In this document: in pieces, positions 1-64,000 of the stretch
Numbering within the stretch: position 1 is the stretch's first letter
Layout of the letters: each line of letters opens with the position of its first letter
The notes under the pieces: generated by a model
What the model saw: the letters and a program-made list of their open reading frames with translations, nothing else
The model's database searches: none
Told to the model about the DNA's origin: nothing
NCBI GenBank assembly: GCA_017991395.1
Contig: JAGOQQ010000004.1
Location: 32,430 to 96,429 of the forward strand
Direction of reading: 5' to 3'
DNA from: Minisyncoccota bacterium
GTDB taxonomy: Bacteria; Patescibacteriota; Minisyncoccia; Phycocordibacterales; UBA9973
DNA length: 64,000 bases
Position numbers and translations under genes: made by a program

Positions 1-1044
1 AGTCAGCATGTAAACATTACAGATACATTTACCGCAAAGAGTAGCGGTGGAGATAGTGATTTGGTATTTGATGTGGTTGAAATTGATGAAGAGGTTTTTC
101 GCGAAATTGAAACTACCGAGACGAAAGAGGTTTCAAAAAAAGCTACTGGAAAAGTGACCCTCTACAACAAATCTTCATCACCTCAAGCACTCAAGATTGA
201 TACTCGCCTCGAAACCAAAGACGGAAAAATATTTAAAACAGACAAAGCACTCACTATTCCTGCTGGCAAGACCGTGAGTGGCAAAGTCACTCCAGGTCAA
301 ATAGAAGTCACAGTCACTGCAGACGCTCCAGGTGAAGAATACAACATTCCGCCATCTGACTTCGTTATTTTTGGATTCAAAGGAACAACACGAGCGAGTC
401 AATTTTCTGGAAAATCAACAACTGCAATGCAAGGCGGATTCAAAGGTATGGAAGCAAACATTGGCGAAGAAGAGAGGACGAAGCTCACTGAGGCACTTCG
501 TGAAGAACTCAAAACATCGCTTATGACAAAAGCAGTCGCACAGGTACCAGCCGAATTTGTATACTATGATGACGGAGTTTTCTTCAATCCATCATCAACA
601 CTCCTCGTCACAAAGGTGGACGGCAAGGTCAATGCATCACTCTCTGGAACACTTTCAATAATTTTGTTTGATGAAGGTGCACTCACACGATATCTCGCAA
701 AAGAAAATATTACAGACTACGACAGTTCTGACATAGTACTTCAAGGGTTAAAATCTATGAAGTTCTCTCTAAAAAGCAAAGACACCATTTCTCCAAAAGA
801 AGCCAAAGACTTTTCATTTACATTCTCGGGCGAAGGTGATTTTGTCTGGAGTGTCGATACAGATGCTCTCAAAGAGGCACTTGTAGGAAAGAAAAAGAGA
901 GAGTTTACTTCGCTCCTCTCAAGTTTCAAGTCTGTTGAAAGTGCTGAAGTGTCACTTAATCCTCTTTGGATGACTTCATTTCCAATAGACAAAAATGATA
1001 TTGTGGTGAAATTGAAACCAATAGGATCTGAAAATACCCAATAA
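1..1044 (+). CDS. Hypothetical protein, 5' partial. The reading frame is open from base 1, and the track start at 61 is a TTG.
   Basis: No stop in frame from position 1, so the gene starts upstream of the window. No recognisable motifs. Confidence 0.5.
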   Translation, partial: SQHVNITDTFTAKSSGGDSDLVFDVVEIDEEVFREIETTETKEVSKKATGKVTLYNKSSSPQALKIDTRLETKDGKIFKTDKALTIPAGKTVSGKVTPGQIEVTVTADAPGEEYNIPPSDFVIFGFKGTTRASQFSGKSTTAMQGGFKGMEANIGEEERTKLTEALREELKTSLMTKAVAQVPAEFVYYDDGVFFNPSSTLLVTKVDGKVNASLSGTLSIILFDEGALTRYLAKENITDYDSSDIVLQGLKSMKFSLKSKDTISPKEAKDFSFTFSGEGDFVWSVDTDALKEALVGKKKREFTSLLSSFKSVESAEVSLNPLWMTSFPIDKNDIVVKLKPIGSENTQ

Positions 1045-1089
1045 ATTTGACCAGAGCATGTGTTTCTGGTACTATCTTCATATATCTTA

Positions 1090-1311
1090 ATGAGTGAAAA
1101 TAAAAACGAAAAAATAGCAACAGTGGAAGGTCATGTTACAGAAGCACTCCCAAGTACACTTTTTAGAGTGGAGCTTGCGGATGGCAAGGAGATACTCGCG
1201 TATCTTTCTGGAAAGATGAGAATGAACCGAATCAAGGTTCTTATTGGCGACAGGGTTGAAATTGTCGTCGATCCATACGGGGGAAAAGGGCGCATAGTGA
1301 GACGTGGGTAG
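1090..1311 (+). CDS. infA: Translation initiation factor IF-1
   Basis: The S1-like sequence ATVEGHVTEALPSTLFRVELADGKEI...GKMRMNRIKVLIGDRVEIVVDPY..KGRIV aligns with bacterial IF-1. Start taken at the internal ATG (MSENKNEK). Confidence 0.85.
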   Translation: MSENKNEKIATVEGHVTEALPSTLFRVELADGKEILAYLSGKMRMNRIKVLIGDRVEIVVDPYGGKGRIVRRG

Positions 1312-1434
1312 GTGAAAGCTTGCATTATTTTTAATTTTAAGTTATTATCATTGGACCGATTAGGTTGTGTATAGACACACTAAATTAAGGGACTTAATCC
1401 CTTAGTTTTACGTTGTATCCACAATAGATTTGTT

Positions 1435-1545
1435 ATGAAAGTCAAAGCTTCAGTAAAAAAAATGTGCGATAAATGCAAAATGGTCAAGCGAAAAGGCCAT
1501 CTTCGTGTTATTTGTGAAAACCCTAAACATAAGCAAAAACAATAA
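1435..1545 (+). CDS. rpmJ: 50S ribosomal protein L36
   Basis: Translating 1435-1545 by hand gives a 36-aa [39 protein letters not shown], carrying the L36 Cys/His zinc-ribbon signature. It is not in the ORF track because it is shorter than 60 aa. It sits between infA and rpsM as in canonical operons. Confidence 0.85.
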
Positions 1546-1550
1546 TTATT

Positions 1551-1931
1551 ATGAGAATTCTAGGTATTACAATTCCAAACGAAAAGCGATTAGATATTGG
1601 GCTCACAGCACTCTACGGCATCGGAATCTCTCGAGCACGAAAGATTCTTGACCAAGTAAAGATTGAGCACACACGAAAGTCAAAAGACCTCACGCCAGAT
1701 GAAGAAAACCAGATTCGTAAGGTGGTTGAAGAGCTCAAAATTGAAGGAAATCTAAAGCGTGAAATCAGTGCAAACATTAAGCGTTTGCGAGATATCAAAG
1801 CATACCGTGGTGTACGACACATGAGAGGACTCCCTGTAAACGGTCAGCGAACAAAGACAAATTCACGAACAGTTCGAGGAAACGTACGAAAGACTATGGG
1901 AAGTGGACGACGAAAGGTTGAGAAGACATAA
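1551..1931 (+). CDS. rpsM: 30S ribosomal protein S13
   Basis: MRILGITIPNEKRLDIGLTALYGIGISRARKIL is a typical S13 N-terminus, and the tail is basic. Confidence 0.95.
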   Translation: MRILGITIPNEKRLDIGLTALYGIGISRARKILDQVKIEHTRKSKDLTPDEENQIRKVVEELKIEGNLKREISANIKRLRDIKAYRGVRHMRGLPVNGQRTKTNSRTVRGNVRKTMGSGRRKVEKT

Positions 1932-1968
1932 TCACACTATTTAATTTAAACTAAGATTTTTACGATCA

Positions 1969-2406
1969 ATGGGTAAGAAAAAAATCATAACTAAAGACGG
2001 AGCAGAAGAAACAGTTGCAAAAGTAGCACCTGCTGTTTCTACTAAAACTCCAAAGAAGAAGATCACAGCAGTCACTCTTCACATCGAAGCAACATTTAAC
2101 AACACAAAATCTGTTGTTGCAGACAAAGAGGGAAATACTCTTTTCTGGTGTTCAGCTGGAGCACTAGGTTTTAAGGGTGCAAAAAAGGGTACTCCTTTTG
2201 CTGCGTCAAAGGTTGGAGAAACTCTCGCCGAAAAAGCGCAAGCTATTGGAATCAAAGAATTCGACGCGATTATCAGAGGCGTTGGTTCAGGACGTGAGCC
2301 AGTTATCAGAGGATTTATGTCTCGAGGATTTGAGCTTACTGGAGTCAAAGATATGACACCTGTTCCGCACAACGGACCAAAAGCTAAAAAGCCACGACGC
2401 GTATAA
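1969..2406 (+). CDS. rpsK: 30S ribosomal protein S11
   Basis: Carries the S11 motifs NTLFWCSAGALGFKGAKKGTPFAA and GVGSGRE. Confidence 0.95.
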   Translation: MGKKKIITKDGAEETVAKVAPAVSTKTPKKKITAVTLHIEATFNNTKSVVADKEGNTLFWCSAGALGFKGAKKGTPFAASKVGETLAEKAQAIGIKEFDAIIRGVGSGREPVIRGFMSRGFELTGVKDMTPVPHNGPKAKKPRRV

Positions 2407-2430
2407 CACTATAATCACTCATCACTATTT

Positions 2431-3033
2431 ATGATACACGGACCAAAATACAAACTGTGCCGACGACTAGGATCTCATGTGTTTGAAAAATGTCAAACAC
2501 AAAAATTCGTTCAGTCAGAAGCTAAAAAAGGAATGAAAAAGGGAAAGCGCCCAAAGGCACTTTCTGATTTCGGTACACAGCTTCTCGAAAAGCAGAGAAT
2601 TCGATTTTCATATGGAGTAAGTGAGAAGCAATTTTCAAACTACGTTAAGAAGGCTACTCACGGACAAGGACAAGCGACAGAAAAGCTTTACGAATCACTC
2701 GAAACACGACTCGACAATGTTGTATACCGCCTAGGACTCGCACACACACGAGCGCTTGCTCGACAAGTTGTGTCACACGGACATATTACTGTAAACGGTG
2801 TAAAGACACGCGTTCCGTCATATCAAGTAAAGATTGGAGACAAGATCACTATCCGAGAAGGAAGTAAGAAATCAACACTTTTCAATAGTCTCGAAACAAA
2901 ATTGAAAGATTATTCATGGCCGAATTGGCTCAAGTTTGACGTTGCTAAGGGTGAAGCAGTCGTTGAAGGAAAGCCTCGAAATGCAGATGGTGTGCTTAAT
3001 TTTAACACTGTACTTGAGTACTATAGTCGTTAG
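2431..3033 (+). CDS. rpsD: 30S ribosomal protein S4
   Basis: YRLGLAHTRALARQVVSHGHITVNG is the S4 domain. Confidence 0.95.
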   Translation: MIHGPKYKLCRRLGSHVFEKCQTQKFVQSEAKKGMKKGKRPKALSDFGTQLLEKQRIRFSYGVSEKQFSNYVKKATHGQGQATEKLYESLETRLDNVVYRLGLAHTRALARQVVSHGHITVNGVKTRVPSYQVKIGDKITIREGSKKSTLFNSLETKLKDYSWPNWLKFDVAKGEAVVEGKPRNADGVLNFNTVLEYYSR

Positions 3034-3079
3034 TCTCAGGAGTGTCCGCCCACTTATTTAGCGTGTACCAACATATTAT

Positions 3080-4042
3080 ATGTCTGACTATAAAATAATT
3101 TTACCATCAAAGCCTCGAATTGTTCTTGAAGAAGGAACAAAGGGTGTATATGAAATAGACGGTCTTTACCCAGGGTATGGACATACTCTTGGTAATTCCC
3201 TACGTCGAATTATCCTCTCATCTCTTCCAGGAGCTGCAATCACACTCGTGAAGATCGATGGAGTATCACATGAATTTTCAGTAATGGATGGTGTGAAAGA
3301 AGATGTGATCACAATCTTGCTCAACCTTAAAAAGGTTCGTTTCAAGGTAAGTTCAGATGAGCCACAAATAATTTCACTTTCAATAAAAGGACCAAAGTCA
3401 GTAACTGCAGGCGACATCAAAGCAGGTGGACAAGTAGAAGTACTTAACCCTGAACTCCATATTGCAGAGATAACAGCAAAAGTATCACTCGATATCGAAA
3501 TGACAGTAGAAAAAGGTCTCGGATTTGTTCCAAAAGATACTCACCAAAAAAGTAAAGTAGATGTAGGAACAATCGCACTAGATGCAATTTTCTCACCAGT
3601 ACGACGAGTACACTACGAAGTAGAGAACATGCGCGTAGGAGACAAGACAAACCACAATCGACTTCGAATCGGCATCGAGACAGACGGCACTATTGACCCA
3701 CGAGAAGCATTGGAGCAATCAATTTCAATCATGATTGAACAGCTTCAAGCAGTAGTGGATTTCAAGCCAACTCATGTGCCAAGCGAAACAACATCATCTC
3801 CTGAAGTTTCTGACGAAAAAGATTCAAAGGAAGATATGTCTGACGCAATGAAGACACGAATCGACACACTAGACCTTTCAACGCGAACAATGAACGCACT
3901 CCAAGCAGCAAATATCCGAACAGTTGGAGGAATTGCACGCAAAAAAGTCGAAGACCTTCTTGAAGTAGAAGGAATTGGAGACAAAGGTATCGAAGAAATC
4001 AAAGACGTGCTCAAAAACTTTGGTATCTCACTAAAAGATTAA
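3080..4042 (+). CDS. rpoA: DNA-directed RNA polymerase alpha subunit
   Basis: GHTLGNSLRRIILSSLPGAAI is the alpha N-terminal-domain motif, and a C-terminal HhH domain is present. Position after rpsD is typical. Confidence 0.95.
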   Translation: MSDYKIILPSKPRIVLEEGTKGVYEIDGLYPGYGHTLGNSLRRIILSSLPGAAITLVKIDGVSHEFSVMDGVKEDVITILLNLKKVRFKVSSDEPQIISLSIKGPKSVTAGDIKAGGQVEVLNPELHIAEITAKVSLDIEMTVEKGLGFVPKDTHQKSKVDVGTIALDAIFSPVRRVHYEVENMRVGDKTNHNRLRIGIETDGTIDPREALEQSISIMIEQLQAVVDFKPTHVPSETTSSPEVSDEKDSKEDMSDAMKTRIDTLDLSTRTMNALQAANIRTVGGIARKKVEDLLEVEGIGDKGIEEIKDVLKNFGISLKD

Positions 4043-4064
4043 TTATTAAATAAGCACGAGATAT

Positions 4065-4418
4065 ATGAGACATCATAATTCAGTTAGAAAATTTGGAAGA
4101 ACATCGAATGGACGACGAGCTCTGTTGAAATCACTCGCTCTCGCGCTTATTAACCATGGGCGAATCGAGACAACAGAAGCAAAAGCAAAAGAGCTTCGTC
4201 CGTACATCGAAAAGCTTGTCACCAAGGCAAAGGATGCATCTATTGCATCAAAGCGATTGGTGGTATCACGACTCATGAATCGAAAAGAAGAGTCAGCGAA
4301 GCTTTTTGATGAAATCGCACCAAAATACAAAGATCAAAAGGGTGGCTACACACGCATTATGAAGCTTCCACAAAGACAAGGTGACGCTGCAAAGATGGCA
4401 CTTATAGAATTTGTATAA
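4065..4418 (+). CDS. rplQ: 50S ribosomal protein L17
   Basis: MRHHNSVRKFGRTSNGRRALLKSLALALINHGRIETT is an L17 hallmark. Confidence 0.95.
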   Translation: MRHHNSVRKFGRTSNGRRALLKSLALALINHGRIETTEAKAKELRPYIEKLVTKAKDASIASKRLVVSRLMNRKEESAKLFDEIAPKYKDQKGGYTRIMKLPQRQGDAAKMALIEFV

Positions 4419-4452
4419 TTTGCAAAAGTATAGTAAGGTAATACAACGAATC

Positions 4453-4797
4453 ATGAAATACACAATAGACGCAACAGAAAAGGCAATCGGACGAACCGCT
4501 AGTGAAGTGGCAATTTTGCTGATGGGTAAAAACGATACAAATTTTGTTAAAAACAAAGTTTCTGAAAACAAAGTAGAAATCGTAAACGCAAGTAAGGCAA
4601 AAATGTCTGAAAAGAAAGGGAAGACTGTATTTCATGAGACATACTCTGGATACCCAGGAGGATTTAAGGTCAAGTCAAATGAACAGATCGCAGCAAAGAA
4701 AGGATACGCAGAGCTTTTTAGACTTGCAGTATACGGAATGCTTCCAGGGAATAAACTCCGACCTATTATGATGAAAAACCTAACTATCAAAGAATAA
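4453..4797 (+). CDS. rplM: 50S ribosomal protein L13 (short form)
   Basis: YTIDATEKAIGRTASEVAILLMGK and AVYGMLPGNKL match L13. Start set at the internal MKYTIDA, since the track start at 4411 overlaps rplQ. Confidence 0.85.
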   Translation: MKYTIDATEKAIGRTASEVAILLMGKNDTNFVKNKVSENKVEIVNASKAKMSEKKGKTVFHETYSGYPGGFKVKSNEQIAAKKGYAELFRLAVYGMLPGNKLRPIMMKNLTIKE

Positions 4798-4798
4798 T

Positions 4799-5209
4799 AT
4801 GGAAGCAACAAAATCATCAAAGAAATATATTGAAAAAGTAGGACGACGAAAGACTTCAACAGCGCGGGTGCGAATACTTGAAGCTACAAAGTCATCACTT
4901 GTTGTCAATGAAAAAGAAGGAGAAAAATATTTTATGACAAAAGAACTTCTTTCTATCGTCAACGCACCGTTTGTAAACTCTGAAGTACCAAAGAAGTTTG
5001 CAGTGAGTGTCAAAGTTGTCGGTGGAGGAATTCACTCTCAAGCAGAAGCAGTACGACACGGACTTTCACGGGCACTTAGTGAATACAACGATGAACTTCG
5101 TTCACCACTTAAGAAAGCAGGATTCTTGAAGCGAGATCCACGAATGAAAGAACGACGAAAGTTCGGACTCAAGAAAGCTCGAAAATCTCCACAGTGGAGT
5201 AAGCGTTAA
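4799..5209 (+). CDS. rpsI: 30S ribosomal protein S9
   Basis: GGGIHSQAEAVRHGLSRAL is the S9 motif, and the C-terminus ends ...SKR. Confidence 0.95.
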   Translation: MEATKSSKKYIEKVGRRKTSTARVRILEATKSSLVVNEKEGEKYFMTKELLSIVNAPFVNSEVPKKFAVSVKVVGGGIHSQAEAVRHGLSRALSEYNDELRSPLKKAGFLKRDPRMKERRKFGLKKARKSPQWSKR

Positions 5210-5228
5210 TACAGATGTATACAAATAA

Positions 5229-5257
5229 AAGCACCCGAGAGGGTGTTTTTATTTTAT
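5229..5257 (+). terminator. Rho-independent terminator after rpsI
   Basis: Hairpin CACCCgagaGGGTG followed by a T-tract. Confidence 0.6.
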
Positions 5258-5294
5258 TGAAAAGAGTACAATTTTTAGTATAATAGTCATACTT

Positions 5295-5906
5295 ATGAAC
5301 AAAGATGATGAAATCAAAGACCAAGAGGAATTGGAAGTGCAAAACGTAGCTCCAGAAATCCCTGCAGAAGACGAGGATGATATTGTCGAATTTGTCTACA
5401 ACGAGGACGGAGAGGAAGACTTGAAAGCAACACTTAAAAAACTCAGAAAGGATATCAAAGAAGCTCGCAAGGAAAAAGCAGAGTATCTTGATGGATGGCA
5501 GAGAGCAAAAGCAGACTATCAAAATTATAAAAATGCAGAAGGTGAACGATTGGTATCGTATGCCGTAAATGCAAAGGAAAGATTGATTGATTCACTTTTG
5601 CCTGCACTTGATAGTTTTGATATGGCAATGTCCAACAAAGAAGCATGGGAAAAAGTTGATGCAAATTGGCGAACCGGCGTGGAATATATTTACAATCAAT
5701 TCATTACGTCACTTGGTGAAAATGGAGTGAGTACTATCGACAAGACAGATGTGCCATTTGACCCAAATCTCCATCAGTCTATCGAAACAGAAGACACAGA
5801 CGATGAATCAAAAGATCACACAATCGCACGAATCGTTCAAAAAGGTTACAAAATGGCTGACCGAATCATCCGCCCAGCGAGAGTGGTGGTGTATATAAAA
5901 AAATAA
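5295..5906 (+). CDS. grpE: Nucleotide exchange factor GrpE
   Basis: Acidic N-terminus and coiled coil (LKKLRKDIKEARKEKAEYLDGWQRAKADYQNYK). C-terminal beta domain with FDPNLHQSIE...GY.M.DRIIRPARVVV. Confidence 0.85.
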   Translation: MNKDDEIKDQEELEVQNVAPEIPAEDEDDIVEFVYNEDGEEDLKATLKKLRKDIKEARKEKAEYLDGWQRAKADYQNYKNAEGERLVSYAVNAKERLIDSLLPALDSFDMAMSNKEAWEKVDANWRTGVEYIYNQFITSLGENGVSTIDKTDVPFDPNLHQSIETEDTDDESKDHTIARIVQKGYKMADRIIRPARVVVYIKK

Positions 5907-6380
5907 ATGCTACGCATCAAGGAAGCACGAAACGGAAAAGGACTTTTTACTACCACAAAGTTGAACAAAAATGACTTTGTATTTAAAGTGGTTGGTCAAA
6001 AAGTGCATTTTGAGAAATTACTTGAAATAGAAGGTGATAGTTTAAACAACTCTTTTAGGTATTCACTCAATTATTACCTTATGCCTTCAAAAAAAGATTT
6101 GGCGTATTTTATAAATCACTCTTGTGAGCCGAATGTAAGAATAGTTCGAAAAAATAATGAGCTTGAATTTAGAGCACTACATGACATTAGTGCAAGTGAT
6201 GAAATAGTATTTGATTACTCAACCATCCTTGCAAAAGATGATATTTGGACAATGAAATGCAATTGCGGAGCATCTTGTTGTCGAAAAACAATAAAGCGAT
6301 ACGACAGACTACCAAAAAAAGTACTTTCAAAGTATCTTGATGAAAAAATGATTCCCGGATATATCCTCAAGCTCGGATAA
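5907..6380 (+). CDS. SET-domain protein (putative lysine methyltransferase)
   Basis: FINHSCEPNV is the SET signature NHSC.PN. It is followed by FDYS and a Cys cluster CNCGASCC (post-SET). The ATG directly abuts the grpE stop. Confidence 0.7.
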   Translation: MLRIKEARNGKGLFTTTKLNKNDFVFKVVGQKVHFEKLLEIEGDSLNNSFRYSLNYYLMPSKKDLAYFINHSCEPNVRIVRKNNELEFRALHDISASDEIVFDYSTILAKDDIWTMKCNCGASCCRKTIKRYDRLPKKVLSKYLDEKMIPGYILKLG

Positions 6381-6399
6381 CCTTAAATGAATCAAAAAA

Positions 6400-6433
6400 T
6401 TACGCATTTTACGCGATAGCGTAAAATGCGTAA
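6400..6433. terminator. Perfect 34-bp palindrome, likely a bidirectional terminator
   Basis: TTACGCATTTTACGCgatagcGTAAAATGCGTAA. Confidence 0.4.
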
Positions 6434-6499
6434 TTTTAAATACAAGAATATCTTCTTTATTCAATTACATTTATTTGTTTATAGTCAGAGAAAGTAATT

Positions 6500-6529
6500 G
6501 AGATCCTGAATCAAGTTCAGGATGACACA
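6500..6529. repeat. 30-bp palindromic repeat, left copy of an inverted pair flanking the PaaX-like gene
   Basis: gagatcctgaatcaagttcaggatgacaca. Its reverse complement recurs at 7241-7270 with one mismatch. Confidence 0.6.
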
Positions 6530-6633
6530 ATAAAAAAATGAGGTTGTATTGTGAGTTTGTATCTTTCCGCGTAGTTAAGGGAACACTTATGCAAAGCTCC
6601 GCGTAAAGTCCGCATTAGTAAGTCCGCGATGTG

Positions 6634-7185
6634 TTATTTCCCAAACAATTCAAACAAACTTTTCTTCGTCTCTTCGTCTACCTTGTCAGTTACAAAAATA
6701 ATCATTTCACTTGTAAATCCGAGATCTTTTTTTATATTAGTGAAGAGATGTTCATAAGGGAAAGGGGAAATCCACGCACTATTTTTTAAACATACAAATC
6801 CCGCTTTTTTGAGGAGGTAGCGCACCGCTTCGCGTTCGCTTTTTCGTTCTTCTGGAATATCGATTAGAATTATTCTCCAAAATCCATCCCATGTTGTGGA
6901 AACAAGAGCTCCTTCGGCTTCAAGTGTGATGCTGTGAAGTTTGTTTCGGCCTTCCTGTGTCATCCGGACATAGTCTTGATTGTCTGACTTGAGAATCTCT
7001 ACCATTCCAGATTCTACAAGATTCTTGATTGAGCGAGAAACAGCATATTCTTGCTTTTGGCTACTTGTATCAAAATCATTAGAAATAACCCTTCTTACCT
7101 CATTTTTGAGCTCTAGAATAGGCAATACAGTCTTTTTTGAAAGGGTTTTTAGGACTGTTTTGTTGATTTGGGGCTTTTTTTGCAT
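6634..7185 (-). CDS. PaaX-like winged-helix transcriptional regulator
   Basis: Motif block WDGFWRIILIDIPEERKSEREAVRYLLKKAGFVCLKNSAWISP is PaaX-family-like. The track start at 7248 runs into a repeat, so the start is moved to the internal MQKKPQ. Confidence 0.5.
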   Translation of the reverse strand: MQKKPQINKTVLKTLSKKTVLPILELKNEVRRVISNDFDTSSQKQEYAVSRSIKNLVESGMVEILKSDNQDYVRMTQEGRNKLHSITLEAEGALVSTTWDGFWRIILIDIPEERKSEREAVRYLLKKAGFVCLKNSAWISPFPYEHLFTNIKKDLGFTSEMIIFVTDKVDEETKKSLFELFGK

Positions 7186-7240
7186 ATGAGGTGATAGTGG
7201 AACGTAAAGCGTAGAACGTAGAACGCAAAATACAGGATTT

Positions 7241-7270
7241 TGTGTCATCCTGAACTTGTTTCAGGATCTC
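7241..7270. repeat. 30-bp palindromic repeat, right inverted copy
   Basis: tgtgtcatcctgaacttgtttcaggatctc. Confidence 0.6.
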
Positions 7271-7395
7271 AAGGTTTTTTAATCCTTCTCATTTTGAACG
7301 CGCATAAAATTCTGCTGAATTTTTGCTATGCTCGGCTCGTCAGCCTTGCGCAATGTTCAAAATGAGAAGGATTCTGGTTTGTGGAATCCAAAGCT

Positions 7396-7436
7396 TTACC
7401 CCTCCGCCCTTCGGGCACCTCCCCTCTAGGGGAGGC
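7396..7436 (+). repeat. GC-rich two-hairpin repeat element, copy A
   Basis: ttacccctccgcccttcgggcacctcccctctaggggaggc. One of six family members in the window. Confidence 0.7.
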
Positions 7437-7657
7437 TATAAACCCAATTTACCACTTTCCCACATATTTGCAAGAATTCAGCGGTCACGAAATACTTGTC
7501 AAAACCGTAAATATGAATATAATAGATGTATATCAGTTTATGAAAAGTTTTTAAATACTTTTAGCTTTAAAAAGTACAAGAGAAATTATTAGGAATTTAT
7601 AGCATTTTGTATTTAGCCAGTTGCTAGGCGCTAGATGCTAATTGCTGAAAAAAATAT

Positions 7658-9553
7658 ATGTCAAAAATAATTGGTATCGACTTGGGTACAACAAACAGTG
7701 CGGTCGCAATAATCGAAGGAGGAAATCCAAAGATTGTTGAGAATATCGAAGGATCACGCACCACACCGTCAATCGTTGGAATTGCAAAAAATGGTGATCG
7801 ACTTGCAGGACTTCTTGCAAAGCGACAAGCAGTAACAAATCCCGAAAACACAATTTACGGTATCAAAAGATTTATGGGTCATCATTTTGCTGATCCAGAA
7901 ATTCAGAAGGACCGAGGTGTAATGCCATACAAAATTCAGGAAGGAACAGATAAAGGTGTAGAAGTAAAACTCGGTGACAAGTTTATGCGACCAGAGGAAA
8001 TTTCTGCGATGATTCTTTCAAAGATCAAAGCTGATGTAGAAGCAAAACTTGGTGAAAAAGTTACCGAGGCAGTCATCACTGTGCCAGCATACTTCAATGA
8101 TGCACAACGAAAAGCAACAAAAGACGCCGGACAAATTGCAGGACTTGATGTGAAGCGTATCATCAACGAACCCACAGCAGCGGCACTTGCATACGGATTT
8201 AATTCAAAGAAAGATGAAAAGATTGTAGTGTACGACTTTGGAGGAGGAACATTTGATGTGTCTGTGCTTGAAGTATCTGGTGACGTGATCGAAGTGAAGT
8301 CGACAGATGGAGACTCGCACATGGGAGGACGAGATATTGATCGAAAAATCATAAATTGGATTGCAGACGAATTCAAAAAAGAATCTGGAATCGATGTAAC
8401 AAAAGATCCACTCGCACTTCAGCGTCTCGATGAAGCAGCTGAAAAAGCAAAACATGAACTTTCTACAACTCCTGAAACAGAAATCAATATTCCTTTCATC
8501 ACATCTGGTGCTGATGGACCAAAACACCTTCTTTTGAAGATGAGTAGAGCAACACTTGAATCACTTGCACAAGAATATGTGGATCGTTCAATCGAAATCA
8601 CGAAGCGCGCACTCGAAGCATCGCCATTTAAGATGAGTGAAATCAATGAAATCATTATGGTCGGAGGACAAACACGAATGCCGGCGATTGTGGATGCGGT
8701 CAAGAAATTCTTTGGTGGAAAAGAACCAAATCGTTCTATCAATCCAGACGAAGTAGTAGCACTTGGAGCAGCGGTGCAAGCTGGAGTGCTTCAAGGAGAT
8801 GTGAAAGATGTGCTTTTGCTCGATGTGATTCCACTTTCTCTCGGAATTGAAACACTTGGAGGAGTTGCGACAAAGCTTATCGAAAGAAACTCAACTATTC
8901 CAACTACAAAATCTCAAGTGTTTTCAACTGCAGCAGACAATCAAACATCGGTAGAAATTCACATCACACAAGGTGAACGTCCAATGGCAACAGACAACAA
9001 ATCTCTCGGACGATTTATTCTCGATGGGATTCCACCATCACCACGAGGTATTCCGCAGGTAGAAGTATCATTTGATGTTGATGCAAACGGTATCTTGCAA
9101 GTAAAAGCAAAAGACAAAGCTTCTGGAAAAGAACAGACAATTCGTATCGAAGCTTCATCAGGTCTTACAGATGAAGATATCAAAAAAATGCAATCAGATG
9201 CTGAAGCACATGCAGAAGAAGACAAGAAAAAGAAAGAAGTTGTGGATATCAAAAACACTGCAGAAATGACACTGTATACTGCTGAAAAATCTCTCAAAGA
9301 TGCTGAAGGAAAAGTGTCTGATGAAATAAAATCAGGAGTTCAATCAAAGATTGATGCAGTGAAAGCGGTAAAAGATGGAACTGATGGTAGTGCAATTATG
9401 AAAGCCACAGAAGAACTCTCAGCTGAGCTTTCAAAGATCGGCGAAGCGATGAACAAAGCACAAGAAGCACAACCTCAAGCAGAAACTCCTGCACAAGAAG
9501 AAAATGTGCGTGAAGCAGAAGTGAAAGAAGAGGGAAGTGAAGAAGCAAAATAA
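7658..9553 (+). CDS. dnaK: Chaperone DnaK (Hsp70)
   Basis: [14 protein letters not shown] and [10 protein letters not shown] motifs, with the full ATPase and substrate-binding domains. Confidence 0.97.
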
Positions 9554-9565
9554 CATAGACTAGAG

Positions 9566-9597
9566 CAAAAGAGCCTTATTTATAAGGCTCTTTTGCG
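9566..9597 (+). terminator. Terminator after dnaK
   Basis: aaagagccttatttataaggctcttt hairpin plus T-run. Confidence 0.55.
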
Positions 9598-9603
9598 TAT
9601 CTG

Positions 9604-10008
9604 TTGACTTTGTTGTTAATATATGCTACTATATATTCAAACAGAACACTAAAAACACAAAAAATGAAAACAAAAAACGTAGGCCCACATTATGCGGCAG
9701 AAAATCGCGAATGGAGAGCATTTGTGAAGTATGGACTTCCTGGGATCATCGTCTTAGTACTTTCCCTAGCTTCATTCCATGGTCTTGCGAGTAAGTATCC
9801 TGCATTGTTAGTTATATCACTTGTGGTGTTTCTCGCAGGTCTTTATTTTGATGGCAAAAAAAGTGTACACACAGTAGCAATGATAAAAATAATAAACGTT
9901 CTTATGGTGTTTATCGCAGTTACACTCCTCACAGGAAATGCACTCTTTGCAGTCGTTGGGATCTCTACAAGTTTCGTGCTTGCAATATTGATTCTCCAAA
10001 AAACTTAA
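9604..10008 (+). CDS. Small integral membrane protein, hypothetical
   Basis: Three hydrophobic helices. Start may be the internal MKTKN at 9664. A terminator hairpin follows at 10020-10046. Confidence 0.4.
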   Translation: MTLLLIYATIYSNRTLKTQKMKTKNVGPHYAAENREWRAFVKYGLPGIIVLVLSLASFHGLASKYPALLVISLVVFLAGLYFDGKKSVHTVAMIKIINVLMVFIAVTLLTGNALFAVVGISTSFVLAILILQKT

Positions 10009-10093
10009 TTGTATTTTTCAGCCCCGTATTCTCGGGGCTTTTTTCTTTACATTTTTTCTAGAAAATGGTTATATTTGTAAAAAACTGAACACT

Positions 10094-10666
10094 ATGAAAA
10101 CTATACAAGAAAGTACCATGAATGGTCGGCTCAATCACGACGCGCTTCTTTCGAGAATACAAGATTCATTGAATTTCAAAGAAATTGTCCCTCCTTTTCG
10201 ATATGTAGAGTTACCGCTGTTTTCAAACAAAGTCGAATTCGAAGTTTCTTCAAAGTATAATGAAAAATTTTTGTACGCGCTTTATCGTCGAGCAATCGAA
10301 ATATCACAGTTTAGATTCAAGACTGTGGGTGTATTTCAACTAGGCGATAATTTTTTAAGACACGTAACAGATTATTCAAAGATTTCCATTGAGTCAAATG
10401 GAATTGTTTTTTCAGATGAGAATTTCATTTCTGGAAATTGGAATGTGCATGTTTACACAAATGAAGCACAAGACGAAGATTTAAAAAATCGCGCACCAAC
10501 ACTAATTCTAAATTTTGATAAGAAGAATCCAAGACACATGAGTACATTTCATGAATTATCACCTTATTTCCCATATTCAGATAATGTAAAAATTAGGAAT
10601 GTTCCTTTCAACGAATATTCTCAACTACTTATTCCTTCAAAATTCCTCTTCTATCTTTCTTGGTGA
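10094..10666 (+). CDS. Hypothetical protein
   Basis: ORF between dnaK and dnaJ, followed by the terminator aacccgtctataaggcgggtttttt (10688-10713). Confidence 0.4.
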   Translation: MKTIQESTMNGRLNHDALLSRIQDSLNFKEIVPPFRYVELPLFSNKVEFEVSSKYNEKFLYALYRRAIEISQFRFKTVGVFQLGDNFLRHVTDYSKISIESNGIVFSDENFISGNWNVHVYTNEAQDEDLKNRAPTLILNFDKKNPRHMSTFHELSPYFPYSDNVKIRNVPFNEYSQLLIPSKFLFYLSW

Positions 10667-10849
10667 TATTGTAATTAAGTAAACATTAACCCGTCTATAA
10701 GGCGGGTTTTTTCTTTTCAATTGTCCGCGATTTTTGCGTACGCAAAAAGATTGTTGAAATCGTGTGTGATTATTGTTATAATGCTTATATTAAAAGGTGT
10801 TAATGCATTTTAAAGCTAGAAGCTAAATGCTAGTAGCTTTTTTCTCGAT

Positions 10850-11935
10850 ATGTCAAAAGATTATTACGAAATTCTTGGTGTTTCAAAATCTGCGTCAAAG
10901 GACGAGATAAAGAAAGCCTTTCATAAACAAGCTCACAAATATCACCCAGACAAAAAGGATGGTGATGAGGCAAAATTCAAGGAGGCAAACGAAGCCTACC
11001 AGACTCTTTCTGATGACAGTAAACGCGCACAGTACGATCAATTCGGAAGTGCTGGACCACAAGGGTTTGGTGGAGGTGGATTCGGTGGCGGACAAGGTGG
11101 CTTTGGAGGATTTGATTTTTCTCAAGGACAGGGTGGTTTTGATATGGGCGATCTAAACGATATTTTCTCAGATTTTTTTGGTGGTGGAATGGGCGGAGGC
11201 CGAGGTCGCGCACGACGAGGACGTGATATTTCAACCGAGATTTCAATTTCATTTGAAGAATCAGTGTTTGGTGTAACAAAAAAAATTGCCATTTCAAAAC
11301 AATCTGCATGTAAGACATGTAAAGGATCAGGTGCAAAAGATTCTGGTGTGGAAACGTGCAAAAAATGTAAGGGTGCTGGTCAGATTCGAGAAGCAAAGCG
11401 TACATTTATGGGAACGTTTGAAACAAATCGAATGTGTGATGACTGTGATGGCGCAGGAAAAGTTCCAAAAGAAAAATGTGCTACGTGTCATGGAAGTGGC
11501 GTCACCAAAGGTCAAGAAGAATTAGAAGTGAATATTCCCGCTGGAATACAAAATGGACAAATGGTACGACTCACAGGCATGGGTGAAGCAATCACACGCG
11601 GACAAGCAGGAGATTTGTTTATCAAAATAAATATTCCTCCGCACAAAACATTTACACGTGACGGATTCAACCTCCACACCGATCTTCATGTCAAACTCAC
11701 CGACGCACTCCTGGGTGCAGAACACACACTCCACACACTTGATGGAGATGTCAAAATAAAAATCCCAGAAGGAATAACTCATGGCGAAATGTTGCGTATA
11801 AAAGAACGTGGTGTTCCAAACGGTGCACGAGGAAAGCGAGGTGATATCTATGTCCGCGTTCTGATTAAAATCCCTCACAAACTCTCACGCAAAGAAAGAG
11901 AAATTGTGGAGGGACTTAAAGAAGAGGGATTGTAA
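10850..11935 (+). CDS. dnaJ: Chaperone DnaJ
   Basis: J-domain (YYEILGV...HPDK), G/F-rich linker, and four CxxCxGxG zinc-finger repeats. Confidence 0.95.
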
Positions 11936-12086
11936 TAAAAGGCAGGAGTTCAGAAGAGCGATAAGTGGAGAATAACTATAAGCGTAATATTTTTTAAAAC
12001 ACAAAGTTTATCTTGTGTCAATTTGACATTAATAATAAAAAAAGTATTATTATTAGTAATATGTTCAATCTATAAAAATAAATATC

Positions 12087-12278
12087 ATGATGAAAAGTTC
12101 TTTAAAACAAGAAACTCCTTACAAAAAGGTGCAACTTCCTGGCTTAGTCGGGGGTGGTTTAAAAAAATTGACAGGCAGAGTACCGCTCGTTTTAAAAAAA
12201 ATGGTTCGTTATCCTGGTGCTACTAGTTGGACGACTAGCGGTACTCATAACGATATTGATGGGTCTGACACAACTTGA
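12087..12278 (+). CDS. Candidate graspetide (microviridin-like) precursor peptide
   Basis: 63-aa ORF 78 nt upstream of the MdnC-like ATP-grasp and on the same strand. TTGACA at 12023 with a -10-like element near 12047. C-terminal Thr/Ser/Asp-rich stretch TSWTTSGTHNDIDGSDTT. Confidence 0.35.
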   Translation: MMKSSLKQETPYKKVQLPGLVGGGLKKLTGRVPLVLKKMVRYPGATSWTTSGTHNDIDGSDTT

Positions 12279-12355
12279 TAAAATATTTAACACACTATTA
12301 AAACACCTGCCTTTGTGGGTGTTTTGTTCATTTAAAACAGTATAAAAAAATAAAA

Positions 12356-13324
12356 ATGATATTAGCACTAGGTACATCGGCATCTCAAGATTTTGTTGCA
12401 TTTAAGGCAATAGAGAGTGAGTTAAAAAAACGAAAAAAGGAGATAATCTTATTCAAACAAGATTTATGTTTAAATAATGAAATTATTTCATATAAATTTA
12501 GCGAAAATGGTTCGTTTGTTCCATTAATTAATATTGAAGGAAAAAATTATGACATTGGCAGTTTTGAAGGCGCCATCAATCTTCACCCAATGCTTCCGAG
12601 AGAGCTCTTGGGTTTTTCAAAAATTAGCTTACGGCAATTTATCTGGAAACAATTTTATGAAATGCGTAGAGGTGTCTGGATGATTCTTAAAGATAAAAAA
12701 TGGCTAAATGATCCATTTAGTGCAGAGATGGCAGAGAATAAAGTATTTCAATTAGTTGCTGCTCAAAAAGTTGGGCTAACTATTCCGGCAACGCTAATTT
12801 CGTCATCTCCTTCAGATGTAAAAAATTTTTATTTAAAATGTGGCGGATTAATGATTAACAAAATTTTGTCTACTAGTCCAATTTTAGATAAAGTTACGTT
12901 TACTCACCTTGTTGATGAATGCGATATTGATGATAATTTGTCTATCCTCATTTCCCCAGCTATATTCCAGCCTCTTATTAAGAAAGAGTATGAATTAAGA
13001 ATAACTATAGTTGGAAATAAGTTGTTTTCAACCAAAATAAATTCACAGGAAAATTTGGCAACATCGATAGATTGGAGGGTTCATCCTGTAAAAAAGAAGT
13101 CATCTATACAAATGGAGCCGACTTTAATTCCACTAGAGCTAGAAGTTAAAATTCTTAATTTAATGAGACTATTAAACTTAAATTATGGTGCAGTTGACAT
13201 GATAGTCACACCACAAGGTGATTATGTGTTTCTCGAGATTAATCCATCAGGTCAGTGGTACTTTATACAAGAGAATACACGTTGCAATGATATTGCAAGT
13301 GCAATAGCAGATTTTTTATGCTAG
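12356..13324 (+). CDS. ATP-grasp RiPP maturase, MdnC/MvdD-like (graspetide ester/amide ligase)
   Basis: ELRITIVGNKLFSTKINSQ...DWR and LNYGAVDMIVTPQGDYVFLEINPSGQW match recalled microviridin ATP-grasp ligase MdnC segments (LRITIVG..INSQ..DWR; LNYGAIDMIVTP...FLEINP). N-terminal leader-binding region ILALGTSASQDFVAF. Confidence 0.8.
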   Translation: MILALGTSASQDFVAFKAIESELKKRKKEIILFKQDLCLNNEIISYKFSENGSFVPLINIEGKNYDIGSFEGAINLHPMLPRELLGFSKISLRQFIWKQFYEMRRGVWMILKDKKWLNDPFSAEMAENKVFQLVAAQKVGLTIPATLISSSPSDVKNFYLKCGGLMINKILSTSPILDKVTFTHLVDECDIDDNLSILISPAIFQPLIKKEYELRITIVGNKLFSTKINSQENLATSIDWRVHPVKKKSSIQMEPTLIPLELEVKILNLMRLLNLNYGAVDMIVTPQGDYVFLEINPSGQWYFIQENTRCNDIASAIADFLC

Positions 13325-13325
13325 T

Positions 13326-13811
13326 ATGGTAAACATGGTAATTCAATTACCATGTTTTTTTATGCAAAATAATATTTTACAGAACTTAATAAGTGAAATG
13401 TGTGAAATTGATCAAAAAACAAGAAAAATGGCTTTTGACCAAATTCAAAAAACAGGGGAAAGCTTCTCTATTTTTAATCTCATGATCTACTCTGTTGACG
13501 GCATTCATCAGCAGAGAATAAAACAAATTATAAAAGAATATGGTTATCCAACTAAAGAAAAAATTGGAGTAGATATTCTTAAGAAATTTTGGCTAATCGT
13601 TCAACATCAAGATATGGATGTATTTTTACAAAGAGAATGTCTGAAGAATTGTGATTTTGACATAGAAGAAAAGTCTCATCTGACGGATCGTGTCTTAATC
13701 AATGAGGGAAAAAAGCAAATGTATGGAACTCAGTTTTCGCAAGATATATCTGATGAAGACAGAATTATTTATAATAAAAACAGAGCAGAGGTCGGGTTGG
13801 TTGCTATATAG
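13326..13811 (+). CDS. Hypothetical protein, translationally coupled to the ATP-grasp
   Basis: Starts 2 nt after the ATP-grasp stop. No recognisable motifs. Confidence 0.45.
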   Translation: MVNMVIQLPCFFMQNNILQNLISEMCEIDQKTRKMAFDQIQKTGESFSIFNLMIYSVDGIHQQRIKQIIKEYGYPTKEKIGVDILKKFWLIVQHQDMDVFLQRECLKNCDFDIEEKSHLTDRVLINEGKKQMYGTQFSQDISDEDRIIYNKNRAEVGLVAI

Positions 13812-14020
13812 TTAACAGGAGGCACCAGAAATGGCGCTTTATGTATTGACAAAATAAGAAATAATGATATTATATAAACGTATGACATTTAGACATAAAA
13901 ACATTCGAAATATTGTGGCCCTCTCTGGGTACTGCAAACCAAATATTTTGGCTGGTTTTTGTGTTGTAAATTAAACTCACATTCTAAATTTTAGAACTCA
14001 AACACCAGCAAGAACTGCTG

Positions 14021-14626
14021 GTGTTTGTTCATTTAGAATTGAATATGAAAAATATCAAAACTCAATCAGTAATGTTTCTTCAAGGAAAGAGACTTTATCT
14101 GCGCCCTGTCGAGCGAAACGACATTCCTTTACTTCAAAAATGGATAAATGATCCAGAAGTAAGAAAATATCTCAATAATTCTTTTCCAATGTCATTAACA
14201 GACGAAGAAAAATATTTTGAAAGAATTTCGAATAGTTCGAAAAATGATGTTACTCTTGCGGTGGTAAGAAAGAAAGACAATGTACTACTTGGAAGTGTTG
14301 GTCTACATAAGATTGATTATATAAACGGCACTGCTTCTACGGGTTCAATGTATGGTAGAAAGTCGGAGTGGAACAAAGGGTATGCAACCGAAGCAAAAAT
14401 GATTTTGCTTGAGTATGCTTTTATGACACTTAATTTAAGGAAAATTTGCAGCGTTGCAATTTGTGGCAATATTGGGAGTATAAAACACAATATGAATTGT
14501 GGTTACAAGAAGGAAGGCATTAGGAAAAGTCATTATTTTCGTGACGGACAATATCATGACGCTGTGATGCTTGCGGTTTTCAAAAAAGATTGGGAAGAAG
14601 TTTTGAAGAAAAATTCAAAAAAATAA
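14021..14626 (+). CDS. GNAT family N-acetyltransferase (RimJ/RimL-like)
   Basis: KRLYLRPVERNDIPLLQKWINDPEV is the GNAT N-terminal pattern, and the acetyl-CoA-binding core is downstream. Terminator at 14632-14660. Confidence 0.7.
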   Translation: MFVHLELNMKNIKTQSVMFLQGKRLYLRPVERNDIPLLQKWINDPEVRKYLNNSFPMSLTDEEKYFERISNSSKNDVTLAVVRKKDNVLLGSVGLHKIDYINGTASTGSMYGRKSEWNKGYATEAKMILLEYAFMTLNLRKICSVAICGNIGSIKHNMNCGYKKEGIRKSHYFRDGQYHDAVMLAVFKKDWEEVLKKNSKK

Positions 14627-14715
14627 ACAGAAAAGGGCAGAGATGCCCTTTTTTTTATTTTTGACAAATAGAGTTTTTTGTTATATTATAATTAAAAATT
14701 AAAAACTAAATACAA

Positions 14716-15972
14716 ATGATAACACTACCTAAATTACCTGAAGTTCACATTGGAAAACTTTCCAATGGTATGAGATACGTCTTTGTTCCCGATAAAGGGA
14801 GCGGATTGATTCACGCTGAAGTGCTTGGATATGCCGGCTCAATACTGGAAACAGACCCAGGCACTTATGGAGTCTCTCATTTCCTTGAACATGTAGTTTG
14901 CAATGGTACAAAGAGTTTTCCTGATGAAGATGTACTTACTAATGAGTTTGATTTAATTGGAGCAAGTCGAAATGCAGTGACTGGTTTTACTACAAAAAGG
15001 TATCACCTTCAAACGGATTCTTCAAAAAGCAGAGAAGTAATAAAGTATATTTCTGAATGCATCCTTTGTCCAATTTTAGATAACACTATTATTGAAAGAG
15101 AAAGGTTGGTAATTCAAAGCGAGTTAAAAGATTCTCTTTCTAAGCCATTAGTGCGTGGGAGTATGAACTCTAGAAAAAAGTCGTTTGATCTTGCTCGTTT
15201 ACACGAACATAATCTTGGGACACATGAATCAATTGCAAATATCAAAAGAGATGATCTAATAAATTTTCACCAAAAATTTTATATGCCTTCAAATTTTATA
15301 TTTGGAGTTATGGGTGACATTGATCATTTGGAACTAGTGAGTATTCTAGAAGATGAAATCGGATTCGCACCAAGTGGTAATACGCAAAGTAAAATTTGGG
15401 TTGAGCACAAAAAGAATGGTAAATTTATTTCTTCTGATAAAGGCATCGAAAATTCATCAGTTGAAATCTGTTGGCCACTAACTCAAGAGCAAATATTACA
15501 CGATTACCACAACATATGTAAGCTAATTTCTGTTCTTGGGTCAATGAGAAGGTCAAGACTCTATAGGGTATTAAGAGAAAAACTCTCATCTGTGTACGGT
15601 GTGCATATGGGTTTATCCGGATACAGTAGCTTCAGTTCGTTTTGTTCGATCGATACATCGACAGACAGAGATTCTGTTGATGCTGTCATTGATGCATCTA
15701 TTGAATGTGTGAGATCTTTCTTAAATGATGGGCCTACTGAGAAGGAGATTACGCAGAGCATTAACCAAACAGTATTTTGGATGAAGAAAGAAATGGCTAA
15801 TAAAATGTCTGTACTCAAAAATACAATGGGTGACGTCCTATTTAATCCAAACTTCGTATCTGTAGAAAATGAAATAAATAAATTATTGTCATTTGAAAAA
15901 GATGAGTCGATTGAGGCATTCCGCTCGTGTATTAAGGGAGATCCAGTGATTATAGTTAGAAATCCTGTTTAA
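14716..15972 (+). CDS. M16 (pitrilysin) family zinc peptidase
   Basis: Inverted zinc motif HxxEH in GVSHFLEHVV near the N-terminus. Size fits one M16 unit. Confidence 0.65.
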   Translation: MITLPKLPEVHIGKLSNGMRYVFVPDKGSGLIHAEVLGYAGSILETDPGTYGVSHFLEHVVCNGTKSFPDEDVLTNEFDLIGASRNAVTGFTTKRYHLQTDSSKSREVIKYISECILCPILDNTIIERERLVIQSELKDSLSKPLVRGSMNSRKKSFDLARLHEHNLGTHESIANIKRDDLINFHQKFYMPSNFIFGVMGDIDHLELVSILEDEIGFAPSGNTQSKIWVEHKKNGKFISSDKGIENSSVEICWPLTQEQILHDYHNICKLISVLGSMRRSRLYRVLREKLSSVYGVHMGLSGYSSFSSFCSIDTSTDRDSVDAVIDASIECVRSFLNDGPTEKEITQSINQTVFWMKKEMANKMSVLKNTMGDVLFNPNFVSVENEINKLLSFEKDESIEAFRSCIKGDPVIIVRNPV

Positions 15973-16002
15973 AATTTACAGCACCAGAAATGGTGCTTTT
16001 TA

Positions 16003-16545
16003 TTATTTTCTTTTAATCAAATAACCCAGTACATTCCAGTGTATTTTGTCTCCATTATACAAAAATCCGTCATATTCGAGATTGTTTTTGTAGATCACAG
16101 TATAATCAGTAAATTTTTCTAAATGAGAATCAATTGTTTCCTGTGAGAGAAGTGAAAGTTTTTTTCTATCATCATTCTCTCCGAAAAATGTAACAAATAT
16201 AATTTTCCCCGCTATTAATATTTTTGAGAGATTCACAAGGGGTTCTTTTGTGAAAGGAAGTGTGTGTCTGCATACCACTAAATCGTACACGTCAGTTAAG
16301 AGAAATTCTGGTTCAGTAATATCTTGTTTAATGAATTTGAAGTCATCATTATTTCCATCAATTAAATCCTCTTTGTCTAATAGAGTTATTGATTTCAAGC
16401 CTTGCTGTTTAAAATGCCGGGCAAGGTTTGTATCTCGCGCGCCAATGTCGATTAGAGATTCTTTTATTTCTGTCTGTGTTAGCTTTAAAGCTTGAAGTAA
16501 ATCATTCATAGTAAGATTATAGCAATTTATATACATTTTCACCAC
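16003..16545 (-). CDS. Class I SAM-dependent methyltransferase
   Basis: IDIGARDTNLARHF (motif I-like), SITLLDKED (acidic end of beta-2), DLVVCRHTL (motif II). Confidence 0.55.
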   Translation of the reverse strand: MVKMYINCYNLTMNDLLQALKLTQTEIKESLIDIGARDTNLARHFKQQGLKSITLLDKEDLIDGNNDDFKFIKQDITEPEFLLTDVYDLVVCRHTLPFTKEPLVNLSKILIAGKIIFVTFFGENDDRKKLSLLSQETIDSHLEKFTDYTVIYKNNLEYDGFLYNGDKIHWNVLGYLIKRK

Positions 16546-16666
16546 TTTATTAATTTTGGAAGGACTTTGAGATCACAAATTGGTAGGCTGGCATATTGGA
16601 TAAAAATGTTTGACAAAATCAAGTAAATTTGCCATAATTTTGTTGGAAATTTAAAAATCAAATAAA

Positions 16667-17227
16667 ATGAAAAAGCTAAATTCAGAAGTGTGGGGAAAGG
16701 TTAAAAATATTGACCTCTCACAAATCCTCGTTAGACTAGTTGTAAAACAAAAATGGTCAATAGAGCGAGCAACGGAAGCAATTGAACAGTATAGGCAGTT
16801 CTTGTATTGCTGTGTAGTATTCCCAGGATCATCTTTAGAGCCAACAAGTGAAGTAGATGTTGTGTGGCATGATCATATACTTCATATGAAAAAGTACAAT
16901 GAGGACTGTATCAAATTATGTGGACGGTTGATATTACATGAGCCTTATCCTGTCAATGAAGATGTTGCGAGTGAAATTTTTAAAGCATGCAAGAAGACAG
17001 GTGGTGATTGTCGACTTGAATCTGCTGATCGAGGTGAAGAAACAAACCCTATTCTGATTATTGATGATAAAATCAAAACAGAAATTATCGCAACTAGAAC
17101 AGCTGAATGCACAGGAGATTGCCAGGCAACTACTGGTTGTCAAGAACCACCACCTGCCGACTGCGCATTAAATCGCAATTCTAAAAAAATGGATTTTAAA
17201 AAAATTAGAGCTGAAATTTTTGCTTAA
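16667..17227 (+). CDS. Hypothetical protein; N-terminal region resembles DUF1399 (EVDVVWHDHILH), C-terminus Cys-rich
   Basis: Motif recollection only. C-terminal CTGDCQATTGCQ cluster. Confidence 0.4.
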   Translation: MKKLNSEVWGKVKNIDLSQILVRLVVKQKWSIERATEAIEQYRQFLYCCVVFPGSSLEPTSEVDVVWHDHILHMKKYNEDCIKLCGRLILHEPYPVNEDVASEIFKACKKTGGDCRLESADRGEETNPILIIDDKIKTEIIATRTAECTGDCQATTGCQEPPPADCALNRNSKKMDFKKIRAEIFA

Positions 17228-17346
17228 GTTAATCCTTATATCCCCATAGTACATATACTATGGGGATATTTAATATTGAAAACACATAAAACGATTAAGT
17301 ATACAAGCTTATCAACAATTGAAACATTTTGATATAATAAAATCAT

Positions 17347-18261
17347 ATGACATGGTTTTTATACGCACTCGGGGCGCCAATATTGTGGGCACTTGTAAAT
17401 ATCGCCGATCAATATCTTGTGAATAAACACGCAAAAGGCGAACATCCAGTTGGTGCACTCGTGTTGTTTTCAAGTCTCGTGGGAATTGTGGTGTCTTTCA
17501 TAATCGCACTTTTTACCAAAGGTATTTTTGATATAAGTTTACACGATAAGATAATTTTGATTATTTCAGGGTTCTTCTCACTTGGATGGATAATTCTTTA
17601 TCTCAAAGCATTGGAAATCGAGGATGTGTCGTCTGTTGTGCCATGGTTTTTGACTATTCCAGTATTTGGATATATTTTTGCGTATTTTTTTCTTGGTGAG
17701 ACTCTTACACAAACACAAATGATTGGAAGTGCAATAGTGTTGTTTGGAGGGCTAATACTTTCACTTGAATTTAGTGAAGAAAACAGAGTCAAATTTAAAG
17801 GCAAAATCGCATTGATGATGATTGTCTCATGTATATTTGCAGCATTGTGGGGCGTTTTGTTTAAATTTGTCACCGTGGAGGAACAATTTTGGGTATCCTC
17901 ATTTTGGGAATATATTGGACTCGGACTCGCAGGATTGATTATATGGATATTTGTTCGATCATACAGAAATGCGTTTTCTCATATGATTAAAGTTGGAGGT
18001 AAAAACATATTTGCACTCAATGTCACCAGTGAGAGCGTAACGATGGGAGGGAATTTCATGAACAATTTTGCACTTCTTTTGGCTCCTGTAACGCTCGTTT
18101 TTCTAGTAGCAACATTTCAGCCAATTATTGTACTCGTGCTAACTTTTCTTTGTACTAAATTTTTTCCTTGGATTGTTGAGGAAAAATTTCACTTTCGACA
18201 CATTGCACCAAAACTCGTTGCAATAGGTGTGATGGTAGTGGGGAGCATGTTGTTTTTTTAG
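17347..18261 (+). CDS. EamA/DMT-family membrane transporter
   Basis: About ten hydrophobic helices in two repeated halves, typical of DMT permeases. Confidence 0.55.
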   Translation: MTWFLYALGAPILWALVNIADQYLVNKHAKGEHPVGALVLFSSLVGIVVSFIIALFTKGIFDISLHDKIILIISGFFSLGWIILYLKALEIEDVSSVVPWFLTIPVFGYIFAYFFLGETLTQTQMIGSAIVLFGGLILSLEFSEENRVKFKGKIALMMIVSCIFAALWGVLFKFVTVEEQFWVSSFWEYIGLGLAGLIIWIFVRSYRNAFSHMIKVGGKNIFALNVTSESVTMGGNFMNNFALLLAPVTLVFLVATFQPIIVLVLTFLCTKFFPWIVEEKFHFRHIAPKLVAIGVMVVGSMLFF

Positions 18262-18382
18262 GATACAAAAGTACATTATTGTCAACTAGATGTTTTGGAA
18301 ATAAGTAGTAAAATAGAGTTCAAACAAGGTTTTGTGCAACTAAGCACAAAATAATACATAGTTCATAAAGGAGGATAAGGAA

Positions 18383-18631
18383 ATGTCGAAAAATTCGTCG
18401 TCTGATAATGGAGATGGTACATCATCGTTTATAAGCGGACCAACAAACCACAACAGTAACTCAAGTCAAGGATCTTCAATACAAAGTGATAAATACACTA
18501 TAAACAATGAGGATAAGGGCAAGCCGGACACTCCAAAAGTTCATGAATATTCTGGAAGAAGTCATGATAAAGGAGTTTCTTATGAAGGAGGTCGTGGTGA
18601 AAATTATAACACTAACGATAGTGGAAAATAA
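18383..18631 (+). CDS. Small Ser/Asn/Gly-rich hydrophilic protein
   Basis: Strong Shine-Dalgarno sequence aaggaggataaggaaATG. Low-complexity composition. Confidence 0.4.
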   Translation: MSKNSSSDNGDGTSSFISGPTNHNSNSSQGSSIQSDKYTINNEDKGKPDTPKVHEYSGRSHDKGVSYEGGRGENYNTNDSGK

Positions 18632-18693
18632 ACTTAAAAGGCAACCTTAGGGTGCCTTTTTTATTTTATGCTAAATGATATACTAAATACTAT

Positions 18694-19137
18694 ATGATAT
18701 ATATTAATCATAATTTAATAAATACTTCTACTTTAGTCTCCTTTAAAAAGCATATTGAAGATGGTGAATTTAAAAAAATTGAGCAAGAATGTTTTGCAAA
18801 TAAAGGCATGGAAATTGAGTTTGATTGGTTGATACCTACAATACTTGAGCTTGTTTCCAATGAAGATACAAATAAAGATACCTTGGTGTTTAGAATTAAA
18901 AGACTTTTTGTATTATTAGTCTCTCTTTCAGAGAACAAGAATAATATATATATAAATAGAGATATATATAATCAAAACATTTCTTATCCCCTTGAAAATA
19001 AATTACTCATAGATATTGATGATTTTTTATTTGGTGTTACTGAAAAAATTGATACAAATAAAATAATTGAACATAATTTTTCAGAGGATGAGCAAAAGGA
19101 AATTGGTAAACTATTCTTTAAATCTTTATCTGCATAA
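18694..19137 (+). CDS. Hypothetical protein
   Basis: ORF only; low GC. Confidence 0.35.
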   Translation: MIYINHNLINTSTLVSFKKHIEDGEFKKIEQECFANKGMEIEFDWLIPTILELVSNEDTNKDTLVFRIKRLFVLLVSLSENKNNIYINRDIYNQNISYPLENKLLIDIDDFLFGVTEKIDTNKIIEHNFSEDEQKEIGKLFFKSLSA

Positions 19138-19157
19138 AACCCCTTAATTATAAATAA

Positions 19158-19727
19158 TTAAGGGGTTAGCATTCTTTTAACAAAAGTATTTTTATAAAAA
19201 TTATCCTTATATACTGCAAATACTAATAAATCTACATACACATTTTCTCCTGCACTTGTATGATTTTTAAATCTAGCTTCAATGGGCAGGCCAAGTTTCT
19301 CGAAAATCTCCATAGATTCATTATTGTTTTCGTGAACCTCGCAATAAACTTTCCTACATTTAAGTGTTTCGAATAAAAAATTACATCCAAGTATAAACAT
19401 TTCAGCTCCATAGTAATGCGACTTTCTGTATTTTTCAGAAACAAAGGTTGTTGTATATCCAGTTAAATTTTGCTTATTGAATCGATAAATCCAGCTTGTA
19501 CCTATCGCGCTGTTTCTGGTGTTCCGTGCAATAAAATGTACATATCTATCATTTTTATATGCTTTTGAGATTTCGTCATCAAGCTCGTTTAGTGTGCATT
19601 TTTTAGAATAGGACATGCAATTACTTTGAAACGTTTCCGTGTTTCTCCATTCAAGCAGAACAGGGAGATCATCTCTGTTGATTTCAGTCAGGATGAGTCT
19701 TTTTCCATTGATATTCAAATTTTCCAT
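19158..19727 (-). CDS. GNAT family N-acetyltransferase
   Basis: KRLILTEINRDDLPVLLEWRN N-terminal pattern, and GNAT core YGAEMFILGCNFLFETLKCRKVYCEV. Confidence 0.6.
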   Translation of the reverse strand: MENLNINGKRLILTEINRDDLPVLLEWRNTETFQSNCMSYSKKCTLNELDDEISKAYKNDRYVHFIARNTRNSAIGTSWIYRFNKQNLTGYTTTFVSEKYRKSHYYGAEMFILGCNFLFETLKCRKVYCEVHENNNESMEIFEKLGLPIEARFKNHTSAGENVYVDLLVFAVYKDNFYKNTFVKRMLTP

Positions 19728-19912
19728 AGTGTTACGTTTTAATATTTATATGACATAATTGACATAATGTCAAGTAATTATAATCGTATACTTTATTGAT
19801 CCAGTAGTTTTTTAATCGATAAACTTTTCACCCTTTTAGTTTTAATACCTTGTTGGTATACTGAATAGATATAATATTTAATAAAATATTTGGATTAAAT
19901 GCTTTATAAACA

Positions 19913-20263
19913 ATGGAAAGTATTGAAGAAAAAACATATAAGCTAAGTAGCACCGACAAATTTTTGATGGTTGTTTTTATTGTCTTAATTGGAAGTGCTT
20001 TTATCTCTAATTTTTACCATTTCTATATAAACAAGAATTACACATATATTATTGAAACAGAATGTGATTCAGAGTTTGAAACTTGCTATATAGGAGAGGA
20101 TGATGGAGGGCAATTTTTTTATAATGTCAAGACCATTAATGCATACGATTTTTCAGCGTGTAGTGATAATTCTTGCACAAATGAATGTACAAGTGGCTTT
20201 TTAGAATGCATCACCATTCCATGCGGGACAGATCCTGCTGATGTTTGTTCAAAGAATGAATAA
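19913..20263 (+). CDS. Small Cys-rich protein with N-terminal membrane anchor
   Basis: One transmembrane helix (FLMVVFIVLIGSAFI), then 10 Cys in 70 residues (ECDSEFETCY...CSDNSCTNECTSGFLECITIPCG). Confidence 0.4.
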   Translation: MESIEEKTYKLSSTDKFLMVVFIVLIGSAFISNFYHFYINKNYTYIIETECDSEFETCYIGEDDGGQFFYNVKTINAYDFSACSDNSCTNECTSGFLECITIPCGTDPADVCSKNE

Positions 20264-21107
20264 TAAAATGATTAAAGAAAATTTAGATTTTCATACTGAC
20301 ATCGTATATAGTGACGAAATTAAAGAACAGGTTGAATATCTGATGAAAAATCGTGATGCATTTGATTCGTATGTATATACCTCCGTTGATGAAATTCTTA
20401 ATACTAATAAGTCAGTGCAAATCGAATGCAAAAAAAAGGTTGATTATATACTCAATCCTAATATTAAAAGCAAGTTAAATGGTATTTTATTTAGACAAAT
20501 AAATACACCAAATTACGAAACTCGACGATTTCATCAAATTTGTGAGGGGTATGGAATCAAGCCTTTTTTTGTTCAGTATAAAGAGGATAAATTTACTTCA
20601 AATAACTCACTTAAACGAAGTTACGGAAAAATACCCTGTGTGGTTGGTACTGATAAAAATGGGCAGTACATTATAAACTATGTCAATGTAATAGATTTTA
20701 ATCAAAGTAACGGTAAGAAAATTTCTGATATAAAGACATTACAAGGTGAAAATTTAGTTGAACTACACAATAAACTCTTGTTAGATCAAATACCTTCAAT
20801 CCATGAAAGTTCACTTGTGGAGGCCTCACGATGGTTCAAGAACAATGGTGATTGTGCAGGAAAGTATTATCTCAATTTATTGCTAAATTTTCAGACAGAC
20901 ACTTTTCTATTTGATAATTTTTCATTAAATGGAGAAGAGGAAGTATTTACCAGGAACGTTTTTTTGCCAACATTGATTCACATTAGAAATACGTATGGAA
21001 TAAAACCTATCATTATTGCTTTGGAGCCAACGGAGATTGAGAATAATTTGTTTTGGATTGCTCAGACTCCGGAAGTTTATAGTATAATTAAAAAATACAA
21101 TGATTGA
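20241..21107 (+). CDS. Hypothetical protein
   Basis: Overlaps the upstream gene by 23 nt and the downstream kinase by 8 nt, so they form an operon. Confidence 0.4.
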   Translation: MFVQRMNNKMIKENLDFHTDIVYSDEIKEQVEYLMKNRDAFDSYVYTSVDEILNTNKSVQIECKKKVDYILNPNIKSKLNGILFRQINTPNYETRRFHQICEGYGIKPFFVQYKEDKFTSNNSLKRSYGKIPCVVGTDKNGQYIINYVNVIDFNQSNGKKISDIKTLQGENLVELHNKLLLDQIPSIHESSLVEASRWFKNNGDCAGKYYLNLLLNFQTDTFLFDNFSLNGEEEVFTRNVFLPTLIHIRNTYGIKPIIIALEPTEIENNLFWIAQTPEVYSIIKKYND

Positions 21108-22725
21108 AAATACCTGCACTTTATACGGGAGTGCATATCACACAATTGCATATTATTCTCATCTCGTGCCGGCATTTCTTATAGGAACTCTGGCTGTTTT
21201 GATTTTAATGAAAAACAGAAGTTCATTAATAATCACATTTTGTTTATTTACCGCAACATTTATCTTGTGGTTGCTTGGAGATCTTATAGCCTGGACATCG
21301 CCAAATTACAATCTGATTTCTGCCGTGTGGTCATCACTTGATTTACTCAACATACTTTTTTATATTTTTGGTGCATATTTTTTTACGACACTAGTCAGCG
21401 GAAAAGATGTCAGTTTGTGGATAAAGGTTGCTATTGTGCTGGTGACATTGCCTGCTTGGTATATTACAGTTTCAAATATTAGTATTTCTTCATTCTACTT
21501 GCCTCAGTGTGAAGCAATCAATAATACCTTTCTTACAAATTACAAGATATTAATTGAAGCACTTGTAGTCTTGTTCATTGTTATATATGGTTACATTAAA
21601 TCACGAAAACTGGAGCCAGTTAGAAGAAAAAAAGTTGCACTTGTTGCAGCTGGGCTTATTTTATTCTTTGCAACATTTTCTGTAACTGAATTTATAGCTA
21701 GTCAAACAGGTATATATGAAATAAACTTGTATAGCCTTTTCGTCCTACCTGTTTTCCTTGGAATGATTATTTATGCAACAGTTTCTATGAATATATTCCA
21801 ACTCAAAATTATTGGCGAGCAGGCAATGATTTATGTACTTTTGATTATGGTCGGCTCTCAAATGTTCATACTTGAGAATAGGGACAACAGAATACTTTCG
21901 GTTATTACATTCCTGTTATCATTATTCTTTGCATATGTGTTACTTCAGAGTTCACGAAGAGAAGCAATGGCAAAGCGACACATTGAAGAACTCGTATTCC
22001 AACTCGAAGAAGCAAACTCAAAATTGCATGATCTCGACAAGATGAAAACAGAATTCCTCTCACTCGCATCTCATCAGCTTCGTAGTCCACTTACCGCAAT
22101 CAAGGGTTATGCATCGATGCTTCTTGAAGGTTCGTATGGGCAAATCGTCCCAGAACAAAAAGTACCAGTAGATCGAATCTTTCAATCAAGTGTAAACTTG
22201 GCGCAAATCGTGGAAGACTTGCTTGATGTGTCAAAAATGGAACAAGGTGGAATGAAATTCGAAATGGCAGACGTGGACCTAGTGGGAATCTTGAAAGGTC
22301 TGACAAATGAGCTTCAGGTTTCTGCAAAAAGTCGAAATCTTGATCTTGTGTTCGAAACAAATCTTACAGAAGCAATTGTGGAAGTAGACTCAGTAAAAAT
22401 TCGTCAAGTGTTTGCAAACTATGTAGACAATGCACTCAAGTATACAGAAAAAGGAACAGTCAAAATCTCAATTGCAAAATCAGATGACGGAAAAAAGATT
22501 GTGGTTGGAGTCAAGGATTCAGGAATGGGTATTCCTCCAGAGATTATGAAAACACTCTTCAAAAAGTTTGAACGTGGAGAGGGCGGAAAGGTCAACGCGG
22601 GAGGTTCAGGACTTGGGCTATATCTCGCAAAAGAAATCGTCAACGCACACAAAGGACGCACTTGGGCTGAATCAGAAGGACGAGGCAAGGGAAGTACATT
22701 TTTTGTGGAGCTTAGTTTGAAATAA
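21100..22725 (+). CDS. Membrane-bound sensor histidine kinase (orphan; no response regulator nearby)
   Basis: N-terminal multi-transmembrane sensor region. HisKA H-box LSLASHQLRSPLTAIKGY. HATPase_c region with GGSGLGLYLAKEIVNAHKG. Confidence 0.8.
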   Translation: MIENTCTLYGSAYHTIAYYSHLVPAFLIGTLAVLILMKNRSSLIITFCLFTATFILWLLGDLIAWTSPNYNLISAVWSSLDLLNILFYIFGAYFFTTLVSGKDVSLWIKVAIVLVTLPAWYITVSNISISSFYLPQCEAINNTFLTNYKILIEALVVLFIVIYGYIKSRKLEPVRRKKVALVAAGLILFFATFSVTEFIASQTGIYEINLYSLFVLPVFLGMIIYATVSMNIFQLKIIGEQAMIYVLLIMVGSQMFILENRDNRILSVITFLLSLFFAYVLLQSSRREAMAKRHIEELVFQLEEANSKLHDLDKMKTEFLSLASHQLRSPLTAIKGYASMLLEGSYGQIVPEQKVPVDRIFQSSVNLAQIVEDLLDVSKMEQGGMKFEMADVDLVGILKGLTNELQVSAKSRNLDLVFETNLTEAIVEVDSVKIRQVFANYVDNALKYTEKGTVKISIAKSDDGKKIVVGVKDSGMGIPPEIMKTLFKKFERGEGGKVNAGGSGLGLYLAKEIVNAHKGRTWAESEGRGKGSTFFVELSLK

Positions 22726-22737
22726 TATAAAGTAAAT

Positions 22738-22778
22738 TAAAAATCACATCGCGCAAATTTACGCGGTGTGATTTTTAA
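22738..22778 (+). terminator. Terminator after the histidine kinase
   Basis: atcacatcgcgcaaatttacgcggtgtgat hairpin plus T-run. Confidence 0.55.
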
Positions 22779-22838
22779 TAAAAATTGACAAACTGTCAAA
22801 GAGTGATATTATGACGTAAAATCTAAAAAACAAATAAA

Positions 22839-23843
22839 ATGGAGAAAAAACTTTTAATAATTAGCAATTCTGATGAATTGTATTATTACAAACCCGTTAT
22901 TAAGGTTATTAATGAGATTTACAATCACGATGTGTATGTATTTGATTTCAATCAATATCCACGCACTGCGACAATGTCGGTGTCATTAAGTAATAGCAGG
23001 AAAGTGTGTGGGTCACTCAAAACGACACAGTGGAGTAAAGGGCAATCAAGAAAAGGTGTCATGCTTGAAATTAATGATGTATTTAAAGTGTGGCCGATAC
23101 GCATTGGTAATACCAATATAAGCCCTGAACTAGATCCTGTCTCTGCTTTTTTTGCAAAAAAGCAGGCGCACTATGCGATTGAGTCTTTGCTTGCACTTTT
23201 TGAGTGTGAGGTAATAAATCCTCCACGTATCGCTAGATTTGTACAGCACAATAAGTTATATCAATTAGAAATTGCAAAATGGGCAGGATTATCGATTCCC
23301 GATACACTAGTATCATCCAATTATTCTGATGTGTGTGAGTTTGCAGAAAAATGTGGTGGTAGTATGTTAGTAAAATCAATATACACAATGCCGTTCTTAA
23401 ACGAAGACACCAAGGAAATGTTTGGTATATATTCAAGTATTATTACAAAAAGAGAACTTACTTCCTTTTCAGTAAAAGCTTGTCCAAATATCTATCAAGC
23501 ATATATTGAAAAGAAAGTGGAACTACGGATTTCGTACGCCAATGGGAAAATTATGACTTGTTCCATTGATTCGCAATTAAGCGAAAAAACCAAGATTGAT
23601 TGGCGTAATTATGACTTTGGTAATGTTAAACATACTACTTACAAATTACCTAAAGACATTCAGAGAACACTTGTAAAATATATGACACGCATAGGGTTAA
23701 AGTATGGGCAAATAGACATGATACTTACCCCTAATGACGAGTATGTATTTTTGGAAGTAAATCCGTCTGGGCAATGGGGATGGATTCAAGGATTGACTGG
23801 CCTTGAGATTGATCATTCAATTGCTAAGATGCTCATTGAATAG
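22839..23843 (+). CDS. Second ATP-grasp RiPP maturase, MdnB/MdnC-like
   Basis: VELRISYANGKIMTCSIDSQ...DWRNY and LKYGQIDMILTPNDEYVFLEVNPSGQW. N-terminus LLIISNSDELYYYKPVIKVINEI. Paralogous to the 12356 ATP-grasp gene. Confidence 0.8.
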   Translation: MEKKLLIISNSDELYYYKPVIKVINEIYNHDVYVFDFNQYPRTATMSVSLSNSRKVCGSLKTTQWSKGQSRKGVMLEINDVFKVWPIRIGNTNISPELDPVSAFFAKKQAHYAIESLLALFECEVINPPRIARFVQHNKLYQLEIAKWAGLSIPDTLVSSNYSDVCEFAEKCGGSMLVKSIYTMPFLNEDTKEMFGIYSSIITKRELTSFSVKACPNIYQAYIEKKVELRISYANGKIMTCSIDSQLSEKTKIDWRNYDFGNVKHTTYKLPKDIQRTLVKYMTRIGLKYGQIDMILTPNDEYVFLEVNPSGQWGWIQGLTGLEIDHSIAKMLIE

Positions 23844-23860
23844 TAAAAACCCTTTGGAAT

Positions 23861-24700
23861 TTAATTTCCAGGGGGTTTTCTTAATCCTAATTCAATTAAA
23901 TATGGCATTGTCATTTCTTCAAATGTCGGTTCGTATTTAATTAACTTTTCAAATACAGTTACGAACTTTTTTTTAATCGTACTCAACATTTCTTTATTAT
24001 TCTTTTTTAGCTTTTCGTACATGTACAGTCTCGCAAGATAATTTTGATACGCTGAGTACAAACTCATGACTGAACTTTTTTCTGACAATTTATTTTCATA
24101 CGATAGGAGTTTTTTAAACCCGACAGTAGTTTCAAGATTGATTTTCTTTTTGTCCAAGACTAAACTAGCAATATGATTTAAAACTTTACCTGCTTTTTTA
24201 TAAGAAAGTATCAACATTGAAACATCTTTTGCACTCAGTGAATTTTTGCCGTTTGAATAAAAATAATTAGAAATTCTTTTGTATGTTTCAAAGTCATTTG
24301 ACAAAGTATGGTTATATATATCAAATACCGCACTTGCGACATGTCGTGAGGTAGGGAAAACACTCAACATTTTATCTGCAATCGCTTCGTTCGTAGTTTG
24401 TGTAAAAAATTGGTATCCTGAAAGAATCAATGTTTTGTTTTTGGTAGTAGAAATTTGGTCAATCAAACTCAAATACAAGCTCGCCCAATCTTCAGTAAGA
24501 ATTTGTTCATTGTAGTTGGTCTCAAGCTCGAGTAGTAAATTGGTTAACTTTTTATTATGAATGTCGGTATGTGTGGCAATTTCCTCCTCTGATAACTCAA
24601 TAGAATAAAGAATTTTCGAAAAATCTTCAATAATTTTGTAGTATTTTCTTTTGAAGACTAGTAATGAGTTCATACTGGACATTATTGCATAAAAAAACAA
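23861..24700 (-). CDS. Hypothetical protein
   Basis: ORF downstream of the small peptide gene on the minus strand. Convergent on the ATP-grasp, with the bidirectional hairpin 23848-23880 between them. Confidence 0.4.
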   Translation of the reverse strand: MFFYAIMSSMNSLLVFKRKYYKIIEDFSKILYSIELSEEEIATHTDIHNKKLTNLLLELETNYNEQILTEDWASLYLSLIDQISTTKNKTLILSGYQFFTQTTNEAIADKMLSVFPTSRHVASAVFDIYNHTLSNDFETYKRISNYFYSNGKNSLSAKDVSMLILSYKKAGKVLNHIASLVLDKKKINLETTVGFKKLLSYENKLSEKSSVMSLYSAYQNYLARLYMYEKLKKNNKEMLSTIKKKFVTVFEKLIKYEPTFEEMTMPYLIELGLRKPPGN

Positions 24701-24737
24701 AAGTAGGCAATAAGTGAATATTGCCTACTGAATTGAA

Positions 24738-24947
24738 TTAGTCTCCTTCGTCAAACTTATAATCGCTCTTTACTCCTGTTGCGTAATGAGTGTGGCAACC
24801 TGCAGCTGCGCATACTCCGGGAGATGTTTGAGTTGGAATTGGTTTAAGTTGACCAATAAGTAGTGGTTTTCGCTTGTTTCTCAACAAGGATTCATTAAAG
24901 ACAGTAATTTTTGATTCACGTACTGCTTGCTTTGATGATGTTTTCAT
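24738..24947 (-). CDS. Small 69-aa protein, candidate RiPP precursor
   Basis: C-terminal TGVKSDYKFDEGD contains the Thr/Lys/Ser/Asp/Glu set of microviridin cores (TxKxPSDxEE). Consensus promoter immediately upstream. Confidence 0.3.
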   Translation of the reverse strand: MKTSSKQAVRESKITVFNESLLRNKRKPLLIGQLKPIPTQTSPGVCAAAGCHTHYATGVKSDYKFDEGD

Positions 24948-24979
24948 GACTTCGGTTTTTGAAAGATTAAATTAGCTAT

Positions 24980-25007
24980 ATTATAGATTGTAGTTTTCAA
25001 TTGTCAA
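24980..25007 (-). promoter_or_regulatory. Near-consensus sigma70 promoter (TTGACA-N16-TATAAT) for the small ORF
   Basis: Minus-strand reading is ttgacaattgaaaactacaatctataat. Confidence 0.6.
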
Positions 25008-25038
25008 TACTGTCTTTTTACATCTGTAGAATATCAAT

Positions 25039-26415
25039 TTATTTCACTTCAATATCCGGACCGTCGGGTGTGTCGTTGATTTCAAAACCAAGCGTACTGA
25101 TTTGATTACGAAGCATATCTGAAGTTGCCCAATCTTTTTCTTTTCGTGCATCTTCACGTTGATTCACCAATTCACGAATATTTTCCGGTACTACTACGTT
25201 AGAAATTGCTCCTAGTCCGAGCCCGAGAACTTTGTCGAAATAAAGTGCAGTCGCATATTTGTCTTCTTTTGATACTTCAGTATCTTTCAAGAGTTCCCAG
25301 AGTGTTGCAACAGCATCAGCGGTGTTCAAATCATTTGATAACGCCGTCTCAAAGCGTTCCTTGTACAAAGAGTGTACATTTCCTATTCCAGCATTCTTTA
25401 GTGTGCGTACGTGAGAATAGAGACGTTTGAGGGCTTGTGAGGGTCCTTCTAGGGATTCCCATTTGAAGTTCATTACTGTTTTATAGTGCGCACCAAGAAC
25501 CCAAAGTCTGTATGCGACAGGATTGAATCCTTTGTCGATAAGTGTTCGAAGTGTAATGAAATTTTCACCAGACTTTGCCATTTTGTCTTCACCAATATTT
25601 ACAAAGTCAGAGTGGAGCCAATACTTTACATACTGCACGCCTGTTACTGATTCTGATTGTGCGATCTCATTGTTGTGATGAACTGGAATATGGTCAATTC
25701 CGCCTGTGTGAATATCAAAAGTATCACCAAGATATTTTCGTGACATTGCTGAACATTCAATGTGCCAGCCGGGAAATCCTTTTCCAAACGGGGCGTCATA
25801 ACCGAGTTCTTCGTTCCATTTCCAAATTGCAAAGTCGCGGGGATTTTTCTTTTCGTCATTTAGTCCGATTCGTGAATGTTCGCCATCAAGTGAGACAACA
25901 CCACCAAGTGCACCATATGACGGAAATGTCGCTGTATCAAAATATATTCCATCACTTGTTTTGTAGGCGTGATTCTTTTCAAGAAGAGTATTTACCATTT
26001 CGACATCCTCGGCAATATGATCTGAGGCAAAAGGGAAATGAGTTGCGGGTGTGATGTTGAGTGAGTTTAAATCTTCTTTGAATTTTTCAAAATAAAAATC
26101 TGCGACTTCTCGCATAGCTTGAAGTGTCATTGGTTTTCCTTCGCGCTTGAGTGCTTTGGACATTTTGTCCTCACCGTCGTCGCCGTCACTTGAAAGATGA
26201 CCAATGTCAGTCACGTTGATCACTTGAGTTACTTCGTATGAAGCGAGCTCGAGAGTCTTTCTTAAAACATCAGCAAAAATATACGCACGGAGATTTCCGA
26301 TGTGCGCATAGTTGTAGACTGTTGGACCACAGTTGTACATTCCGACTTTGTTGTCGGAAATGGGTGAAAACTGTTCTATTTTCTTGGTCAGAGTGTTGTA
26401 AAATTTTAGATCCAT
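25039..26415 (-). CDS. cysS: Cysteinyl-tRNA synthetase
   Basis: MYNCGPTVYNYAHIGNLRAY (HIGN motif), DKMAKSGENF (KMSKS variant), and Cys/His zinc ligands. Confidence 0.9.
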   Translation of the reverse strand: MDLKFYNTLTKKIEQFSPISDNKVGMYNCGPTVYNYAHIGNLRAYIFADVLRKTLELASYEVTQVINVTDIGHLSSDGDDGEDKMSKALKREGKPMTLQAMREVADFYFEKFKEDLNSLNITPATHFPFASDHIAEDVEMVNTLLEKNHAYKTSDGIYFDTATFPSYGALGGVVSLDGEHSRIGLNDEKKNPRDFAIWKWNEELGYDAPFGKGFPGWHIECSAMSRKYLGDTFDIHTGGIDHIPVHHNNEIAQSESVTGVQYVKYWLHSDFVNIGEDKMAKSGENFITLRTLIDKGFNPVAYRLWVLGAHYKTVMNFKWESLEGPSQALKRLYSHVRTLKNAGIGNVHSLYKERFETALSNDLNTADAVATLWELLKDTEVSKEDKYATALYFDKVLGLGLGAISNVVVPENIRELVNQREDARKEKDWATSDMLRNQISTLGFEINDTPDGPDIEVK

Positions 26416-27317
26416 TTTTTGCCTTTGAAGAATATGAACATCACTAAACCAAGGAAAAGCATAGCCAAAATTACATACATGAATTCAGCTGAGCTATTGA
26501 TAAAGACGATTTCACTATTCATACCGAATATACCTGCAATTAGCGAAAGAGGCAACATGATGAATGAAAGTGCAGTGAGCACTTTTACGGTCTGGTTTGT
26601 CTTTGCAGAGAGTAATGTGTCGTTTGTTTCGCGTAGGTCACGAAGGATTTCTTTGTGTCCCTCGAGGAGATTGTTGACCTTGTTGTATTCTCCGGTGATT
26701 GCTGAAAGATAATACGAGAAATTGTCTCCATAAAAGTTTTTACCTGCACCTTCAAATGATTCAAGTACATTTCCATGAAAACGAATCGCTTGTTTGAAAT
26801 CGAGCAACTTTCTGTTGGTTTCCGATATTGTGTGCACCATTTTTCCTTCCTTTCCATCAAAAATATTTTTTTCAATATCTTTGAGGTTGTCGTTGATGCC
26901 TTCGAGTGCTTCCATTGAGTCTTTGTAGAGTTCTTTTATGAGGTAGTAAAAAAGAAAACCGGCGTGATCACCAATTGCATGTTTATTTTCAACTGTATGA
27001 CTTTCAAATGAGTGTGCACAGTGTGAAAGTGCACGAATTTTTTCATAGTGAACAGTGATCACATAGTCTTTGCCGAGCAAAAAGTCGATTTCTTGTTCTG
27101 TAGTTTGATCACCTTTTGAGTGAATTTTTGGAAAATGCAAAATAAGATAAATCGTGTTGTGATGGAGATCTACTTTCGAACGGACAGTTTTTGAGAGAAG
27201 CTCTTTTGCGGCAATTTCCGGAATACCGTATTCTTCAATGAGATGTGTGATCTCATTTTGAGTCGGCGATTCAACGTCAATCCACGTAAGATTGCGATAC
27301 TTGTTTGTACAAATCAT
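26406..27317 (-). CDS. corA: CorA-family Mg2+/Co2+ transporter
   Basis: GMN motif (IFGMNSE) between two C-terminal transmembrane helices, and a basic tail KGKKWI. Confidence 0.75.
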   Translation of the reverse strand: MICTNKYRNLTWIDVESPTQNEITHLIEEYGIPEIAAKELLSKTVRSKVDLHHNTIYLILHFPKIHSKGDQTTEQEIDFLLGKDYVITVHYEKIRALSHCAHSFESHTVENKHAIGDHAGFLFYYLIKELYKDSMEALEGINDNLKDIEKNIFDGKEGKMVHTISETNRKLLDFKQAIRFHGNVLESFEGAGKNFYGDNFSYYLSAITGEYNKVNNLLEGHKEILRDLRETNDTLLSAKTNQTVKVLTALSFIMLPLSLIAGIFGMNSEIVFINSSAEFMYVILAMLFLGLVMFIFFKGKKWI

Positions 27318-27523
27318 ATTAATAAGTATAAAGCTAAAAGTTGAAAGCTGAAAGGGGATTTCAGAAGAAGTTCAGAAAGCGCTGAAAATTAGTTTGCAAT
27401 ATATGCTTAGTTTGTCAAATTTTTCCCTCATATTCTCATATATATTCCTTATGCTTTGGGCTTTTAGCTTTGAGGTTGCTTTTTCTTGCATTTTTCTGCA
27501 AATAATATATAATCTTCCTACAT

Positions 27524-27862
27524 ATGGCAAAAGTGGCTAAAAAAGATGAATTTGCAGTTTTCTTTACTGGAGGCAAACAATACAAGGTCTCAGTTGGAGA
27601 CGTGCTCAAAATTGAGAAGCTCGACGGCGAACACAAAGCTGGCGATGTGCTTTCTTTTGACAAAGTTCTCCTTGTAGACAACGGAACTGATACAAGTATT
27701 GGTACACCGTATATTGCAGGAGCACAAGTTACCGCAACTTTGAAGAAAATCGACCGATATCCAACAGTTCGAGTAGTACGATACAAGCAAAAGAGTCGTT
27801 ACCACAAGGAAAATGGCCACCGCCAACCTTACGCAGAAATCGAAATCACAGGAATCAAATAA
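27524..27862 (+). CDS. rplU: 50S ribosomal protein L21
   Basis: FAVFFTGGKQYKVSVGDVLKIEKLDG is an L21 hallmark. Terminator at 27868-27898. Confidence 0.95.
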   Translation: MAKVAKKDEFAVFFTGGKQYKVSVGDVLKIEKLDGEHKAGDVLSFDKVLLVDNGTDTSIGTPYIAGAQVTATLKKIDRYPTVRVVRYKQKSRYHKENGHRQPYAEIEITGIK

Positions 27863-27917
27863 CTCAATTAAAACCCACCCGAAAGGGTGGTTTTTTGAAA
27901 CCGATTCGTATGGAATA

Positions 27918-27962
27918 AGCCTGACCTAGAGGGGAGGTGTCACGAAGTGACGGAGGGGTAAG
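27918..27962 (-). repeat. GC-rich two-hairpin repeat element, copy B (reverse orientation, variant stem GTCAC/GTGAC)
   Basis: Reverse complement reads cttacccctccgtcacttcgtgacacctcccctctaggtcaggc. Confidence 0.65.
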
Positions 27963-28317
27963 AATTAACAACCTCAGTTATCTTTTCACAACACGAATCA
28001 AAACTTTCTATAATTTCATTGTTTGTAAAACGAATTACTTGAACTCCAAGATTTTTCAAATCTTTACTTCTGTGTTCATCATAATTTTTTGATTTATCTG
28101 AATCAAAGTGTGAATCTCCATCAATCTCGATTGCGAGCATGATTTTAGGAATATAAAAATCCAAAATATAGTTTCCGACGGGTCGCTGTCGAATACATTT
28201 TGGTTCTAGGTTTCGCAAAAAATCGTACCAAATTTTTTTCTCACAAAATGTCATATTCTTTCTCAAATCTTTTGCGCGACTTTTGAGGTTTGAATTGTAG
28301 TTTTTGTAGGATTTCAT
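27940..28317 (-). CDS. DUF559-type endonuclease-like protein (restriction-endonuclease fold)
   Basis: LAIEIDGDSHFD is the hallmark EIDG..H of DUF559/Vsr-like domains. Confidence 0.55.
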   Translation of the reverse strand: MKSYKNYNSNLKSRAKDLRKNMTFCEKKIWYDFLRNLEPKCIRQRPVGNYILDFYIPKIMLAIEIDGDSHFDSDKSKNYDEHRSKDLKNLGVQVIRFTNNEIIESFDSCCEKITEVVNSYPSVTS

Positions 28318-28323
28318 AAATAC

Positions 28324-28366
28324 TTTTACCCCTCCGCCCTACGGGCACCTCCCCTCAAGGGGAGGC
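28324..28366 (+). repeat. GC-rich two-hairpin repeat element, copy C (stem GCCCtacgGGC)
   Basis: ttttacccctccgccctacgggcacctcccctcaaggggaggc. Confidence 0.7.
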
Positions 28367-28451
28367 TTGGGCTCACTAAAGTCTAAAGACTAGCGACTAA
28401 AGACTGCATTTTTCTTCTTTCAGCTTTAGACTTTTGGCTTTTAGCTATGCC

Positions 28452-29066
28452 TTATCCTCGATTCTTAAGTGCATTCATTATTGTATCTCTATCCGAATAC
28501 TCAAGCTCGGTGCCTGTCGAAAGTCCTCGTCCGAGGCTCGATAATTCGATTCCACTGTTTTCAAACAAAGAATTCAAGCTTTCTCGTACATATGTATCTG
28601 TGTGATCACCTTGAGGACTCAATGAAAATGCTAAAATTACTTCTTTTAAGACACCTGAATCTTTGTCTTTTTGAATTCGTGTTTTGAGTTCATTTATTCG
28701 TACACGTCTCGGTGTAGACTTTTCAACGATAGGCACAAGTCCGCCGAGAACAAAATATCTGCCATTGTACGAACCACTTTTTTTAATACTTTCCAAGTCT
28801 GCATCTTTTTCTACCACAAGAAGAAGTGAATCATCACGCTTTATTTCTGCACACTCATTGCAAATAACTTTTCCGTTAATCTGAAAATATCTATAACACT
28901 TTGAACATTGCCCAATCGATTTCTTTATTTCGGTGAGCGTCTGCGCGAGACTATTGAGATACCCTTGATCTTGAAGGAGCAAGAAATAGACAAAACGCTT
29001 GGCTTGTCTCTCGCCAATTCCAGGGAAGTGTGAAAATAATTCTGCAAGTCGATCGATTGGGTTCAT
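28452..29066 (-). CDS. recR: Recombination protein RecR
   Basis: HhH N-terminus FPGIGERQAKRFVYFLL, C4 zinc finger CSKCYRYFQINGKVICNEC, and Toprim domain. Confidence 0.9.
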   Translation of the reverse strand: MNPIDRLAELFSHFPGIGERQAKRFVYFLLLQDQGYLNSLAQTLTEIKKSIGQCSKCYRYFQINGKVICNECAEIKRDDSLLLVVEKDADLESIKKSGSYNGRYFVLGGLVPIVEKSTPRRVRINELKTRIQKDKDSGVLKEVILAFSLSPQGDHTDTYVRESLNSLFENSGIELSSLGRGLSTGTELEYSDRDTIMNALKNRG

Positions 29067-29167
29067 TGAAAGTTGTCAGTTGTTAGATTTTAGTTGTTAG
29101 TAGATACTTTAGATATAATAATATATTTTTTTCACTTTTTTTAAGAAAAAAATTCTTATAATTCATT

Positions 29168-29209
29168 CTTACCCCTCCGCCCTTCGGGCACCTCCCCTCA
29201 AGGGGAGGC
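29168..29209 (+). repeat. GC-rich two-hairpin repeat element, copy D
   Basis: cttacccctccgcccttcgggcacctcccctcaaggggaggc, followed by a degenerate word array (atccgcg/atccgtg/tctagt). Confidence 0.7.
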
Positions 29210-29294
29210 TTCATACATCCGCGACCATCCGTGGCTCATATCCGTGTAAAATCCGCGTCTAGTCAGCGTTAAATCTGCGTCTAGTTCGCGACTG

Positions 29295-30695
29295 CTAGAA
29301 TTCATCCAATGCACTCTTTGGTGTCGCGGTTGAGGCATAATCTCCGAGATTGCTTTTTTCAAGTGAAAGGAAGCTTGTAGTATTTCCGTCGAAGTAAAGT
29401 TGTACAGAACCAGTTGGACCATTTCTGTGTTTTTCAATGAGAATTTCCGCAATGTTTGTGCGTTCTGATTCGTCTTTGTATTTGTCCTCGCGGTGAATAA
29501 ACATCACTACGTCGGCGTCCTGTTCGATAGATCCAGAGTCTCGAAGGTCAGAGAGTCTCGGCTTTCCACCACGTTGTTCCACTGCACGAGAAAGCTGAGA
29601 AAGTGCAATCACTGGCACATCAAGTTCACGAGCGAGCTGTTTGAGTGAGCGAGAAATTTCTGTTACCTGATTCACCATTGAGTCATGATTTTTTGCAGTT
29701 GTCATGAGCTGGAGATAGTCGACAATAATCATATCGAGACCATACTGACTTTTGAGGCGACGTGCAGCGGCACGCATTTGGTTGATTGAGTTCCCGGCTT
29801 GGTCGTCGATGTATATTGGTGCTTTCGAAAGTTTGTCGAGTGATTCACGAATTTGAAGAAAGTCTTGGTCTTTCAAATTTTGACCTGTTCGAATACTCCA
29901 TGCACTTACGCGTGATTCAGAAGAAAGAAGACGCGAAGCGAGTTGCTGAGAACTCATTTCAAGAGAAAATATTCCCACCTTTGAACCGTACTCTGTAGCT
30001 GATCGTCGTGCAATATCTAGTGCGAGTGTCGTTTTCCCCACAGAAGGACGCGCAGCGAGTATGATTAGGTCAGAACGTTGAAATCCTGCAAGAAATCCAT
30101 CAAGTTCCAAATATCCAGATGGTATTCCACGTACTTCTCCTTTGTTTTCGATGAGCTTGTTGAGCTGTTCAAATGTTTGCGTGAGAGATTCTTTGATGCC
30201 TACGAAATTGTGCTTTTTATTTACAGATTGAGTAACGCCGAAAATAGTTTTCTCCGCAGTGTCGAGCACATCAGACACAGGAACATCTGTTTCTTTGAAT
30301 CCAAGCTCGGCCACAGTGTCACCCGCAACAATTAGATTTCGAAGTGTTGCTTTTTTGTGAACAATTTCGGCATAGTACACGACGTTTGTTGAAGAAGGAA
30401 CACTTGAGGTGAGTTCCGTCAGGTATGCATTTCCACCTGTTTGTTCAAGTACGCCTTTGTCTTTGAGTCTTGTTGAAAGTGAAAGCAGGTCAATCGGCTC
30501 GTTTCTTTGTGAAAGCTCAGCCATTGTGCGGTATATGATTTGATTTCGTTCACTATAAAAATCTTCGGGCACTAGAAGCTCATTGATCTCGTGCATTGAG
30601 CCAGCACGCATCATAACAGAGCCAAGAACAGCCTTTTCTGAATCAAGACTTTGAGGAGGTATTCGCAAGTGCGGGTCACGACGTTCTTTTGACAT
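29295..30695 (-). CDS. dnaB: Replicative DNA helicase DnaB
   Basis: N-terminal domain (PPQSLDSEKAVLGSVMM), Walker A ARPSVGKTTLALDIA, and the RecA-like core. Confidence 0.95.
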   Translation of the reverse strand: MSKERRDPHLRIPPQSLDSEKAVLGSVMMRAGSMHEINELLVPEDFYSERNQIIYRTMAELSQRNEPIDLLSLSTRLKDKGVLEQTGGNAYLTELTSSVPSSTNVVYYAEIVHKKATLRNLIVAGDTVAELGFKETDVPVSDVLDTAEKTIFGVTQSVNKKHNFVGIKESLTQTFEQLNKLIENKGEVRGIPSGYLELDGFLAGFQRSDLIILAARPSVGKTTLALDIARRSATEYGSKVGIFSLEMSSQQLASRLLSSESRVSAWSIRTGQNLKDQDFLQIRESLDKLSKAPIYIDDQAGNSINQMRAAARRLKSQYGLDMIIVDYLQLMTTAKNHDSMVNQVTEISRSLKQLARELDVPVIALSQLSRAVEQRGGKPRLSDLRDSGSIEQDADVVMFIHREDKYKDESERTNIAEILIEKHRNGPTGSVQLYFDGNTTSFLSLEKSNLGDYASTATPKSALDEF

Positions 30696-30888
30696 GGGTG
30701 TATTGTACCACCCAGGGTTCGAGCAAGAGAACTTGTCAAAGAGGAAAAGTGTGTGCGTATACTGTGGACAAACATATTGGCGTGATTTGTCCTTATAAAT
30801 CGTTTGATCTTTGCTTGATTTAGAGCAAAGTTTGACTTAACCGAGCTCAAGAGGCATAATTGTGTAAACGATCCTAACACAAAATCAT

Positions 30889-31428
30889 ATGAAAGATTCC
30901 GGACTCACTACGGAAGTACAAACCAGCACACGGTTCACAATTGTTCCACTGATCTCGATCTCTGATCAAGTATCTGTCGGCAACACCACACTTGTGGTGC
31001 GACTTACAGACATTGGCATGTTTGAAAAAAATCATCGCGACTCGATTGGTATGCTCGATCTCCATCGGGGAAGTCCATCACATTCAATCCACATTGGACT
31101 TGGTCATCACTTGCACAATTCGCATTCTGAAGCAGTACTGCTTCTTCAAAAATTGCGAAGTTCGGATTTTAAAATCAAAAGTGTCACTGGATTGTGCGTA
31201 GGGAAAACTCCTGAAAACATTTCAGAAATCGCACATCTAAAAAATTCGGATGCTCATGTATTGATAAAGGAGGCTAGTCTTCCAAGAGATCAACACGCAA
31301 ATTTTTTGCTTGGAATTGTTACGCAAGACAGTACGGGCAAAAGTATTTCAAACAAAGAGTTTTGGAATTTGTCAGACATGGTTTCAAAGACATTACAAAA
31401 TTGTTTTCCCGAAGTCATCATTTGTTAA
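30889..31428 (+). CDS. Hypothetical protein (atypical His/Ser-rich composition) in a self-contained transcription unit
   Basis: Promoter TTGACT-N17-CATAAT at 30832-30860 and terminator hairpin ccgcagagtattatgggactctgcgg plus T-run at 31455-31500. No Shine-Dalgarno sequence, and coding status is uncertain. Confidence 0.3.
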   Translation: MKDSGLTTEVQTSTRFTIVPLISISDQVSVGNTTLVVRLTDIGMFEKNHRDSIGMLDLHRGSPSHSIHIGLGHHLHNSHSEAVLLLQKLRSSDFKIKSVTGLCVGKTPENISEIAHLKNSDAHVLIKEASLPRDQHANFLLGIVTQDSTGKSISNKEFWNLSDMVSKTLQNCFPEVIIC

Positions 31429-31523
31429 GGTTGGTCAAGTATTGACTAAGAGAAAACACACCGCAGAGTATTATGGGACTCTGCGGCTTTTTTATTTTTT
31501 ATAAAATTTGATACTATATATGT

Positions 31524-32528
31524 ATGTCAAAACAATCTATTGTACTCACAGGTGATCGCCCTACTGGAAAACTCCATTTGGGGCATTTTGTCGGTTCTAT
31601 CCAAAATCGCATCGAGCTTCAAGCCAAACACGATACAGTCTTTTATATGATTGCCGATGTGCAAGCGCTCACCGACAACGCCGAAAATCCAGACAAAGTG
31701 CGCAACAACGTACTCGAAGTCGCCCTCGACAATATTGCGTGTGGAGTGGATCCATCAAAAACTATTTTCTTTATTCAATCTCAAGTTCCTGAAATCGCCG
31801 AACTCACAATATTTTTTATGAATCTTGTAACTCTCGCTCGGCTCAAAAGAAATCCTACGGTCAAAAATGAAATGAAGCAAAAAGGATACGATGAAGACGT
31901 GCCTGCAGGTTTTTTGTGCTATCCAATTTCTCAAACAGCCGATATTCTCGCATTCAAAGCAAATATTATTCCTGTAGGAGAAGACCAGCTTCCAGTGATT
32001 GAGCAAGCAAATGAAATTGGCCACAAGTTCAACACACTCTACCAAGATATTTTCCCAAAGATTGAACCAGTAGTTAGTAAAACTTCACGACTGATGGGGC
32101 TTGACGGCAATGCAAAAATGTCAAAATCTCTCAACAACGCAATTTATCTTTCTGATTCTCCAGAAGAAATTGAGGCGAAGGTCAATCAAATGTATACGGA
32201 CCCAAATCATATCCGAGTGGAAGATCCAGGAAAAGTAGAAGGGAATGTAGTCTTTCAATACCTCGATATTTTTGACACTAACAAGGAAGAAGTTGCCGAA
32301 CTCAAATCACAATACGAAAAGGGTGGACTTGGTGATGTGGTTCTCAAGCGACGTCTCACTGCAATTCTCCAAGACATCATCAACCCAATTCGTGAACAAC
32401 GTGAATATCTCGCAAAGAATCCAAAGGAAATAATGGAAATTTTGGAAAAGGGAACTCAAAAAGCGCGTGAATACGCAAAAGAAACTCTTGCCGAAGCAAA
32501 AAGAGCAATGAAAATTGAGTATTTTTAG
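31524..32528 (+). CDS. trpS: Tryptophanyl-tRNA synthetase
   Basis: TGDRPTGKLHLGHFVG (HIGH region) and KMSKSLNN (KMSKS). Confidence 0.95.
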   Translation: MSKQSIVLTGDRPTGKLHLGHFVGSIQNRIELQAKHDTVFYMIADVQALTDNAENPDKVRNNVLEVALDNIACGVDPSKTIFFIQSQVPEIAELTIFFMNLVTLARLKRNPTVKNEMKQKGYDEDVPAGFLCYPISQTADILAFKANIIPVGEDQLPVIEQANEIGHKFNTLYQDIFPKIEPVVSKTSRLMGLDGNAKMSKSLNNAIYLSDSPEEIEAKVNQMYTDPNHIRVEDPGKVEGNVVFQYLDIFDTNKEEVAELKSQYEKGGLGDVVLKRRLTAILQDIINPIREQREYLAKNPKEIMEILEKGTQKAREYAKETLAEAKRAMKIEYF

Positions 32529-32595
32529 CATATTTCACCTTTGACAAAATGGTATTTCTGTGCTATTATGTACTTAGACAAAAACACCTCGACAT

Positions 32596-34431
32596 ATGAA
32601 TAACAAAGAAAAAGAAACAAAGAAGCTCGACTTCAATGATTACAAAGTCGGTACAAAAATTATTTGGAATGAGATAGTATCTCGTTACAAAAAAGGTACT
32701 TATGTACTTATTTTTGCAGCTGTATTGATTGCAATTGGAGATGGTGTTGTGCCACTTATATCTGGAAGGTTTTTTGATTCACTCAATTTACTTTCAGGTC
32801 AAGCTGGTACTCCACTTACACTAAACAATTCGGTATGGATTTCACTTCTAACACTTTTGGCATTTACTGCACTGTCAGCATTTGGTCAAAGGTGGAGTGG
32901 TGTTGCGCGCGAAAAAGCGTGGTATAAGATTTTTACCTCATACCTTGCAGATGGCGCACGAAAATTGACTAGACTTCCGATGTCTTTTCACAACAACAAC
33001 CCAATATCCGAAGTTGATCAAAAAATGATTCGTTCAGGAAATAATCTCTCACAGATGTTTGGAGATGTCATTTTGGAGTTGTTGCCCGCGTTTCTCAGTA
33101 TTATTGTTGCAACAATAGCTATCTTTAGTATCAATTTGCATTTGGCTCTAATTATTATTATTGGAGTCACAATCTATGTATTGATTCTTATAAGAACAGT
33201 TGGGCAAGGTGCTGAATTACAGCGCGAAAATCACAAAGCATGGATTCATGCATGGAGACAACAATCAGATGGTATTTCAAACATCTCAACAGTCAAGCAA
33301 TTTAGTGCGGAAGAGTATGAAGACAAGAAGAATCGAAAGAACTTTATTGATGGAGCATACGGTACACAACTCAAGCTGATTAATCTTTGGAAAAAGATTT
33401 CACTTTGGCAACGTATCATCGTGCTTTTCTCTCAATTTCTTGTACTGACACTATCGGTAGTTTTTATTCAAAAAGGACTACTTAGTGTGGGAAAAGTAAT
33501 TGCACTCAATGCCTATATTGGAATGATGTTTGGACCGTTTATGCGACTTGGAAACATGTGGCGAACTATCCAAAATTCAATCATTTCGGTAACAGATGCT
33601 CACAAATTGCTTACGACAGAAGAGGAAGATTATGACAACAAAGATGCGATATCAAAAGAAATAAATGGAGATATTGAAATCAAAGACGTTGTATTCTTCC
33701 ATGACGAGCGAAAAATTATTCTTGACCAGCTAACTACAAGTGTTAAAAGTGGACAAAAGATAGCACTTGTGGGAGAAACTGGTTCCGGTAAAACTTCACT
33801 AATAGAACTGATCTATAGATTCTACTCACCCAACAGTGGTTCAATCATTATTGATGGTGTACCTATCGAGAAGTACAATTTGCAAAACCTTCGTTCACAA
33901 ATCGGCGTAGTGCCTCAAGAGCCTGTATTGTTTGATACATCAATCCTTCACAACATTACCTATCCACACAATAATGTGCCAATGGAAAAAGTAATTGAAG
34001 CAGCGAAAAAAGCGGAGTTGTTTAACTTTATTGATGAACAACCGGACAAATGGGAAACGATAGTGGGTGATCGAGGCGTCAAACTCTCTGGAGGTCAGAA
34101 GCAACGTGTTGCGATTGCTCGTGCAATTATTGGCAACCCGCGAATCTTGATTCTCGACGAATCAACTTCTGCGCTTGATGCAAAGACTCAACACAGTATC
34201 GAAAAGGCACTTGATGAGCTGATGGAAGGTCGTACGACATTCATCGTAGCTCACCGACTAAGTGCAGTGCGAAATGCGGATGTGATTTGCGTACTTCACA
34301 AAGGACGCATTATCGAACAGGGAACGCATAAAGAACTTATGCAAATTCCTGATGGTAAATACCGAACTTTGTACGATCTTCAGTTTCAAGAGACAAAACT
34401 TGTTGAAGAAGAGGACAAAGTACTGGAATAA
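32596..34431 (+). CDS. ABC exporter, fused permease/ATPase
   Basis: Six-helix transmembrane domain. Walker A GETGSGKTS, signature LSGGQKQRVAIARA, Walker B ILILDE. Promoter TTGACA-N17-TATTAT upstream, and terminator at 34449-34478. Confidence 0.85.
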   Translation: MNNKEKETKKLDFNDYKVGTKIIWNEIVSRYKKGTYVLIFAAVLIAIGDGVVPLISGRFFDSLNLLSGQAGTPLTLNNSVWISLLTLLAFTALSAFGQRWSGVAREKAWYKIFTSYLADGARKLTRLPMSFHNNNPISEVDQKMIRSGNNLSQMFGDVILELLPAFLSIIVATIAIFSINLHLALIIIIGVTIYVLILIRTVGQGAELQRENHKAWIHAWRQQSDGISNISTVKQFSAEEYEDKKNRKNFIDGAYGTQLKLINLWKKISLWQRIIVLFSQFLVLTLSVVFIQKGLLSVGKVIALNAYIGMMFGPFMRLGNMWRTIQNSIISVTDAHKLLTTEEEDYDNKDAISKEINGDIEIKDVVFFHDERKIILDQLTTSVKSGQKIALVGETGSGKTSLIELIYRFYSPNSGSIIIDGVPIEKYNLQNLRSQIGVVPQEPVLFDTSILHNITYPHNNVPMEKVIEAAKKAELFNFIDEQPDKWETIVGDRGVKLSGGQKQRVAIARAIIGNPRILILDESTSALDAKTQHSIEKALDELMEGRTTFIVAHRLSAVRNADVICVLHKGRIIEQGTHKELMQIPDGKYRTLYDLQFQETKLVEEEDKVLE

Positions 34432-34478
34432 TCCTTGTATCAAAAAAAATAAAGCCACTCAATTTGAGTGGCTTTTTC

Positions 34479-35081
34479 TTACTTTTTCTTCAAAATTATA
34501 TCTCTCAACGACCGACAAACTTTATTTGCATCACCAACTGGAATCTTGTTATATGAGTAACGAGCATCGGTTCTGAGTGTGTCCAGCACAGAATCAATCC
34601 AAAAAAATTTATCAGATTGTTCATAATAATATGGGTTCGTACCTTTCCATGCAAACTGCGGATTTGTATCATAATCTCTCGCAATAAGCCCTACGGGTAT
34701 TCCATATCGTACAGCCCAGGCAATCACACCAATTCCATGAATATCTAATTCTTTCGCAAACTCATCTCGTCGTAAAAATAAATCAGTAATTATTCCATCA
34801 GGAAGTTTTTTTACTTTTGGTCTTGTTTCGGGAATTGGTATTTTCTTTGAAGCATCTTGCGGGTCAGTTTCATTTCTAGGTATTAATCTGTCTAAAAAAA
34901 CATTATGGTTCAGTGGAGTCTTCATGTGATTTTCAAAATCTTGGATTGTTTCAATTACAACCGGATTGGCTTCTGTATGAGTACCCAATAAGAAGAAACT
35001 CATTCTTTCCAATGTTTCCTCCAATAACTCACCTTTTCTGCTCGAAACTAGAATTACATTTAGTTTTTTACTTGATTCCAT
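34479..35081 (-). CDS. Hypothetical protein
   Basis: ORF with no confident family assignment. Confidence 0.4.
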   Translation of the reverse strand: MESSKKLNVILVSSRKGELLEETLERMSFFLLGTHTEANPVVIETIQDFENHMKTPLNHNVFLDRLIPRNETDPQDASKKIPIPETRPKVKKLPDGIITDLFLRRDEFAKELDIHGIGVIAWAVRYGIPVGLIARDYDTNPQFAWKGTNPYYYEQSDKFFWIDSVLDTLRTDARYSYNKIPVGDANKVCRSLRDIILKKK

Positions 35082-35218
35082 TTGTATATGTTTTTATGGT
35101 TTTCAATATTTTATCAATGTATTTATGTTTTGTCAATAGCAGTCAAAATTTAAGATTGTAAAAATTTATTCTTTGACAAATATGGACATTTTATGTAGTA
35201 TGGGCAAAAACATAGCAC

Positions 35219-35758
35219 ATGATAGAGATACTAACCACATTTGCTTTCTTTGCCCTATTCGTAATATTGGCAATAAAGCTATTGAACGGCAGAGTTCAAA
35301 TTCAAACAGCACAATCACTCGAAGTAATTGATGAATTGCATAAACCACTTCAGATTCTATGGCTTAAATCAAATTTTTTCAGCGAATTTCAACAATCAGC
35401 ACTTCGTAGAATTGCGAAAAAAGATTCTGTGCAAATTGAACGCATGATAACTCTTGATCAAAAACTTGAAATGTTCTTCAAGTACAAAAATTCAAAGGCG
35501 GTCAATCAAAACAAAGCGATTTATATGGAGACCATTGGATTGATTAGCAAATCAGTACTTGCAGGAATTATCGACAGCATGTCGAAAGAAAACTTTACTG
35601 AAACAGTTGAATTGTACAACCGAATTGAACAGTCAGGCAAAGTCTATCCACCAACAAAGGAAATGTACAACAAAATTCAAAATTTCTTTGAATTGACGCA
35701 TCATGATTTCAATTCGCAAACAATCTACAAACAGTTTCGGTTAAAGTATCGAAACTGA
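35219..35758 (+). CDS. Hypothetical protein with N-terminal membrane helix
   Basis: Hydrophobic N-terminus FAFFALFVILAIKLL. Terminator hairpin ggcaatgattattaaatcattgcc at 35760-35792. Confidence 0.4.
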   Translation: MIEILTTFAFFALFVILAIKLLNGRVQIQTAQSLEVIDELHKPLQILWLKSNFFSEFQQSALRRIAKKDSVQIERMITLDQKLEMFFKYKNSKAVNQNKAIYMETIGLISKSVLAGIIDSMSKENFTETVELYNRIEQSGKVYPPTKEMYNKIQNFFELTHHDFNSQTIYKQFRLKYRN

Positions 35759-35932
35759 CGGCAATGATTATTAAATCATTGCCGTTTTATTTTTCCGAAA
35801 TAATATTGTATACTTGTAGTACCAATGAACCGGCTGACACCGGGGAGGACAGAGGAAGAAAGTCATATCGTGATGAGTAGAACCTCTCGTACCTGCAACG
35901 TTATGCAGAGAAATTAGCCCCTCACAACTTTT

Positions 35933-36190
35933 ATGTATTATGTGTATGTTTTAAAAAGTACTGTTGATGAAAAATTGTACATCGGGTTTACAGGTGATCT
36001 AAGAAGACGGTTTCAAGAGCACAACTCGGGTAAATCAACTTCAACATCATACAGAAGACCTTTAGTCCTTGTATACTACGAAGCATACACTTCTCGTGCT
36101 GACGCTTTCGAACGGGAAAGAAAGCTTAAGCATTTCCAAAATTCTTATAAGCAACTCAAGAAAAGAATTGGAAGAAGTATAGAATTATAA
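35933..36190 (+). CDS. GIY-YIG nuclease-family small protein
   Basis: YYVYVL...KLYIGFTGDLRRRFQEHN is the GIY-YIG motif. Confidence 0.7.
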   Translation: MYYVYVLKSTVDEKLYIGFTGDLRRRFQEHNSGKSTSTSYRRPLVLVYYEAYTSRADAFERERKLKHFQNSYKQLKKRIGRSIEL

Positions 36191-36309
36191 AAGTTGTGGG
36201 GGGAGAAAGTAGGGTGGCACCGCGACCAAAAATCGCCCCTGCGAATTTATTATTATTTGATAAGTTCGAAGAGGCGATTTTTTGTATCTCTTCGCAAAAA
36301 AAAAAATAT

Positions 36310-37665
36310 ATGAGTAAAAGAATTTATATCAAAGACCTTTCAACACACAAAGGTGAAGAAGTTCTAATCAAGGGATGGGTTCATGTTCGTCGTGATCAAG
36401 GAAAAATGATCTTTTTTGATTTTCGTGATATGACAGGGATAATTCAAGGTGTAATACTTTCACAAAATATCGAAACACTCGAGATTGGAAAACAATTGCG
36501 ACAAGAATGTGTAGTTGAGGTTACAGGAAAAGTGAACGAACGTCCACCGAAGAATATTAATCCCGAAGTAGTAAATGGTGAAATAGAATTGGAAATTCTA
36601 ACTATCAAAATATTGGCAATGGCTGAGACGTTACCATTTGATATGTCATTGGATGGATTTAATCTTGACCTGACAACAGAGCTCAACAACCGAGCACTCA
36701 CACTTCGTCATCCAAAAATTCAGGCAATCTTCAAGATAAAAGAAACAATAATTGATTCGTTTAGAACATGCATGAAAAATAATATGTTCTTTGAATTTCA
36801 AGCACCAAGTATTGTACCGGCTACCGCAGAAGGTGGTGCTGAAGTTTTTAAAATTAACTATTTCAACAAAGAAGCCTATCTATCGCAGTCTCCTCAACTT
36901 TATAAACAAATAGTAATGACAGCGTTTGAGAGATGTTTTTCAGTAAACAAGGTCTTTCGGGCTGAACCAAGTTCGACTACTCGCCATATTACAGAAATTG
37001 TTTCGCTTGATGCTGAGATGGCATTTATAGAAAGCTGGACTGATGTCAAAGATATGGCAGAGGAGACAATTCGCTTCATTATCGATGAGATAAAAAGAAA
37101 AAATAGTGCGGAGCTAAAAATGCTCGACGTTGAACTTCCTACAATGATTGACTCAACTCCTACACTTTCACTCAGAGAAGCCCACCAAAAGATTTTTGAT
37201 GTGTATGGAAGAGACAACAGAGGAGACAAAGATCTTTCATCTCAAGATGAAGTAGAAATTTCTGAAATCATCAAAAAGGAAACTGGATCTGACTTCGTGT
37301 TTGTTTATGGGTATCCCACAAAACAAAAGCCATTTTATGTGTATCCAAACGAAGCCGAGCCGGAATACAATGAAGGAGTTGATTTGATCTGCCGAGGCCG
37401 TGAGCTTCTGTCTGGTGGACGACGTATCAACGACTACAATCAACTTACAAAGCATGTCACAGAATGGGGACTGGATCCAAAATCGATTTCTATGTTTCTG
37501 CAATCTTTCAAGTATGGAGTACCACCTGAAGGAGGTTTTGCTTTTGGGGCTGAAAGAATTACAATGCAGTTTCTAAATCTTGTAAATATTAGACAGGCAT
37601 GTATGTTCCCAAGAGATATGAACAGAATTGATGAGAGGTTGAATGACGACGAAAACGCATTCTAA
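36310..37665 (+). CDS. aspS: Class IIb aspartyl/asparaginyl-tRNA synthetase (archaeal/eukaryal-type AspRS-like)
   Basis: OB-fold N-terminus, QSPQLYKQ, FRAEPSSTTRHITE (motif 2), and GFAFGAERI (motif 3). Start moved to MSKRIY at 36310, which is preceded by a hairpin. Confidence 0.85.
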   Translation: MSKRIYIKDLSTHKGEEVLIKGWVHVRRDQGKMIFFDFRDMTGIIQGVILSQNIETLEIGKQLRQECVVEVTGKVNERPPKNINPEVVNGEIELEILTIKILAMAETLPFDMSLDGFNLDLTTELNNRALTLRHPKIQAIFKIKETIIDSFRTCMKNNMFFEFQAPSIVPATAEGGAEVFKINYFNKEAYLSQSPQLYKQIVMTAFERCFSVNKVFRAEPSSTTRHITEIVSLDAEMAFIESWTDVKDMAEETIRFIIDEIKRKNSAELKMLDVELPTMIDSTPTLSLREAHQKIFDVYGRDNRGDKDLSSQDEVEISEIIKKETGSDFVFVYGYPTKQKPFYVYPNEAEPEYNEGVDLICRGRELLSGGRRINDYNQLTKHVTEWGLDPKSISMFLQSFKYGVPPEGGFAFGAERITMQFLNLVNIRQACMFPRDMNRIDERLNDDENAF

Positions 37666-37738
37666 TACTTTGTATCATAGGAATAAAGCATAAAGAAAAG
37701 CCCCATTACGGGGCTTTTTTATTGCAACAATCATGAAA

Positions 37739-38047
37739 TTACATACCAGGAATGCTTATAGAATTAAAAATGTTTTTTGCATCAATGCTTGCATGTTTTG
37801 AATATCTTTGGATATCATGCCGGGTCAAATTAGTCTCTGATACAATTTTATCTATTTCATTTGAATCAGTATTTAGAAGATCACCGAGTTCAATTTTGGT
37901 TTCAAGGATTTTGTCTCGATTTTGATTTCGCCTAAACAACCACATTGTGAGTGTATAGTGGGTTTCCAAAACACGAATGTCTGGATTTGAAATAATTAAT
38001 TCATTGAGATTCTTTGATCGCTCGTTCGAAGTTCCTACAGTCATCAT
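37739..38047 (-). CDS. Hypothetical protein
   Basis: ORF only. Confidence 0.3.
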   Translation of the reverse strand: MMTVGTSNERSKNLNELIISNPDIRVLETHYTLTMWLFRRNQNRDKILETKIELGDLLNTDSNEIDKIVSETNLTRHDIQRYSKHASIDAKNIFNSISIPGM

Positions 38048-38097
38048 TTTTTTGTGTTTTTTAAGGTTTCAACTATTTATACAGTATTTCTATATGT

Positions 38098-38952
38098 GTG
38101 TCAATAATCGCAATTTGTCACTTACGCGATAGAATAGAGACAATGGAAACAACGGAAACGCTTTCATACAAAGTGAAGACGGCGGTCTTTGAAGGTCCTT
38201 TGGAGCTTCTTCTTTCACTTATCGAATCACGAAAGCTTTTCATCAACGAAATTTCTCTCGCTCAAGTCACCGAGGATTATATCTCGTATATTCGCACACT
38301 CAACGAACGTTCAATTAGTGATATCACAGGATTTATCGGTATCGCTGCGACACTCATACTCATCAAATCTCGCTCGCTTCTGCCGGGAATTGCTCTCACG
38401 CAGGATGAAGAAAAAAGTATTGTCGATCTCGAATCACGACTTCGCATGTACCAAGTTATCAAAGAGGTCAGTGAGGACATGAGAAGAGTGTATGGAAAAA
38501 ATATTATATTTACCGCACCGGATAAACGCACCATGTCATTTGAGGATTTATTTGTTCCTGATGAACGAATATCCACTCAGACAATGCTCACGTGTGCATA
38601 TGATGTCATTCATGCATTGCCCAAAAAGGAGGCTCCGCTCCCAAGTGTTGAAATAAAAAAGGTGTTTAGTATCGAAGAAATGATAGACTCGCTGACGTCC
38701 CGCATCACCAGTGCGATGAAAATGTCGTTCAAGGATTTTGCAGAAAGTCACTCTGGTGACGCTGAAACTCACAAAGAAAAAAAGGTGTATGTCATCGTGA
38801 GTTTTCTTGCTATGCTAGAACTTGTACGCCAAGGTCTCGTTGATGTAGTTCAACACAGCGCATTTGATGATATGGAAATTGTAAAATACGAAGAAATTAC
38901 AATTGAGAGAGTGGATGATTCAGAGGATGAACTCACCGACAGGCCTTCATAG
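38098..38952 (+). CDS. scpA: Segregation and condensation protein A
   Basis: FEGPLELLLSLIESRKLFINEISLAQVTEDYISYI is the ScpA N-terminus. Start may be the internal METTE at 38143. Confidence 0.8.
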   Translation: MSIIAICHLRDRIETMETTETLSYKVKTAVFEGPLELLLSLIESRKLFINEISLAQVTEDYISYIRTLNERSISDITGFIGIAATLILIKSRSLLPGIALTQDEEKSIVDLESRLRMYQVIKEVSEDMRRVYGKNIIFTAPDKRTMSFEDLFVPDERISTQTMLTCAYDVIHALPKKEAPLPSVEIKKVFSIEEMIDSLTSRITSAMKMSFKDFAESHSGDAETHKEKKVYVIVSFLAMLELVRQGLVDVVQHSAFDDMEIVKYEEITIERVDDSEDELTDRPS

Positions 38953-38957
38953 TGTGC

Positions 38958-39075
38958 TTTACCCCTCCGTCCTTCGGACACCTCCCCTCATAGGGGAGGC
39001 AAGAATCCAGGATTCTCGTGCTCAATGTTCTAGTGTCCCGTGATTTTACGCTCTACGCTCCACGTTCTACGTATT
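38958..39075 (+). repeat. GC-rich repeat element, copy E, with a 75-bp extension shared with copy F
   Basis: tttacccctccgtccttcggacacctcccctcataggggaggcaagaatccaggattctcgtgctcaatgttctagtg...cgctctacgctccacgttctacg. Confidence 0.7.
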
Positions 39076-39121
39076 ACGAATCTTCCTACTTCCTACTTAT
39101 TACTTACTACCAACTAACTTC

Positions 39122-39688
39122 ATGACTTTATCCGCACAAATCGAAGCACTGCTTTTTTATAAAGGTGAATCACTTACTTGCCAAGAAATGGCAAAGATTT
39201 TGAAAGTTACTGAAAGTGATATTGAAGAAGGATTGCGATTGCTCACACAGTCGCTTGAGGACCGTGGTTTGACATTACTCCAGATTCACAATCAATACAC
39301 ACTCGGCACACGAAAAGAAGCGTCACAAATTCTCGAAGAACTTCGCAAAGAAGAGCTCAATAAAGAACTTTCAAAAGCGTCTCTCGAAACACTCGCAGTG
39401 ATACTGTACAAAGGTTTTGCCACTCGTGGTGACATCGACTATATTCGCGGAGTAAACACAAGCTTCATTTTGAGAAATTTGCTTATGCGTGGACTGATTG
39501 AAAAAGCTGTAGATAAAGATGATTCAAGAAAGCTCGTCTACGCACCCACAATCAAGACTCTACAGTATATGGGTATCACAAGTCTCGACGAACTCACCGA
39601 CCGTGACAAAGTGATTCGTGCACTCGAAGGAGTAATCGAAGATACAAAAGATGATTTACAGGAAATAGGTGAGTCAGCCGAACAATAA
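39122..39688 (+). CDS. scpB: Segregation and condensation protein B
   Basis: IEALLFYKGESLTCQEMAKIL, with two winged-helix repeats. Confidence 0.85.
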   Translation: MTLSAQIEALLFYKGESLTCQEMAKILKVTESDIEEGLRLLTQSLEDRGLTLLQIHNQYTLGTRKEASQILEELRKEELNKELSKASLETLAVILYKGFATRGDIDYIRGVNTSFILRNLLMRGLIEKAVDKDDSRKLVYAPTIKTLQYMGITSLDELTDRDKVIRALEGVIEDTKDDLQEIGESAEQ

Positions 39689-40658
39689 TCAAATGGATAA
39701 AGAATGGAAAGTTGAACTAAAATTTTTGTTTGCATTTTTTGCCGTGCTTGTGCTCGGTGTGATGTACTTTTATGGATTTGGGCAAATTCGTATTCAACAA
39801 CAACTCATCGCGTCAAAAATCGCCCAAGTACCACAAGTGTTTGAAGGGTACACTCCAAATGCCCGCTCAGTCTTTGTCTACGCACCCAAAAGCGACTATA
39901 TTCTTTATGCGCATCACGAACTCACACCGCTTCCACTTGCGTCTCTTGCAAAGATTATGACGGCGACTGTGGCGCTTGATGTTATGGATACTGGAGGACG
40001 TGTGCTCGTTGACGAAGAAGCACTCAAAACATACGGCGAAAACGGTCTCATGATCAATGAATCATGGGTACTTAGGGATCTCATTAAGTTTATGATGTTT
40101 ATTTCATCAAATGACGGAGCAGAAGCTATTGCTCGACATCATGATTCGTATTTGATATCAAATGATCCACTCAACAGCACAACATTTGTTTCAAAAATGA
40201 ATTCAACCGCACAAACACTCGGACTTTCTTCACTTTCATTTCAAAATTCGTCTGGACTTGATGAAGGGAACACAGCGACAGCATTTGGTACTGCAAAAGA
40301 TATTGCTCAGTTGTTCTACAAATTGCATTTTGAACACAGTGATATTGTAGAAAATAGCGCCATTTTCAAACAAACATTTACAAGCATAGACGGCATACCT
40401 CATGCAGTCACAAACACAAATGTCTTGCTTGAGTACGATTACGATAGAATTATAGGCTCAAAAACAGGATACACAACCACTGCCGGTGGAAATCTAATAG
40501 TTCTCCTTGATACACCACTCGAAGAACCCGTGGTACTTGTGGTACTCGGAAGCACCATCGACGGCAGGTTTGGCGAAATGCAAACAATCCTGGCTGAAGC
40601 TCGAGAGCTGACCGACGCCCTGTATTCACTTGGTCTTTCATTCACAAATCTAAAATAA
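39669..40658 (+). CDS. D-alanyl-D-alanine carboxypeptidase (PBP5/6-like, S11)
   Basis: SxxK motif in LASLAKIMTATVAL, SSNDGAEA (SxN), and KTGYT (KTG). Confidence 0.8.
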   Translation: MSQPNNNQMDKEWKVELKFLFAFFAVLVLGVMYFYGFGQIRIQQQLIASKIAQVPQVFEGYTPNARSVFVYAPKSDYILYAHHELTPLPLASLAKIMTATVALDVMDTGGRVLVDEEALKTYGENGLMINESWVLRDLIKFMMFISSNDGAEAIARHHDSYLISNDPLNSTTFVSKMNSTAQTLGLSSLSFQNSSGLDEGNTATAFGTAKDIAQLFYKLHFEHSDIVENSAIFKQTFTSIDGIPHAVTNTNVLLEYDYDRIIGSKTGYTTTAGGNLIVLLDTPLEEPVVLVVLGSTIDGRFGEMQTILAEARELTDALYSLGLSFTNLK

Positions 40659-40685
40659 AGGTAATATAGTATAATAAAAAGCACT

Positions 40686-41738
40686 ATGAGTATAATCAAA
40701 GTAATCTTTCCCACAATATTGAGTTTCGTCATTGGTATGGCAATCACGCCATTTTTTGCACACTATTTTTACAAATATAAACTTTGGAAATCTGTCAGTC
40801 GCAAAGAAAACAATCCACACGAAATGTCACAAGCATTTCAACAAATTCACAACGGTCATGATGAAGTCAAAACTCCACGTGTGGGAGGAATAATTATTTG
40901 GGCATCTGTCGGACTGACATCTCTTTTACTTTTTATACTTTCTCGAGTATTTCCAAATGACATTAGCACAAAGCTCGAATTCGTAAGTCGAAATCAAACA
41001 TGGTTGCCATTTCTTGGACTTTTCATTGGAGCACTCATTGGACTCTTCGAAGACTTCTTGGAAATATACGCAAACTCAAAAAAGTTTATTCACGGACTTT
41101 CAAGTCGGTATCTCATTTCTATCGTGGTCTTGATTGCCGCACTTTGTGGCTGGTGGTTTTATTCAAAGCTTGGCATGACTTCAATTGCGATTCCGTTTAG
41201 TTATTTTCGACTCGAGCTCGGATACGCATTTATTCCATTTTTTGTTCTTGTGATGCTTGGAACATTTTCAAGTCGAGTTATCGACGGCATAGATGGACTC
41301 GCAGCAGGTGTAATGGCAAGTATTTTTGGCGCATTCACCGTGATCGCCTATTCGCAAAATCAAATCGACATCTCGGCACTTTGTGGAGTCATTACTGGAA
41401 GTATCCTTGTCTTTCTATGGTTCAATATTCCACCAGCGCGATTTTATATGGGAGAAACAGGAATGCTCGCGCTCACAGTGACGCTCGCGATTGTGGCATT
41501 CCTCACCGACTCAGTGCTCTTGCTCCCAATCATTGGATTTCCGCTTGTAGCTACTTCTATTTCGTCTGCACTTCAAATTTTTTGGAAGAAAAACTTTGGC
41601 AAAAAAGTATTCAAGATCGCACCACTCCATCATCATTTTGAAGCATCAGGATGGTCTAGGCCCAAAATTACTATGCGGTATTGGGTTGTGTCTGTAATAT
41701 GTGCGATTCTCGGAATTCTCATTTCACTATTTAGTTAA
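40686..41738 (+). CDS. mraY: Phospho-N-acetylmuramoyl-pentapeptide transferase
   Basis: DGIDGLAAG and NIPPARFYMGETG, with the multi-transmembrane topology. Lies between the dac and ftsW genes. Confidence 0.8.
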   Translation: MSIIKVIFPTILSFVIGMAITPFFAHYFYKYKLWKSVSRKENNPHEMSQAFQQIHNGHDEVKTPRVGGIIIWASVGLTSLLLFILSRVFPNDISTKLEFVSRNQTWLPFLGLFIGALIGLFEDFLEIYANSKKFIHGLSSRYLISIVVLIAALCGWWFYSKLGMTSIAIPFSYFRLELGYAFIPFFVLVMLGTFSSRVIDGIDGLAAGVMASIFGAFTVIAYSQNQIDISALCGVITGSILVFLWFNIPPARFYMGETGMLALTVTLAIVAFLTDSVLLLPIIGFPLVATSISSALQIFWKKNFGKKVFKIAPLHHHFEASGWSRPKITMRYWVVSVICAILGILISLFS

Positions 41739-41746
41739 TATCTTTT

Positions 41747-42868
41747 ATGCTCAGAAAACTCTTTCAAAAAAGCGATAAAGTCTTTTTGGGAATTACTCTC
41801 TCGCTTGTCGTGATTGGAGTTGTTGTTTTTGTATCTGCGTCACTCGGTATTCTGGCACGAAGTGAACAAAAATTTTACGGCGTAGTATTCAATCAAATTT
41901 TGTTTGGAGTCATTTTCGGAATGAGTGCTCTTGTGATAATGATGAATTTTGATTACCAAAATTTAAGAAAGTACGCATTTCATATTCTTGTTGGCACACT
42001 CATACTCACCGCACTTGTATTTGTACCAGGACTTTCATATGAACACGGAGGAGCGAGACGATGGATTTCGATTGGTTCTATCCAATTTCAACCTGCAGAA
42101 TTTTTGAAAATTGGATTCGTGATTTATTTTGCAGCATGGCTCACATGGATGAAAAATAAGGTGCATGATTTCAAAAAAACACTTTTACCATTTAGTATTT
42201 TGCTATTGGTTATCGCAGGAATACTTCTCAGACAGCCAGATACCAAAAGCTTGATTTTGATTGTAGTGGCAGGAGTTGCGATGTGTATTGTCGCGGGAGT
42301 TCCGTGGAAATATGTACTTGGTTTTACAGCCGTGGCAGCGGTTGCATTTGTGGGTTTTGCATTTGTAAAAGGAGATTATCTAAAAGATCGAATCAGTACT
42401 TTTATACGCCCATCAGATGACACACTCGGAAAAAGTTGGCAGATCACTCAGTCACTAAATGCGATTGGGTCCGGAGAAATGTTTGGTAGAGGACTCGGTC
42501 AGAGCGTTCAAAAATTTGGAAATCTCCCCGAACCACAAGGTGACTCTATTTTTGCAGTACTCGGAGAAGAGTTTGGATTTATTGGTACAACCATCGTGGT
42601 CATCTTGTATTTATTTTTTGCACTTCGTGGACTTCGCATTGCATCTCATGCACCGGATCAATTTGGAAAACTTCTCGCCACAGGACTGATTGTGTTGATT
42701 CTCGGTCAATCATATCTCAACATCGCATCACTTGTAGGACTTTTCCCACTCACGGGAGTACCACTTGTGTTTATGAGTCATGGAGGTACATCGATGATGA
42801 TTGCACTTGCCGCGACGGGAATTGTGCTCAATATTTCAAAAGCGAAGCGTGCACAGAGCCAAAAATAA
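41747..42868 (+). CDS. ftsW: SEDS-family peptidoglycan glycosyltransferase FtsW/RodA
   Basis: Ten transmembrane helices and conserved PEPQGDSIFAVLGEEFGFIG. Confidence 0.85.
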   Translation: MLRKLFQKSDKVFLGITLSLVVIGVVVFVSASLGILARSEQKFYGVVFNQILFGVIFGMSALVIMMNFDYQNLRKYAFHILVGTLILTALVFVPGLSYEHGGARRWISIGSIQFQPAEFLKIGFVIYFAAWLTWMKNKVHDFKKTLLPFSILLLVIAGILLRQPDTKSLILIVVAGVAMCIVAGVPWKYVLGFTAVAAVAFVGFAFVKGDYLKDRISTFIRPSDDTLGKSWQITQSLNAIGSGEMFGRGLGQSVQKFGNLPEPQGDSIFAVLGEEFGFIGTTIVVILYLFFALRGLRIASHAPDQFGKLLATGLIVLILGQSYLNIASLVGLFPLTGVPLVFMSHGGTSMMIALAATGIVLNISKAKRAQSQK

Positions 42869-42918
42869 CTGTATAGTGAAGGTACTTATTAGTCACATCT
42901 AGCAATTTATCAAATCAT

Positions 42919-44064
42919 ATGAAAATCGTATTCACTGGTGGAGGGACCGCAGGACATTTTTATCCAAACATTGCGATCGCTGAAAATTTCTACAATCTAG
43001 TTGAAGCTGAGAACATTGTTTCAGTTGAACTTTTTTATTTTTCTGATACTGAGTACGACAAGTCAGCACTATATGAAAACAAAATGAAATTTGTGAAAAT
43101 TCCTGCAGGAAAGCTTCGAGTAGGTGGAGGCGGGATTCAAAACTTTTTTGATATGTTTGTCACTGCATACGGAATACTCATTGCTATCATGAAGCTCTAT
43201 TCAGTGTATCCCGATGTGGTAATGGCAAAAGGTGGATACGCGAGTTTTCCTACGCTTTTTGCAGCACGCTTGCTCAAAATTCCAGTGGTCATTCACGAAT
43301 CAGATTCTACACCAGGACGCGTGAGTCAATGGGCAGGGAAGTTTGCACAACGAGTCGCAGTCTCATACGAAGACGCAGCAAAATTTTTTAATCCTGCAAA
43401 AGTTGCACTCACAGGACAACCTATTCGCGAAGAATTGAAGAGTCCTGCAAGTGAAGGCGTGTTCGATTTCTACAAACTCGACCCAACAGTTCCCGTAGTT
43501 CTTGTGCTTGGAGGTTCACAAGGTGCAGAAATCATCAACAACGCTCTTTTGGACGCACTTCCAACTCTTTTGCCAAAGTATCAAATCATTCATCAAACAG
43601 GCATGAACAATCTTGAGTCAGTCAAAGGACAAGCCGATATTACAATGGCAGACAGCAAAGATCTTCTTAGAGATCGATACCGAGCAATCGGATTTCTCAA
43701 CGTGCTTGGAATGCGGATGGCGGGCGGATCATCATCTGTGGTCATCACTCGTGCGGGTTCAACACTTTTTGAAATCGCATCATGGAATACTCCATGCATC
43801 GTGATTCCAATCACCACATCACAAGGTGATCATCAACGCAAAAATGCATACTCATATGCTCGTAGTGGTGGATGTGTCGTGATTGAAGAAGCCAATTTGA
43901 GTCCGGCGATTCTCGCACAAGAAGTAGAAAAAATTCTTGATGAAGAACCACGACGACTCAAAATGATTGAAGGTGCGAAAAGTTTTATTGGTGCAAACAA
44001 CGCAGGCCTTGTCATTGCACAAGAATTGCTCTCGATTGCACTGTCGCATGAGACGAAGGAATAA
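42919..44064 (+). CDS. murG: UDP-GlcNAc:MurNAc-pentapeptide-undecaprenol GlcNAc transferase
   Basis: MKIVFTGGGTAGHFYPNIAIAE is the MurG G-loop, and the C-terminal GT-B domain is present. Confidence 0.9.
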   Translation: MKIVFTGGGTAGHFYPNIAIAENFYNLVEAENIVSVELFYFSDTEYDKSALYENKMKFVKIPAGKLRVGGGGIQNFFDMFVTAYGILIAIMKLYSVYPDVVMAKGGYASFPTLFAARLLKIPVVIHESDSTPGRVSQWAGKFAQRVAVSYEDAAKFFNPAKVALTGQPIREELKSPASEGVFDFYKLDPTVPVVLVLGGSQGAEIINNALLDALPTLLPKYQIIHQTGMNNLESVKGQADITMADSKDLLRDRYRAIGFLNVLGMRMAGGSSSVVITRAGSTLFEIASWNTPCIVIPITTSQGDHQRKNAYSYARSGGCVVIEEANLSPAILAQEVEKILDEEPRRLKMIEGAKSFIGANNAGLVIAQELLSIALSHETKE

Positions 44065-44065
44065 G

Positions 44066-44195
44066 GGACGTTGTTCATAGAACATGGAGCGTAGAGCGTA
44101 AACATAAAACACTAGAACGTTGAGCACAAGAACCCTGGATTCAAGCCTCCCCTAGAGGGGAGGTGCCCGCAGGACGGAGGGGTAAAAAGTAATAA
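44066..44195 (-). repeat. GC-rich repeat element, copy F (reverse orientation), with shared extension
   Basis: Reverse complement reads ttttacccctccgtcctgcgggcacctcccctctaggggaggcttgaatccagggttcttgtgctcaacgttctagtg... Confidence 0.7.
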
Positions 44196-44204
44196 TGAGC
44201 GGCG

Positions 44205-44400
44205 GCCAAGGCCGCCGCTCATTTGCATCTCATCCCCTCCTTGTTGAGGAGGGGTGCCTGGAAGGCGGGGTGGTGTATTTCCCACCTCTCCTAGACAGGA
44301 GAGGAAGACACGAAGTGACTGGTGAGGTGGATTGAATACTCTATACAAATACACCGCCCCGTCGCTTCGCGCCACCCCTCCTTGAAAAGTAGGGGAAAAA
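44205..44400. ncRNA. Cluster of GC-rich nested hairpins (candidate structured RNA or repeat hotspot)
   Basis: GAGCGGCGGCCaaGGCCGCCGCTC; CCCCTCCttgttgaGGAGGGG; nested GGTGTATTT/CCCACCTC/CTCTCC...GGAGAG/GAGGTGG/AAATACACC; CCCCTCCttgaaaagtaGGGG. Confidence 0.35.
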
Positions 44401-44537
44401 ATACAACTAAATACTGAACCCATCTTCTTTCAGCTTTCAACTTTTAACTTTCAGCTCTCCCCATGTTCGCGTAAGTCAGCGTCTAGTCTGCGTTCAGTTA
44501 GCGTTTAATCTTTTTTGCGTTATAATTGAAAACACAG

Positions 44538-45857
44538 ATGAACAAACGCGTTTTTATCTACACCTTCAAGCTTCTTTCAATCATTGCACTTATTTCTATG
44601 AGTGCATTCTCTGTCATAGACAAAACTCCACGCACTCTCTTTGCCCAATCAGCAGACGAACTTCGCGACAAGATTGATCAACAAAACAAAGAAATCGAGC
44701 GTCTCGAAGCAGAGATCAAACTCTATTCGGCTCAGCTCGTTGAGACAGGCAAGCAGGCAAACTCTCTTCAAAACGAAGTCAAAGCACTCGACCTTTCTCG
44801 AAAAAAACTTCTGACCGACATCAAGGTCACCGAAAACAAAATAAACGGAAAGAATTTGCTTATCAAAAAACTCGAACTCGAAATTGGAAAGAAAAGTAAT
44901 TCTATCGATACCAACACGACCGCAATCCACGAAGGTATTCGCCGTGTCAACGAACGCGATCAAACAACTCTCATTGAAGCATTACTCAACAATGGCGACT
45001 TTTCTGATATATGGCGTGAAGTAGACGAAACACTTATGGTTCAAGAAAAAGTTCGCGGGCATATTGTCGTACTTCATGAGGTCAAAGGCGAACTCGAAGG
45101 AGACAAAGATGAAGAAACAAAAGCAAAACGCGAACTCGAAGGATTGAAAAGTGAACTTGGTGCACAGAAAAAAATTGTCGATCAGAACACTGCCGAAAAA
45201 AATCGCTTGTTGAAAGAAACAAAAAACCAAGAATCAGCATACAAAGCACTCGTTGCTCAAAAGCAAGCACTCAAAGCACAATTTCAAAAAGAAATCGACG
45301 AATTTGAATCAAAGCTTCAATACATTCTCGATCCAAGCAAGCTTCCAGATGGTGTAGTGTTTTCATGGCCACTCGACAATGTCTTTGTCACACAACGATT
45401 CGGTATCACATCTTCTTCAGGCCGTCTATACGCTTCTGGTTCGCACTCTGGTATCGACTTTAGAGCATCAGTCGGAACTCCGGTCCGCGCAATGGCAGAC
45501 GGTGTTGTGGAGGGAATTGGAGACACAGATCTATCGTGTCGTGGAGCATCATTTGGAAAATGGGTATTTATCCGATACAACAATGGACTTGCGAGTACAT
45601 ACGGACATCTTTCACTCGCAACAGCCCAAGAAGGTCAAAAGGTTCGTCGTGGCGACATTGTGGCGTATTCTGGAAACACTGGATACTCTACTGGTCCACA
45701 TCTTCACGTGTCAGTGTACGCAAGTGAAGCGGTGAAGGTGGATTCAAAGCCATCAATAAGCTGTAAGGGAAAAATTTTCCGTCAGCCTCTCGCAGCCCGC
45801 ACTGCATACCTCGACGCACTCCAATATCTTCCACGAAACTTCGCTTCGAAAGAATAA
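44538..45857 (+). CDS. M23 (LytM) metallopeptidase with N-terminal coiled coil (EnvC-like)
   Basis: HSGIDFRASVGTPVRAMADGVV, YGHLS, and GNTGYSTGPHLHVSVY (HxH). Long heptad-rich N-terminus, and the track start at 44526 is a TTG. Confidence 0.85.
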   Translation: MNKRVFIYTFKLLSIIALISMSAFSVIDKTPRTLFAQSADELRDKIDQQNKEIERLEAEIKLYSAQLVETGKQANSLQNEVKALDLSRKKLLTDIKVTENKINGKNLLIKKLELEIGKKSNSIDTNTTAIHEGIRRVNERDQTTLIEALLNNGDFSDIWREVDETLMVQEKVRGHIVVLHEVKGELEGDKDEETKAKRELEGLKSELGAQKKIVDQNTAEKNRLLKETKNQESAYKALVAQKQALKAQFQKEIDEFESKLQYILDPSKLPDGVVFSWPLDNVFVTQRFGITSSSGRLYASGSHSGIDFRASVGTPVRAMADGVVEGIGDTDLSCRGASFGKWVFIRYNNGLASTYGHLSLATAQEGQKVRRGDIVAYSGNTGYSTGPHLHVSVYASEAVKVDSKPSISCKGKIFRQPLAARTAYLDALQYLPRNFASKE

Positions 45858-45890
45858 TATTTTTATACACAATATTAATATAAAAAATAT

Positions 45891-46475
45891 ATGAAAAAAG
45901 ATTTTTCAATAAGAAATTTTTGGAGTTTGAACACTGATGAGACAGTGACAATTGGACTTCTTCAAAGAAATACTAATAGGGATATTGAAGTTTTCATGCC
46001 AATGAATTCACAGATGAAGGACATTGATTTGATTATTGCTAATACGAGAAATCAAAAAATGTTAACATTACAAGTTAAAGCAAGTAAAGCATATATACCT
46101 TCACCAGCTCAAAATAAACGTTTTGGTAATGGCTCAGGAACTTTTGTCTCAATCAAAGCAAATTCGCTAGAAAAATCTAATGCTGATTATTTTGTTTTTA
46201 CTTTGTATGGAATGTCTTCATCTGACAAAAACTTCAAAGGTAAAATAAGTGTCCAACCATATATTTTGATCATTTCTACTCGCGAATTGATAAAAAAAAT
46301 TAATTCATATAAAAGAAAATCGAATTCAGGTTCATACATATTTCATTTCTGGATAAACGCGGATAAAAACGAGATTTTCGACTGGCGAGATCTTAAAGAC
46401 AAGAATTCATATGGATATTACAGTGAATTCCTTGATGATTTGGGATTAAAGAATTTGATAAGACATTTATCTTAA
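45891..46475 (+). CDS. Hypothetical protein, possible PD-(D/E)xK nuclease fold
   Basis: DIDLIIANTRNQKMLTLQVK resembles a D...(E/Q)xK core. Weak, inference only. Confidence 0.3.
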   Translation: MKKDFSIRNFWSLNTDETVTIGLLQRNTNRDIEVFMPMNSQMKDIDLIIANTRNQKMLTLQVKASKAYIPSPAQNKRFGNGSGTFVSIKANSLEKSNADYFVFTLYGMSSSDKNFKGKISVQPYILIISTRELIKKINSYKRKSNSGSYIFHFWINADKNEIFDWRDLKDKNSYGYYSEFLDDLGLKNLIRHLS

Positions 46476-46539
46476 CTTCTCTTATATTTGACCACGCAAC
46501 TATCCGTATTTTACGGATAGTTCAATTTGTTCTTAATAT

Positions 46540-46860
46540 ATGACACAATACTACACAGTCATGTCATACTACGCTGGAATCGGTGCCAAACACAACAAAT
46601 ATCCGCAAATACCGGAACTCATTTTGGATTTTCATGGATACACCACGCTCGAATGCAAAGACGAACTCGACGCGCTCATCTCTGAAGGGAAGTTTGGGCA
46701 TATTCGCATAATTGTAGGGAAAGGAAAGAATAGCCAAGAAGGTCCAATCCTGCCGAATTTTGTACGAAATTACCTCACAGACCATCGTATCCGCTTCAAC
46801 CAATCAAAGCTCCAAGACGGCGGCGAAGGGGCATTGGAGGTGTATCTGGAGATTAGTTAA
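46540..46860 (+). CDS. Smr-domain protein
   Basis: LDFHGYTTLEC...GHIRIIVGKGKNSQEGPILPNFVRNYL is the Smr pattern. Confidence 0.7.
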   Translation: MTQYYTVMSYYAGIGAKHNKYPQIPELILDFHGYTTLECKDELDALISEGKFGHIRIIVGKGKNSQEGPILPNFVRNYLTDHRIRFNQSKLQDGGEGALEVYLEIS

Positions 46861-46910
46861 GTATCATAATTATGATTGATTTTTAGACCACTAGATGGGA
46901 TGATAGTAAT

Positions 46911-47561
46911 GTGAGACTTAAAGATACCAATATTAAAGACAGACCACGAGAAAAACTCGAAAAATATGGTACCAGCAAGCTTACTGATGCTGAACTTTTA
47001 GCGATTTTACTACGAACAGGTACCAAAGATTTAAATGTATTAAAATTATCTCAAAAAATTTTACAGAAATTTGGAAATGAAAAGTTTATAGATATAAGCA
47101 TAGATGAATTAAAAACTATTCATGGATTAGGTACAGCTAAGGCTTGTGAGATTATTGCTTGTTTTGAGCTTGGGAAACGCATGTTGAAAGGTAAAAAAAC
47201 ATCAATTATACTTACTCCTAAAGATGTTTGGGAGCGAATGGAAGATATTAGAGGAAGTAAAAAGGAACATTTTGTTGTTTTTTACTTAGATAGTAGGAAT
47301 CAAGAAATAAATAGAGAAATTATATCGGTTGGAACTCTAAATGAGAGCTTAGTTCATCCACGAGAAGTTTTTGAAGGTGCAATAAAGCATAATGCTGCAG
47401 GAATAATATTGGCACACAATCACCCATCTGGTGACACAGAGCCATCGGAAGCAGATATTGAAATTACAAAAAAATTAATCCATGCTGGAAAAATTTTAGA
47501 TATTAAAATTATTAGTCATATTGTTGTAACAAATAATTCTTTTTTACAACTAGAATTTTAA
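46911..47561 (+). CDS. radC: RadC-like JAB/MPN-domain protein
   Basis: HhH N-terminus LTDAELLAILLRTGTKD. JAMM motif HNHPSGDTEPSEAD. GTG start. Confidence 0.85.
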   Translation: MRLKDTNIKDRPREKLEKYGTSKLTDAELLAILLRTGTKDLNVLKLSQKILQKFGNEKFIDISIDELKTIHGLGTAKACEIIACFELGKRMLKGKKTSIILTPKDVWERMEDIRGSKKEHFVVFYLDSRNQEINREIISVGTLNESLVHPREVFEGAIKHNAAGIILAHNHPSGDTEPSEADIEITKKLIHAGKILDIKIISHIVVTNNSFLQLEF

Positions 47562-47574
47562 CAAAAATTATATT

Positions 47575-48960
47575 ATGAATAAAGAAACCCGTATAAAAAA
47601 TATAGCTGAAATTATTAAGAGAGATAAGGAGCATGGCAGACAGGATATCCCATGGAAAGATAAGCTGGAGCCGATGTCAGTTTATTTAATTCCTTTAGAG
47701 TACCTAGTTTACAATAAATACAATGGGCGTATTTTAAGTAGAACTAAGTCATTAGAAATGCAGGGTTACGAAATTGATGCTGCTTCTAAGGAAGGCAAGG
47801 TTTTAATAGAAAAGCTTCTCATGGATTCAAATCCATCTAGAAATAGACAGACACTTGAAAGCATTAATAAAATTGGGCAGGAAAAAGTTGGTATAATTAC
47901 TCGAGATGGAATCATAATTGATGGTAATAGACGCGCGATGTTATTAAATAAATCAGGTAAATATGATTATTTTAAAACCGTTGTTTTAGATGTTACTTTA
48001 GAAGAAAATCCATTAGAAATTGAGAAACTTGAAACTACTTACCAAATGGGAGAAGATGAAAAATTAGGTTACAAAGCAATAGAGAAATATTTAAAATCAA
48101 AACTACTACACAAAAGAAACATATCTGTTGATAAAATTGCCGATTGGATGGGAGAGGATAATTCTAAAATAAAAGAGTACTTGGACGTTATGAATGTTAT
48201 GGACGAGTACCTAGAATATCTTGGATGCAAGGGAATATATACTCAATTAGATGAGAGAGAGGATCAATTCATAAGTCTTACAAGATGGCTTGATACTTTT
48301 TATGGAGAGAGTAGCTCGAAAGGATTCGATGGATATACAGATAGTGATGTTGATGACCTTAAAATTATATCATTTGATTACATAAGAGCTATCTATGAAG
48401 GTAAGGAATTTCGTAATATTGGGTATGGTTTAAGAGATAATCATTTTTTTGGGGATAGAAAAATTTGGGAAAGTTTTAGAGACTTTCATTTTAAAAAAGT
48501 TGATTTAATAAAAGACAAAGAATCGAAAATTGATTTTAAATCTGATAATCTTGAAGCTTATCTAAAAGACAGAGATTCTAGGTACTATCAAAATACAAAA
48601 AATAATGAAGGCGAAAGTTTTTTAGAAGAAAATATTAGAATTCATAAACAGCAACTTCAGAACAAAAAATCAGCCAACGAACCTTCTAAGCTTGTAAGTA
48701 CGGCAAGTGATGCGTTAAATGCAATCAATCAAAAGAATTCTTCATTTTCAAGTAGTGATGTTTCTAACGGTCTTGAGAGGATAAGCGAAAAGGTTATAAA
48801 CATGATTGCGGTAAATTCTCCCGACAAGATTATATTTCAAGTCGTTAAAATGCTAAAATCAATTCCTTTAGGTAAGGATAGTACTCTTAAAAAGCATATG
48901 TTAGTAAAAATAAAAGAGATTGAAAAGATTGTTGATCTTATTAAAAAAGATATTGAGTAA
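47575..48960 (+). CDS. ParB/Sulfiredoxin-fold (ParB-like nuclease/NTPase) domain protein
   Basis: NPSRNRQTLESINKIGQEKVGIITRDGIIIDGNRRAMLL matches the ParB N-terminal domain pattern, and a long C-terminal extension is present. Confidence 0.6.
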   Translation: MNKETRIKNIAEIIKRDKEHGRQDIPWKDKLEPMSVYLIPLEYLVYNKYNGRILSRTKSLEMQGYEIDAASKEGKVLIEKLLMDSNPSRNRQTLESINKIGQEKVGIITRDGIIIDGNRRAMLLNKSGKYDYFKTVVLDVTLEENPLEIEKLETTYQMGEDEKLGYKAIEKYLKSKLLHKRNISVDKIADWMGEDNSKIKEYLDVMNVMDEYLEYLGCKGIYTQLDEREDQFISLTRWLDTFYGESSSKGFDGYTDSDVDDLKIISFDYIRAIYEGKEFRNIGYGLRDNHFFGDRKIWESFRDFHFKKVDLIKDKESKIDFKSDNLEAYLKDRDSRYYQNTKNNEGESFLEENIRIHKQQLQNKKSANEPSKLVSTASDALNAINQKNSSFSSSDVSNGLERISEKVINMIAVNSPDKIIFQVVKMLKSIPLGKDSTLKKHMLVKIKEIEKIVDLIKKDIE

Positions 48961-48965
48961 AAGGA

Positions 48966-50939
48966 ATGAATAATATTATATATATCGATATAGATAACTC
49001 AACATCTTGTTTCAAATTAACTGGTGATATAATAAATATTACCATAAATACAAGATTAGTTTTTTCACTTAAGAGATTCGGTTATAGTTCCATTGATGAT
49101 TGCATATTAATACCTTTTAACCAGAAAACAAAAATTAAAATATTACAAGACTTAATTTCTTTGCTCGAAAAATTTAATTTTAATGCAAAGCTAACTAACG
49201 AAACAAGTAGTGAAGTATTTAGTTTTGAGCAGGAAAAAAAGTTATTTACTATTTTTTCGAAAAATGCTAAAAATATTCGCAATAATAAATTTGAAGATAA
49301 TCCCGAACTTGTAGAGAATTTTAATAAATTTCAAAGTGTTTTGAAGGAAAAATTGGTACGTCCGCTTTATCCACTGCAATTACTGTCAGCTTTTCATATG
49401 GCTTTTTCACAAAATTCATGTAATTTTGCTGTACCTGGTGCTGGAAAAACTTCAATTGTATATGGAGCGTATGCGTATCTAAATAGCCTGCCTGTAGACG
49501 ACCCAAAGCACGTCAATAAAATACTAGTAATTGGACCTTTGTCATCTTTTTCACCATGGGAAAAAGAGTTCAAAGAATGTTTTGGCAATAAACCATCATC
49601 CCAGAGATTATCTGGTGATAATACAATTTTAAGGTCTCATAAGGAGCAGCATCTTTTTTCTGGTAACCCCGCGGAACTGACACTAATAAATCACGGGGGT
49701 GTTGATAATTTACAATATGAAATTATTTCTTTCTTAAAGAAAAATAAAACTATGGTTGTGGTTGATGAAGCACATAGAATAAAAAATCCTGAAGGTGTTT
49801 GGGGGAAGAGTGTTGTCGAAATATCAAAAGAAGCGCAGGCTAGAGTAGTTTTAACTGGAACACCAGTTCCCAATGGTTATGAAGATTTATTTAATTTATT
49901 TCAATTTCTATATCCATATAAATATAAGGATATATTAAAATTACATTTCTTAAATCTTGTAGATATGACTATGAACTCATCTACTGACAGTGATAGAGTT
50001 AAGGAATTTATAGAAAACATCTCACCATATTTTATTCGAATTAAGAAAAAAGATTTAAAGTTACCTCCAGTTAATGAAATATCAATTAGTGTTACTATGG
50101 ATTTATTACAAAGAGAAATTTATGATTTCGTAGAAAACAAATATATCAAACAGTTTAAAAATAATAGTTCTGCTGCTGTTAAAGATTTATTAAACAAGGC
50201 TAAATTAATACGTTTAAGACAGGCTTCTACGAATCCATCTCTTCTTCTTAAGCCAATCTCAGAAAATCTAGATCCAGATGATTATGGGCAAGGAATTGAT
50301 TTTAATAAAGATATGCCAGACGAGTTTCAAGATGATTCACATATTATTTCTAAAATAATGAAGTACGCAAATAATGAAACCCCTATGAAATTTATTGCGA
50401 TTAAAAAATTGCTAGAAGAAAAAATTTTTGTTGGTAACGGTAAAGTTATTATTTGGACTATTTTCATTCAAAATGCCAAAGAGCTTCAAAATTTTCTTTT
50501 GAAGAGTAATATAAAATCTAAATTATTAATAGGCGAAATCGTACAAAGCGACCGTGAGGTTATTATCGATATGTTTAATAATCCTCTGAATACAGAATTT
50601 CAGGTTATTATAGCTAATCCATTTTCTGTATCTGAATCAATCTCCCTTCATAAAGGTTGTCATAATGCTATTTACATGGAACGCGATTATAATTGTTCTA
50701 ATTTTTTACAATCTAAAGATAGAATACACCGATATGGTTTATCTCAGAATCAAGAAACTAATTATTATTATTTAATATCTTCTGATTCTATTGATGAAAT
50801 TATTAACGAAAAACTAGATTTAAAAGTTAAAAGAATGGAAAAAATAATTGATGATGATATCCCACTTTTTTCGCGTATAAACGATTCTGATGAGACTGAC
50901 CTAATTAAAGCTTTGTTAGAAAGTTATTCTAAAAATTAA
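48966..50939 (+). CDS. SNF2-like SF2 helicase
   Basis: Walker A FAVPGAGKTS, motif II VVVDEAHRIKN, motif III LTGTPVPN. C-terminal helicase lobe present. Confidence 0.8.
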   Translation: MNNIIYIDIDNSTSCFKLTGDIINITINTRLVFSLKRFGYSSIDDCILIPFNQKTKIKILQDLISLLEKFNFNAKLTNETSSEVFSFEQEKKLFTIFSKNAKNIRNNKFEDNPELVENFNKFQSVLKEKLVRPLYPLQLLSAFHMAFSQNSCNFAVPGAGKTSIVYGAYAYLNSLPVDDPKHVNKILVIGPLSSFSPWEKEFKECFGNKPSSQRLSGDNTILRSHKEQHLFSGNPAELTLINHGGVDNLQYEIISFLKKNKTMVVVDEAHRIKNPEGVWGKSVVEISKEAQARVVLTGTPVPNGYEDLFNLFQFLYPYKYKDILKLHFLNLVDMTMNSSTDSDRVKEFIENISPYFIRIKKKDLKLPPVNEISISVTMDLLQREIYDFVENKYIKQFKNNSSAAVKDLLNKAKLIRLRQASTNPSLLLKPISENLDPDDYGQGIDFNKDMPDEFQDDSHIISKIMKYANNETPMKFIAIKKLLEEKIFVGNGKVIIWTIFIQNAKELQNFLLKSNIKSKLLIGEIVQSDREVIIDMFNNPLNTEFQVIIANPFSVSESISLHKGCHNAIYMERDYNCSNFLQSKDRIHRYGLSQNQETNYYYLISSDSIDEIINEKLDLKVKRMEKIIDDDIPLFSRINDSDETDLIKALLESYSKN

Positions 50940-50942
50940 TTC

Positions 50943-52337
50943 ATGAAAGCATACCAAACAAAAATAGAAGTTTTAGAACAATCAAGAATTATACTAGATA
51001 AATCTTTGCGTGAAGTAATACCATCTAATGAAATAGAAGAAATTGAGAGAAAAATTTACGAATATAAAAACAAAAGAAAAGGATATTTAGGAGAATTAAT
51101 TGAATGGTATGTGTTTGATAAAAAACCAGACGGCTTAAGTCAGGCTGATTTTAATGTTGCTGGAGTAGAGTTAAAAGCCACACCTCTTAAAAAACACGCA
51201 AAAAGCATTTATTCGTCTAAAGAAAGATTGGTTTTTTCAATGATTAATTATGATGAGATTGTAAACGAGGAATGGAATTCAAGCTCATTTCTTAAAAAGA
51301 ATAAAGTCGTACTTCTGATGTTTTATCTTTGGATACAAAGTCAAAGTATTATAGATTATGAATTTAAGTTTGTTCATTTGCTTGATTTGCTCAACGATTT
51401 GTCTGAGGAAGATGTTTTTCAGATTCAGAAAGATTGGGAATATATAGTAGCAAAAATTAGAAGAGGAGAAGCGCATTTACTTTCAGAAGGAGATACCTAT
51501 TACCTTGGCGCTTGTACTAAGGCCGCGAATAGTCAGGTGGTACGAGATCAACCAATGAGTCGTAGACCAGCAAAACCAAGAGCTTTTTCTTTTAAACAGC
51601 AGTATATAAATTATTTAATTCAGACAAAACTTCTTGGAAAGAAAGCGAGTACAGATTCGATTTTTAATAAACAAAGAAGACTAGAAACAATAGAAGATGT
51701 GGTTAAGGAAAAGTTTGCGCCTTTTATCGGAAAAACAGATAGAGAGATACTTTTTAAGTTAAACTCGGATTTAGGGAAGAAATCAAAGAGTTACAAAAGA
51801 CTTATAGTTAATCGTATTCTTGGTGTTAAATCAAGTCACATTGAAGAATTAGAAAAAGCAAACATAACACTTAAAGTTATTACATTAGAGTACACAGGAA
51901 ATTTAAAAGAATCTATTTCATTTCCAGCTTTTGACTATAAAGATTTGTTAAATGATTTATGGTATGACGAAGAAGAAGAGATAATGACAGATTTTCATTT
52001 GCAACTTGAAACAAAAAAGTTTTTATTCGCGGTCTTCCAAAAACAAAAAGATAATGATGATATTGTTTTAAAGAAAACAATGTTTTGGAATTTCCCCATG
52101 AAAGATATAGGTGAAGCTGAAAAAGTTTGGCAAAAAACTGTTGATTGTATAAAAGAAGGGAATTATGATGAGTTGCCCAAAATTAAGGATAGCTTTGTTG
52201 CTCATGTTCGCCCACACGGAAAAGACTCAACAGATACAATAGAGACCCCTCAAAAAACCCAGGAAATGAAACGCTGTTTTTGGATTAACGCTAAATATAT
52301 ACAGCATGCCATAGAAAACGATAAAGATCAAGATTGA
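50943..52337 (+). CDS. Sau3AI/MutH-family restriction endonuclease (probable GATC specificity)
   Basis: KGYLGELIEWYVF and DFNVAGVELKATP align to the MutH catalytic segments KGWIGVLLEIWLG and DFAALGVELKTIP. Two-domain size as in Sau3AI. Confidence 0.7.
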   Translation: MKAYQTKIEVLEQSRIILDKSLREVIPSNEIEEIERKIYEYKNKRKGYLGELIEWYVFDKKPDGLSQADFNVAGVELKATPLKKHAKSIYSSKERLVFSMINYDEIVNEEWNSSSFLKKNKVVLLMFYLWIQSQSIIDYEFKFVHLLDLLNDLSEEDVFQIQKDWEYIVAKIRRGEAHLLSEGDTYYLGACTKAANSQVVRDQPMSRRPAKPRAFSFKQQYINYLIQTKLLGKKASTDSIFNKQRRLETIEDVVKEKFAPFIGKTDREILFKLNSDLGKKSKSYKRLIVNRILGVKSSHIEELEKANITLKVITLEYTGNLKESISFPAFDYKDLLNDLWYDEEEEIMTDFHLQLETKKFLFAVFQKQKDNDDIVLKKTMFWNFPMKDIGEAEKVWQKTVDCIKEGNYDELPKIKDSFVAHVRPHGKDSTDTIETPQKTQEMKRCFWINAKYIQHAIENDKDQD

Positions 52338-52368
52338 TCAATTACATTGAATCTGATAGAATCTTAAT

Positions 52369-53640
52369 ATGAAAAAGATTAAGGTCGTTGAACTATTTGC
52401 AGGAGTTGGTGGTTTTCGTATTGGACTCGATAGGGCTAGTAAAAAGGACATGCAATTTGAAACTGTATGGAGTAGTCAATGGGAGCCTGGGGCAATTACT
52501 CAACATGCTTCCGAAATCTACAAAGCACGATTTGGAACTGAGAATCATTCCTGTGAAGACATCCAAGAAGTTATTGAGAAGAATTTTAAAGAAATTCCAA
52601 ATCATGATTTACTAGTTGGTGGTTTTCCATGTCAGGATTATTCAGTTGCAAGGACTGCAAATCAGGCAAAGGGTATTTTCGGAAAAAAGGGTGTATTGTG
52701 GTGGTCAATTCACAAAATTTTAGAAAAGAAGGGAAAAGATTCTCCTAATTTTTTAATGCTTGAAAATGTTGATCGATTATTAAAGTCTCCATCTGCACAA
52801 AGAGGACGGGATTTTGCTGTTATGCTTGCATCACTTTCGGATTTGGGATATGCGGTTGAATGGAGAGTTGTAAATGCTGCTGATTATGGATTTCCTCAAC
52901 GAAGGAGACGGGTATTTATATTGGGCTACAAGAAAGGAAGCAAAATTTATAATGAAATTAAAATTGAAAACGACAAAAAAAATTGGATTTTCAAGAAGGG
53001 GGTATTAGTAAAAGCTTTTCCTCTTACTAAAGAAATAGGCATACTTAAAGACTTTGACCTAAAAGGAGAGCTCCAAGAAATATCAGTAGAATTTTCTAAA
53101 TCAGGACCTTCAAAAAGCCCCTTTGAGGTTTCAGGAATAATGTTCGATAGACATGTATATACAGTGAAAACAACCCCCGAACACCATGACAAAAAAGTTG
53201 TACTAAATGATTTAATCATATCCAGCGAAAAAGAAATACCACGAGAATATTATATAGATCCCGGAGATTTAAAACGTTGGCACTATCTTAAAGGAGGGAA
53301 GAAAGAGGGGCGTAAATCAAAGGATGGTTTTGAGTATGAATATGCAGAAGGACCAATGGTGTTTCCAGATCCTCTAGATAAGCCCTCACGTACAATTGTT
53401 ACAGGAGAAGGTGGAACTTCTCCCTCGCGTTTTAAGCATGTCATAAAAACAAAATCTGGGAAACTTCGAAGGTTAACACCCGTTGAACTTGAACGCTTAA
53501 ATATGTTTCCTGATAATCACACAAAGTTTATGCATAATGGTAAAATTACACCAGACAACAAAAGAGCTTTCATAATGGGTAACGCTTTAGTGGTTGGTGT
53601 GATTGAGCGTATAGGCAAGGCATTATTAAAGCAAATCTAA
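52369..53640 (+). CDS. DNA (cytosine-5)-methyltransferase
   Basis: Motif I ELFAGVGGF, motif IV GGFPCQDYS, motif VI LMLENV, motif VIII FPQRRRRVFILG. Confidence 0.9.
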   Translation: MKKIKVVELFAGVGGFRIGLDRASKKDMQFETVWSSQWEPGAITQHASEIYKARFGTENHSCEDIQEVIEKNFKEIPNHDLLVGGFPCQDYSVARTANQAKGIFGKKGVLWWSIHKILEKKGKDSPNFLMLENVDRLLKSPSAQRGRDFAVMLASLSDLGYAVEWRVVNAADYGFPQRRRRVFILGYKKGSKIYNEIKIENDKKNWIFKKGVLVKAFPLTKEIGILKDFDLKGELQEISVEFSKSGPSKSPFEVSGIMFDRHVYTVKTTPEHHDKKVVLNDLIISSEKEIPREYYIDPGDLKRWHYLKGGKKEGRKSKDGFEYEYAEGPMVFPDPLDKPSRTIVTGEGGTSPSRFKHVIKTKSGKLRRLTPVELERLNMFPDNHTKFMHNGKITPDNKRAFIMGNALVVGVIERIGKALLKQI

Positions 53641-53692
53641 TTGGAAAATAAACAGCTAATTAACATCGCTCAACTAACATCTCATCCATCCC

Positions 53693-53739
53693 ATTTCCAT
53701 GTATAATAAAACCATATCAGTTAATATTTTTATATGGAT
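53693..53739 (+). promoter_or_regulatory. 45-bp direct repeat, copy 1; extended -10 promoter (TGTATAAT) plus 5' UTR
   Basis: atttccatgtataataaaaccatatcagttaatatttttatATGga is identical to 54283-54327 apart from one extra T. Confidence 0.55.
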
Positions 53740-54237
53740 TCAAAAGAATATTACTATAAAAGATTTCGAGAACAGTTTGACGAATGGGTAAAAAAGACTC
53801 AAGCACACGAGCATCAAGGAGAGGGTATTTATATTTCTATTCAGAATTTAAAGCCCGAATATTTATCTCATATTTCAAAAGAAGATTACATGTTATTTCA
53901 TTGCGCATTAGCATGTACAGTGTTAATTGATCAAGTTATGTATACTCATTTCAAGCAAGATTATTTGAAATTCCAACAAATGACACTATATCCCAAAATT
54001 GAATATGGCATCACTAATATAAATGTTAATCCATGGGTAATTACACATAGCGGAATAGGTTTAACTACACTAGAGCATTTTTTAGAGTTTTTTGTTTCTG
54101 ATTTGAAAGAGTTTTACAATAAGTGCAAATTTGAGGTTGCAAATTGGGACAACTTAAAAGATTCCATACTAAATGATAAAGATTGTATTAGTGGATCTCA
54201 TGGAGAAATCTTGAAGACTATTTTATCAAAATACTAA
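53734..54237 (+). CDS. Hypothetical protein
   Basis: ORF flanked by the two direct-repeat promoter copies. Confidence 0.4.
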   Translation: MDSKEYYYKRFREQFDEWVKKTQAHEHQGEGIYISIQNLKPEYLSHISKEDYMLFHCALACTVLIDQVMYTHFKQDYLKFQQMTLYPKIEYGITNINVNPWVITHSGIGLTTLEHFLEFFVSDLKEFYNKCKFEVANWDNLKDSILNDKDCISGSHGEILKTILSKY

Positions 54238-54282
54238 AGCTAAAAATAAAATAAAATGGGAATCCTCATCTCGTATCTTAAT

Positions 54283-54327
54283 TTCCATGTATAATAAAAC
54301 CATATCAGTTAATATTTTTTTATGGAA
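54283..54327 (+). promoter_or_regulatory. 45-bp direct repeat, copy 2 (promoter plus 5' UTR of the DoxX gene)
   Basis: atttccatgtataataaaaccatatcagttaatatttttttATGga. Confidence 0.55.
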
Positions 54328-54687
54328 ACACTTCTCATTGTTTTGCAACTTGTAGCGGGGCTTGGAATTTATAATGTGTGGCTTCTTCGTCCTCAAATGG
54401 CAACAGAATATCGCGGAAAAGGAGCACGTACTCTCAAAGATGAATTTCGCGCGTATGGACTGCCGGATGGAGCACTTTATGTTGTGGGAACTATCAAACT
54501 CGTATCTGCTACCGCACTTTTGGCTGGAATATGGTACCCATCATTCATCATTCCTTCTGCTGCTGTTTTGACGATTATGATGATCGGCGCAATTTCTATG
54601 CATGTCAAAATAAATGATCCGATAGAGAGATCTCTTCCGGCATTCATTATGCTCTCAGCTGTGCTCGGAATTTTGTATTTAGTTTAA
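54322..54687 (+). CDS. DoxX-family small membrane protein
   Basis: Four transmembrane helices; DoxX-like LQLVAGLGIYNVWLL...VVGTIKLVSATALLAG. Confidence 0.55.
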   Translation: METLLIVLQLVAGLGIYNVWLLRPQMATEYRGKGARTLKDEFRAYGLPDGALYVVGTIKLVSATALLAGIWYPSFIIPSAAVLTIMMIGAISMHVKINDPIERSLPAFIMLSAVLGILYLV

Positions 54688-54760
54688 ACACATCAAATAC
54701 AATCGTCCTTAATCCAGAGGAGGGGGGTTTTCTTAAAGAACTATTGATTGCCATAATTTT

Positions 54761-55489
54761 TTGTATAACATACATGATATTATTTTAAGTATGAATGATG
54801 ATGAACTAAAAATTTCTGAACAAGCTTTTTTGTGGGTTAAAAATAATGAGAAATACATTATTGAAAAATTTACAAGTGGAGTAGAGTATGTTCCAGATAT
54901 TCAACCAACAACACTTTTCATGGCTGGCTCACCAGGTGCAGGAAAAACAGAAATCTCTAAGCGATTTATGGAAAGGTGGAAACAAAAACCAATACGAATT
55001 GATGCTGATGAAATCAGAGTTTTGTGTCCTGGCTATTCAGGAGTGAATGCACATCTTTTTCAAAAAGCTGCAAATAAAGGTGTAAATATTTTGTACGATT
55101 ATGCACTTGGGAAAGATTTAAATATTATTCTTGATGGTACTTTTGCATACGGAGGAGCGGAGGTGAATATTCAACGATCTATTAAGCACAAGCGAAAAGT
55201 TGAAATATTCTTTGTATACCAAAATCCACTACAAGCTTGGGAGTTTACTAAAAAGCGTGAAATAGAAGAATCAAGAAGGGTTTCGAAAGATATATTTATT
55301 AATGCATATTTAAAATCCCAAGAGAATGTCAATCAAGCAAAGATAAATTTTAATACTCAAATTGAGTTACATCTGATTATTAAAGATTTTGAAAAGGACT
55401 TGGAACAAATTGAATTTAACATACAATCAGTTGACCCATACCTTAAAAAAGAGTACACTGAGGAAACATTGAGGGAAATACTTATATGA
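54761..55489 (+). CDS. Zeta-toxin-like P-loop kinase
   Basis: Walker A FMAGSPGAGKTEISKRF and a zeta/AAA-kinase-like core, about 240 aa. Confidence 0.55.
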   Translation: MYNIHDIILSMNDDELKISEQAFLWVKNNEKYIIEKFTSGVEYVPDIQPTTLFMAGSPGAGKTEISKRFMERWKQKPIRIDADEIRVLCPGYSGVNAHLFQKAANKGVNILYDYALGKDLNIILDGTFAYGGAEVNIQRSIKHKRKVEIFFVYQNPLQAWEFTKKREIEESRRVSKDIFINAYLKSQENVNQAKINFNTQIELHLIIKDFEKDLEQIEFNIQSVDPYLKKEYTEETLREILI

Positions 55490-55671
55490 TACAAAAGATT
55501 AAAAAATTTATTGGTTTGTCTGAGGGTAAAAAGCCGACAACTGACTTTTCTGCCTTTTTTCACAATGCGACTTCTTCGGAAAAAAAGAAACTGCTTGAGC
55601 AAGTAGTCAGGGAAGCAAATAAAGACCAAAGAGACTTAGTTGAAAAGTACAACAGAACAAAAACCGCATAA
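55486..55671 (+). CDS. Small basic protein overlapping the kinase stop (ATGA)
   Basis: 61-aa ORF; terminator aaaaccgcataatgcggttttt at 55658-55688. Confidence 0.3.
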   Translation: MIQKIKKFIGLSEGKKPTTDFSAFFHNATSSEKKKLLEQVVREANKDQRDLVEKYNRTKTA

Positions 55672-55812
55672 TGCGGTTTTTGTTTATGTGATTTTTGGTA
55701 TCAAATGCTCGCCCTACATACCCAGAAAATGAATCCGAAATAACCAATGAAAAGTAAAACCACACAGTCTTTTTCTGTACACAATTTCTCATACACCATC
55801 CGTCGGACAAAG

Positions 55813-56322
55813 ATGTCGAAGCGGATCAAGCTCAGTGTACATAACGATGGGCGATGTGTCGTGAGCGCGCCGAGATATGTTCCGCAATATCTCATCAAGC
55901 AATTCGTCATTTCAAAATCAGATTGGATTATGGAGCGTTTGGATAAAATCGAGAAGGCAAAAGCAAGTAGACCAAAACCTCCCACAAAAGCCGAGATTGA
56001 AAATTTGAAGAAAACTGCACTCGCACTCATCAAAGCAAGACTTGAGTATTTCAACATATCATATGGATACGAGTGGAAAGATATTCGTATCAAAAATCAA
56101 AAGACACGATGGGGAAGCTGTTCAAAAAGAGGCAGCCTCAATTTTAATTACAAAATCGCACTTCTACCACCACACATGGCGGACTATATTATCGTGCATG
56201 AGCTTTGTCATCTGGGAGAATTCAATCATTCAAGAAATTTTTGGAAGTTGGTTGAAAAAACTATTCCAGACTACAAAGCAATTCGTGACGCACTCAAAAA
56301 AGAAGGGATTCAATTTGGCTAG
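55813..56322 (+). CDS. YgjP/DUF45-family metal-dependent hydrolase
   Basis: TRWGSCS..GSLNFNYKIALLPPHMADYIIVHELCHLGEFNHS (HExxH). Start moved to the internal MSKRIK. Confidence 0.7.
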   Translation: MSKRIKLSVHNDGRCVVSAPRYVPQYLIKQFVISKSDWIMERLDKIEKAKASRPKPPTKAEIENLKKTALALIKARLEYFNISYGYEWKDIRIKNQKTRWGSCSKRGSLNFNYKIALLPPHMADYIIVHELCHLGEFNHSRNFWKLVEKTIPDYKAIRDALKKEGIQFG

Positions 56323-56358
56323 AATATTTGAATCTTTCGACTGTGATACACTTGTACT

Positions 56359-56883
56359 ATGAACAAGAAAAATATCATTCCATTTATTTTTGCAATTGGC
56401 GCCATGGTGGCATTTTTGATTATCACAAACAAAAGCGCTCCCAAAAATCCTGAACAAAATGTGATTGAAAATCCGACACCAGTACAAGTAGCCAAAATTC
56501 CTGATGGGAAGTATTGCTATCAATATTCTCAAAAAGCGACTTTCGAAGCTCCATATGCCGTGGAGGAGTATGTGCAACTTTCGATCACTCAAGGAGTAGT
56601 TTCTGGTCTAAAAATCGGCTCACAATCCGGTCCAGATCTTTCTGGAGGATATGACGGGACTATCTCTGGCACTATTGGAGATGACAACAATATAGTGGCA
56701 ATATTTGCACACACAGTGGAGGGCTCAAAAGGACAGGAACAAGAAGAATACACTATTTCTCCCGAATTACTCGTCAAACATCGATATACACTCAAAGAAG
56801 ACGGTCCTTTGCTCGTACCAAACAAAGATACGTTTTTACGAGATATGATGTATCCAAAAGTGGAGTGCAGGGAAGCACTTTAG
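56359..56883 (+). CDS. Hypothetical exported protein
   Basis: N-terminal signal/anchor IIPFIFAIGAMVAFLII. Confidence 0.4.
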   Translation: MNKKNIIPFIFAIGAMVAFLIITNKSAPKNPEQNVIENPTPVQVAKIPDGKYCYQYSQKATFEAPYAVEEYVQLSITQGVVSGLKIGSQSGPDLSGGYDGTISGTIGDDNNIVAIFAHTVEGSKGQEQEEYTISPELLVKHRYTLKEDGPLLVPNKDTFLRDMMYPKVECREAL

Positions 56884-56905
56884 TATGTGTGTTAGAATAT
56901 AAAAT

Positions 56906-57658
56906 ATGACCAAAAAAATTATTTCATGGATTCTGGTTCTTGCTGTCATCGGATTTGCAGTTTTTGCGCTTTCAAATTCAAAAAATGACACTACAAAGAA
57001 GACCGAGGAGGAGCTTCCAAAAATACTTAGCACTGCAGTGTACATGGACGAAGCCGGCTACACTATACCAGTGCTCTACTATGAAGATGCGGTAGTCTTT
57101 ACCACCAAAGAAACAGGCGACCTCGTACTTCCACTCGCTATTTCAGCATCAGGTGCTCGATATACAAACGAAGACGAGAGTGTAGTGTTTTGGAACAAAG
57201 GTGATTCGATCACTATCACTTACAAAGGTGAAGAAATATTTTCTGGTGCAACATACGACAGCTCAGAGATTGACGGTGAAGGGAAGAGTGTCGTGGATCC
57301 AATAAAAGTTTCTTCATCTCTCACCGACTCTCCATGGAATTGGGTTTCAACAGGACTCAGTAGCAACGACACAATCGCTCCAAAAAAAGCTGGCTCATTT
57401 TCTCTCACATTTACAAAAGACGGAAAAGTTTCTGGTACGACAGATTGCAACAGCTTCGGCGGAACGTACACGATTGATAAGGAAAACAAAATTTCATTTG
57501 GAGAACTCGCAAGTACTCAAATGTTTTGTGAAGGCTCACAAGAAAGCGCATTTATAGATATGATTTCAAAGACTGACCGATATACTTTCACAAATGAGGG
57601 CAATCTCGTACTCTTACTCATGCAAGATGCTGGATCGGTGATGTTTCGAAAAAAGTAA
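56906..57658 (+). CDS. MliC-like lysozyme-inhibitor domain fused to META (HslJ-like) domain, membrane-anchored
   Basis: SASGARYTNEDESVVFWNKGD is the MliC SxSGAxY motif. CNSFGGTYTIDKENKISFGELASTQMFCEG is the META domain pattern. Confidence 0.6.
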   Translation: MTKKIISWILVLAVIGFAVFALSNSKNDTTKKTEEELPKILSTAVYMDEAGYTIPVLYYEDAVVFTTKETGDLVLPLAISASGARYTNEDESVVFWNKGDSITITYKGEEIFSGATYDSSEIDGEGKSVVDPIKVSSSLTDSPWNWVSTGLSSNDTIAPKKAGSFSLTFTKDGKVSGTTDCNSFGGTYTIDKENKISFGELASTQMFCEGSQESAFIDMISKTDRYTFTNEGNLVLLLMQDAGSVMFRKK

Positions 57659-57759
57659 GTAAAATATAGCTAAAAACACCACAGCAATGTGGTGTTTTTA
57701 GCTATATTGACAAATATCTATACTGTGCTACAATACGAACAAACAAACATATTAGAACC

Positions 57760-58008
57760 ATGAAAAACATAAAGTATCTACTTATTGGATTCTACTTGGT
57801 ATCTTCAACCTGTTACGTCAGTATCACCGCATTGTTATTGATGTTTGGGCATGACAAGTACTTTATTTTAAACGAAATTGATTTCACCGGGGCATTAGTA
57901 TACTTCGGTGTAGCGATTGTTGCGTTTATTTTAGCAGTATTCAGCTTAACAACACTTTTAAGTGTTATGAATTTCAAAAGGGATCAGGAGATCGCACAAC
58001 TTGGGTAG
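57760..58008 (+). CDS. Small two-helix membrane protein
   Basis: Two hydrophobic helices. Terminator gccgcctcgcaagaggcggctttttt at 58043-58070. Confidence 0.35.
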   Translation: MKNIKYLLIGFYLVSSTCYVSITALLLMFGHDKYFILNEIDFTGALVYFGVAIVAFILAVFSLTTLLSVMNFKRDQEIAQLG

Positions 58009-58083
58009 TTCATGCGGAACACGAGCGCCCAGTGTGCAGTATGCCGCCTCGCAAGAGGCGGCTTTTTTGTATCCACTTGCACA

Positions 58084-58097
58084 AGAACGTACGTTCG
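58084..58097 (+). promoter_or_regulatory. Cheo-type SOS (LexA) box upstream of lexA
   Basis: aGAACgtacGTTCg is a perfect GAAC-N4-GTTC palindrome, 15 nt before the lexA ATG. Confidence 0.55.
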
Positions 58098-58111
58098 GTA
58101 TACTTATAAAT

Positions 58112-58744
58112 ATGGAAAAGAAAAATGACTTTGGTGTATACCAAACATACAGAGACAAACTCTATAGATTTTATGAATCACACAAGCGTATGCCTTCATA
58201 CAGCGAAACGGCAAAGCTCTTTGGATTCAAATCAAAAGACTCAGCATATAGAGCAATCCAAAAGCTCATCACGCTTGGCTACGCCGAAAAAGATCACGCA
58301 GGTAAAATAATTCCCAAAATTTCTAGCGCAAAGCAATCCCACTTGCAACCAGTCAAAAGTCCTATTCCGCTTCGAATGCTCGGACTTGTTGAAGCAGGAT
58401 TTCCTACACCAGCAGAAGAAAATCTTCTCGACACTGTATCTCTCGACGAATGGATCATCCGCAAAAGAGATTCGAGCTTTATGCTTCGAGTCAAAGGTGA
58501 TTCTATGAAAGATGCCGGTATCAACAACGGAGATATGGTCGTGGTCGAAAGACAAGACAATGCACGACTCGGAGACATCGTGATTGCAGAAGTAGACGGC
58601 GCGTGGACAATGAAATATCTACGCAAAGATGCTCAAAAAAGATTTTATCTAGAGCCCGCAAATGAATCGTTTGAAAACATTTATCCAAAAGAAGATTTGC
58701 GGATCCAGGCAGTGGTCCGCGCAGTAATAAGAAAATATGACTAA
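58112..58744 (+). CDS. lexA: LexA repressor (S24 peptidase)
   Basis: N-terminal wHTH, cleavage region VEAGFPTPAEE, Ser/Lys dyad in VKGDSMKDAGI...TMKYLRK. Start moved to MEKKND. Confidence 0.8.
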   Translation: MEKKNDFGVYQTYRDKLYRFYESHKRMPSYSETAKLFGFKSKDSAYRAIQKLITLGYAEKDHAGKIIPKISSAKQSHLQPVKSPIPLRMLGLVEAGFPTPAEENLLDTVSLDEWIIRKRDSSFMLRVKGDSMKDAGINNGDMVVVERQDNARLGDIVIAEVDGAWTMKYLRKDAQKRFYLEPANESFENIYPKEDLRIQAVVRAVIRKYD

Positions 58745-60020
58745 ACACACATACATCATGCACATAGACGGAGACAACTTTTTTGTCGCGTGCGAAGTCG
58801 CCCGACTTCCACATCTTGTCGGAAAGCCGGTAATAGTCGGCGAAGAACGTGGCATCGCCTCAGCCATGAGCAAGGAAGCAAAGAAGCTTGGTGTCACTCG
58901 CGGTATGCCAATTTTTAAAATCAAAAAAGAATTCCCACAAGTCACAATACTTCCTGCACACTTTGATCTATACCAACACTACTCAATTCGCATGGCATCA
59001 ATCGTCGAAGAATATTCTGACAGTGTTGAGCACTATGGTATTGATGAATGTTTCGGATCTGTCAGACTTGAAATAGACAAAAACGAAGAATCATTTCTAG
59101 AAGACTATATTCGCACACTCCAAGATGAGCTCACAAAAACACTTGGCATTAGCTTCTCTGTTGGTATTGCTCGTACAAAAACTCTCGCAAAGGTAGCTTC
59201 AAAAAGAAACAAACCTCATGGACTATGTGTCATCACAGAAAAAAATCGCCAGGATATTCTTGCCGAAACTCCTATCGAATCAATCTGGGGAATTGGACGC
59301 GCACTATCAAAAAGACTTCTGACCTCACGAGTAGGGGAGGCGGGCACATTTGTAGCACTTCCTGAAAGCGTAGTCCGTACGCGATTCACCAAGCCCACAG
59401 TCGATACCTATAATGAACTCAAAGGAATACAGAGCATACCACTTGAACATTCATCATCTCATCGAAAGTCACTTCAGACGACGAGAATGATGAGTCCTTA
59501 TTCTTCCGAACGTTCGTTTGTCTTTTCTGAAATTTCTCGAAATGTCGAAATCGTCTGTTCTCGTATGCGCGCAATGAATCTCAAATCAAAGAAGATAACA
59601 TTTTTTATCAAACAAGTTTCGTACCACAATGACAAAAGAAGCATAGTTACGGATGGTCGAGAAGTTGAACTTGAGCTTTATACATACAATCCAAGCGACA
59701 TAGTCAAATCTATAGAAAGTATCTTTAATCAAATATTTGATTCTTCAAAAAAATATCGTGGTACAGGCATCACAGTCCATGACTTGAAACAGACAAATGA
59801 AATACCGCTCGATCTCTACAACAATCAGGAAAACAAAAACAAAAAAGAATTGTACACACAAGTGTTTGATCACTTAAGAAAAAAGTTTGGCTCGTACGCA
59901 CTCTTTATTGGATCAAGTATGAAGTCCATACACTCTCGCAACAAAGAAAATGATGTACGGACCAAAAATCATCCGTATGAATACAATCTACCACTACCAT
60001 ATCTTGGTGAAGTATTTTGA
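58737..60020 (+). CDS. Y-family DNA polymerase (DinB/UmuC-like)
   Basis: IMHIDGDNFFVACEVARLPHLVGKPVIVG and SIDECFGSV (catalytic D/E). Overlaps the lexA stop by 8 nt. Confidence 0.85.
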   Translation: MTKHTYIMHIDGDNFFVACEVARLPHLVGKPVIVGEERGIASAMSKEAKKLGVTRGMPIFKIKKEFPQVTILPAHFDLYQHYSIRMASIVEEYSDSVEHYGIDECFGSVRLEIDKNEESFLEDYIRTLQDELTKTLGISFSVGIARTKTLAKVASKRNKPHGLCVITEKNRQDILAETPIESIWGIGRALSKRLLTSRVGEAGTFVALPESVVRTRFTKPTVDTYNELKGIQSIPLEHSSSHRKSLQTTRMMSPYSSERSFVFSEISRNVEIVCSRMRAMNLKSKKITFFIKQVSYHNDKRSIVTDGREVELELYTYNPSDIVKSIESIFNQIFDSSKKYRGTGITVHDLKQTNEIPLDLYNNQENKNKKELYTQVFDHLRKKFGSYALFIGSSMKSIHSRNKENDVRTKNHPYEYNLPLPYLGEVF

Positions 60021-60466
60021 CCCGCTCAACACCAATAGTTCAATGACTGATATATCCTCTCCAAAAACTCTCTGGGCCTTAAAAGCGATTTAAAACGGTC
60101 GATATGGTGACAAATGAGGGATACGACATGAACGACAGTATTTGGGTAATAAAATTAAAAAATTTAAAAAAATAAATTTCAGACGGGAATAATAGTAGGA
60201 AAAATAACTTTGAGAAATATTTTTTAAAAAATAAAAAGTGATAAAAAACTGAGGGGATACAAAGGGAAATTAAGTGAGACATATGAGCACGTAAACACAT
60301 GAGCACAGACACACAGAGGAATACAGGGAGATATATAAAGAGCCGGCTTACGCCGGCCTTTATTTATCAAGCTATATTTTATTTGTACATGTCGCAAAAG
60401 ATATATTGTGCGACACGCTAATAGTTATCCACAGTCACCTTATTAGACCACATATCTGTCAAATGG

Positions 60467-61381
60467 CTAGATTCCCTTTGTACAGTCGTTGAACTTTTTT
60501 ACTTGAGAATTATATTGAGATATTTTCTTCTTGAGATCTTGTAAAAGAGTATTGTATTCTTCCGCGAGAAGGTTGTACTCGTCTACCCTGTCGTTGTACT
60601 CAGGTGAGAGGGTGCTTGTTGAATCAACCTCGGCCTTTTTTGCATCCAACTCCCCTGCTTTGGCGTCGATGATTTTTTCTTCAGCACTAATTGCATTTTT
60701 TAATTCTGAATCAACTTTGTCACACAAAGAAAGTGGCGCACCAAAATGTTGTACAGCAATCCATACACGACGACCATCATACATGCCTTCACGTACTGCT
60801 ATTCCAATTTCAGTGAACTGAGTATTCAATATATTTGCACGATGACCTGGGCTCTTCATCCACTCATCCACAATTTCGCTTCCTTTATCAAAATTTCCCA
60901 TTGCAAGATTTTCACCGATAATAATGTACTCATATTCAGCATCGTTGATCACGTCCGAGAGAACAGTTCCGCGAGGTGATGTGTGTTCAAAATAATTGAG
61001 TGAGAACATATCTTCAAGTTTTGTGCTCGCTGATGCATTGAGCTTTTGATTGAGTGTGAGTGCATTCATTCCACCATTTTGTAAACGACCAAGATTTGTT
61101 GCGTCAAGAATTTCTTTTTGTGTAATTGAAACAAATGATACTGGAGCATCATTTTCCATCGTCACTTTTTTTAGTGGGCCAGGAAGTGAGACTTGAAGTT
61201 CTTTTATGTTCTCAATTTGAATTACCTGAGACACACCACTTGCTGTCTTGTCTAAAATAGTTTTAAGCGAATTGTTTACAGTTGTCGGAACATTTCCCAA
61301 AAGATTAAAATACGCGCCATACACAAGTGCAAATGCACCGGCAAGTATTAATGCTATTTTGATTTTTCTTGATGGAGACAT
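60467..61381 (-). CDS. CAP/SCP-domain (YkwD-like) membrane-anchored protein with coiled-coil tail
   Basis: YFEHTSPRG...GENLAMG...VDEWMKSPGHRANILNTQFTEIGIAV. Start trimmed to MSPSRK, because the track extension translates a tandem repeat. Confidence 0.7.
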   Translation of the reverse strand: MSPSRKIKIALILAGAFALVYGAYFNLLGNVPTTVNNSLKTILDKTASGVSQVIQIENIKELQVSLPGPLKKVTMENDAPVSFVSITQKEILDATNLGRLQNGGMNALTLNQKLNASASTKLEDMFSLNYFEHTSPRGTVLSDVINDAEYEYIIIGENLAMGNFDKGSEIVDEWMKSPGHRANILNTQFTEIGIAVREGMYDGRRVWIAVQHFGAPLSLCDKVDSELKNAISAEEKIIDAKAGELDAKKAEVDSTSTLSPEYNDRVDEYNLLAEEYNTLLQDLKKKISQYNSQVKKFNDCTKGI

Positions 61382-61555
61382 TTTAGATAGAAGTAAGTAT
61401 GAGAAGTTAGTATGAGTATGGATACAGAAGAAGTAAATAATGCAGTATGAGTATAAGAAGATAGTATGAGTAGAGATGCAGGATACAAGAGATACAAGAT
61501 GCGGAAGACAAAATGCGGAAAACCAATACATCTATAAGTATACCTCAACAATTAG

Positions 61556-62059
61556 CTATTTCTTTGAACAGGATGTGGAGAGCGTATATCCATTTGCCTC
61601 AGCTTCTTCTTCAGACGAAAAGTATACTTTGTTTGCCTCGCTTAGCGTCTTTGCCCCGCTACAGTAGGTATAGTAGTATTTACTTCCCCGAGATGAGGCC
61701 ACAATATCACTTTTTGGATCGGGAATGCTTTCCTCACTATTTTCCTCCACAGCTGATTCACCAGCCACTTCTTGCTCACCAGGAGTGCTATTTTGTTCAC
61801 TTTTTGACAGGGTAGGAGACTCCGATGTCGCACCAGAGAGGGTCTCCCTGCCCTCGCCTTCCTTGTAAAAATAGTCGGTCACAGATGGGTCAAATTTGAC
61901 CACCATTGGCTTTGTCGCATCTTTTTGGGTAATTGACAGTCTTCCCAGTGTAAACGACGAAATAGCCACACAGACCATGACCACCAGAACCAGGACATCC
62001 TTCCCTTTCTCGCTCTCGGCAAAGGACTTGATTTTTTCTATATAGTTAGGTATACTCAT
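61556..62059 (-). CDS. Hypothetical membrane-anchored protein, Ser/Glu-rich
   Basis: One transmembrane helix (VLVLVVMVCVAISSF), then a low-complexity region. Confidence 0.4.
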   Translation of the reverse strand: MSIPNYIEKIKSFAESEKGKDVLVLVVMVCVAISSFTLGRLSITQKDATKPMVVKFDPSVTDYFYKEGEGRETLSGATSESPTLSKSEQNSTPGEQEVAGESAVEENSEESIPDPKSDIVASSRGSKYYYTYCSGAKTLSEANKVYFSSEEEAEANGYTLSTSCSKK

Positions 62060-62133
62060 CTGACAGTTTAATTATAGTTTAAATAAGAAAAAAGCGCCAA
62101 ATATCCTGTATATTTAGGCCACATTAAAACACT

Positions 62134-62406
62134 ATGGCACATAGAAAATCCGGCGGAACAGCCTCAAACCTAAGAGATTCAAATCCAAAGTACCTCGGTA
62201 CGAAGCTTTATGATGGCGAAGTAGCACAAGCAGGATCAGTAATCGTACGACAACGTGGAACTCGAATCCTTCCAGGGAAAAACGTTGGACTCGGCAAAGA
62301 TCACACTCTTTTCGCACTCAAACCAGGAAAAGTAAAATTTGGAAGTACACGAAAAATCCACTTCAATGGTAAAACAATGGTGAAGAAAAACGTTCACGTT
62401 GAATAA
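62134..62406 (+). CDS. rpmA: 50S ribosomal protein L27
   Basis: [29 protein letters not shown]...[26 protein letters not shown] bidirectional terminator follows at 62407-62446. Confidence 0.95.
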
Positions 62407-62442
62407 TACAAAAAAAACCGACACACATGTGTGTCGGTTTTT

Positions 62443-62886
62443 TTATTGCTTTTCAATTACGAGTGTAAATGTAGATTTGTGTCCTTCGATTGATACAGTG
62501 ATCTCATGTGACCCAAGATCTTTTATTGGTGACGCCAAAACGAGTGATTCAGGCAACAGTGTGATGTGGTGAATCTTTTTGAGCTGATCCACAATATCCT
62601 TTTCATGAATCGCTTTAAACAAATTGCCTTTGTCGTTTGAAAGTGCCTTGAGTGTGACAATTTTGCCCGCAATATCTTCAAGATTTTTCTTCAACAAACT
62701 CATATGAATCTCTTGTTGCATTCGAGCTGTTTCCTTTATCAAATTTATCTTTGATACTTGCTTGTCAGTTGCTGGTTCTGCAAGCTTTTTTGGAATAAGA
62801 AAGTTTGCTGCATATCCATCATTCACTTCTTTGATATCGTATTTCTTTCCTATTTTTGGAACGTCTTTGAGTAGTATTACTTTCAT
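62443..62886 (-). CDS. rplI: 50S ribosomal protein L9
   Basis: MKVILLKDVPKIGKKYDIKEVNDGYAANFLIPKKLA. Confidence 0.9.
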   Translation of the reverse strand: MKVILLKDVPKIGKKYDIKEVNDGYAANFLIPKKLAEPATDKQVSKINLIKETARMQQEIHMSLLKKNLEDIAGKIVTLKALSNDKGNLFKAIHEKDIVDQLKKIHHITLLPESLVLASPIKDLGSHEITVSIEGHKSTFTLVIEKQ

Positions 62887-62897
62887 ATCTGCCGTTG

Positions 62898-64000
62898 TTA
62901 CTTTTTTAATATTTCGAGCGCTTTTTCGTATTGTGCGTCTTTTTCATTTTCAGGATCTTCACTCACTTCCATTTCGACTACAACATCCGGAGTCAGGCCT
63001 TGTTCTGATATAGAGTGTCGCTTTGGAGTGAGCCATTTTGCTACAGTCACCTTGAGAGCTGAATCATCACCAAATGGTACTACTTCTTGCACTGATCCTT
63101 TTCCATATGTCTTTTCTCCCACAAGTGTCGCAAGATTGTATTCACTAAGTGCTCCGGCGAGAATTTCTGATGCCGACGCCGAACCTCCATCCACCAACAC
63201 AACAATCTTTGATGGCTTTTTTGGAATAGTGAATCCTTTACTTCGATATATTGTTTCAGATTTGTTGTTGCCAAATTCTTCAATCACAACTGGCTCACCG
63301 CCATCCACAAACCAACTTGCGATTGTGATTGCTGAATCCAAATATCCTCCAGGATTTCCGCGCAAATCAATAATCATTTTGTCTGTGTTACTTTTTGCAA
63401 ACTCTTTCAATGCTTTTGCAAACTCATCTTCAGAATTTTCTGAGAAACTATAAAAATTTATCAAAAATACTCCATCTTTTATTTCTGTTTCAAGTGGTGG
63501 CACCACAATAGTGTCACGCACAAGACTTACGTCGATAAGGTCTGCATTATCTTCACGAAAAATTGTGAGTCGAACAGTTGTTCCTTTTTCTCCACGAATC
63601 AATCCAATAGCTTTTTCGGTACTCATGCCTTCGGTTGAAGTATCATCAATTTTGAGAATAACATCACCTGCCAATATTCCTGCCTTAAATGCTGGTGTGT
63701 TTTTGAGTGGTGAGATCACGGTGAGTACTTTGTCTCGAAGACCAATCTCCATTCCAACTCCAGAAAATTCTCCTTTGATTGATGTTGCAAATTCTTCTGC
63801 TTCTGGTGGAGTGAAGTATACAGTGTATGGATCCTTTACAGAGTCTACCAATCCTGAAATTGCTCCCCATACTCGGTCTTCGGTAGAAACATTTTTTGCG
63901 TCAGGATATTTTTCATCAAGAGTTTCCCATACTTCCCAAAATGTCGACAAATTGACATCAGAAAAATCAGCCTCTTTTGTAGATCGAGCTTCAGATTGAG
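62898..64000 (-). CDS. ctpA: S41 C-terminal processing peptidase (Ctp/Prc), 5' partial
   Basis: IIDLRGNPGGYLDSAI and a PDZ region. The frame stays open to the window end, so the gene starts beyond 64000. Confidence 0.85.
   Translation of the reverse strand, partial: QSEARSTKEADFSDVNLSTFWEVWETLDEKYPDAKNVSTEDRVWGAISGLVDSVKDPYTVYFTPPEAEEFATSIKGEFSGVGMEIGLRDKVLTVISPLKNTPAFKAGILAGDVILKIDDTSTEGMSTEKAIGLIRGEKGTTVRLTIFREDNADLIDVSLVRDTIVVPPLETEIKDGVFLINFYSFSENSEDEFAKALKEFAKSNTDKMIIDLRGNPGGYLDSAITIASWFVDGGEPVVIEEFGNNKSETIYRSKGFTIPKKPSKIVVLVDGGSASASEILAGALSEYNLATLVGEKTYGKGSVQEVVPFGDDSALKVTVAKWLTPKRHSISEQGLTPDVVVEMEVSEDPENEKDAQYEKALEILKK

Follow-up and report, generated by a model that had tools for sequence, protein, structure and literature searches.

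A probable three-gene graspetide module with an orphan accessory protein in a Patescibacterial genome

A 64,000-nucleotide stretch of a Minisyncoccota genome (contig JAGOQQ010000004.1; hereafter, the window) encodes two graspetide-type ATP-grasp ligases, ATP-grasp 1 and ATP-grasp 2, and the second of these raises the question of where its substrate is encoded and whether it works alone. The initial annotation offered two answers: a second independent graspetide unit, or an amide ligase acting in trans in a microviridin-like pathway. The former is favoured here. Judged from its sequence, the region is probably a self-contained three-gene graspetide module of Patescibacteria (CPR) type (cluster 2), comprising ATP-grasp 2, a predicted precursor gene (ORF69), and a gene for a 270-residue accessory protein. 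Genome mining has already recorded modules of this type in ultra-small 'candidate phyla' bacteria, and this is one more member.

The ligase and its family

ATP-grasp 2 (22839-23843, forward strand; 334 aa) is a predicted graspetide macrocyclase with a pre-ATP-grasp N-terminal domain and a catalytic domain. It matches the NCBIfam models TIGR04185 (MvdC; 4.5e-55), TIGR04184 (MvdD; 4.2e-53), and GRASP_SAV_5884 (2.7e-49), each over nearly its full length, and among PDB structures it matches AMdnB (7m4s; 5.8e-40), MdnC (5ig9; 1.8e-33), MdnB (5ig8; 6e-33), and also CdnC. Pfam returned only a weak match to the pre-ATP-grasp domain (PF21068; 0.0048). The protein keeps every one of the 41 columns that are invariant across an alignment of 24 family members, including the EVNPSGQW motif, and its sequence places it within the MdnB/MdnC-like graspetide ATP-grasp family. 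The earlier description of a second, paralogous ligase about 10 kb from the first is borne out by these matches and by a spacing of 10.5 kb to ATP-grasp 1 (12356-13324, forward strand), with which ATP-grasp 2 shares 36% identity over the C-terminal 212 aa only. No precursor gene had been seen upstream of ATP-grasp 2, and indeed the 113-nt gap before position 22839 contains no ORF; it holds a hairpin, which closes the histidine kinase gene, followed by the ligase's own promoter (TTGACA-N16-TATTAT with a TG extension, 22785-22812, forward strand; 11/12 consensus positions).

The two ligases fall into separate Patescibacterial clades, and each clade has a precursor type of its own. In a neighbour-joining tree, built from distances only and carrying no support values, ATP-grasp 2 is placed as the long-branch sister of, and outside, a clade of 12 loci (L003, L005, L006, L007, L010, L013, L016, L017, L019, L026, L038, and L059). 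The peptide of L013 is KKU81073.1, from Parcubacteria GW2011_GWA1_47_8, a member of cluster 4012 in 'Branch_1' (Makarova et al. 2022, PMC8939145). Branch 1 loci such as this one share their phylum-level group with the present module, and their ligases form the nearest clade to ATP-grasp 2, at 35-40% identity. At 11 of the 12 sister loci, the precursor is convergent, lies downstream, and has the pattern ...TPLLLRRI..HMTVVTTxGxxPEMxDQxED; three of the loci (L005, L019, and L038) have the exact order of precursor followed by accessory gene, convergent on the ligase. The module resembles Branch 1 in its convergent, downstream predicted precursor, in a Pro-hydrophobic leader motif and a C-terminal core signature, and in having a single, poorly understood accessory gene beside the ligase (in Branch 1, for a TPR protein, 'cluster 23', or another). 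A literature search for the strings MTVVTT and PLLLRR returned nothing relevant.

The predicted precursor peptide

ORF69 (24738-24947, reverse strand) lies 0.9 kb from ATP-grasp 2 and encodes a predicted graspetide precursor of 69 aa; as first described, it is on the strand opposite to the ligase and has a C terminus that carries Thr, Lys, Ser, and acidic residues (...CHTHYATGVKSDYKFDEGD). A leader motif, P28-L-L-I-G-Q-L followed by K-P-I-P (24846-24866), is identical in an 87%-identical orthologue. At the leader/core junction, a Cys/His patch can be read from the sequence as C46-AAAG-C51-H52-T53-H54 (24786-24812), and in the relative L001 this patch differs by synonymous changes only. The predicted core is T53-HYA-T57-GVKSDYKF-D66-EG-D69 (24741-24791), which also contains K60, S61, D62, K64, and E67.

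That ORF69 is a real gene under purifying selection is indicated by comparison with the orthologue, in which pN/pS is 0.069/0.212 for ORF69, comparable to 0.054/0.238 for ATP-grasp 2 and 0.064/0.311 for the accessory gene; across ORF69 residues 44-69, five codons differ synonymously and a single residue is replaced (V59T). A word-based search found a single cluster of relatives at 87% identity, and hence membership of a precursor family is argued here from context and signature. Since the sequence occurs in just two protein clusters among 5.8 billion, a housekeeping small protein conserved elsewhere—a reading named at the outset as one that would tell against a precursor—is ruled out. A metagenome scan with a degenerate DNA pattern for EKTKIDWRNYDF gave no match.

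For Branch 1 precursors, the published signature of the core is TxxxTx(6-10)Dx(1-4)D, and the published leader motif, Phhx(1,2)h, falls among the ~30 N-terminal residues (PMC8939145). With the spacing T53-x3-T57-x8-D66-x2-D69, the ORF69 core matches the former. Its leader string reads Phhh-xx-h and agrees with the latter under the looser x(1,3) used in our regular expression, not under the literal published form, which the PLLLRRI motif of cluster 4012 likewise fails. Translated in six frames, the 64-kb window has 330 ORFs of 40-120 aa, of which three have the core signature at the C terminus, and two—ORF63 and ORF69, each beside a ligase—combine it with a P-h-h-h leader. Shuffling ORF69 (n=20,000) kept the core signature in 0.27% of sequences and the core and leader features together in 0.02%. 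Similarity to the Branch 1 precursors as a whole is weak: ORF69 scores 2.6 bits against their HMM, exceeding 988 of 1000 shuffles (p about 0.012). Its leader motif, PLLIGQL followed by KPIP, can be compared with PLLLRR[IM]xxKPxV in these precursors; it is otherwise unrelated to them in sequence, and a Cys/His patch and two Lys set it apart. Taken on sequence and position, ORF69 is very likely the cognate precursor of ATP-grasp 2.

Promoters and hairpins

The promoter of ORF69 (24980-25007, reverse strand) had been called near-consensus and proves to be exact, TTGACA-N16-TATAAT, at 12/12 consensus positions. No other perfect match occurs on either strand of the 64-kb window, for which base composition predicts 0.12, and both hexamers are intact in L001. 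Between ORF69 and the accessory gene, a stem-loop with a T-run (24702-24729, reverse strand; -15.7 kcal/mol, z -6.1), kept in L001 except for one stem base, is likely to be an attenuating terminator. An equivalent stem-loop layout follows ORF63 in the first cluster (12299-12326). The convergent ligase and accessory genes are separated by a further hairpin (23846-23879), which overlaps the 3′ end of the latter, has folding energies of -19.4 kcal/mol (forward strand; z -4.3) and -14.8 kcal/mol (reverse strand; z -3.5), and is flanked by A- and T-runs; it is likely to serve as a bidirectional terminator.

The orphan accessory protein and its linkage

An uncharacterised protein of 279 aa had been placed after ORF69; its position is correct, but the length should probably be revised. 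The gene (23861-24673, reverse strand) probably starts at the ATG at 24673 and so encodes 270 aa, rather than at the TTG at 24700: the ATG is the start chosen by gene callers and the point at which the homologue P0118 (49% identity) begins. The protein has no Pfam, NCBIfam, or PADLOC family, and its relatives among 1.84 billion representatives comprise near-identical copies and P0118 (268 aa) only; a metagenome scan with an alignment of the protein gave no match. An AF2 model (pLDDT 70.5) contains 11 helices, for which Foldseek returned only weak matches to TPR and helical-repeat proteins (E >= 0.034), and neither a catalytic motif nor a cofactor-binding domain nor an enzyme-like fold was found.

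In this component, the module departs from Branch 1. Accessory types of the 'cluster 23' or TPR kind are absent, the 270-aa protein having no DUF6624 or TPR Pfam match, and hhalign comparisons with DUF6624, the ~172-207-aa family, and the L038 TPR protein all gave probabilities below 1%. The module presents a further case of non-orthologous replacement of the accessory gene. A parallel is the rosaritide protein MirC (Carter et al. 2026, PMC13097080), another strictly co-occurring, lineage-specific, and non-enzyme-looking protein that adjoins the ligase, although MirC is PPIase-like and the present protein an all-alpha orphan. That ATP-grasp 2 might depend on the 270-aa protein is pure conjecture.

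The order of ligase (forward), ~270-aa gene, and small ORF (both reverse) recurs in GCA_031972675.1 and beside P0005, a ligase 50% identical to ATP-grasp 2, with genes of 268 aa and 57 aa on contig ERZ27296333; linkage of the three genes is thereby counted in two independent lineages only. The genes upstream of P0005 are unlike those of the window in size and strand. P0118 is probably the 268-aa neighbour of P0005, and a word-based search detected no similarity between the 57-aa ORF and ORF69.

Relation to cluster 1 and to characterised graspetides

ATP-grasp 1 belongs to a cluster of its own (cluster 1; 12023-13811, forward strand), with a promoter, ORF63 (12087-12278), the hairpin mentioned above, the ligase, and a DUF6624 gene (13326-13811). 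Genes for a GNAT protein and an M16 peptidase follow it. The ORF63 core (...TTSGTHNDIDGSDTT) resembles the representative of RODEO group 42 (...TTHGTPNDPDSGGTD), a DUF6624-associated group from candidate phyla (PMC13097080 Fig. S19) in which the ligase is likewise followed by DUF6624. Cluster 2 is unlike that group, as the clade of ATP-grasp 2 is a different one and no DUF6624 gene adjoins this ligase.

The C terminus of ORF69 had been likened to the microviridin core TxKxPSDxEE. The likeness holds in composition only, because the spacing differs: the sequence reads T-GV-K-S-D-YKF-D-E, and both the TxKxPSDx(D/E)(D/E) core and a PFFARFL-like leader string are absent, so that a microviridin-type core is rejected. 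What the module shares with the microviridin system (MdnA/B/C, group 1) is the ATP-grasp superfamily with its pre-ATP-grasp domain and, by prediction, a leader-guided ligase that forms side-chain macrocycles from Thr, Ser, or Lys and Asp or Glu. Microviridin clusters have an adjacent MdnB and MdnC pair, whereas each module here has one ligase. Orthology to MvdC/MdnB and MvdD/MdnC was assessed with the NCBIfam equivalog cut-offs of 425 and 475 bits, far above the 187 and 180.6 bits of ATP-grasp 2 and the 181 and 177.5 bits of ATP-grasp 1. Against MdnB (5ig8) and MdnC (5ig9) themselves, ATP-grasp 2 scores 117.6 and 119.3 bits and ATP-grasp 1 scores 121.3 and 117.3 bits; the suggested comparison of both ligases with MdnB and MdnC thus gives equal scores, and neither ligase groups with either.

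The single ligase has precedent in plesiocin and thuringinin (group 2), characterised non-microviridin graspetides for which one ligase suffices (PMC8939145). As with PsnB of plesiocin, one ATP-grasp would be expected to make all links in a Thr...Asp/Glu core. The relationship is very distant, PsnB (7drm) being unmatched by ATP-grasp 2 and only marginally matched by ATP-grasp 1, and the leader and core motifs differ, the ORF69 core being unrepeated.

Proposed mechanism and alternative readings

In the proposed mechanism, ORF69 would be transcribed from its very strong promoter, and the stem-loop that follows would pass part of the transcripts into the accessory gene, probably leaving the precursor in excess. 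ATP-grasp 2, expressed from a separate promoter on the opposite strand, would bind the ORF69 leader around P28-LLIGQL and, with ATP, convert Asp and Glu side chains of the core into acyl phosphates. Omega-esters would form where Thr and Ser hydroxyls attack these phosphates, and omega-amides possibly where Lys amines do. If the published signature is a guide, T53 and T57 would most likely be linked to D66 and D69, producing nested or hairpin-like rings. The 270-aa protein may be a dedicated accessory: a ligase partner or scaffold, a leader peptidase, a tailoring enzyme, or an immunity protein. No peptidase or exporter was recognised inside the module.

A microviridin-like split pathway, in which ATP-grasp 2 acts in trans with ATP-grasp 1 on one precursor (ORF63 or ORF69), would account for two graspetide-type ligases within 10.5 kb, for the Lys that accompanies Thr, Ser, Asp, and Glu in ORF69, and for a cluster 2 without its own peptidase next to a cluster 1 followed by GNAT and M16 genes. 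It is nevertheless very unlikely. Besides the equal, sub-threshold scores, the ligases belong to separate clades, and each has a promoter of its own and a different precursor family next to it; L059 similarly has one module per type, each with its own precursor; in L001, cluster 2 is intact, whereas cluster 1 is missing from the interval that separates DnaJ from the histidine kinase; and the group 2 systems operate with one ligase. The proposal of an amide ligase acting in trans is therefore not upheld, and the second independent unit is the one that fits, given that ORF69 is conserved, travels with the ligase lineage, and has the leader/core signature and convergent layout of the nearest clade.

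Chance adjacency is a rather less remote reading, yet still an unlikely one: ORF69 and the 270-aa gene would form an unrelated two-gene operon, such as one for a small protein and its helical partner, and ATP-grasp 2 would be an orphan whose substrate lies elsewhere or is not a RiPP. Opposite strands and separate promoters would agree with this, as would the statistically weak homology of ORF69 to known precursors and a 270-aa protein without a recognisable RiPP-related domain. Against it, the three genes stay together at ~50% protein identity and on a contig with apparently different upstream genes, the 270-aa family is essentially absent elsewhere, the sister clade has convergent precursors as a rule, a signature fit such as that of ORF69 rarely arises by chance, and no other candidate small ORF was found flanking ATP-grasp 2. 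An extension of the self-contained module, compatible with it and of similarly low probability, is that the C46-x4-C51-H52-x-H54 patch is a second modification or metal site handled by the 270-aa protein. The patch is kept in the orthologue through synonymous changes only (which says little, because only two closely related peptides are available), the paired Cys is missing from Branch 1 precursors, and the accessory protein is unique to the ATP-grasp 2 lineage; conserved Cys in new graspetide precursors have been noted as a possible extra modification site (PMC8939145), and dependence on partner proteins and tailoring enzymes is documented for other graspetides (PMC13097080). The 270-aa protein, however, does not look like an enzyme, and the patch may be no more than a marker of the leader/core boundary or of a site of cleavage.

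Significance and genomic neighbourhood

The module leaves the current picture of graspetide biosynthesis unchanged. To our knowledge, graspetide clusters of CPR/Patescibacteria have so far come from genome mining only, and none has been characterised. With three genes, clear promoters, and a core of 17-20 residues, the module is compact and therefore a convenient test case for peptide use in reduced-genome symbionts.

A bolder and improbable idea is that the 270-aa protein is an obligate partner or new tailoring factor, possibly acting on the Cys-x4-Cys-His-x-His patch, and that the peptide is then sensed by the neighbouring histidine kinase; if so, the locus would encode a peptide-signalling circuit in ultra-small symbiotic bacteria, not a protease inhibitor. 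Two forward-strand genes upstream of ATP-grasp 2 are possibly linked to it: one for a 288-aa protein of unknown function (20241-21107) and, directly upstream of the ligase, one for a multi-pass membrane sensor histidine kinase (21100-22725) with Pfam HisKA and HATPase_c domains. A PDB profile search with the 288-aa protein gave no match, and its single-sequence structure model (pLDDT 32) was uninformative. Homologous pairs of 288-aa and histidine kinase genes adjoin ATP-grasp genes in other Patescibacteria.

Composition of the module

Cluster 2 is well supported as a predicted graspetide module of a type that computational work has already described in CPR bacteria. Its ligase is divergent, the sequence of its precursor is new, and its accessory protein is an orphan. 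The window has a G+C content of 37%, and its closest relatives in public databases are MAGs of Candidatus Paceibacterota (Patescibacteria/CPR). ATP-grasp 2 (334 aa; 22839–23843, + strand) matches, over near full length, the ribosomal-peptide maturase models MvdC (4.5e-55), MvdD (4.2e-53), and GRASP_SAV_5884 (2.7e-49), all three scores lying well under the equivalog cut-offs, and also the solved graspetide ligases AMdnB, MdnC, MdnB, and CdnC. The features described in the initial annotation are all confirmed, including the absence of a precursor upstream of this graspetide-type ATP-grasp: the 113-nt gap 5′ of the gene contains nothing more than the terminal hairpin of the histidine-kinase gene and a promoter for the ligase itself (TTGACA-N16-TATTAT). 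Between the convergent genes, a hairpin of 14 bp (23846–23879) with A- and T-runs on its flanks looks like a bidirectional terminator. No peptidase or exporter was found inside the module.

ORF69 (69 aa; 24947–24738, − strand) is preceded by the opposite-strand promoter noted in that annotation, an exact TTGACA-N16-TATAAT (25007–24980, −) that is the sole perfect one in the 64-kb window against 0.12 expected, and is followed by a strong stem-loop with a T-run (24729–24702; −15.7 kcal/mol, z −6.1). An orthologue with 87% identity occupies the same place in the related assembly GCA_031972675.1 (L001), with promoter hexamers and hairpin kept, and likewise in two further assemblies. Between the window and L001, pN and pS are 0.069 and 0.212 for ORF69, 0.054 and 0.238 for ATP-grasp 2, and 0.064 and 0.311 for the 270-aa gene; hence, non-synonymous relative to synonymous divergence of ORF69 is comparable to that of its neighbours. 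Residues 44–69 show five synonymous codon changes and one replacement (V59T), the leader stretch K25–P38 is unchanged, and the Cys/His patch C46-x4-C51-H52-x-H54 is conserved. Synonymous divergence (window 22839–26415 versus L001 10001–13577) reaches 0.64 in the adjoining cysteinyl-tRNA synthetase, against 0.21–0.31 for the three module genes; a transfer of the module between lineages, later than any affecting its flank, is possible.

The ORF 3′ of the stem-loop (−) can be read as the annotated 279 aa, from a TTG; a start at ATG 24673, giving 270 aa, is more likely, since the homologue P0118 and gene callers begin there. When 1.84 billion representatives were searched exhaustively by HMMER, the 270-aa protein matched near-identical copies and P0118 (268 aa, 49% identical), and no others. 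P0118 probably corresponds to the 268-aa protein encoded beside P0005, the next relative of ATP-grasp 2 (50% identity), on an ENA contig where the order, read as sizes and strands, is ligase (+), 268 aa (−), and 57 aa (−), as in the window; genes 5′ of P0005 are unlike the window's in size and strand. On this basis, the 270-aa protein is an orphan family; its divergence seems to have paralleled that of this ligase lineage, outside which it is not known. Its predicted structure is all-helical (11 helices; pLDDT 70.5, pTM 0.60), and its best structural matches are TPR or helical-repeat proteins, none significant. No sequence relationship between it and the other accessory families could be detected, in keeping with the non-orthologous displacement that Makarova and colleagues describe for accessory genes.

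Resemblance to Branch 1 precursors

A scan of GTDB species genomes yielded 80 loci. When their ligases are placed in a distance tree, ATP-grasp 2 forms a long branch that is sister to a Patescibacterial clade of 12 loci, 11 of which carry a small ORF convergent with and downstream of the ligase. These ORFs form a clear family (leader ...TPLLLRR[IM]xxKPxV, core H[MF]T[VI]V[TS]TxGxxPEMxDQxED); that of L013 is KKU81073.1, which Makarova et al. 2022 list in their supplement under precursor cluster 4012 with a 'Branch_1' ligase (PMC8939145). The same authors describe graspetide loci of CPR bacteria, in which they note TPR or 'cluster 23' proteins as companions, a leader signature of Pro-hydrophobic type and, for Branch 1, the core signature TxxxTx(6-10)Dx(1-4)D (PMC8939145). 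Three sister-clade loci (L005, L019, and L038) show the window's exact order, in which the precursor gene comes first and the accessory gene second, both converging on the ligase, and the accessory protein of L038 is a TPR protein.

ORF69 fits this pattern in sequence: its P28-LLIGQL-KPIP parallels PLLLRRI-xx-KPxV of Branch 1 leaders, T53-HYA-T57-GVKSDYKF-D66-EG-D69 satisfies the core signature, and superimposing it without gaps on HMT-IVT-T-QGFKPEMV-D-GEE-D brings both Thr and the first Asp into register. Homology as such is weak, since an HMM of 12 Branch 1 peptides gives ORF69 just 2.6 bits, a score reached by 12 of 1000 shuffles. Among the window's 330 six-frame ORFs of 40–120 aa, the core signature falls within the final 30 residues of three, and only ORF63 and ORF69, each beside one ligase, combine it with the leader motif in relaxed x1-3 form (2/330); both features occur in 0.02% of ORF69 shuffles.

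Strong transcription of ORF69, partly stopped at the hairpin, would yield more precursor than accessory protein. The ORF69 leader would recruit the ligase and, as family membership suggests, ATP-dependent acyl-phosphate activation of Asp/Glu would be followed by capture by Thr/Ser, possibly Lys, giving at least two rings in the last 17 residues.

Two probably independent modules

The initial annotation offered two readings of the paired ligases: a second independent graspetide unit, or a split, microviridin-like pathway with an amide ligase acting in trans. Two independent modules are favoured because ORF69 lacks both the PFFARFL leader and TxKxPSDx(D/E)(D/E) spacing, each ligase scores equally against MdnC and MdnB, and ATP-grasp 1 (12356–13324, +) and ATP-grasp 2, 36% identical in the catalytic half only, fall in separate clades of the distance tree. 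Cluster 1 has its own promoter, precursor ORF63 (12087–12278, +), hairpin, and ligase, and then DUF6624 (13326–13811, +), and nothing like it lies between DnaJ and the kinase in L001, whereas cluster 2 is intact there.

The ORF63 core ...TTSGTHNDIDGSDTT resembles the representative ...TTHGTPNDPDSGGTD of RODEO group 42, a group associated with DUF6624, and also the peptide encoded 5′ of L059's second ligase. Cluster 1 (ORF63, ATP-grasp 1, and DUF6624) thus resembles RODEO group 42. The GNAT acetyltransferase (14021–14626) and M16 peptidase (14716–15972) that follow it may serve it in tailoring and leader removal. At the syntenic site of L001, the entire block (12023–15972) is absent.

Neighbouring genes and other loci

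Both module types occur within 5 kb in L059 (243–5259), from another Paceibacterota MAG: DUF6624 <- ligase <- precursor (...GGTSIGTHDEPDSAGLD), and a ligase of Branch 1 type, on which a precursor (...HMTVVTTAGAQPEMHDQQED) converges. Other Patescibacterial ligase clades (L008, L012, L014, L018, L023, L025, and L027) have precursors upstream on the same strand, with leaders (PFLTRFAEKP, PFALRFAER, PFPVRFAER) that recall microviridin PFFARFL and cores that look like TYLGxTxxxxGDYxNDD.

Further upstream in the window, a 186-aa protein (16667–17227, +) has a weak GRDP-like glycine-rich-domain match and a Cys-rich tail, and an 82-aa ORF (18383–18631, +) is low-complexity and Ser/Asn/Gly-rich; the gene called in its place in L001 has a DUF397 match. 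Directly upstream of ATP-grasp 2 lies a multi-pass membrane sensor histidine kinase (541 aa), overlapped and preceded by a 288-aa uncharacterised protein (pair at 20241–22725, +), with no response regulator seen beside it. The 288-aa partner recurs in kinase pairs of L001 (7442–9888), L007 (1137–3887), and L016 (747–3217). In about nine further lineages of Patescibacteria, full-length kinase homologues (30–35% identity, membrane domain included) lie within 4 kb of graspetide ligases, a link not reported for CPR by Makarova et al. 2022 (PMC8939145).

Follow-up and report, generated by a model that had tools for sequence, protein, structure and literature searches.

The GC-rich tract that separates murG from an M23 peptidase gene in the 64-kb stretch of DNA analysed here (the window) is probably a mosaic of dispersed DNA repeats, of the BoxC or intrastrand-triplex-motif kind, and not an RNA gene. 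The upstream neighbour was borne out as MurG, with N- and C-terminal GT28 domains (Pfam), and the M23 peptidase gene downstream has a probable ATG at 44538. The spacer between the two genes (44065-44525) is ~460 nt long, and a TATAAT at 44521-44526 lies between its right word arrays and the M23 ATG. The G+C content reaches a local peak of 0.57 in the tract region; the window-wide value is 0.37, where an earlier note on this DNA had given ~35% for the genome. That note had placed a structured tract at 44196-44520. The structure is there, and its true start lies further upstream, where a word array from ~44066 precedes one more repeat unit (44144-44186).

Four repeat units (A, B and D on the plus strand, C inverted), one palindrome and word arrays make up the tract (Table 1). 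The units follow one design of 37-44 nt: a C-rich arm (Y), a short loop, a G-rich arm (R), a second loop, and the mirror image of the G-rich arm. In the perfect units of the window, the stems are 7-8 nt long without mismatch, loop 1 measures 3-5 nt, and loop 2 measures 12-16 nt and holds a hairpin. In unit A, the arms CCTCCCC (Y, 44146-44152) and GGGGAGG (R, 44157-44163) enclose the loop TAGA and are followed by loop 2 (TGCCCGCAGGAC, 44164-44175), a mini-hairpin with one C·A mismatch, and by the mirror run GGAGGGG (44176-44182). Unit B is built from Y CCCCTCCT (44234-44241), the loop TGTTG, R AGGAGGGG (44247-44254), loop 2 TGCCTGGAAGGC (44255-44266) with the hairpin GCC/GGC, and the mirror run GGGGTGGT (44267-44274), in which a T faces an A. 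Unit D consists of Y CCTCTCCT (44285-44292), the loop AGAC, R AGGAGAGG (44297-44304), a second loop (44305-44320) that contains CAC-GAA-GTG, and the mirror run GGTGAGGT (44321-44328). The degenerate unit C comprises Y CCCCTAC (44395-44389), R GGAGGGG (44381-44375), loop 2 TGGCGCGAAGCGAC and the mirror GGGGCGG (44360-44354), and GCGAAGC is present literally at 44364-44370 when the minus strand is read. Units B and C, inverted to each other in REPIN-like fashion, enclose unit D. The left word array is the outer flank of unit A, which occurs with the GC palindrome as one module; no second copy of this palindrome was found in the window.

Table 1. Repeat units, palindrome, word arrays and endonuclease cassette in the 64-kb window
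Feature	Coordinates	Strand	Remarks
M1 unit	7395-7437	-	between PaaX-like gene and dnaK
DUF559 endonuclease cassette	27925-28369	-	ORF 27940-28317, Pfam DUF559 8e-24
M1 unit	29169-29211	-	between dnaB and recR; word arrays on both sides
M1 unit and word array	38958-39036	-	between scpA and scpB; antisense to both
Left word array	44065-44143	+	degenerate 7-nt words, many stop codons (TAGAACA / TGGAGCG / TAGAGCG ...)
Repeat unit A, M1 family	44144-44186	+	perfect match of triplex-motif finder
14-bp GC palindrome AATGAGCGGCGGCC-AA-GGCCGCCGCTCATT	44194-44207 / 44210-44223		inverted repeat, 100% complementary
Repeat unit B, variant family	44232-44276	+	perfect match of triplex-motif finder
Repeat unit D	44285-44328	+	perfect match of triplex-motif finder
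Repeat unit C, degenerate, inverted partner of B	44354-44402	-	inverted repeat of 42 nt at 74%
Right word arrays	44403-44525	+	CTTTCAA x3.9 at 44427-44453; GTCAGCG TCTAGTC TGCGTTC AGTTAGC ... at 44467-44505

All of the hairpin elements quoted earlier are present. GAGCGGCGGCCaaGGCCGCCGCTC is part of the perfect 14-bp palindrome, and CCCCTCCttgttgaGGAGGGG, at 44234-44254, is the sole window match of CCCCTCC-N3-12-GGAGGGG, a pattern with 0 matches in 100 shuffles. CCCCTCCttgaaaagtaGGGG occurs at 44375-44395 in an imperfect form, its 3' arm reading GTAGGGG; the arm is a perfect GGAGGGG in a related strain (L001). The nested multi-stem structure, which has unit D at its core, is real, with outer arms at 44266-44280 and 44347-44361 (15 nt, 93% complementary) and the inner hairpin CCTCTCCT-agac-AGGAGAGG. 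The outer CCACCTC / GAGGTGG pairing and the inner stem overlap at 44286-44288 and cannot both fully form. Tandem Repeats Finder confirmed the word arrays, with a period of 7 and 3.9 copies at 44427-44453. The long minus-strand ORF (44112-44423), which had been called an artefact, was rejected as a protein gene; it has no Pfam match, and its low-complexity product, reading ...TPPRLPGTPPQQGG..., is a translated repeat.

The hairpins of the spacer are far above chance level. On the plus strand, the spacer folds at -185.6 kcal/mol (z -8.2), a value equalled by 0 of 100 shuffles, and the minus strand gives z -6.6. With DNA parameters, the 14-bp palindrome reaches -17.5 kcal/mol (z -6.0), unit B reaches z -4.8 with its 3' G-run left unpaired, and the region from unit B to unit C (44228-44406) forms a single long hairpin (z -6.3); the word arrays of the spacer have no folding tendency (z +0.5). 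These ViennaRNA folds do not model triplexes, and the third block is unpaired in the predicted structures.

The same units recur elsewhere in the window. A finder for the succession of Y, R and mirror-R blocks located 7 perfect units, 3 of them in the tract; none of 20 dinucleotide shuffles had any. Altogether, nine units occur in the 64 kb, four in the tract and five outside it, distributed over six intergenic spacers and both strands. Relative to the flanking genes they point either way, and they also lie upstream of genes or antisense to operons. Unit A is 93-95% identical to the copies at 7395-7437, 28324-28369 and 29169-29211, and 44109-44186 matches 38958-39036 (minus strand) at 90% over 79 nt, in an alignment that continues further 5'. 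The latter copy carries a compensatory change in its loop-2 stem (GTCC/GGAC). Aligned copies of this M1 family share an invariant block that opens with GCCTCCCC and closes with GGAGGGGTAA. The word arrays are likewise shared between sites: the word GCGTCTAGTC is common to the right arrays and to an array at 29255-29285, which adjoins the unit at 29172-29208.

Modules of the murG–M23 spacer were found to be present, absent or swapped in the two strains compared (L001 and L006), which encode an identical MurG protein. In L001, 44103-44226 is replaced, so that unit A and the palindrome are missing; 52 nt are added in the right word array, units B and D are conserved, and unit C is a perfect triplex motif (CCCCTCCT / AGGAGGGG / GGGGTGGT). 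L006 keeps unit A as well as the palindrome, the latter with the loop TTT, and differs in the left array. Contigs from assemblies break within units, and four Logan contigs terminate at 44166, inside unit A. Among 131 fetched loci, units B/C and the GC palindrome were found only at the orthologous locus.

Across genomes, the M1 pattern was recovered at 39 loci in Bacteroidota, Firmicutes, Proteobacteria, Planctomycetes, Verrucomicrobia and CPR bacteria, and the CCTCCCC arm was kept across them though the search pattern had left this arm free. The loop-2 stem covaries across phyla, with 3-4 pair types per position and a C:G closing pair in 15 of 17 cases. Its triloop conforms to GNA in all six window units (6/6) and in 25/39 units of other genomes, and GNA triloops closed by C:G are a stable DNA mini-hairpin motif (PMC3201870, PMC13037366). 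As the third block, a mirror of the arm is favoured over its direct repeat (81 and 38 perfect cases, respectively, at loci selected for DUF559), and asymmetric examples of the mirror run come from Deinococcus, Sphingomonas, Neisseria and Azospirillum. A Watson-Crick switch, in which the Y arm would pair alternatively with the second G-run, is excluded: because that run mirrors the R arm instead of repeating it directly, it is unable to pair antiparallel with Y.

Judged by their sequence, the repeats belong to a known family, the intrastrand triplex motif, in a variant with a long second loop. This motif, TMECO in E. coli, where it has 23 loci, is identical with BoxC and the PIT element (Hoyne et al. 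2000; Holder et al. 2015, PMC4666352). It has been described as intergenic, without strand bias, occurring in inverted pairs and locally variable between strains; it forms a triplex in vitro, and no stable triplex was seen in vivo by DMS footprinting (PMC4666352). Both groups of repeats have three blocks on one strand (Y, complementary R, mirror R, with triads G*G:C, A*A:T or T*A:T), are G/C-rich, strictly intergenic, multi-copy and in excess over shuffles, and sit at loci that vary among close strains. Units A, B and D have the three blocks over 7-8 nt when A or T is allowed opposite A; a point against the triplex reading is that each unit offers only 7-8 triads. The perfect stems lie within the range of the ITxF rules (6-15 nt, with at most 1 mismatch if the stem is at least 7 nt; PMC4666352). 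Loop 1 also lies within the limits set for loops, which are 1-6 nt for ITxF and 0-10 nt for Hoyne et al.; loop 2 exceeds them, and because of this length the unit is filed as a variant and not as a canonical member. The dispersed copies are intergenic and show no strand preference, inverted pairs are formed by B/C and by the units at 28324 and 27925, and the murG–M23 spacer, a single locus, shows an apparently raised variability between strains.

There are also clear differences. The second loop of 12-16 nt holds a covarying C-GNA-G mini-hairpin, whereas that of TMECO has 3 nt; ITxF allows at most 6 nt, so this variant would be missing from the database. The arms are 7-8 nt long here and 9 in TMECO. 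The host is a CPR bacterium (Paceibacteria), its units are accompanied by 7-nt word arrays, and they bracket DUF559 genes, whereas published work reports no flanking-gene association. The loop-2 stems resemble the d(GCGAAGC) type of mini-hairpin in being G/C stems with C:G closing GAA, GCA, GTA or GGA (PMC13037366, PMC3201870), but are embedded here as a linker within a larger repeat unit. With REP, BIME and REPIN-RAYT sequences the units share the format of short, dispersed, intergenic, imperfect palindromes arranged as singles, inverted doublets and mosaics (PMC3116915, PMC3337134, PMC3733652); no M1 copy in the alignment has the GTAG or CGTC end tag of those repeats (PMC3733652).

The mirror purine run and the C-GNA-G triloops have been described for structures of single-stranded DNA and not of RNA (PMC4666352, PMC3201870, PMC13037366), which argues against an ncRNA gene. 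We propose that the units act as DNA: once single-stranded, during replication, repair or transcription, they would snap into hairpins and could possibly form G*G:C triplexes. Folded units may favour slippage, deletion and the exchange of modules at the locus, and such instability would fit the differences among near-identical strains. The repeat family would spread and persist alongside genes for DUF559 proteins (Vsr-like PD-(D/E)xK) that are bracketed by inverted copies, and the tract may be a cluster of DUF559-type ends without the gene.

The link with DUF559 is a positional correlation. The DUF559 cassette of the window has, on one side, an M1 unit (28324-28369) on the gene's own strand and, on the other, an inverted and partly degenerate M1 unit (27925-27961) that overlaps the stop codon, both repeats being of the same family as unit A. 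Perfect units accompany 68 of the 80 DUF559 loci from metagenomes. Up to 100 nt from the gene they number 8.5 per kb on its upstream side and 7.1 per kb on its downstream side; the density falls to ~0.2 beyond 500 nt and to 0 after local shuffling. In 45 of 63 loci the sequences on either side of the gene form inverted repeats (score above 20 shuffles), and the association extends to E. coli ycjD and to six isolate replicons. Dispersed and gene-flanking copies share one subtype in the window, in the rumen MAG RUG14020 (three loci, L011, L021 and L033) and in E. coli. We know of no biochemical activity of DUF559 proteins on such substrates. No published link of DUF559, ycjD or BoxC to triplex motifs was found in the literature searched, mostly non-subscription journals. 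A cis-regulatory leader of DUF559 was considered and rejected, with a DUF559 gene directly adjoining the unit in only 1 of 39 motif-selected loci and mixed orientation relative to the neighbours.

These associations suggest, as a tentative proposal that we regard as possible at best, that BoxC/PIT/triplex-motif repeats are the cognate repeats of DUF559 genes in many phyla, in a REP/RAYT-like or homing-type relationship. DUF559 proteins would recognise folded hairpin or triplex DNA and drive both spread and local instability, and the Paceibacteria tract would be a gene-less cluster of ends of a previously unlisted long-loop subtype.

A related and similarly doubtful possibility is that the tract is itself a non-autonomous mobile element, MITE- or REPIN-like, with DUF559 as its nuclease. 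The B...C pairs would be the element ends and the DUF559 cassette the autonomous form, and DUF559 would nick or cleave folded units and so drive copying or homing, as RAYT does with REP/REPIN (PMC3116915, PMC3337134). The tight enclosure of DUF559 genes by inverted units and the common subtype of flanking and dispersed copies favour this view. So do the resemblance of the DUF559 profile to PDB 3HRL (1.6e-31) and to the homing endonuclease I-Bth0305I (3R3P, 7e-5), the enrichment of DUF559 proteins among targets predicted for inversion (odds ratio 14; PMC9881135), and the position of ycjD in E. coli, which sits where other phylogroups have eefRABCD (PMC12817139). The REPIN-RAYT systems likewise place a single-copy nuclease-type gene between inverted repeat copies; a RAYT (Y1 transposase, IS200/IS605-like) was looked for in the window, and the flanked gene is the PD-(D/E)xK-type DUF559 instead. 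The units here differ further in their third, mirror block, and their mobility is only putative. The inverted pair B/C is present. Against a mobile element, no target-site duplication was found at the module boundaries, and neither the 64 kb of the window nor the 131 loci hold a second copy of the whole B-D-C element. The units take no constant orientation to the DUF559 gene, TMECO was reported to have no connection with mobile elements (Holder et al., PMC4666352), and the M1 pattern had 0 matches in 2.9 million viral contigs. In a search for presence or absence of the DUF559 cassette, the contigs encoding the neighbouring RecR and CorA were from the same strain or broken at the repeat.

A mRNA-protecting or expression-tuning role has been proposed for REP/BIME sequences. 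By analogy, the tract could act as RNA, whether a structured ncRNA or an element of a 3'-UTR or intercistronic kind, with stable hairpins that shield murG mRNA against 3' exonucleases or adjust M23 expression; we consider this quite unlikely. The earlier note had offered an ncRNA gene or a nest of repeat elements under the headline of a structured RNA; the repeat nest is supported and the headline is not. The very stable plus-strand fold speaks for RNA, as does probable transcription: no plus-strand intrinsic terminator was detected in the spacer, where all terminator-like sites are on the minus strand, the only plus-strand site being at 44585-44606 inside the M23 ORF, and the tract is therefore probably co-transcribed with murG. 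GGAGG within the G-rich runs resembles a Shine-Dalgarno sequence. Because the loop-2 stems covary across phyla, the absence of stem conservation that the earlier note had named as a refutation of its candidate does not apply. However, stem covariation by itself is no indication of RNA, and covariation in a palindrome can stem from hairpin-templated repair instead of selection. The Rfam scan suggested as a check returned 0 matches at the gathering threshold in the window, and at E <= 10 the region gave chance-level hits only (E >= 0.077; the best, mir-335, had 20.8 bits against a gathering score of 64); a scan for tRNA and tmRNA found none. The minus strand folds almost as well, orientation relative to neighbouring genes is mixed (the copy at 38961-38999, for example, lies in antisense direction between scpA and scpB), and a strain encoding the same MurG does without unit A and the palindrome. 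For the conserved purine mirror there is no Watson-Crick partner, triplexes of the purine motif reportedly do not form in RNA, and the PIT elements of E. coli showed neither promoter nor terminator activity (PMC4666352). The C-GNA-G triloops, moreover, are a motif of DNA stability.

It is very improbable that the tract serves as a terminator of transcription or as an insulator between murG and the M23 gene: strong GC hairpins do stand immediately 3' of a gene and the palindrome is terminator-like, but that call is on the minus strand only, with no plus-strand hairpin followed by a T-run, four stacked units far exceed a terminator's needs, units of this kind also lie in front of genes and antisense to operons, and the PIT elements showed no terminator activity in E. 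coli (PMC4666352).

In summary, the tract is best read as a mosaic of DNA repeats, selfish or structural in kind, its candidacy as an RNA gene should be downgraded, and any effect on the expression of murG or M23 would arise incidentally, from transcription through very stable hairpins. To our knowledge, the origin and function of BoxC/PIT/triplex-motif repeats have been unexplained since the 1990s. Repeats of this type are now shown to exist in CPR bacteria, and because published rules (at most 6 nt) miss a loop 2 of 12-16 nt, censuses of the motif are probably incomplete. The repeats also matter for annotation, as they break metagenome assemblies and yield spurious ORFs and protein extensions of the form TPPxLxGTPPxxGG. 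Most of all, the bracketing of DUF559 genes across phyla provides a testable handle on the role of BoxC/PIT/triplex-motif repeats and of DUF559 proteins, including YcjD of E. coli.

The 461-nt spacer between murG and the M23 peptidase gene contains a GC-rich tract that an earlier note had put forward as either a structured RNA gene or a nest of repeat elements. All the sequence features listed there were found, and G+C rises locally to a peak of 0.57, compared with 0.37 window-wide. The structured tract reaches further 5' than the note had it: its start is 44144, and a word array precedes it from ~44066. Folded as RNA, the spacer reaches -185.6 kcal/mol (z -8.2), equalled by 0 of 100 shuffles, and the opposite strand comes close (z -6.6). 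Folded as DNA, the GC palindrome at 44194-44223 (z -6.0), unit B (z -4.8) and the segment 44228-44406 (z -6.3) are structured; the 7-nt word arrays show no folding (z +0.5).

The reading as repeats is supported, as the tract is composed of a dispersed repeat. This 40-nt motif, (A)GCCTCCCCT-nGA-GGGGAGG-TG-[hairpin]-C-GGAGGGG-TAA, has six window copies, which we call M1; the tract holds one of them (unit A) and copies of a diverged subtype (units B, C and D), so that the "nest of hairpins" is a set of ordered repeat modules. From left to right these are array – A – GC palindrome – B – D – C (inverted) – arrays. Positions 44109-44186 are 90% identical over 79 nt to the copy at 38958, flanking word array included. 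Three tandem M1 units with a period of 61 nt occur in a Selenomonadaceae MAG (L009, 3348-3497).

Coordinates of genes, repeat units and word arrays in the window
Feature	Position	Strand	Remark
MurG gene	42919-44064		GT28 N- and C-terminal domains
M23 peptidase gene	ORF from 44526		probable ATG 44538
DUF559 ORF	27940-28317	-	Pfam 8e-24
40-nt motif copy (unit A)	44144-44186	+	
40-nt motif copy	7395-7437	-	
40-nt motif copy	28324-28369	-	
40-nt motif copy	29169-29211	-	
40-nt motif copy	38958-39000	-	
40-nt motif copy	27925-27961	+	partly degenerate
Unit B	44232-44276	+	diverged subtype
Unit D	44285-44328	+	diverged subtype, between B and C
Unit C	44354-44402	-	diverged subtype, inverted partner of unit B
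Degenerate tandem arrays	7200-7225, 28375-28446, 29071-29101, 29255-29285, 39047-39110, 44427-44453		7-nt words (one 11-nt)

The RNA-gene reading is unsupported: the Rfam scan that the note had proposed (Rfam 15, gathering thresholds) gave zero matches over all 64 kb, and matches in the tract region were at chance level (best E 0.077, microRNA models). ARAGORN found nothing, and tRNA genes are absent across 1-64000; the window is without tRNA genes or Rfam matches yet dense in housekeeping genes (dnaK, dnaB, recR, scpAB, mur/ftsW cluster). The (-) ORF at 44112-44423, called an artefact in the note, was rejected as a gene, having no Pfam match and a translation (...TPPRLPGTPPQQGG...) that is translated repeat. 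Since no + strand terminator was seen, the tract is probably co-transcribed with murG, and a secondary effect on mRNA stability is therefore conceivable. At the other end of the spacer, a TATAAT (44521-44540 region) lies 11 nt 5' of the probable M23 ATG with no visible Shine-Dalgarno sequence, and the promoter scan gave no full sigma-70 match; the M23 transcript may lack a leader or carry only a very short one.

Each unit is built of five parts, in this order: a pyrimidine arm (Y), a 3-5-nt loop, the complementary purine arm (R), a 12-16-nt loop 2 and a G-rich run. This last run mirrors R rather than repeating it directly (GGGGAGG...GGAGGGG; AGGAGGGG...GGGGTGGT; AGGAGAGG...GGTGAGGT), with T tolerated opposite A. 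Antiparallel pairing with Y is impossible for a mirror run, which has the symmetry needed for an antiparallel purine-motif third strand (G*G:C, A*A:T, T*A:T). The units are over-represented: a program written to detect perfect Y / R / mirror-R units (>=7 nt) returned seven in the window, three of them in the tract, compared with none in any of 20 dinucleotide-shuffled versions. In a related strain (L001), unit C has the perfect form. Among loci selected through their DUF559 protein alone, and thus unbiased for the DNA motif, perfect mirror runs numbered 81 and perfect direct repeats 38. Clearly asymmetric mirror cases occur in isolates of Deinococcus (GGGGGAGG/GGAGGGGG), Sphingomonas (GGGAGGGGA/AGGGGAGGG) and Neisseria (GGGAGAGAG/GAGAGAGGG).

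Loop 2 of M1 is itself a small hairpin whose stem covaries strongly between genomes. In its 13-nt class, pairs 3-11 and 4-10 each occur as GC, AT and TA, and the closing pair is C:G in 15/17. The triloop is GNA in 6 of 6 window units and in 25 of the 39 taken from other genomes; C-GNA-G is known as the "mini-hairpin DNA" motif, and d(GNA) triloops are stable in DNA, dependent on a C:G closing pair (PMC13037366, PMC3201870).

The repeat occurs across phyla. The pattern GAGGGGAGGTG-N7-13-CGGAGGGGTA was found at 39 loci in GTDB contigs (one genome per species), from Bacteroidaceae, Rikenellaceae, Lewinellaceae, Salegentibacter, rumen Clostridia, Selenomonadaceae, Sphingomonas, Pirellulales, Verrucomicrobiaceae and Nomurabacteria, and had no match among 2.9 million viral contigs. 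The Y arm CCTCCCC is conserved across these loci, though absent from the search requirement, and the units point either way with respect to neighbouring ORFs. In rumen Clostridiales MAG loci (L018, L033, L036, L044), 7-nt arrays (GGCTGCT, CAGTCGG, GAAATGA) lie 3' of M1 units.

A three-block architecture is common to these units and the known bacterial intrastrand triplex motif, named BoxC in E. coli first, then PIT elements, then TM/TMECO (Holder et al. 2015, PMC4666352). The TMECO consensus is CCCTCNCCC-N3-6-GGGNGAGGG-N3-GGGNGAGGG; the 23 E. coli K-12 copies are all intergenic, without strand bias, with five sites as inverted pairs, and more than 260 genomes carry G/C-rich motifs of this kind. 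TMECO has neither promoter nor terminator activity, its triplex forms in vitro as an isolated strand but was undetected in vivo, RNA does not form purine-motif triplexes, TMECO loci are far more variable across strains than control spacers, and the authors reported no link to flanking genes or to mobile elements (PMC4666352). Our units agree with TM in blocks, stem length, location, copy number, inverted pairs and variability, whereas their loop 2 exceeds the TM limit of <=6 nt. We therefore class them as a new variant, with a long loop, of a known kind of repeat and not as canonical TM members.

Modules are exchanged between strains. Among six contigs encoding an identical MurG, L001 (GCA_030917345.1) has an unrelated hairpin module in place of 44103-44226 (unit A and GC palindrome) but keeps units B, D and C, with 52 nt extra in the right array; in L006 (SRR24011145), unit A and the palindrome stand behind a different word array. 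The replacing module (L001, 4185-4255) reads GTCATCCTGAACTTGTTTCAGGATC. Similar "GTCATCC..." sequences lie just 3' of M1 units in Salegentibacter (L030) and Alistipes/Rikenellaceae (L015, L024), and the module may be a second dispersed hairpin family. Four Logan contigs (L002-L005) stop at 44166, within unit A, and contigs with the neighbouring CorA gene (L128-L130) start at a unit, ~27964. Such ends are typical of assembly breaks at repeats and, since independent Logan assemblies from one organism are interrupted exactly within the units, these fragment metagenome assemblies.

The units are positionally coupled to DUF559 genes. In the window (27925-28369 cassette, - strand), where the gene encodes a DUF559 endonuclease, one M1 unit lies 7 nt upstream of the gene and an inverted one downstream, overlapping the stop codon; a terminator-like hairpin CCACCCTTTCGGGTGG with a T-run follows 3' of the cassette (~27873-27893). 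Across 80 metagenomic loci selected solely by the encoded protein, a C-arm/G-arm hairpin occurs <=250 nt upstream in 64 and downstream in 60 (4.8 per kb beside DUF559 vs 0.31 elsewhere), perfect triplex-type units occur in 68, and the flanks are mutually inverted repeats in 45/63 (score above 20 shuffles). Unit density within 0-100 nt is 8.5 per kb upstream and 7.1 downstream, compared with 0.17-0.25 at more than 500 nt and with 0 in locally shuffled sequence; orientation relative to the gene differs by lineage. Database homologues frequently carry N- or C-terminal extensions (e.g. SPPCQGRVPEGRVG, PSPPLRGPSLKGG), which are probably gene-call artefacts because they translate flanking repeat units; further examples are PLIRGE, SPDKGRxGGV, TPPNLPFEGR and PPCQGRVPEGRVG (P0003, P0013, P0024, P0056, P0066, P0067, P0073, P0091, P0110, P0112).

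Units or unit-like C5/G5 repeats also adjoin DUF559 in all six isolate replicons examined (Deinococcus, Sphingomonas, Neisseria, Azospirillum, Synechocystis, Picosynechococcus), with an inverted pair 18 nt and 3 nt from the gene on Deinococcus pDEIPR03. In E. coli K-12, the 3' end of ycjD (DUF559; L126, NC_000913.3 1351030-1351830) is a degenerate BoxC/TMECO-like unit, followed by a ~50-nt duplicate of that end and, ~170 nt downstream, a full TMECO CCCTCGCCCCTCTGGGGAGAGGGTTAGGGTGAGGGG. An unrelated 17-bp palindrome lies upstream, and other E. coli phylogroups have eefRABCD at the site (PMC12817139). The inverted flanks are independently echoed by predicted programmed-inversion targets, which are enriched in "DUF559 domain-containing protein" (odds ratio 14; PMC9881135). 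The DUF559 profile matches PDB 3HRL (1.6e-31) and the homing endonuclease I-Bth0305I (3R3P, 7e-5). We found no paper linking such units to DUF559, within incomplete literature coverage.

The units are found together with degenerate word arrays of period 7 that are rich in stop codons: 7 of the window's 12 period-7 arrays lie <=200 nt from a unit, a zone of 4.4% of the window (binomial P 2e-7). Mirror symmetry, triloops of the DNA type, the absence of a preferred orientation and published TMECO biophysics suggest that the relevant folded state would be single-stranded DNA, as a hairpin or perhaps a triplex. Folded units would then cause local instability, and DUF559 may act on them, by analogy with REP/RAYT (PMC3116915, PMC3337134); it is this coupling to DUF559 that is worth following up.

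What the first reader, a model, noticed from the sequence alone, without database searches (positions are those of the whole stretch)
45891..53640. Low-GC defence-type island: PD-(D/E)xK-like, Smr, RadC/JAB, ParB-like, SNF2 helicase, Sau3AI/MutH-family REase, C5-MTase in one tightly packed plus-strand array
From RadC onward the genes are separated by 13, 5, 3 and 31 bp, so they form one operon. The module pairs a classical type II R-M (MutH-like nuclease and Dcm-like methyltransferase) with a ParB/Srx-fold protein and an SNF2-like helicase, and adds a JAB-domain RadC and an Smr nuclease-domain protein. This combination does not match the canonical BREX, DISARM, Dnd or Ssp gene sets as I know them. 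It may be a composite or novel restriction-linked defence system. Codon and GC usage differ strongly from the neighbouring murG and M23 genes, suggesting horizontal acquisition.
Basis: partly seen in the sequence, partly recalled or inferred. Interest (0 to 1): 0.75.

Follow-up and report, generated by a model that had tools for sequence, protein, structure and literature searches.

The report
ParB–SNF2 defence module with Sau3AI-type restriction
A horizontally acquired gene block in a Candidatus Pacebacteria (CPR) genome joins a GATC-type restriction–modification pair to a ParB-like protein and an SNF2 motor; this protein pair recurs across bacterial phyla next to DNA methylases with interchangeable killing domains, and resembles the core of AbiR, a lactococcal phage-resistance system whose mechanism is still unknown.

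Summary
The 194-aa PD-(D/E)xK gene and Smr are host backbone. The mobile block is RadC–ParB-like–SNF2–Sau3AI-family REase–C5-MTase (window 46,911–53,640).

The informative part is the ParB-like/SNF2 pair. SNF2 follows the ParB-like gene in 79 of 80 loci from many phyla. The usual cassette is [Vsr]–C5-MTase(~560 aa)–ParB-like–SNF2–fourth protein. That fourth protein has a shared N-terminal domain and a swappable NOV_C nuclease or TIR C-terminus.

In the window's clade the fourth gene is lost, and a Sau3AI-type R-M supplies both the MTase and the only nuclease. The pair remains under strong purifying selection (dN/dS 0.06–0.08). Sau3AI-type R-M joined the pair at four separate tree positions.

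Distant homologues of the pair sit on Lactobacillales plasmids in AbiR-type operons, or next to Type III R-M, or with dcm plus a MutH-like gene. Published AbiR is ParB-like plus SNF2 plus a sigma-like protein. It sits beside the Sau3AI-family LlaKR2I R-M and is toxic without that methylase.

Verdict: a new, minimal variant of an AbiR-like, methylation-gated defence module. The link to AbiR rests on architecture, not on direct alignment to pKR223. The mechanism is inferred.

The parts
46911..47561 (+). RadC (UPF0758 N-domain plus JAB domain, with HNHPSGDTEPSEAD intact). It is a lineage-specific passenger of the mobile block, not a core component.
   Evidence: Pfam and NCBIfam hits. GC 0.306 and GC3 0.166. 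It is co-transferred with the pair in L010 at 84% aa identity, and the shared DNA starts at 46,936. It is absent next to the pair in the other loci. dN/dS is 0.06. JAB motif confirmed.
47575..48960 (+). ParB/Srx-fold protein (461 aa): ParB N-domain plus HTH plus a helical C-terminal region. It is the signature protein of the module (AbiRb-like).
48966..50939 (+). SNF2-family ATPase (657 aa) with a family-specific N-domain of about 140 aa that has no nuclease signature (AbiRc-like, but without a PLD domain).
   Evidence: PF00176, PF00271. GAGKT158, DEAH267 and QSKDRIHR582 present. It lies directly downstream of ParB-like in 79 of 80 loci. 33% identity over 542 aa, E 7e-83, to the E. faecalis helicase. 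The N-domain is shared with Firmicutes homologues. No invariant acidic residue in residues 1-130.
50943..52337 (+). Full-length Sau3AI-family type II restriction endonuclease (MutH-like catalytic domain plus MutH-like C-terminal domain). It sits in the slot where other cassettes carry the NOV_C or TIR effector gene.
   Evidence: NF040973, 414 bits. PADLOC REase_II, 268 bits. PDB 4pxg, E 2.7e-55, with the D69...E76-L-K78 motif intact. It starts 3 bp after the SNF2 stop.
52369..53640 (+). C5 cytosine DNA methyltransferase (423 aa), the partner of the Sau3AI-family enzyme and the presumed self-protection component for the whole block.
   Evidence: PF00145, 218 bits. PADLOC MTase_II PDLC03329, 540 bits. 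Motifs FAGVGG, PCQ, ENV and QRRRR present. 55-62% identical MTases accompany the pair in L039, L042 and L074. 38.5% identity to the dcm of the L. plantarum ParB-SNF2 operon.

Best explanation
Window 46,911-53,640 is a horizontally acquired defence block. An AbiR-like ParB/SNF2 module has been grafted onto a Sau3AI-type (GATC, 5-methylcytosine) restriction-modification pair.

Proposed working, with all steps inferred unless marked otherwise:
1. The C5-MTase methylates host GATC sites, which protects host DNA from the Sau3AI-family nuclease and also from the ParB/SNF2 module.
2. The ParB-like protein is an NTP-switch DNA-binding protein with ParB N-domain motifs and an HTH. It engages incoming or replicating DNA that lacks the mark.
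3. It recruits or licenses the SNF2 ATPase, which translocates along that DNA.
4. The motor delivers or activates an effector. In most relatives this is a fourth protein whose C-terminus is a NOV_C nuclease or a TIR domain, and in one Firmicutes relative it is a PLD nuclease fused to the motor. In this window the only candidate is the Sau3AI/MutH-family nuclease encoded 3 bp downstream in the effector slot.

What is shown here: gene content, fold, motif integrity, near-obligate linkage of the pair, linkage to methyltransferases, effector swapping, co-transfer, and purifying selection.

What is taken from the literature: AbiR blocks phage DNA replication and is toxic without the LlaKR2I methylase.
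For: Linkage: SNF2 lies directly after ParB-like in 79 of 80 loci from more than 10 phyla. A C5-MTase is adjacent in nearly all, and Vsr is often present.

Fourth gene: it overlaps the SNF2 stop by 17-29 nt. It has a shared N-domain (hhalign probability 99.9%, E 8.5e-34) with either NOV_C (61 loci) or TIR (7 loci; PADLOC ThsB 153 bits) at the C-terminus.

Window clade: the window has no fourth-gene homologue. Even so, ParB-like and SNF2 have dN/dS of 0.06-0.08 among the three genomes that lack it, and all ATPase, ParB, nuclease and MTase motifs are intact.

Recurrence: Sau3AI-type MTase plus MutH-family nuclease joined the pair at four separate tree positions, each with a different gene order. 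An L. plantarum plasmid has a dcm (38.5% identical to the window MTase), ParB-like, PLD+SNF2 and a MutH-family protein. P0255 is an MTase-ParB-like fusion.

AbiR link: the E. faecalis plasmid operon is sigma-like, ParB-like, SNF2, which is the AbiRa/b/c architecture, and it is homologous to the window pair.

Literature: AbiRb is ParB-like with top PDB hit 5K5D, AbiRc is a SauUSI-like nuclease domain plus SNF2, and AbiR needs M.LlaKR2I and is toxic without it (PMC13064643). LlaKR2I is a Sau3AI/MutH-family GATC enzyme (PMC4471560).

Site statistics: GATC is depleted, with observed/expected 0.68 in the window and 9 against 22.8 expected in the block.
Against: - No pKR223 AbiR sequence could be aligned. 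The AbiR link rests on architecture and on the review's fold descriptions.
- The window lacks AbiRa, a PLD domain and the NOV_C/TIR protein, so it has no dedicated effector. A Sau3AI-type R-M works on its own, so physical adjacency could be modular co-residence.
- The E. faecalis AbiR-type locus shows no MTase within 16 kb.
- dS is near saturation (1.0-1.3), so dN/dS values are approximate.
- The NJ tree has no support values.
- GATC specificity and any methylation sensing by the ParB-like protein are untested.
- Promoter and terminator scans do not define the operon.
Confidence: 0.6

Rival explanations
1. There are two independent systems that merely sit side by side. One is an ordinary, self-sufficient Sau3AI-type type II R-M. 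The other is a ParB/SNF2 remnant that lost its own MTase and effector, and is either decaying or working independently of the R-M.
For: Sau3AI-family R-M pairs are autonomous (established knowledge). The window lacks the fourth gene and the ~560-aa MTase of the canonical cassette. Defence genes cluster in islands, and this site seems to be an insertion hotspot.
Against: The pair has dN/dS 0.06-0.08 and intact motifs in three genomes lacking the effector. Gaps are 3-5 bp. There are four independent unions with Sau3AI-type R-M, and in each the Sau3AI-type MTase replaces the cassette's own MTase instead of adding to it. There is a parallel arrangement in L. plantarum. Published work reports that AbiR depends on M.LlaKR2I (PMC13064643).
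Confidence: 0.2
2. It is a mobile-element maintenance or anti-restriction module. ParB would act in partition or as an injected DNase. SNF2 plus methylase would act like the DarB-type methylase-helicase dyad, protecting the element's own DNA.
For: ParB, SNF2 and methylase domains co-occur in polyvalent anti-restriction proteins of phages and conjugative elements (PMC5512222). Some loci lie beside integrases or replication genes, and Firmicutes homologues are on plasmids.
Against: There is no ParA partner. The genes are separate, not polyvalent. The MTases are C5, not the adenine type of DarB. Dedicated TIR or NOV_C effectors and Vsr are linked to the pair. Most loci are chromosomal islands among housekeeping genes. 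AbiR is an experimentally shown host defence (PMC13064643).
Confidence: 0.07
3. It is a DNA-repair operon, for example a methyl-directed MutH-like nicking pathway with RadC, Smr and an SNF2 remodeller.
For: It contains a MutH-family fold, an Smr (MutS2-type) domain, RadC and an SNF2 ATPase.
Against: Smr is backbone and not linked to the pair. The nuclease is a full-length Sau3AI equivalog. The family occurs in only about 137 of 185,579 species genomes and moves horizontally. Relatives carry TIR effectors. GATC is avoided.
Confidence: 0.03

Closest known systems
AbiR abortive-infection system of Lactococcus lactis plasmid pKR223, with its neighbouring LlaKR2I R-M
   Same: Both have a ParB-like protein (same top PDB hit, 5K5D) plus an SNF2-family ATPase encoded next to a Sau3AI/MutH-family GATC R-M with a methylase. 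In AbiR the methylase is required to prevent toxicity (PMC13064643, PMC4471560). An AbiR-architecture operon in E. faecalis is homologous to the window's pair.
   Different: The window has no sigma-like AbiRa. Its SNF2 protein has no SauUSI/PLD-like nuclease domain. Identity to the Firmicutes branch is only 29-33%. The host is a CPR bacterium. Homology to the actual pKR223 proteins could not be tested.
Unnamed four-gene cassette [Vsr]-C5-MTase(~560 aa)-ParB-like-SNF2-(adaptor plus NOV_C or TIR), found here in Bacteroidota, CPR, Acidobacteriota, Proteobacteria and other phyla
   Same: The ParB-like and SNF2 proteins are orthologous (45-87% identity), in the same order and with the same tight spacing.
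   Different: The window's clade has lost the fourth (effector) gene and the long MTase. It has a Sau3AI-family REase plus a 423-aa MTase downstream instead. I found no description of this cassette in the papers searched, and PADLOC v2 does not model the ParB-like protein.
Sau3AI / LlaKR2I / DpnIII type II R-M systems
   Same: The REase is a full-length Sau3AI-family equivalog with an intact D...ExK motif, paired with a C5-MTase.
   Different: Classical members are two-gene systems. Here the REase follows an SNF2 ATPase by 3 bp within a five-gene block.
NTP-dependent restriction systems that pair a motor with a nuclease and a methylase (Type I and III R-M, DISARM, BREX-related systems, SauUSI, CglI/NgoAVII)
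   Same: The general logic is the same: a methyltransferase for self-marking plus an SF2 motor plus a nuclease. The SNF2 protein gives weak matches to DrmD, ZorD and DpdE models.
   Different: There is no DrmA/DrmB, PglZ/BrxC, HsdS or Res-type fusion. The defining extra component is a ParB/Srx-fold protein. The effector is swappable and includes TIR.
ParB/KorB/PadC CTP-dependent DNA clamps
   Same: It has the same N-domain fold followed by an HTH, and conserved arginine motifs at the nucleotide site: N..NGR and DGNRR, compared with GERR in ParB.
   Different: There is no ParA partner and no parS context. The residue equivalent to the ParB catalytic Glu is Asn. A long helical C-terminal region is specific to this family. 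Nucleotide binding is untested.

Membership tests
AbiR (L. lactis pKR223) | ParB-like AbiRb component | tested here: met
AbiR (L. lactis pKR223) | AbiRc: SNF2-family ATPase with an N-terminal SauUSI-like (7CLG) endonuclease domain | tested here: inconclusive
   The SNF2 ATPase is present and 33% identical to the E. faecalis AbiRc-like helicase. No PLD or nuclease signature is present, and there is no invariant acidic residue in residues 1-130. The N-domain is shared with the short Firmicutes helicases. A PLD domain is seen only in the 862-aa L. plantarum version.
AbiR (L. lactis pKR223) | AbiRa: sigma-70-like protein of about 820 aa | tested here: not met
   tblastn with the E. faecalis sigma-like protein finds nothing in the window or in the 80 loci.
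AbiR (L. lactis pKR223) | Encoded beside a Sau3AI-family R-M whose methylase is required for viability | tested here: inconclusive
   Adjacency is met: the Sau3AI-family REase and C5-MTase lie directly downstream. Dependence on the methylase cannot be tested in silico.
AbiR (L. lactis pKR223) | Sequence homology to the pKR223 AbiRb and AbiRc proteins themselves | not testable with these tools
   The primary papers and the sequence are not held. No AbiR-named protein appears among the listed hits.
AbiR (L. lactis pKR223) | Confers phage resistance by blocking phage DNA replication | not testable with these tools
   This needs an experiment.
C5-MTase-ParB-like-SNF2-NOV_C/TIR cassette (unnamed) | Orthologous ParB-like and SNF2 genes, adjacent and in that order | tested here: met
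   45-87% identity; the same order in 79 of 80 loci.
C5-MTase-ParB-like-SNF2-NOV_C/TIR cassette (unnamed) | Fourth gene with the shared N-domain and a NOV_C or TIR C-terminus, overlapping the SNF2 stop | tested here: not met
   No homologue anywhere in the window. A Sau3AI-family REase occupies that position.
C5-MTase-ParB-like-SNF2-NOV_C/TIR cassette (unnamed) | Upstream ~560-aa C5-MTase with a C-terminal extension | tested here: not met
   The window MTase is 423 aa, lies downstream, and is only about 25-28% identical to the long MTase.
Sau3AI-family type II R-M | Full-length Sau3AI-family REase with the catalytic D...ExK motif | tested here: met
   NF040973, 414 bits against cutoff 300. 4pxg, E 2.7e-55. 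D69...E76-L-K78 present.
Sau3AI-family type II R-M | Cognate C5-MTase with motifs I, IV, VI and VIII | tested here: met
   PF00145, 218 bits. FAGVGG, PCQ, ENV and QRRRR present.
Sau3AI-family type II R-M | GATC recognition, blocked by GAT(5mC) | not testable with these tools
   Inferred from family membership (PMC4471560). GATC depletion, at observed/expected 0.68, is consistent with it.
DISARM | DrmA helicase plus DrmB (DUF1998) core | tested here: not met
   Only partial DrmD and DrmMII matches (44 and 123 bits). No DrmA or DrmB.
BREX / Dnd / Ssp | PglZ and BrxC; DndACDE; or SspABCD | tested here: not met
   No PADLOC or Pfam hits to any of these in the 10 ORFs scanned.
ParABS partition | ParA ATPase partner and a canonical ParB (PF02195) protein | tested here: not met
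   No Pfam ParBc hit. No ParA next to the pair in the contexts inspected. The constant neighbour is SNF2.

The most novel reading that the evidence does not exclude
The ParB-like/SNF2 pair is a universal, methylation-gated 'licensing' engine. The ParB-like protein would be an NTP-switch clamp that loads on DNA lacking the partner methyltransferase's mark, and it hands the SNF2 motor any of several plug-in effectors: NOV_C, TIR, PLD, or MutH/Sau3AI.

In the window's minimal form it would activate a MutH-family nuclease in the way MutL activates MutH. That would be mismatch-repair activation logic reused for immunity. It would also explain the 25-year-old AbiR phenotype, and it would be the first ParB-type nucleotide switch shown to work in immunity alongside a chromatin-remodeller-type motor.
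Probability: 0.25. Interest if true: 0.8.

Novelty: new variant of a known kind. Interest (0 to 1): 0.62.

Why it matters
AbiR has been known as a phage-resistance system since 2000, yet a 2026 review still says it is unclear how its parts work (PMC13064643).

This locus and its relatives show that the ParB-like/SNF2 core is not confined to Lactococcus. It is a cross-phylum module of about 1,500 sequence clusters, and it is almost always tied to a DNA methyltransferase. Its effectors are interchangeable: NOV_C nuclease, TIR, fused PLD, or MutH/Sau3AI.

That gives a concrete, testable model, in which methylation is the self-mark, ParB-like is the sensor or switch, SNF2 is the motor, and the effector plugs in. 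The window offers a minimal four-gene version for reconstitution. The family is also missed by PADLOC v2, because it has no model for the ParB-like protein. Defence-system censuses that use PADLOC v2, including censuses of CPR bacteria, therefore likely overlook it.

Tried and rejected
- BREX, DISARM, Dnd, Ssp and Zorya were rejected because only generic SNF2 and MTase matches appear.
- The Dnd-reappraisal paper, the BREX-related paper and the polyvalent-protein paper do not describe this cassette.
- The idea that the 194-aa PD-(D/E)xK protein replaces the lost NOV_C effector was rejected. It is backbone in L093 and sits in unrelated contexts elsewhere. It shows no profile similarity to the fourth-gene N-domain or to the MTase extension.
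- The idea that the SNF2 N-domain is a nuclease was rejected for this family, because it has no invariant acidic residue or histidine.
- A relationship between the Firmicutes accessory genes (sigma-like protein, 201-aa ORF) and the fourth-gene adaptor or the MTase extension was tested; no match was significant.
- The AFDB fold library was unavailable.
- The primary AbiR papers are not held, and no hit is named AbiR.
- There is no tRNA in the window, and no flanking repeats define the block's ends.
- Promoter-like sites are not above shuffled expectation.

Full report
**Source and observation.** The window comes from a Candidatus Pacebacteria (CPR) genome: the 461-aa protein is 100% identical to NCBI KBC42_00545. 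Profile searches confirm Smr, RadC (NCBIfam equivalog), SNF2, a full-length Sau3AI-family endonuclease (NF040973, 414 bits against a cutoff of 300) and a C5-MTase.

**Extent of the island.** The closest relative, L010 (Nomurabacteria), shares an ~80%-identical DNA block from window 46,936, inside RadC, to 53,619, the end of the MTase. Its flanks are unrelated to the window's. A second relative, L009/L007, shares DNA only across ParB-like plus SNF2 (47,574-50,939). It carries a different arrangement next to the pair: a reverse-strand MTase and a 254-aa MutH-like gene, with no RadC.

A related CPR genome, L093, has the backbone order FtsW-MurG-M23-...-194aa-Smr followed by a different gene. From this I conclude three things. 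The 194-aa nuclease and Smr are backbone genes. The mobile block is RadC through the MTase. The conserved unit within that block is the ParB-like/SNF2 pair.

**The pair elsewhere.** The ParB-like protein has more than 1,800 homologues at 55-70% identity across phyla, none with a Pfam domain. A profile search finds 1,535 50%-identity clusters among 1.84 billion representatives. It occurs in about 137 of 185,579 species genomes.

In 79 of 80 retrieved loci, SNF2 lies directly downstream of the ParB-like gene. The usual cassette is [Vsr]-C5-MTase(~560 aa)-ParB-like-SNF2-fourth gene. The fourth gene overlaps the SNF2 stop by 17-29 nt. It carries either a NOV_C (PF13020) domain (61 loci) or a TIR domain (7 loci; PADLOC ThsB 153 bits) behind a shared ~195-aa N-domain (hhalign probability 99.9%, E 8.5e-34).

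Swapping a nuclease for a TIR domain on a common adaptor is typical of immune systems. PADLOC v2 has no model that matches the ParB-like protein.

**The window's variant.** The window has no fourth-gene homologue anywhere. A Sau3AI-family REase starts 3 bp after SNF2, and the MTase is a 423-aa enzyme only distantly related to the cassette's long MTase. Loci L039, L042 and L074 carry NOV_C together with a Sau3AI-type MTase (55-62% identical to the window's) and a MutH-family nuclease, each in a different gene order.

On an NJ tree of ParB-like plus SNF2, these loci and the window clade fall at four separate positions among canonical cassettes. The tree has no support values. This pattern suggests that Sau3AI-type R-M replaced the cassette's own MTase repeatedly. 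Only the window clade went on to lose the fourth gene.

In that clade, ParB-like and SNF2 remain under strong purifying selection: dN/dS is 0.06-0.08 in three pairwise comparisons, although dS of about 1.0-1.3 is near saturation. All motifs are intact:
- SNF2: GAGKT, DEAH, QSKDRIHR.
- ParB-like: N..NGR and DGNRR.
- REase: D69...E76-L-K78.
- MTase: FAGVGG, PCQ, ENV, QRRRR.

GATC is the second most depleted palindromic 4-mer in the window (observed/expected 0.68). Inside the block there are 9 sites against 22.8 expected.

**Link to AbiR.** Distant homologues of the ParB-like protein (28-29% identity) are found on Lactobacillales plasmids. Their contexts are:
- E. faecalis: sigma-factor-like (864 aa), ParB-like (405 aa), SNF2 helicase (620 aa).
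- L. lactis and L. reuteri: Type III mod, res, ParB-like, SNF2.
- L. plantarum: dcm (38.5% identical to the window MTase), ParB-like, PLD+SNF2 (862 aa), a MutH-family protein (247 aa, matching the C-terminal half of the window's REase at E 1e-17), and vsr.

The window's proteins match the E. faecalis pair at E 7e-22 (ParB-like) and E 7e-83 (SNF2). The SNF2 N-domain is also shared.

A 2026 review describes lactococcal AbiR as AbiRa (sigma-70-like), AbiRb (ParB-like, best PDB match 5K5D) and AbiRc (N-domain like PDB 7CLG, plus an SNF2 ATPase). It states that AbiR is encoded around the LlaKR2I R-M, requires the LlaKR2I methylase, is toxic without it, and impairs phage DNA replication, and that its mechanism is unclear (PMC13064643). 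7CLG is SauUSI. LlaKR2I belongs with Sau3AI and MutH, and all three cleave GATC (PMC4471560).

The window therefore reproduces the AbiR/LlaKR2I design in a CPR genome, but without AbiRa and without a nuclease domain on the motor. I could not align the pKR223 proteins themselves. The link is by architecture, fold and homology to AbiR-architecture operons.

**Mechanism.** The following is shown here: near-obligate ParB-like/SNF2 linkage, linkage to methyltransferases (C5 or Type III), swappable effectors, co-transfer, and selection. One MTase-ParB-like fusion protein, P0255, also exists, although it may be a frameshift artefact. From the literature comes the methylase-dependent toxicity of AbiR.

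The rest is inferred. The MTase would mark self DNA. The ParB-like protein, with its ParB-type nucleotide-site arginines and HTH, would be an NTP-switch DNA binder that engages unmarked DNA. SNF2 would translocate along that DNA. The effector would then cut DNA (NOV_C, PLD, MutH/Sau3AI) or deplete NAD+ (TIR).

In the window the Sau3AI-family enzyme sits in the effector slot. In L009 the equivalent is a 254-aa MutH-like protein, a size consistent with a single MutH-like domain. MutH is a latent nickase that needs an ATPase activator, so a similar dependence on the ParB-like/SNF2 pair is an attractive but untested possibility.

**Rivals.**
- Mere adjacency of an autonomous R-M and a decaying remnant. 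This is disfavoured by the selection evidence, the recurrence of the union, and the fact that the cassette's MTase is replaced, not supplemented.
- A mobile-element anti-restriction or partition role (PMC5512222). This is disfavoured by the TIR and NOV_C effectors, Vsr, the absence of ParA, and chromosomal island contexts.
- A repair operon. This is disfavoured by the patchy, mobile distribution.

**Verdict.** This is a new variant of a known kind. It is an AbiR-like ParB/SNF2 module in minimal form, coupled to a Sau3AI-type R-M. It belongs to a widespread cassette family that I did not find described in the searched literature. Caveats: the census covers the best 80 of 137 loci, found with two peptide patterns; specificity, methylation sensing and defence activity are all untested.

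Noticed in passing
window 53693-53738 and 54281-54326: A 46-nt direct repeat (98% identical) brackets the 167-aa ORF (53734-54237, GC 0.30, no family hit). Each copy ends at an ATG: the start of the 167-aa ORF and the start of the DoxX gene. It looks as if the DoxX 5' region was duplicated when this small gene was inserted.
   Followed up: no
window 45891-46475; L093, L094, L095: The 194-aa PD-(D/E)xK protein (closest fold: homing endonuclease I-Ssp6803I) belongs to a family of only 12 proteins, including one from a Pacearchaeota archaeon. It sits in unrelated contexts: between grpE and dnaK in one contig, and next to an MmeI-type R-M and PemK in another. Homologues also lie within a few kb of the ParB-SNF2 block in L009 and L010. 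It may be a small selfish nuclease gene.
   Followed up: partly
L093 7914-8276 (equivalent to window ~46,900): In a related CPR genome, the gene after Smr is not RadC. Its N-terminus resembles an N6-methyltransferase ('ELVWNGK'), which I judged from the motif only. This suggests the site downstream of Smr is a hotspot for R-M or defence insertions.
   Followed up: partly
L042 7325-11648 vs L043 1-4324: The ParB-like/SNF2 region of a Petrimonas (Bacteroidota) MAG and a Sulfurimonas (Campylobacterota) MAG is 99.2% identical over 4.3 kb. This is either very recent cross-phylum transfer or MAG mis-binning.
   Followed up: partly
P0255 (749 aa, metagenomic): The C-terminal end of a C5-MTase (PF00145 positions 269-323) is fused in frame to a full ParB-like protein. 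It is either a genuine MTase-ParB-like fusion or a frameshift at the usual 4-nt gene overlap.
   Followed up: partly
L003/L017 1125-4900; locus (no DNA): Some canonical cassettes lie next to integrase fragments and rolling-circle or phage CRI-type replication genes. The cassette may travel on small integrative elements.
   Followed up: no
L089 2933-11184; L091 4002-12016: On L. reuteri and L. lactis plasmids, the ParB-like/SNF2 pair directly follows a Type III mod-res pair with overlapping or abutting genes. The pair therefore partners with adenine-methylating Type III systems as well.
   Followed up: partly
window, whole: GGCC is the most depleted palindromic 4-mer (observed/expected 0.63). 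This hints at past or present HaeIII-type restriction pressure in this genome.
   Followed up: no
window ~12,000-25,000: A second long low-GC stretch (0.29-0.35) lies upstream of the studied region. I did not examine its gene content.
   Followed up: no
window 46498-46522: A strong terminator-like hairpin (11-bp stem) follows the 194-aa ORF, separating it transcriptionally from Smr and the island.
   Followed up: no
L007 8534-9919: In the 87%-identical relative, the gene upstream of ParB-like is an ExoI/RNase T-family exonuclease (461 aa) instead of RadC. I could not tell whether it is an accessory of the pair or a backbone gene.
   Followed up: no
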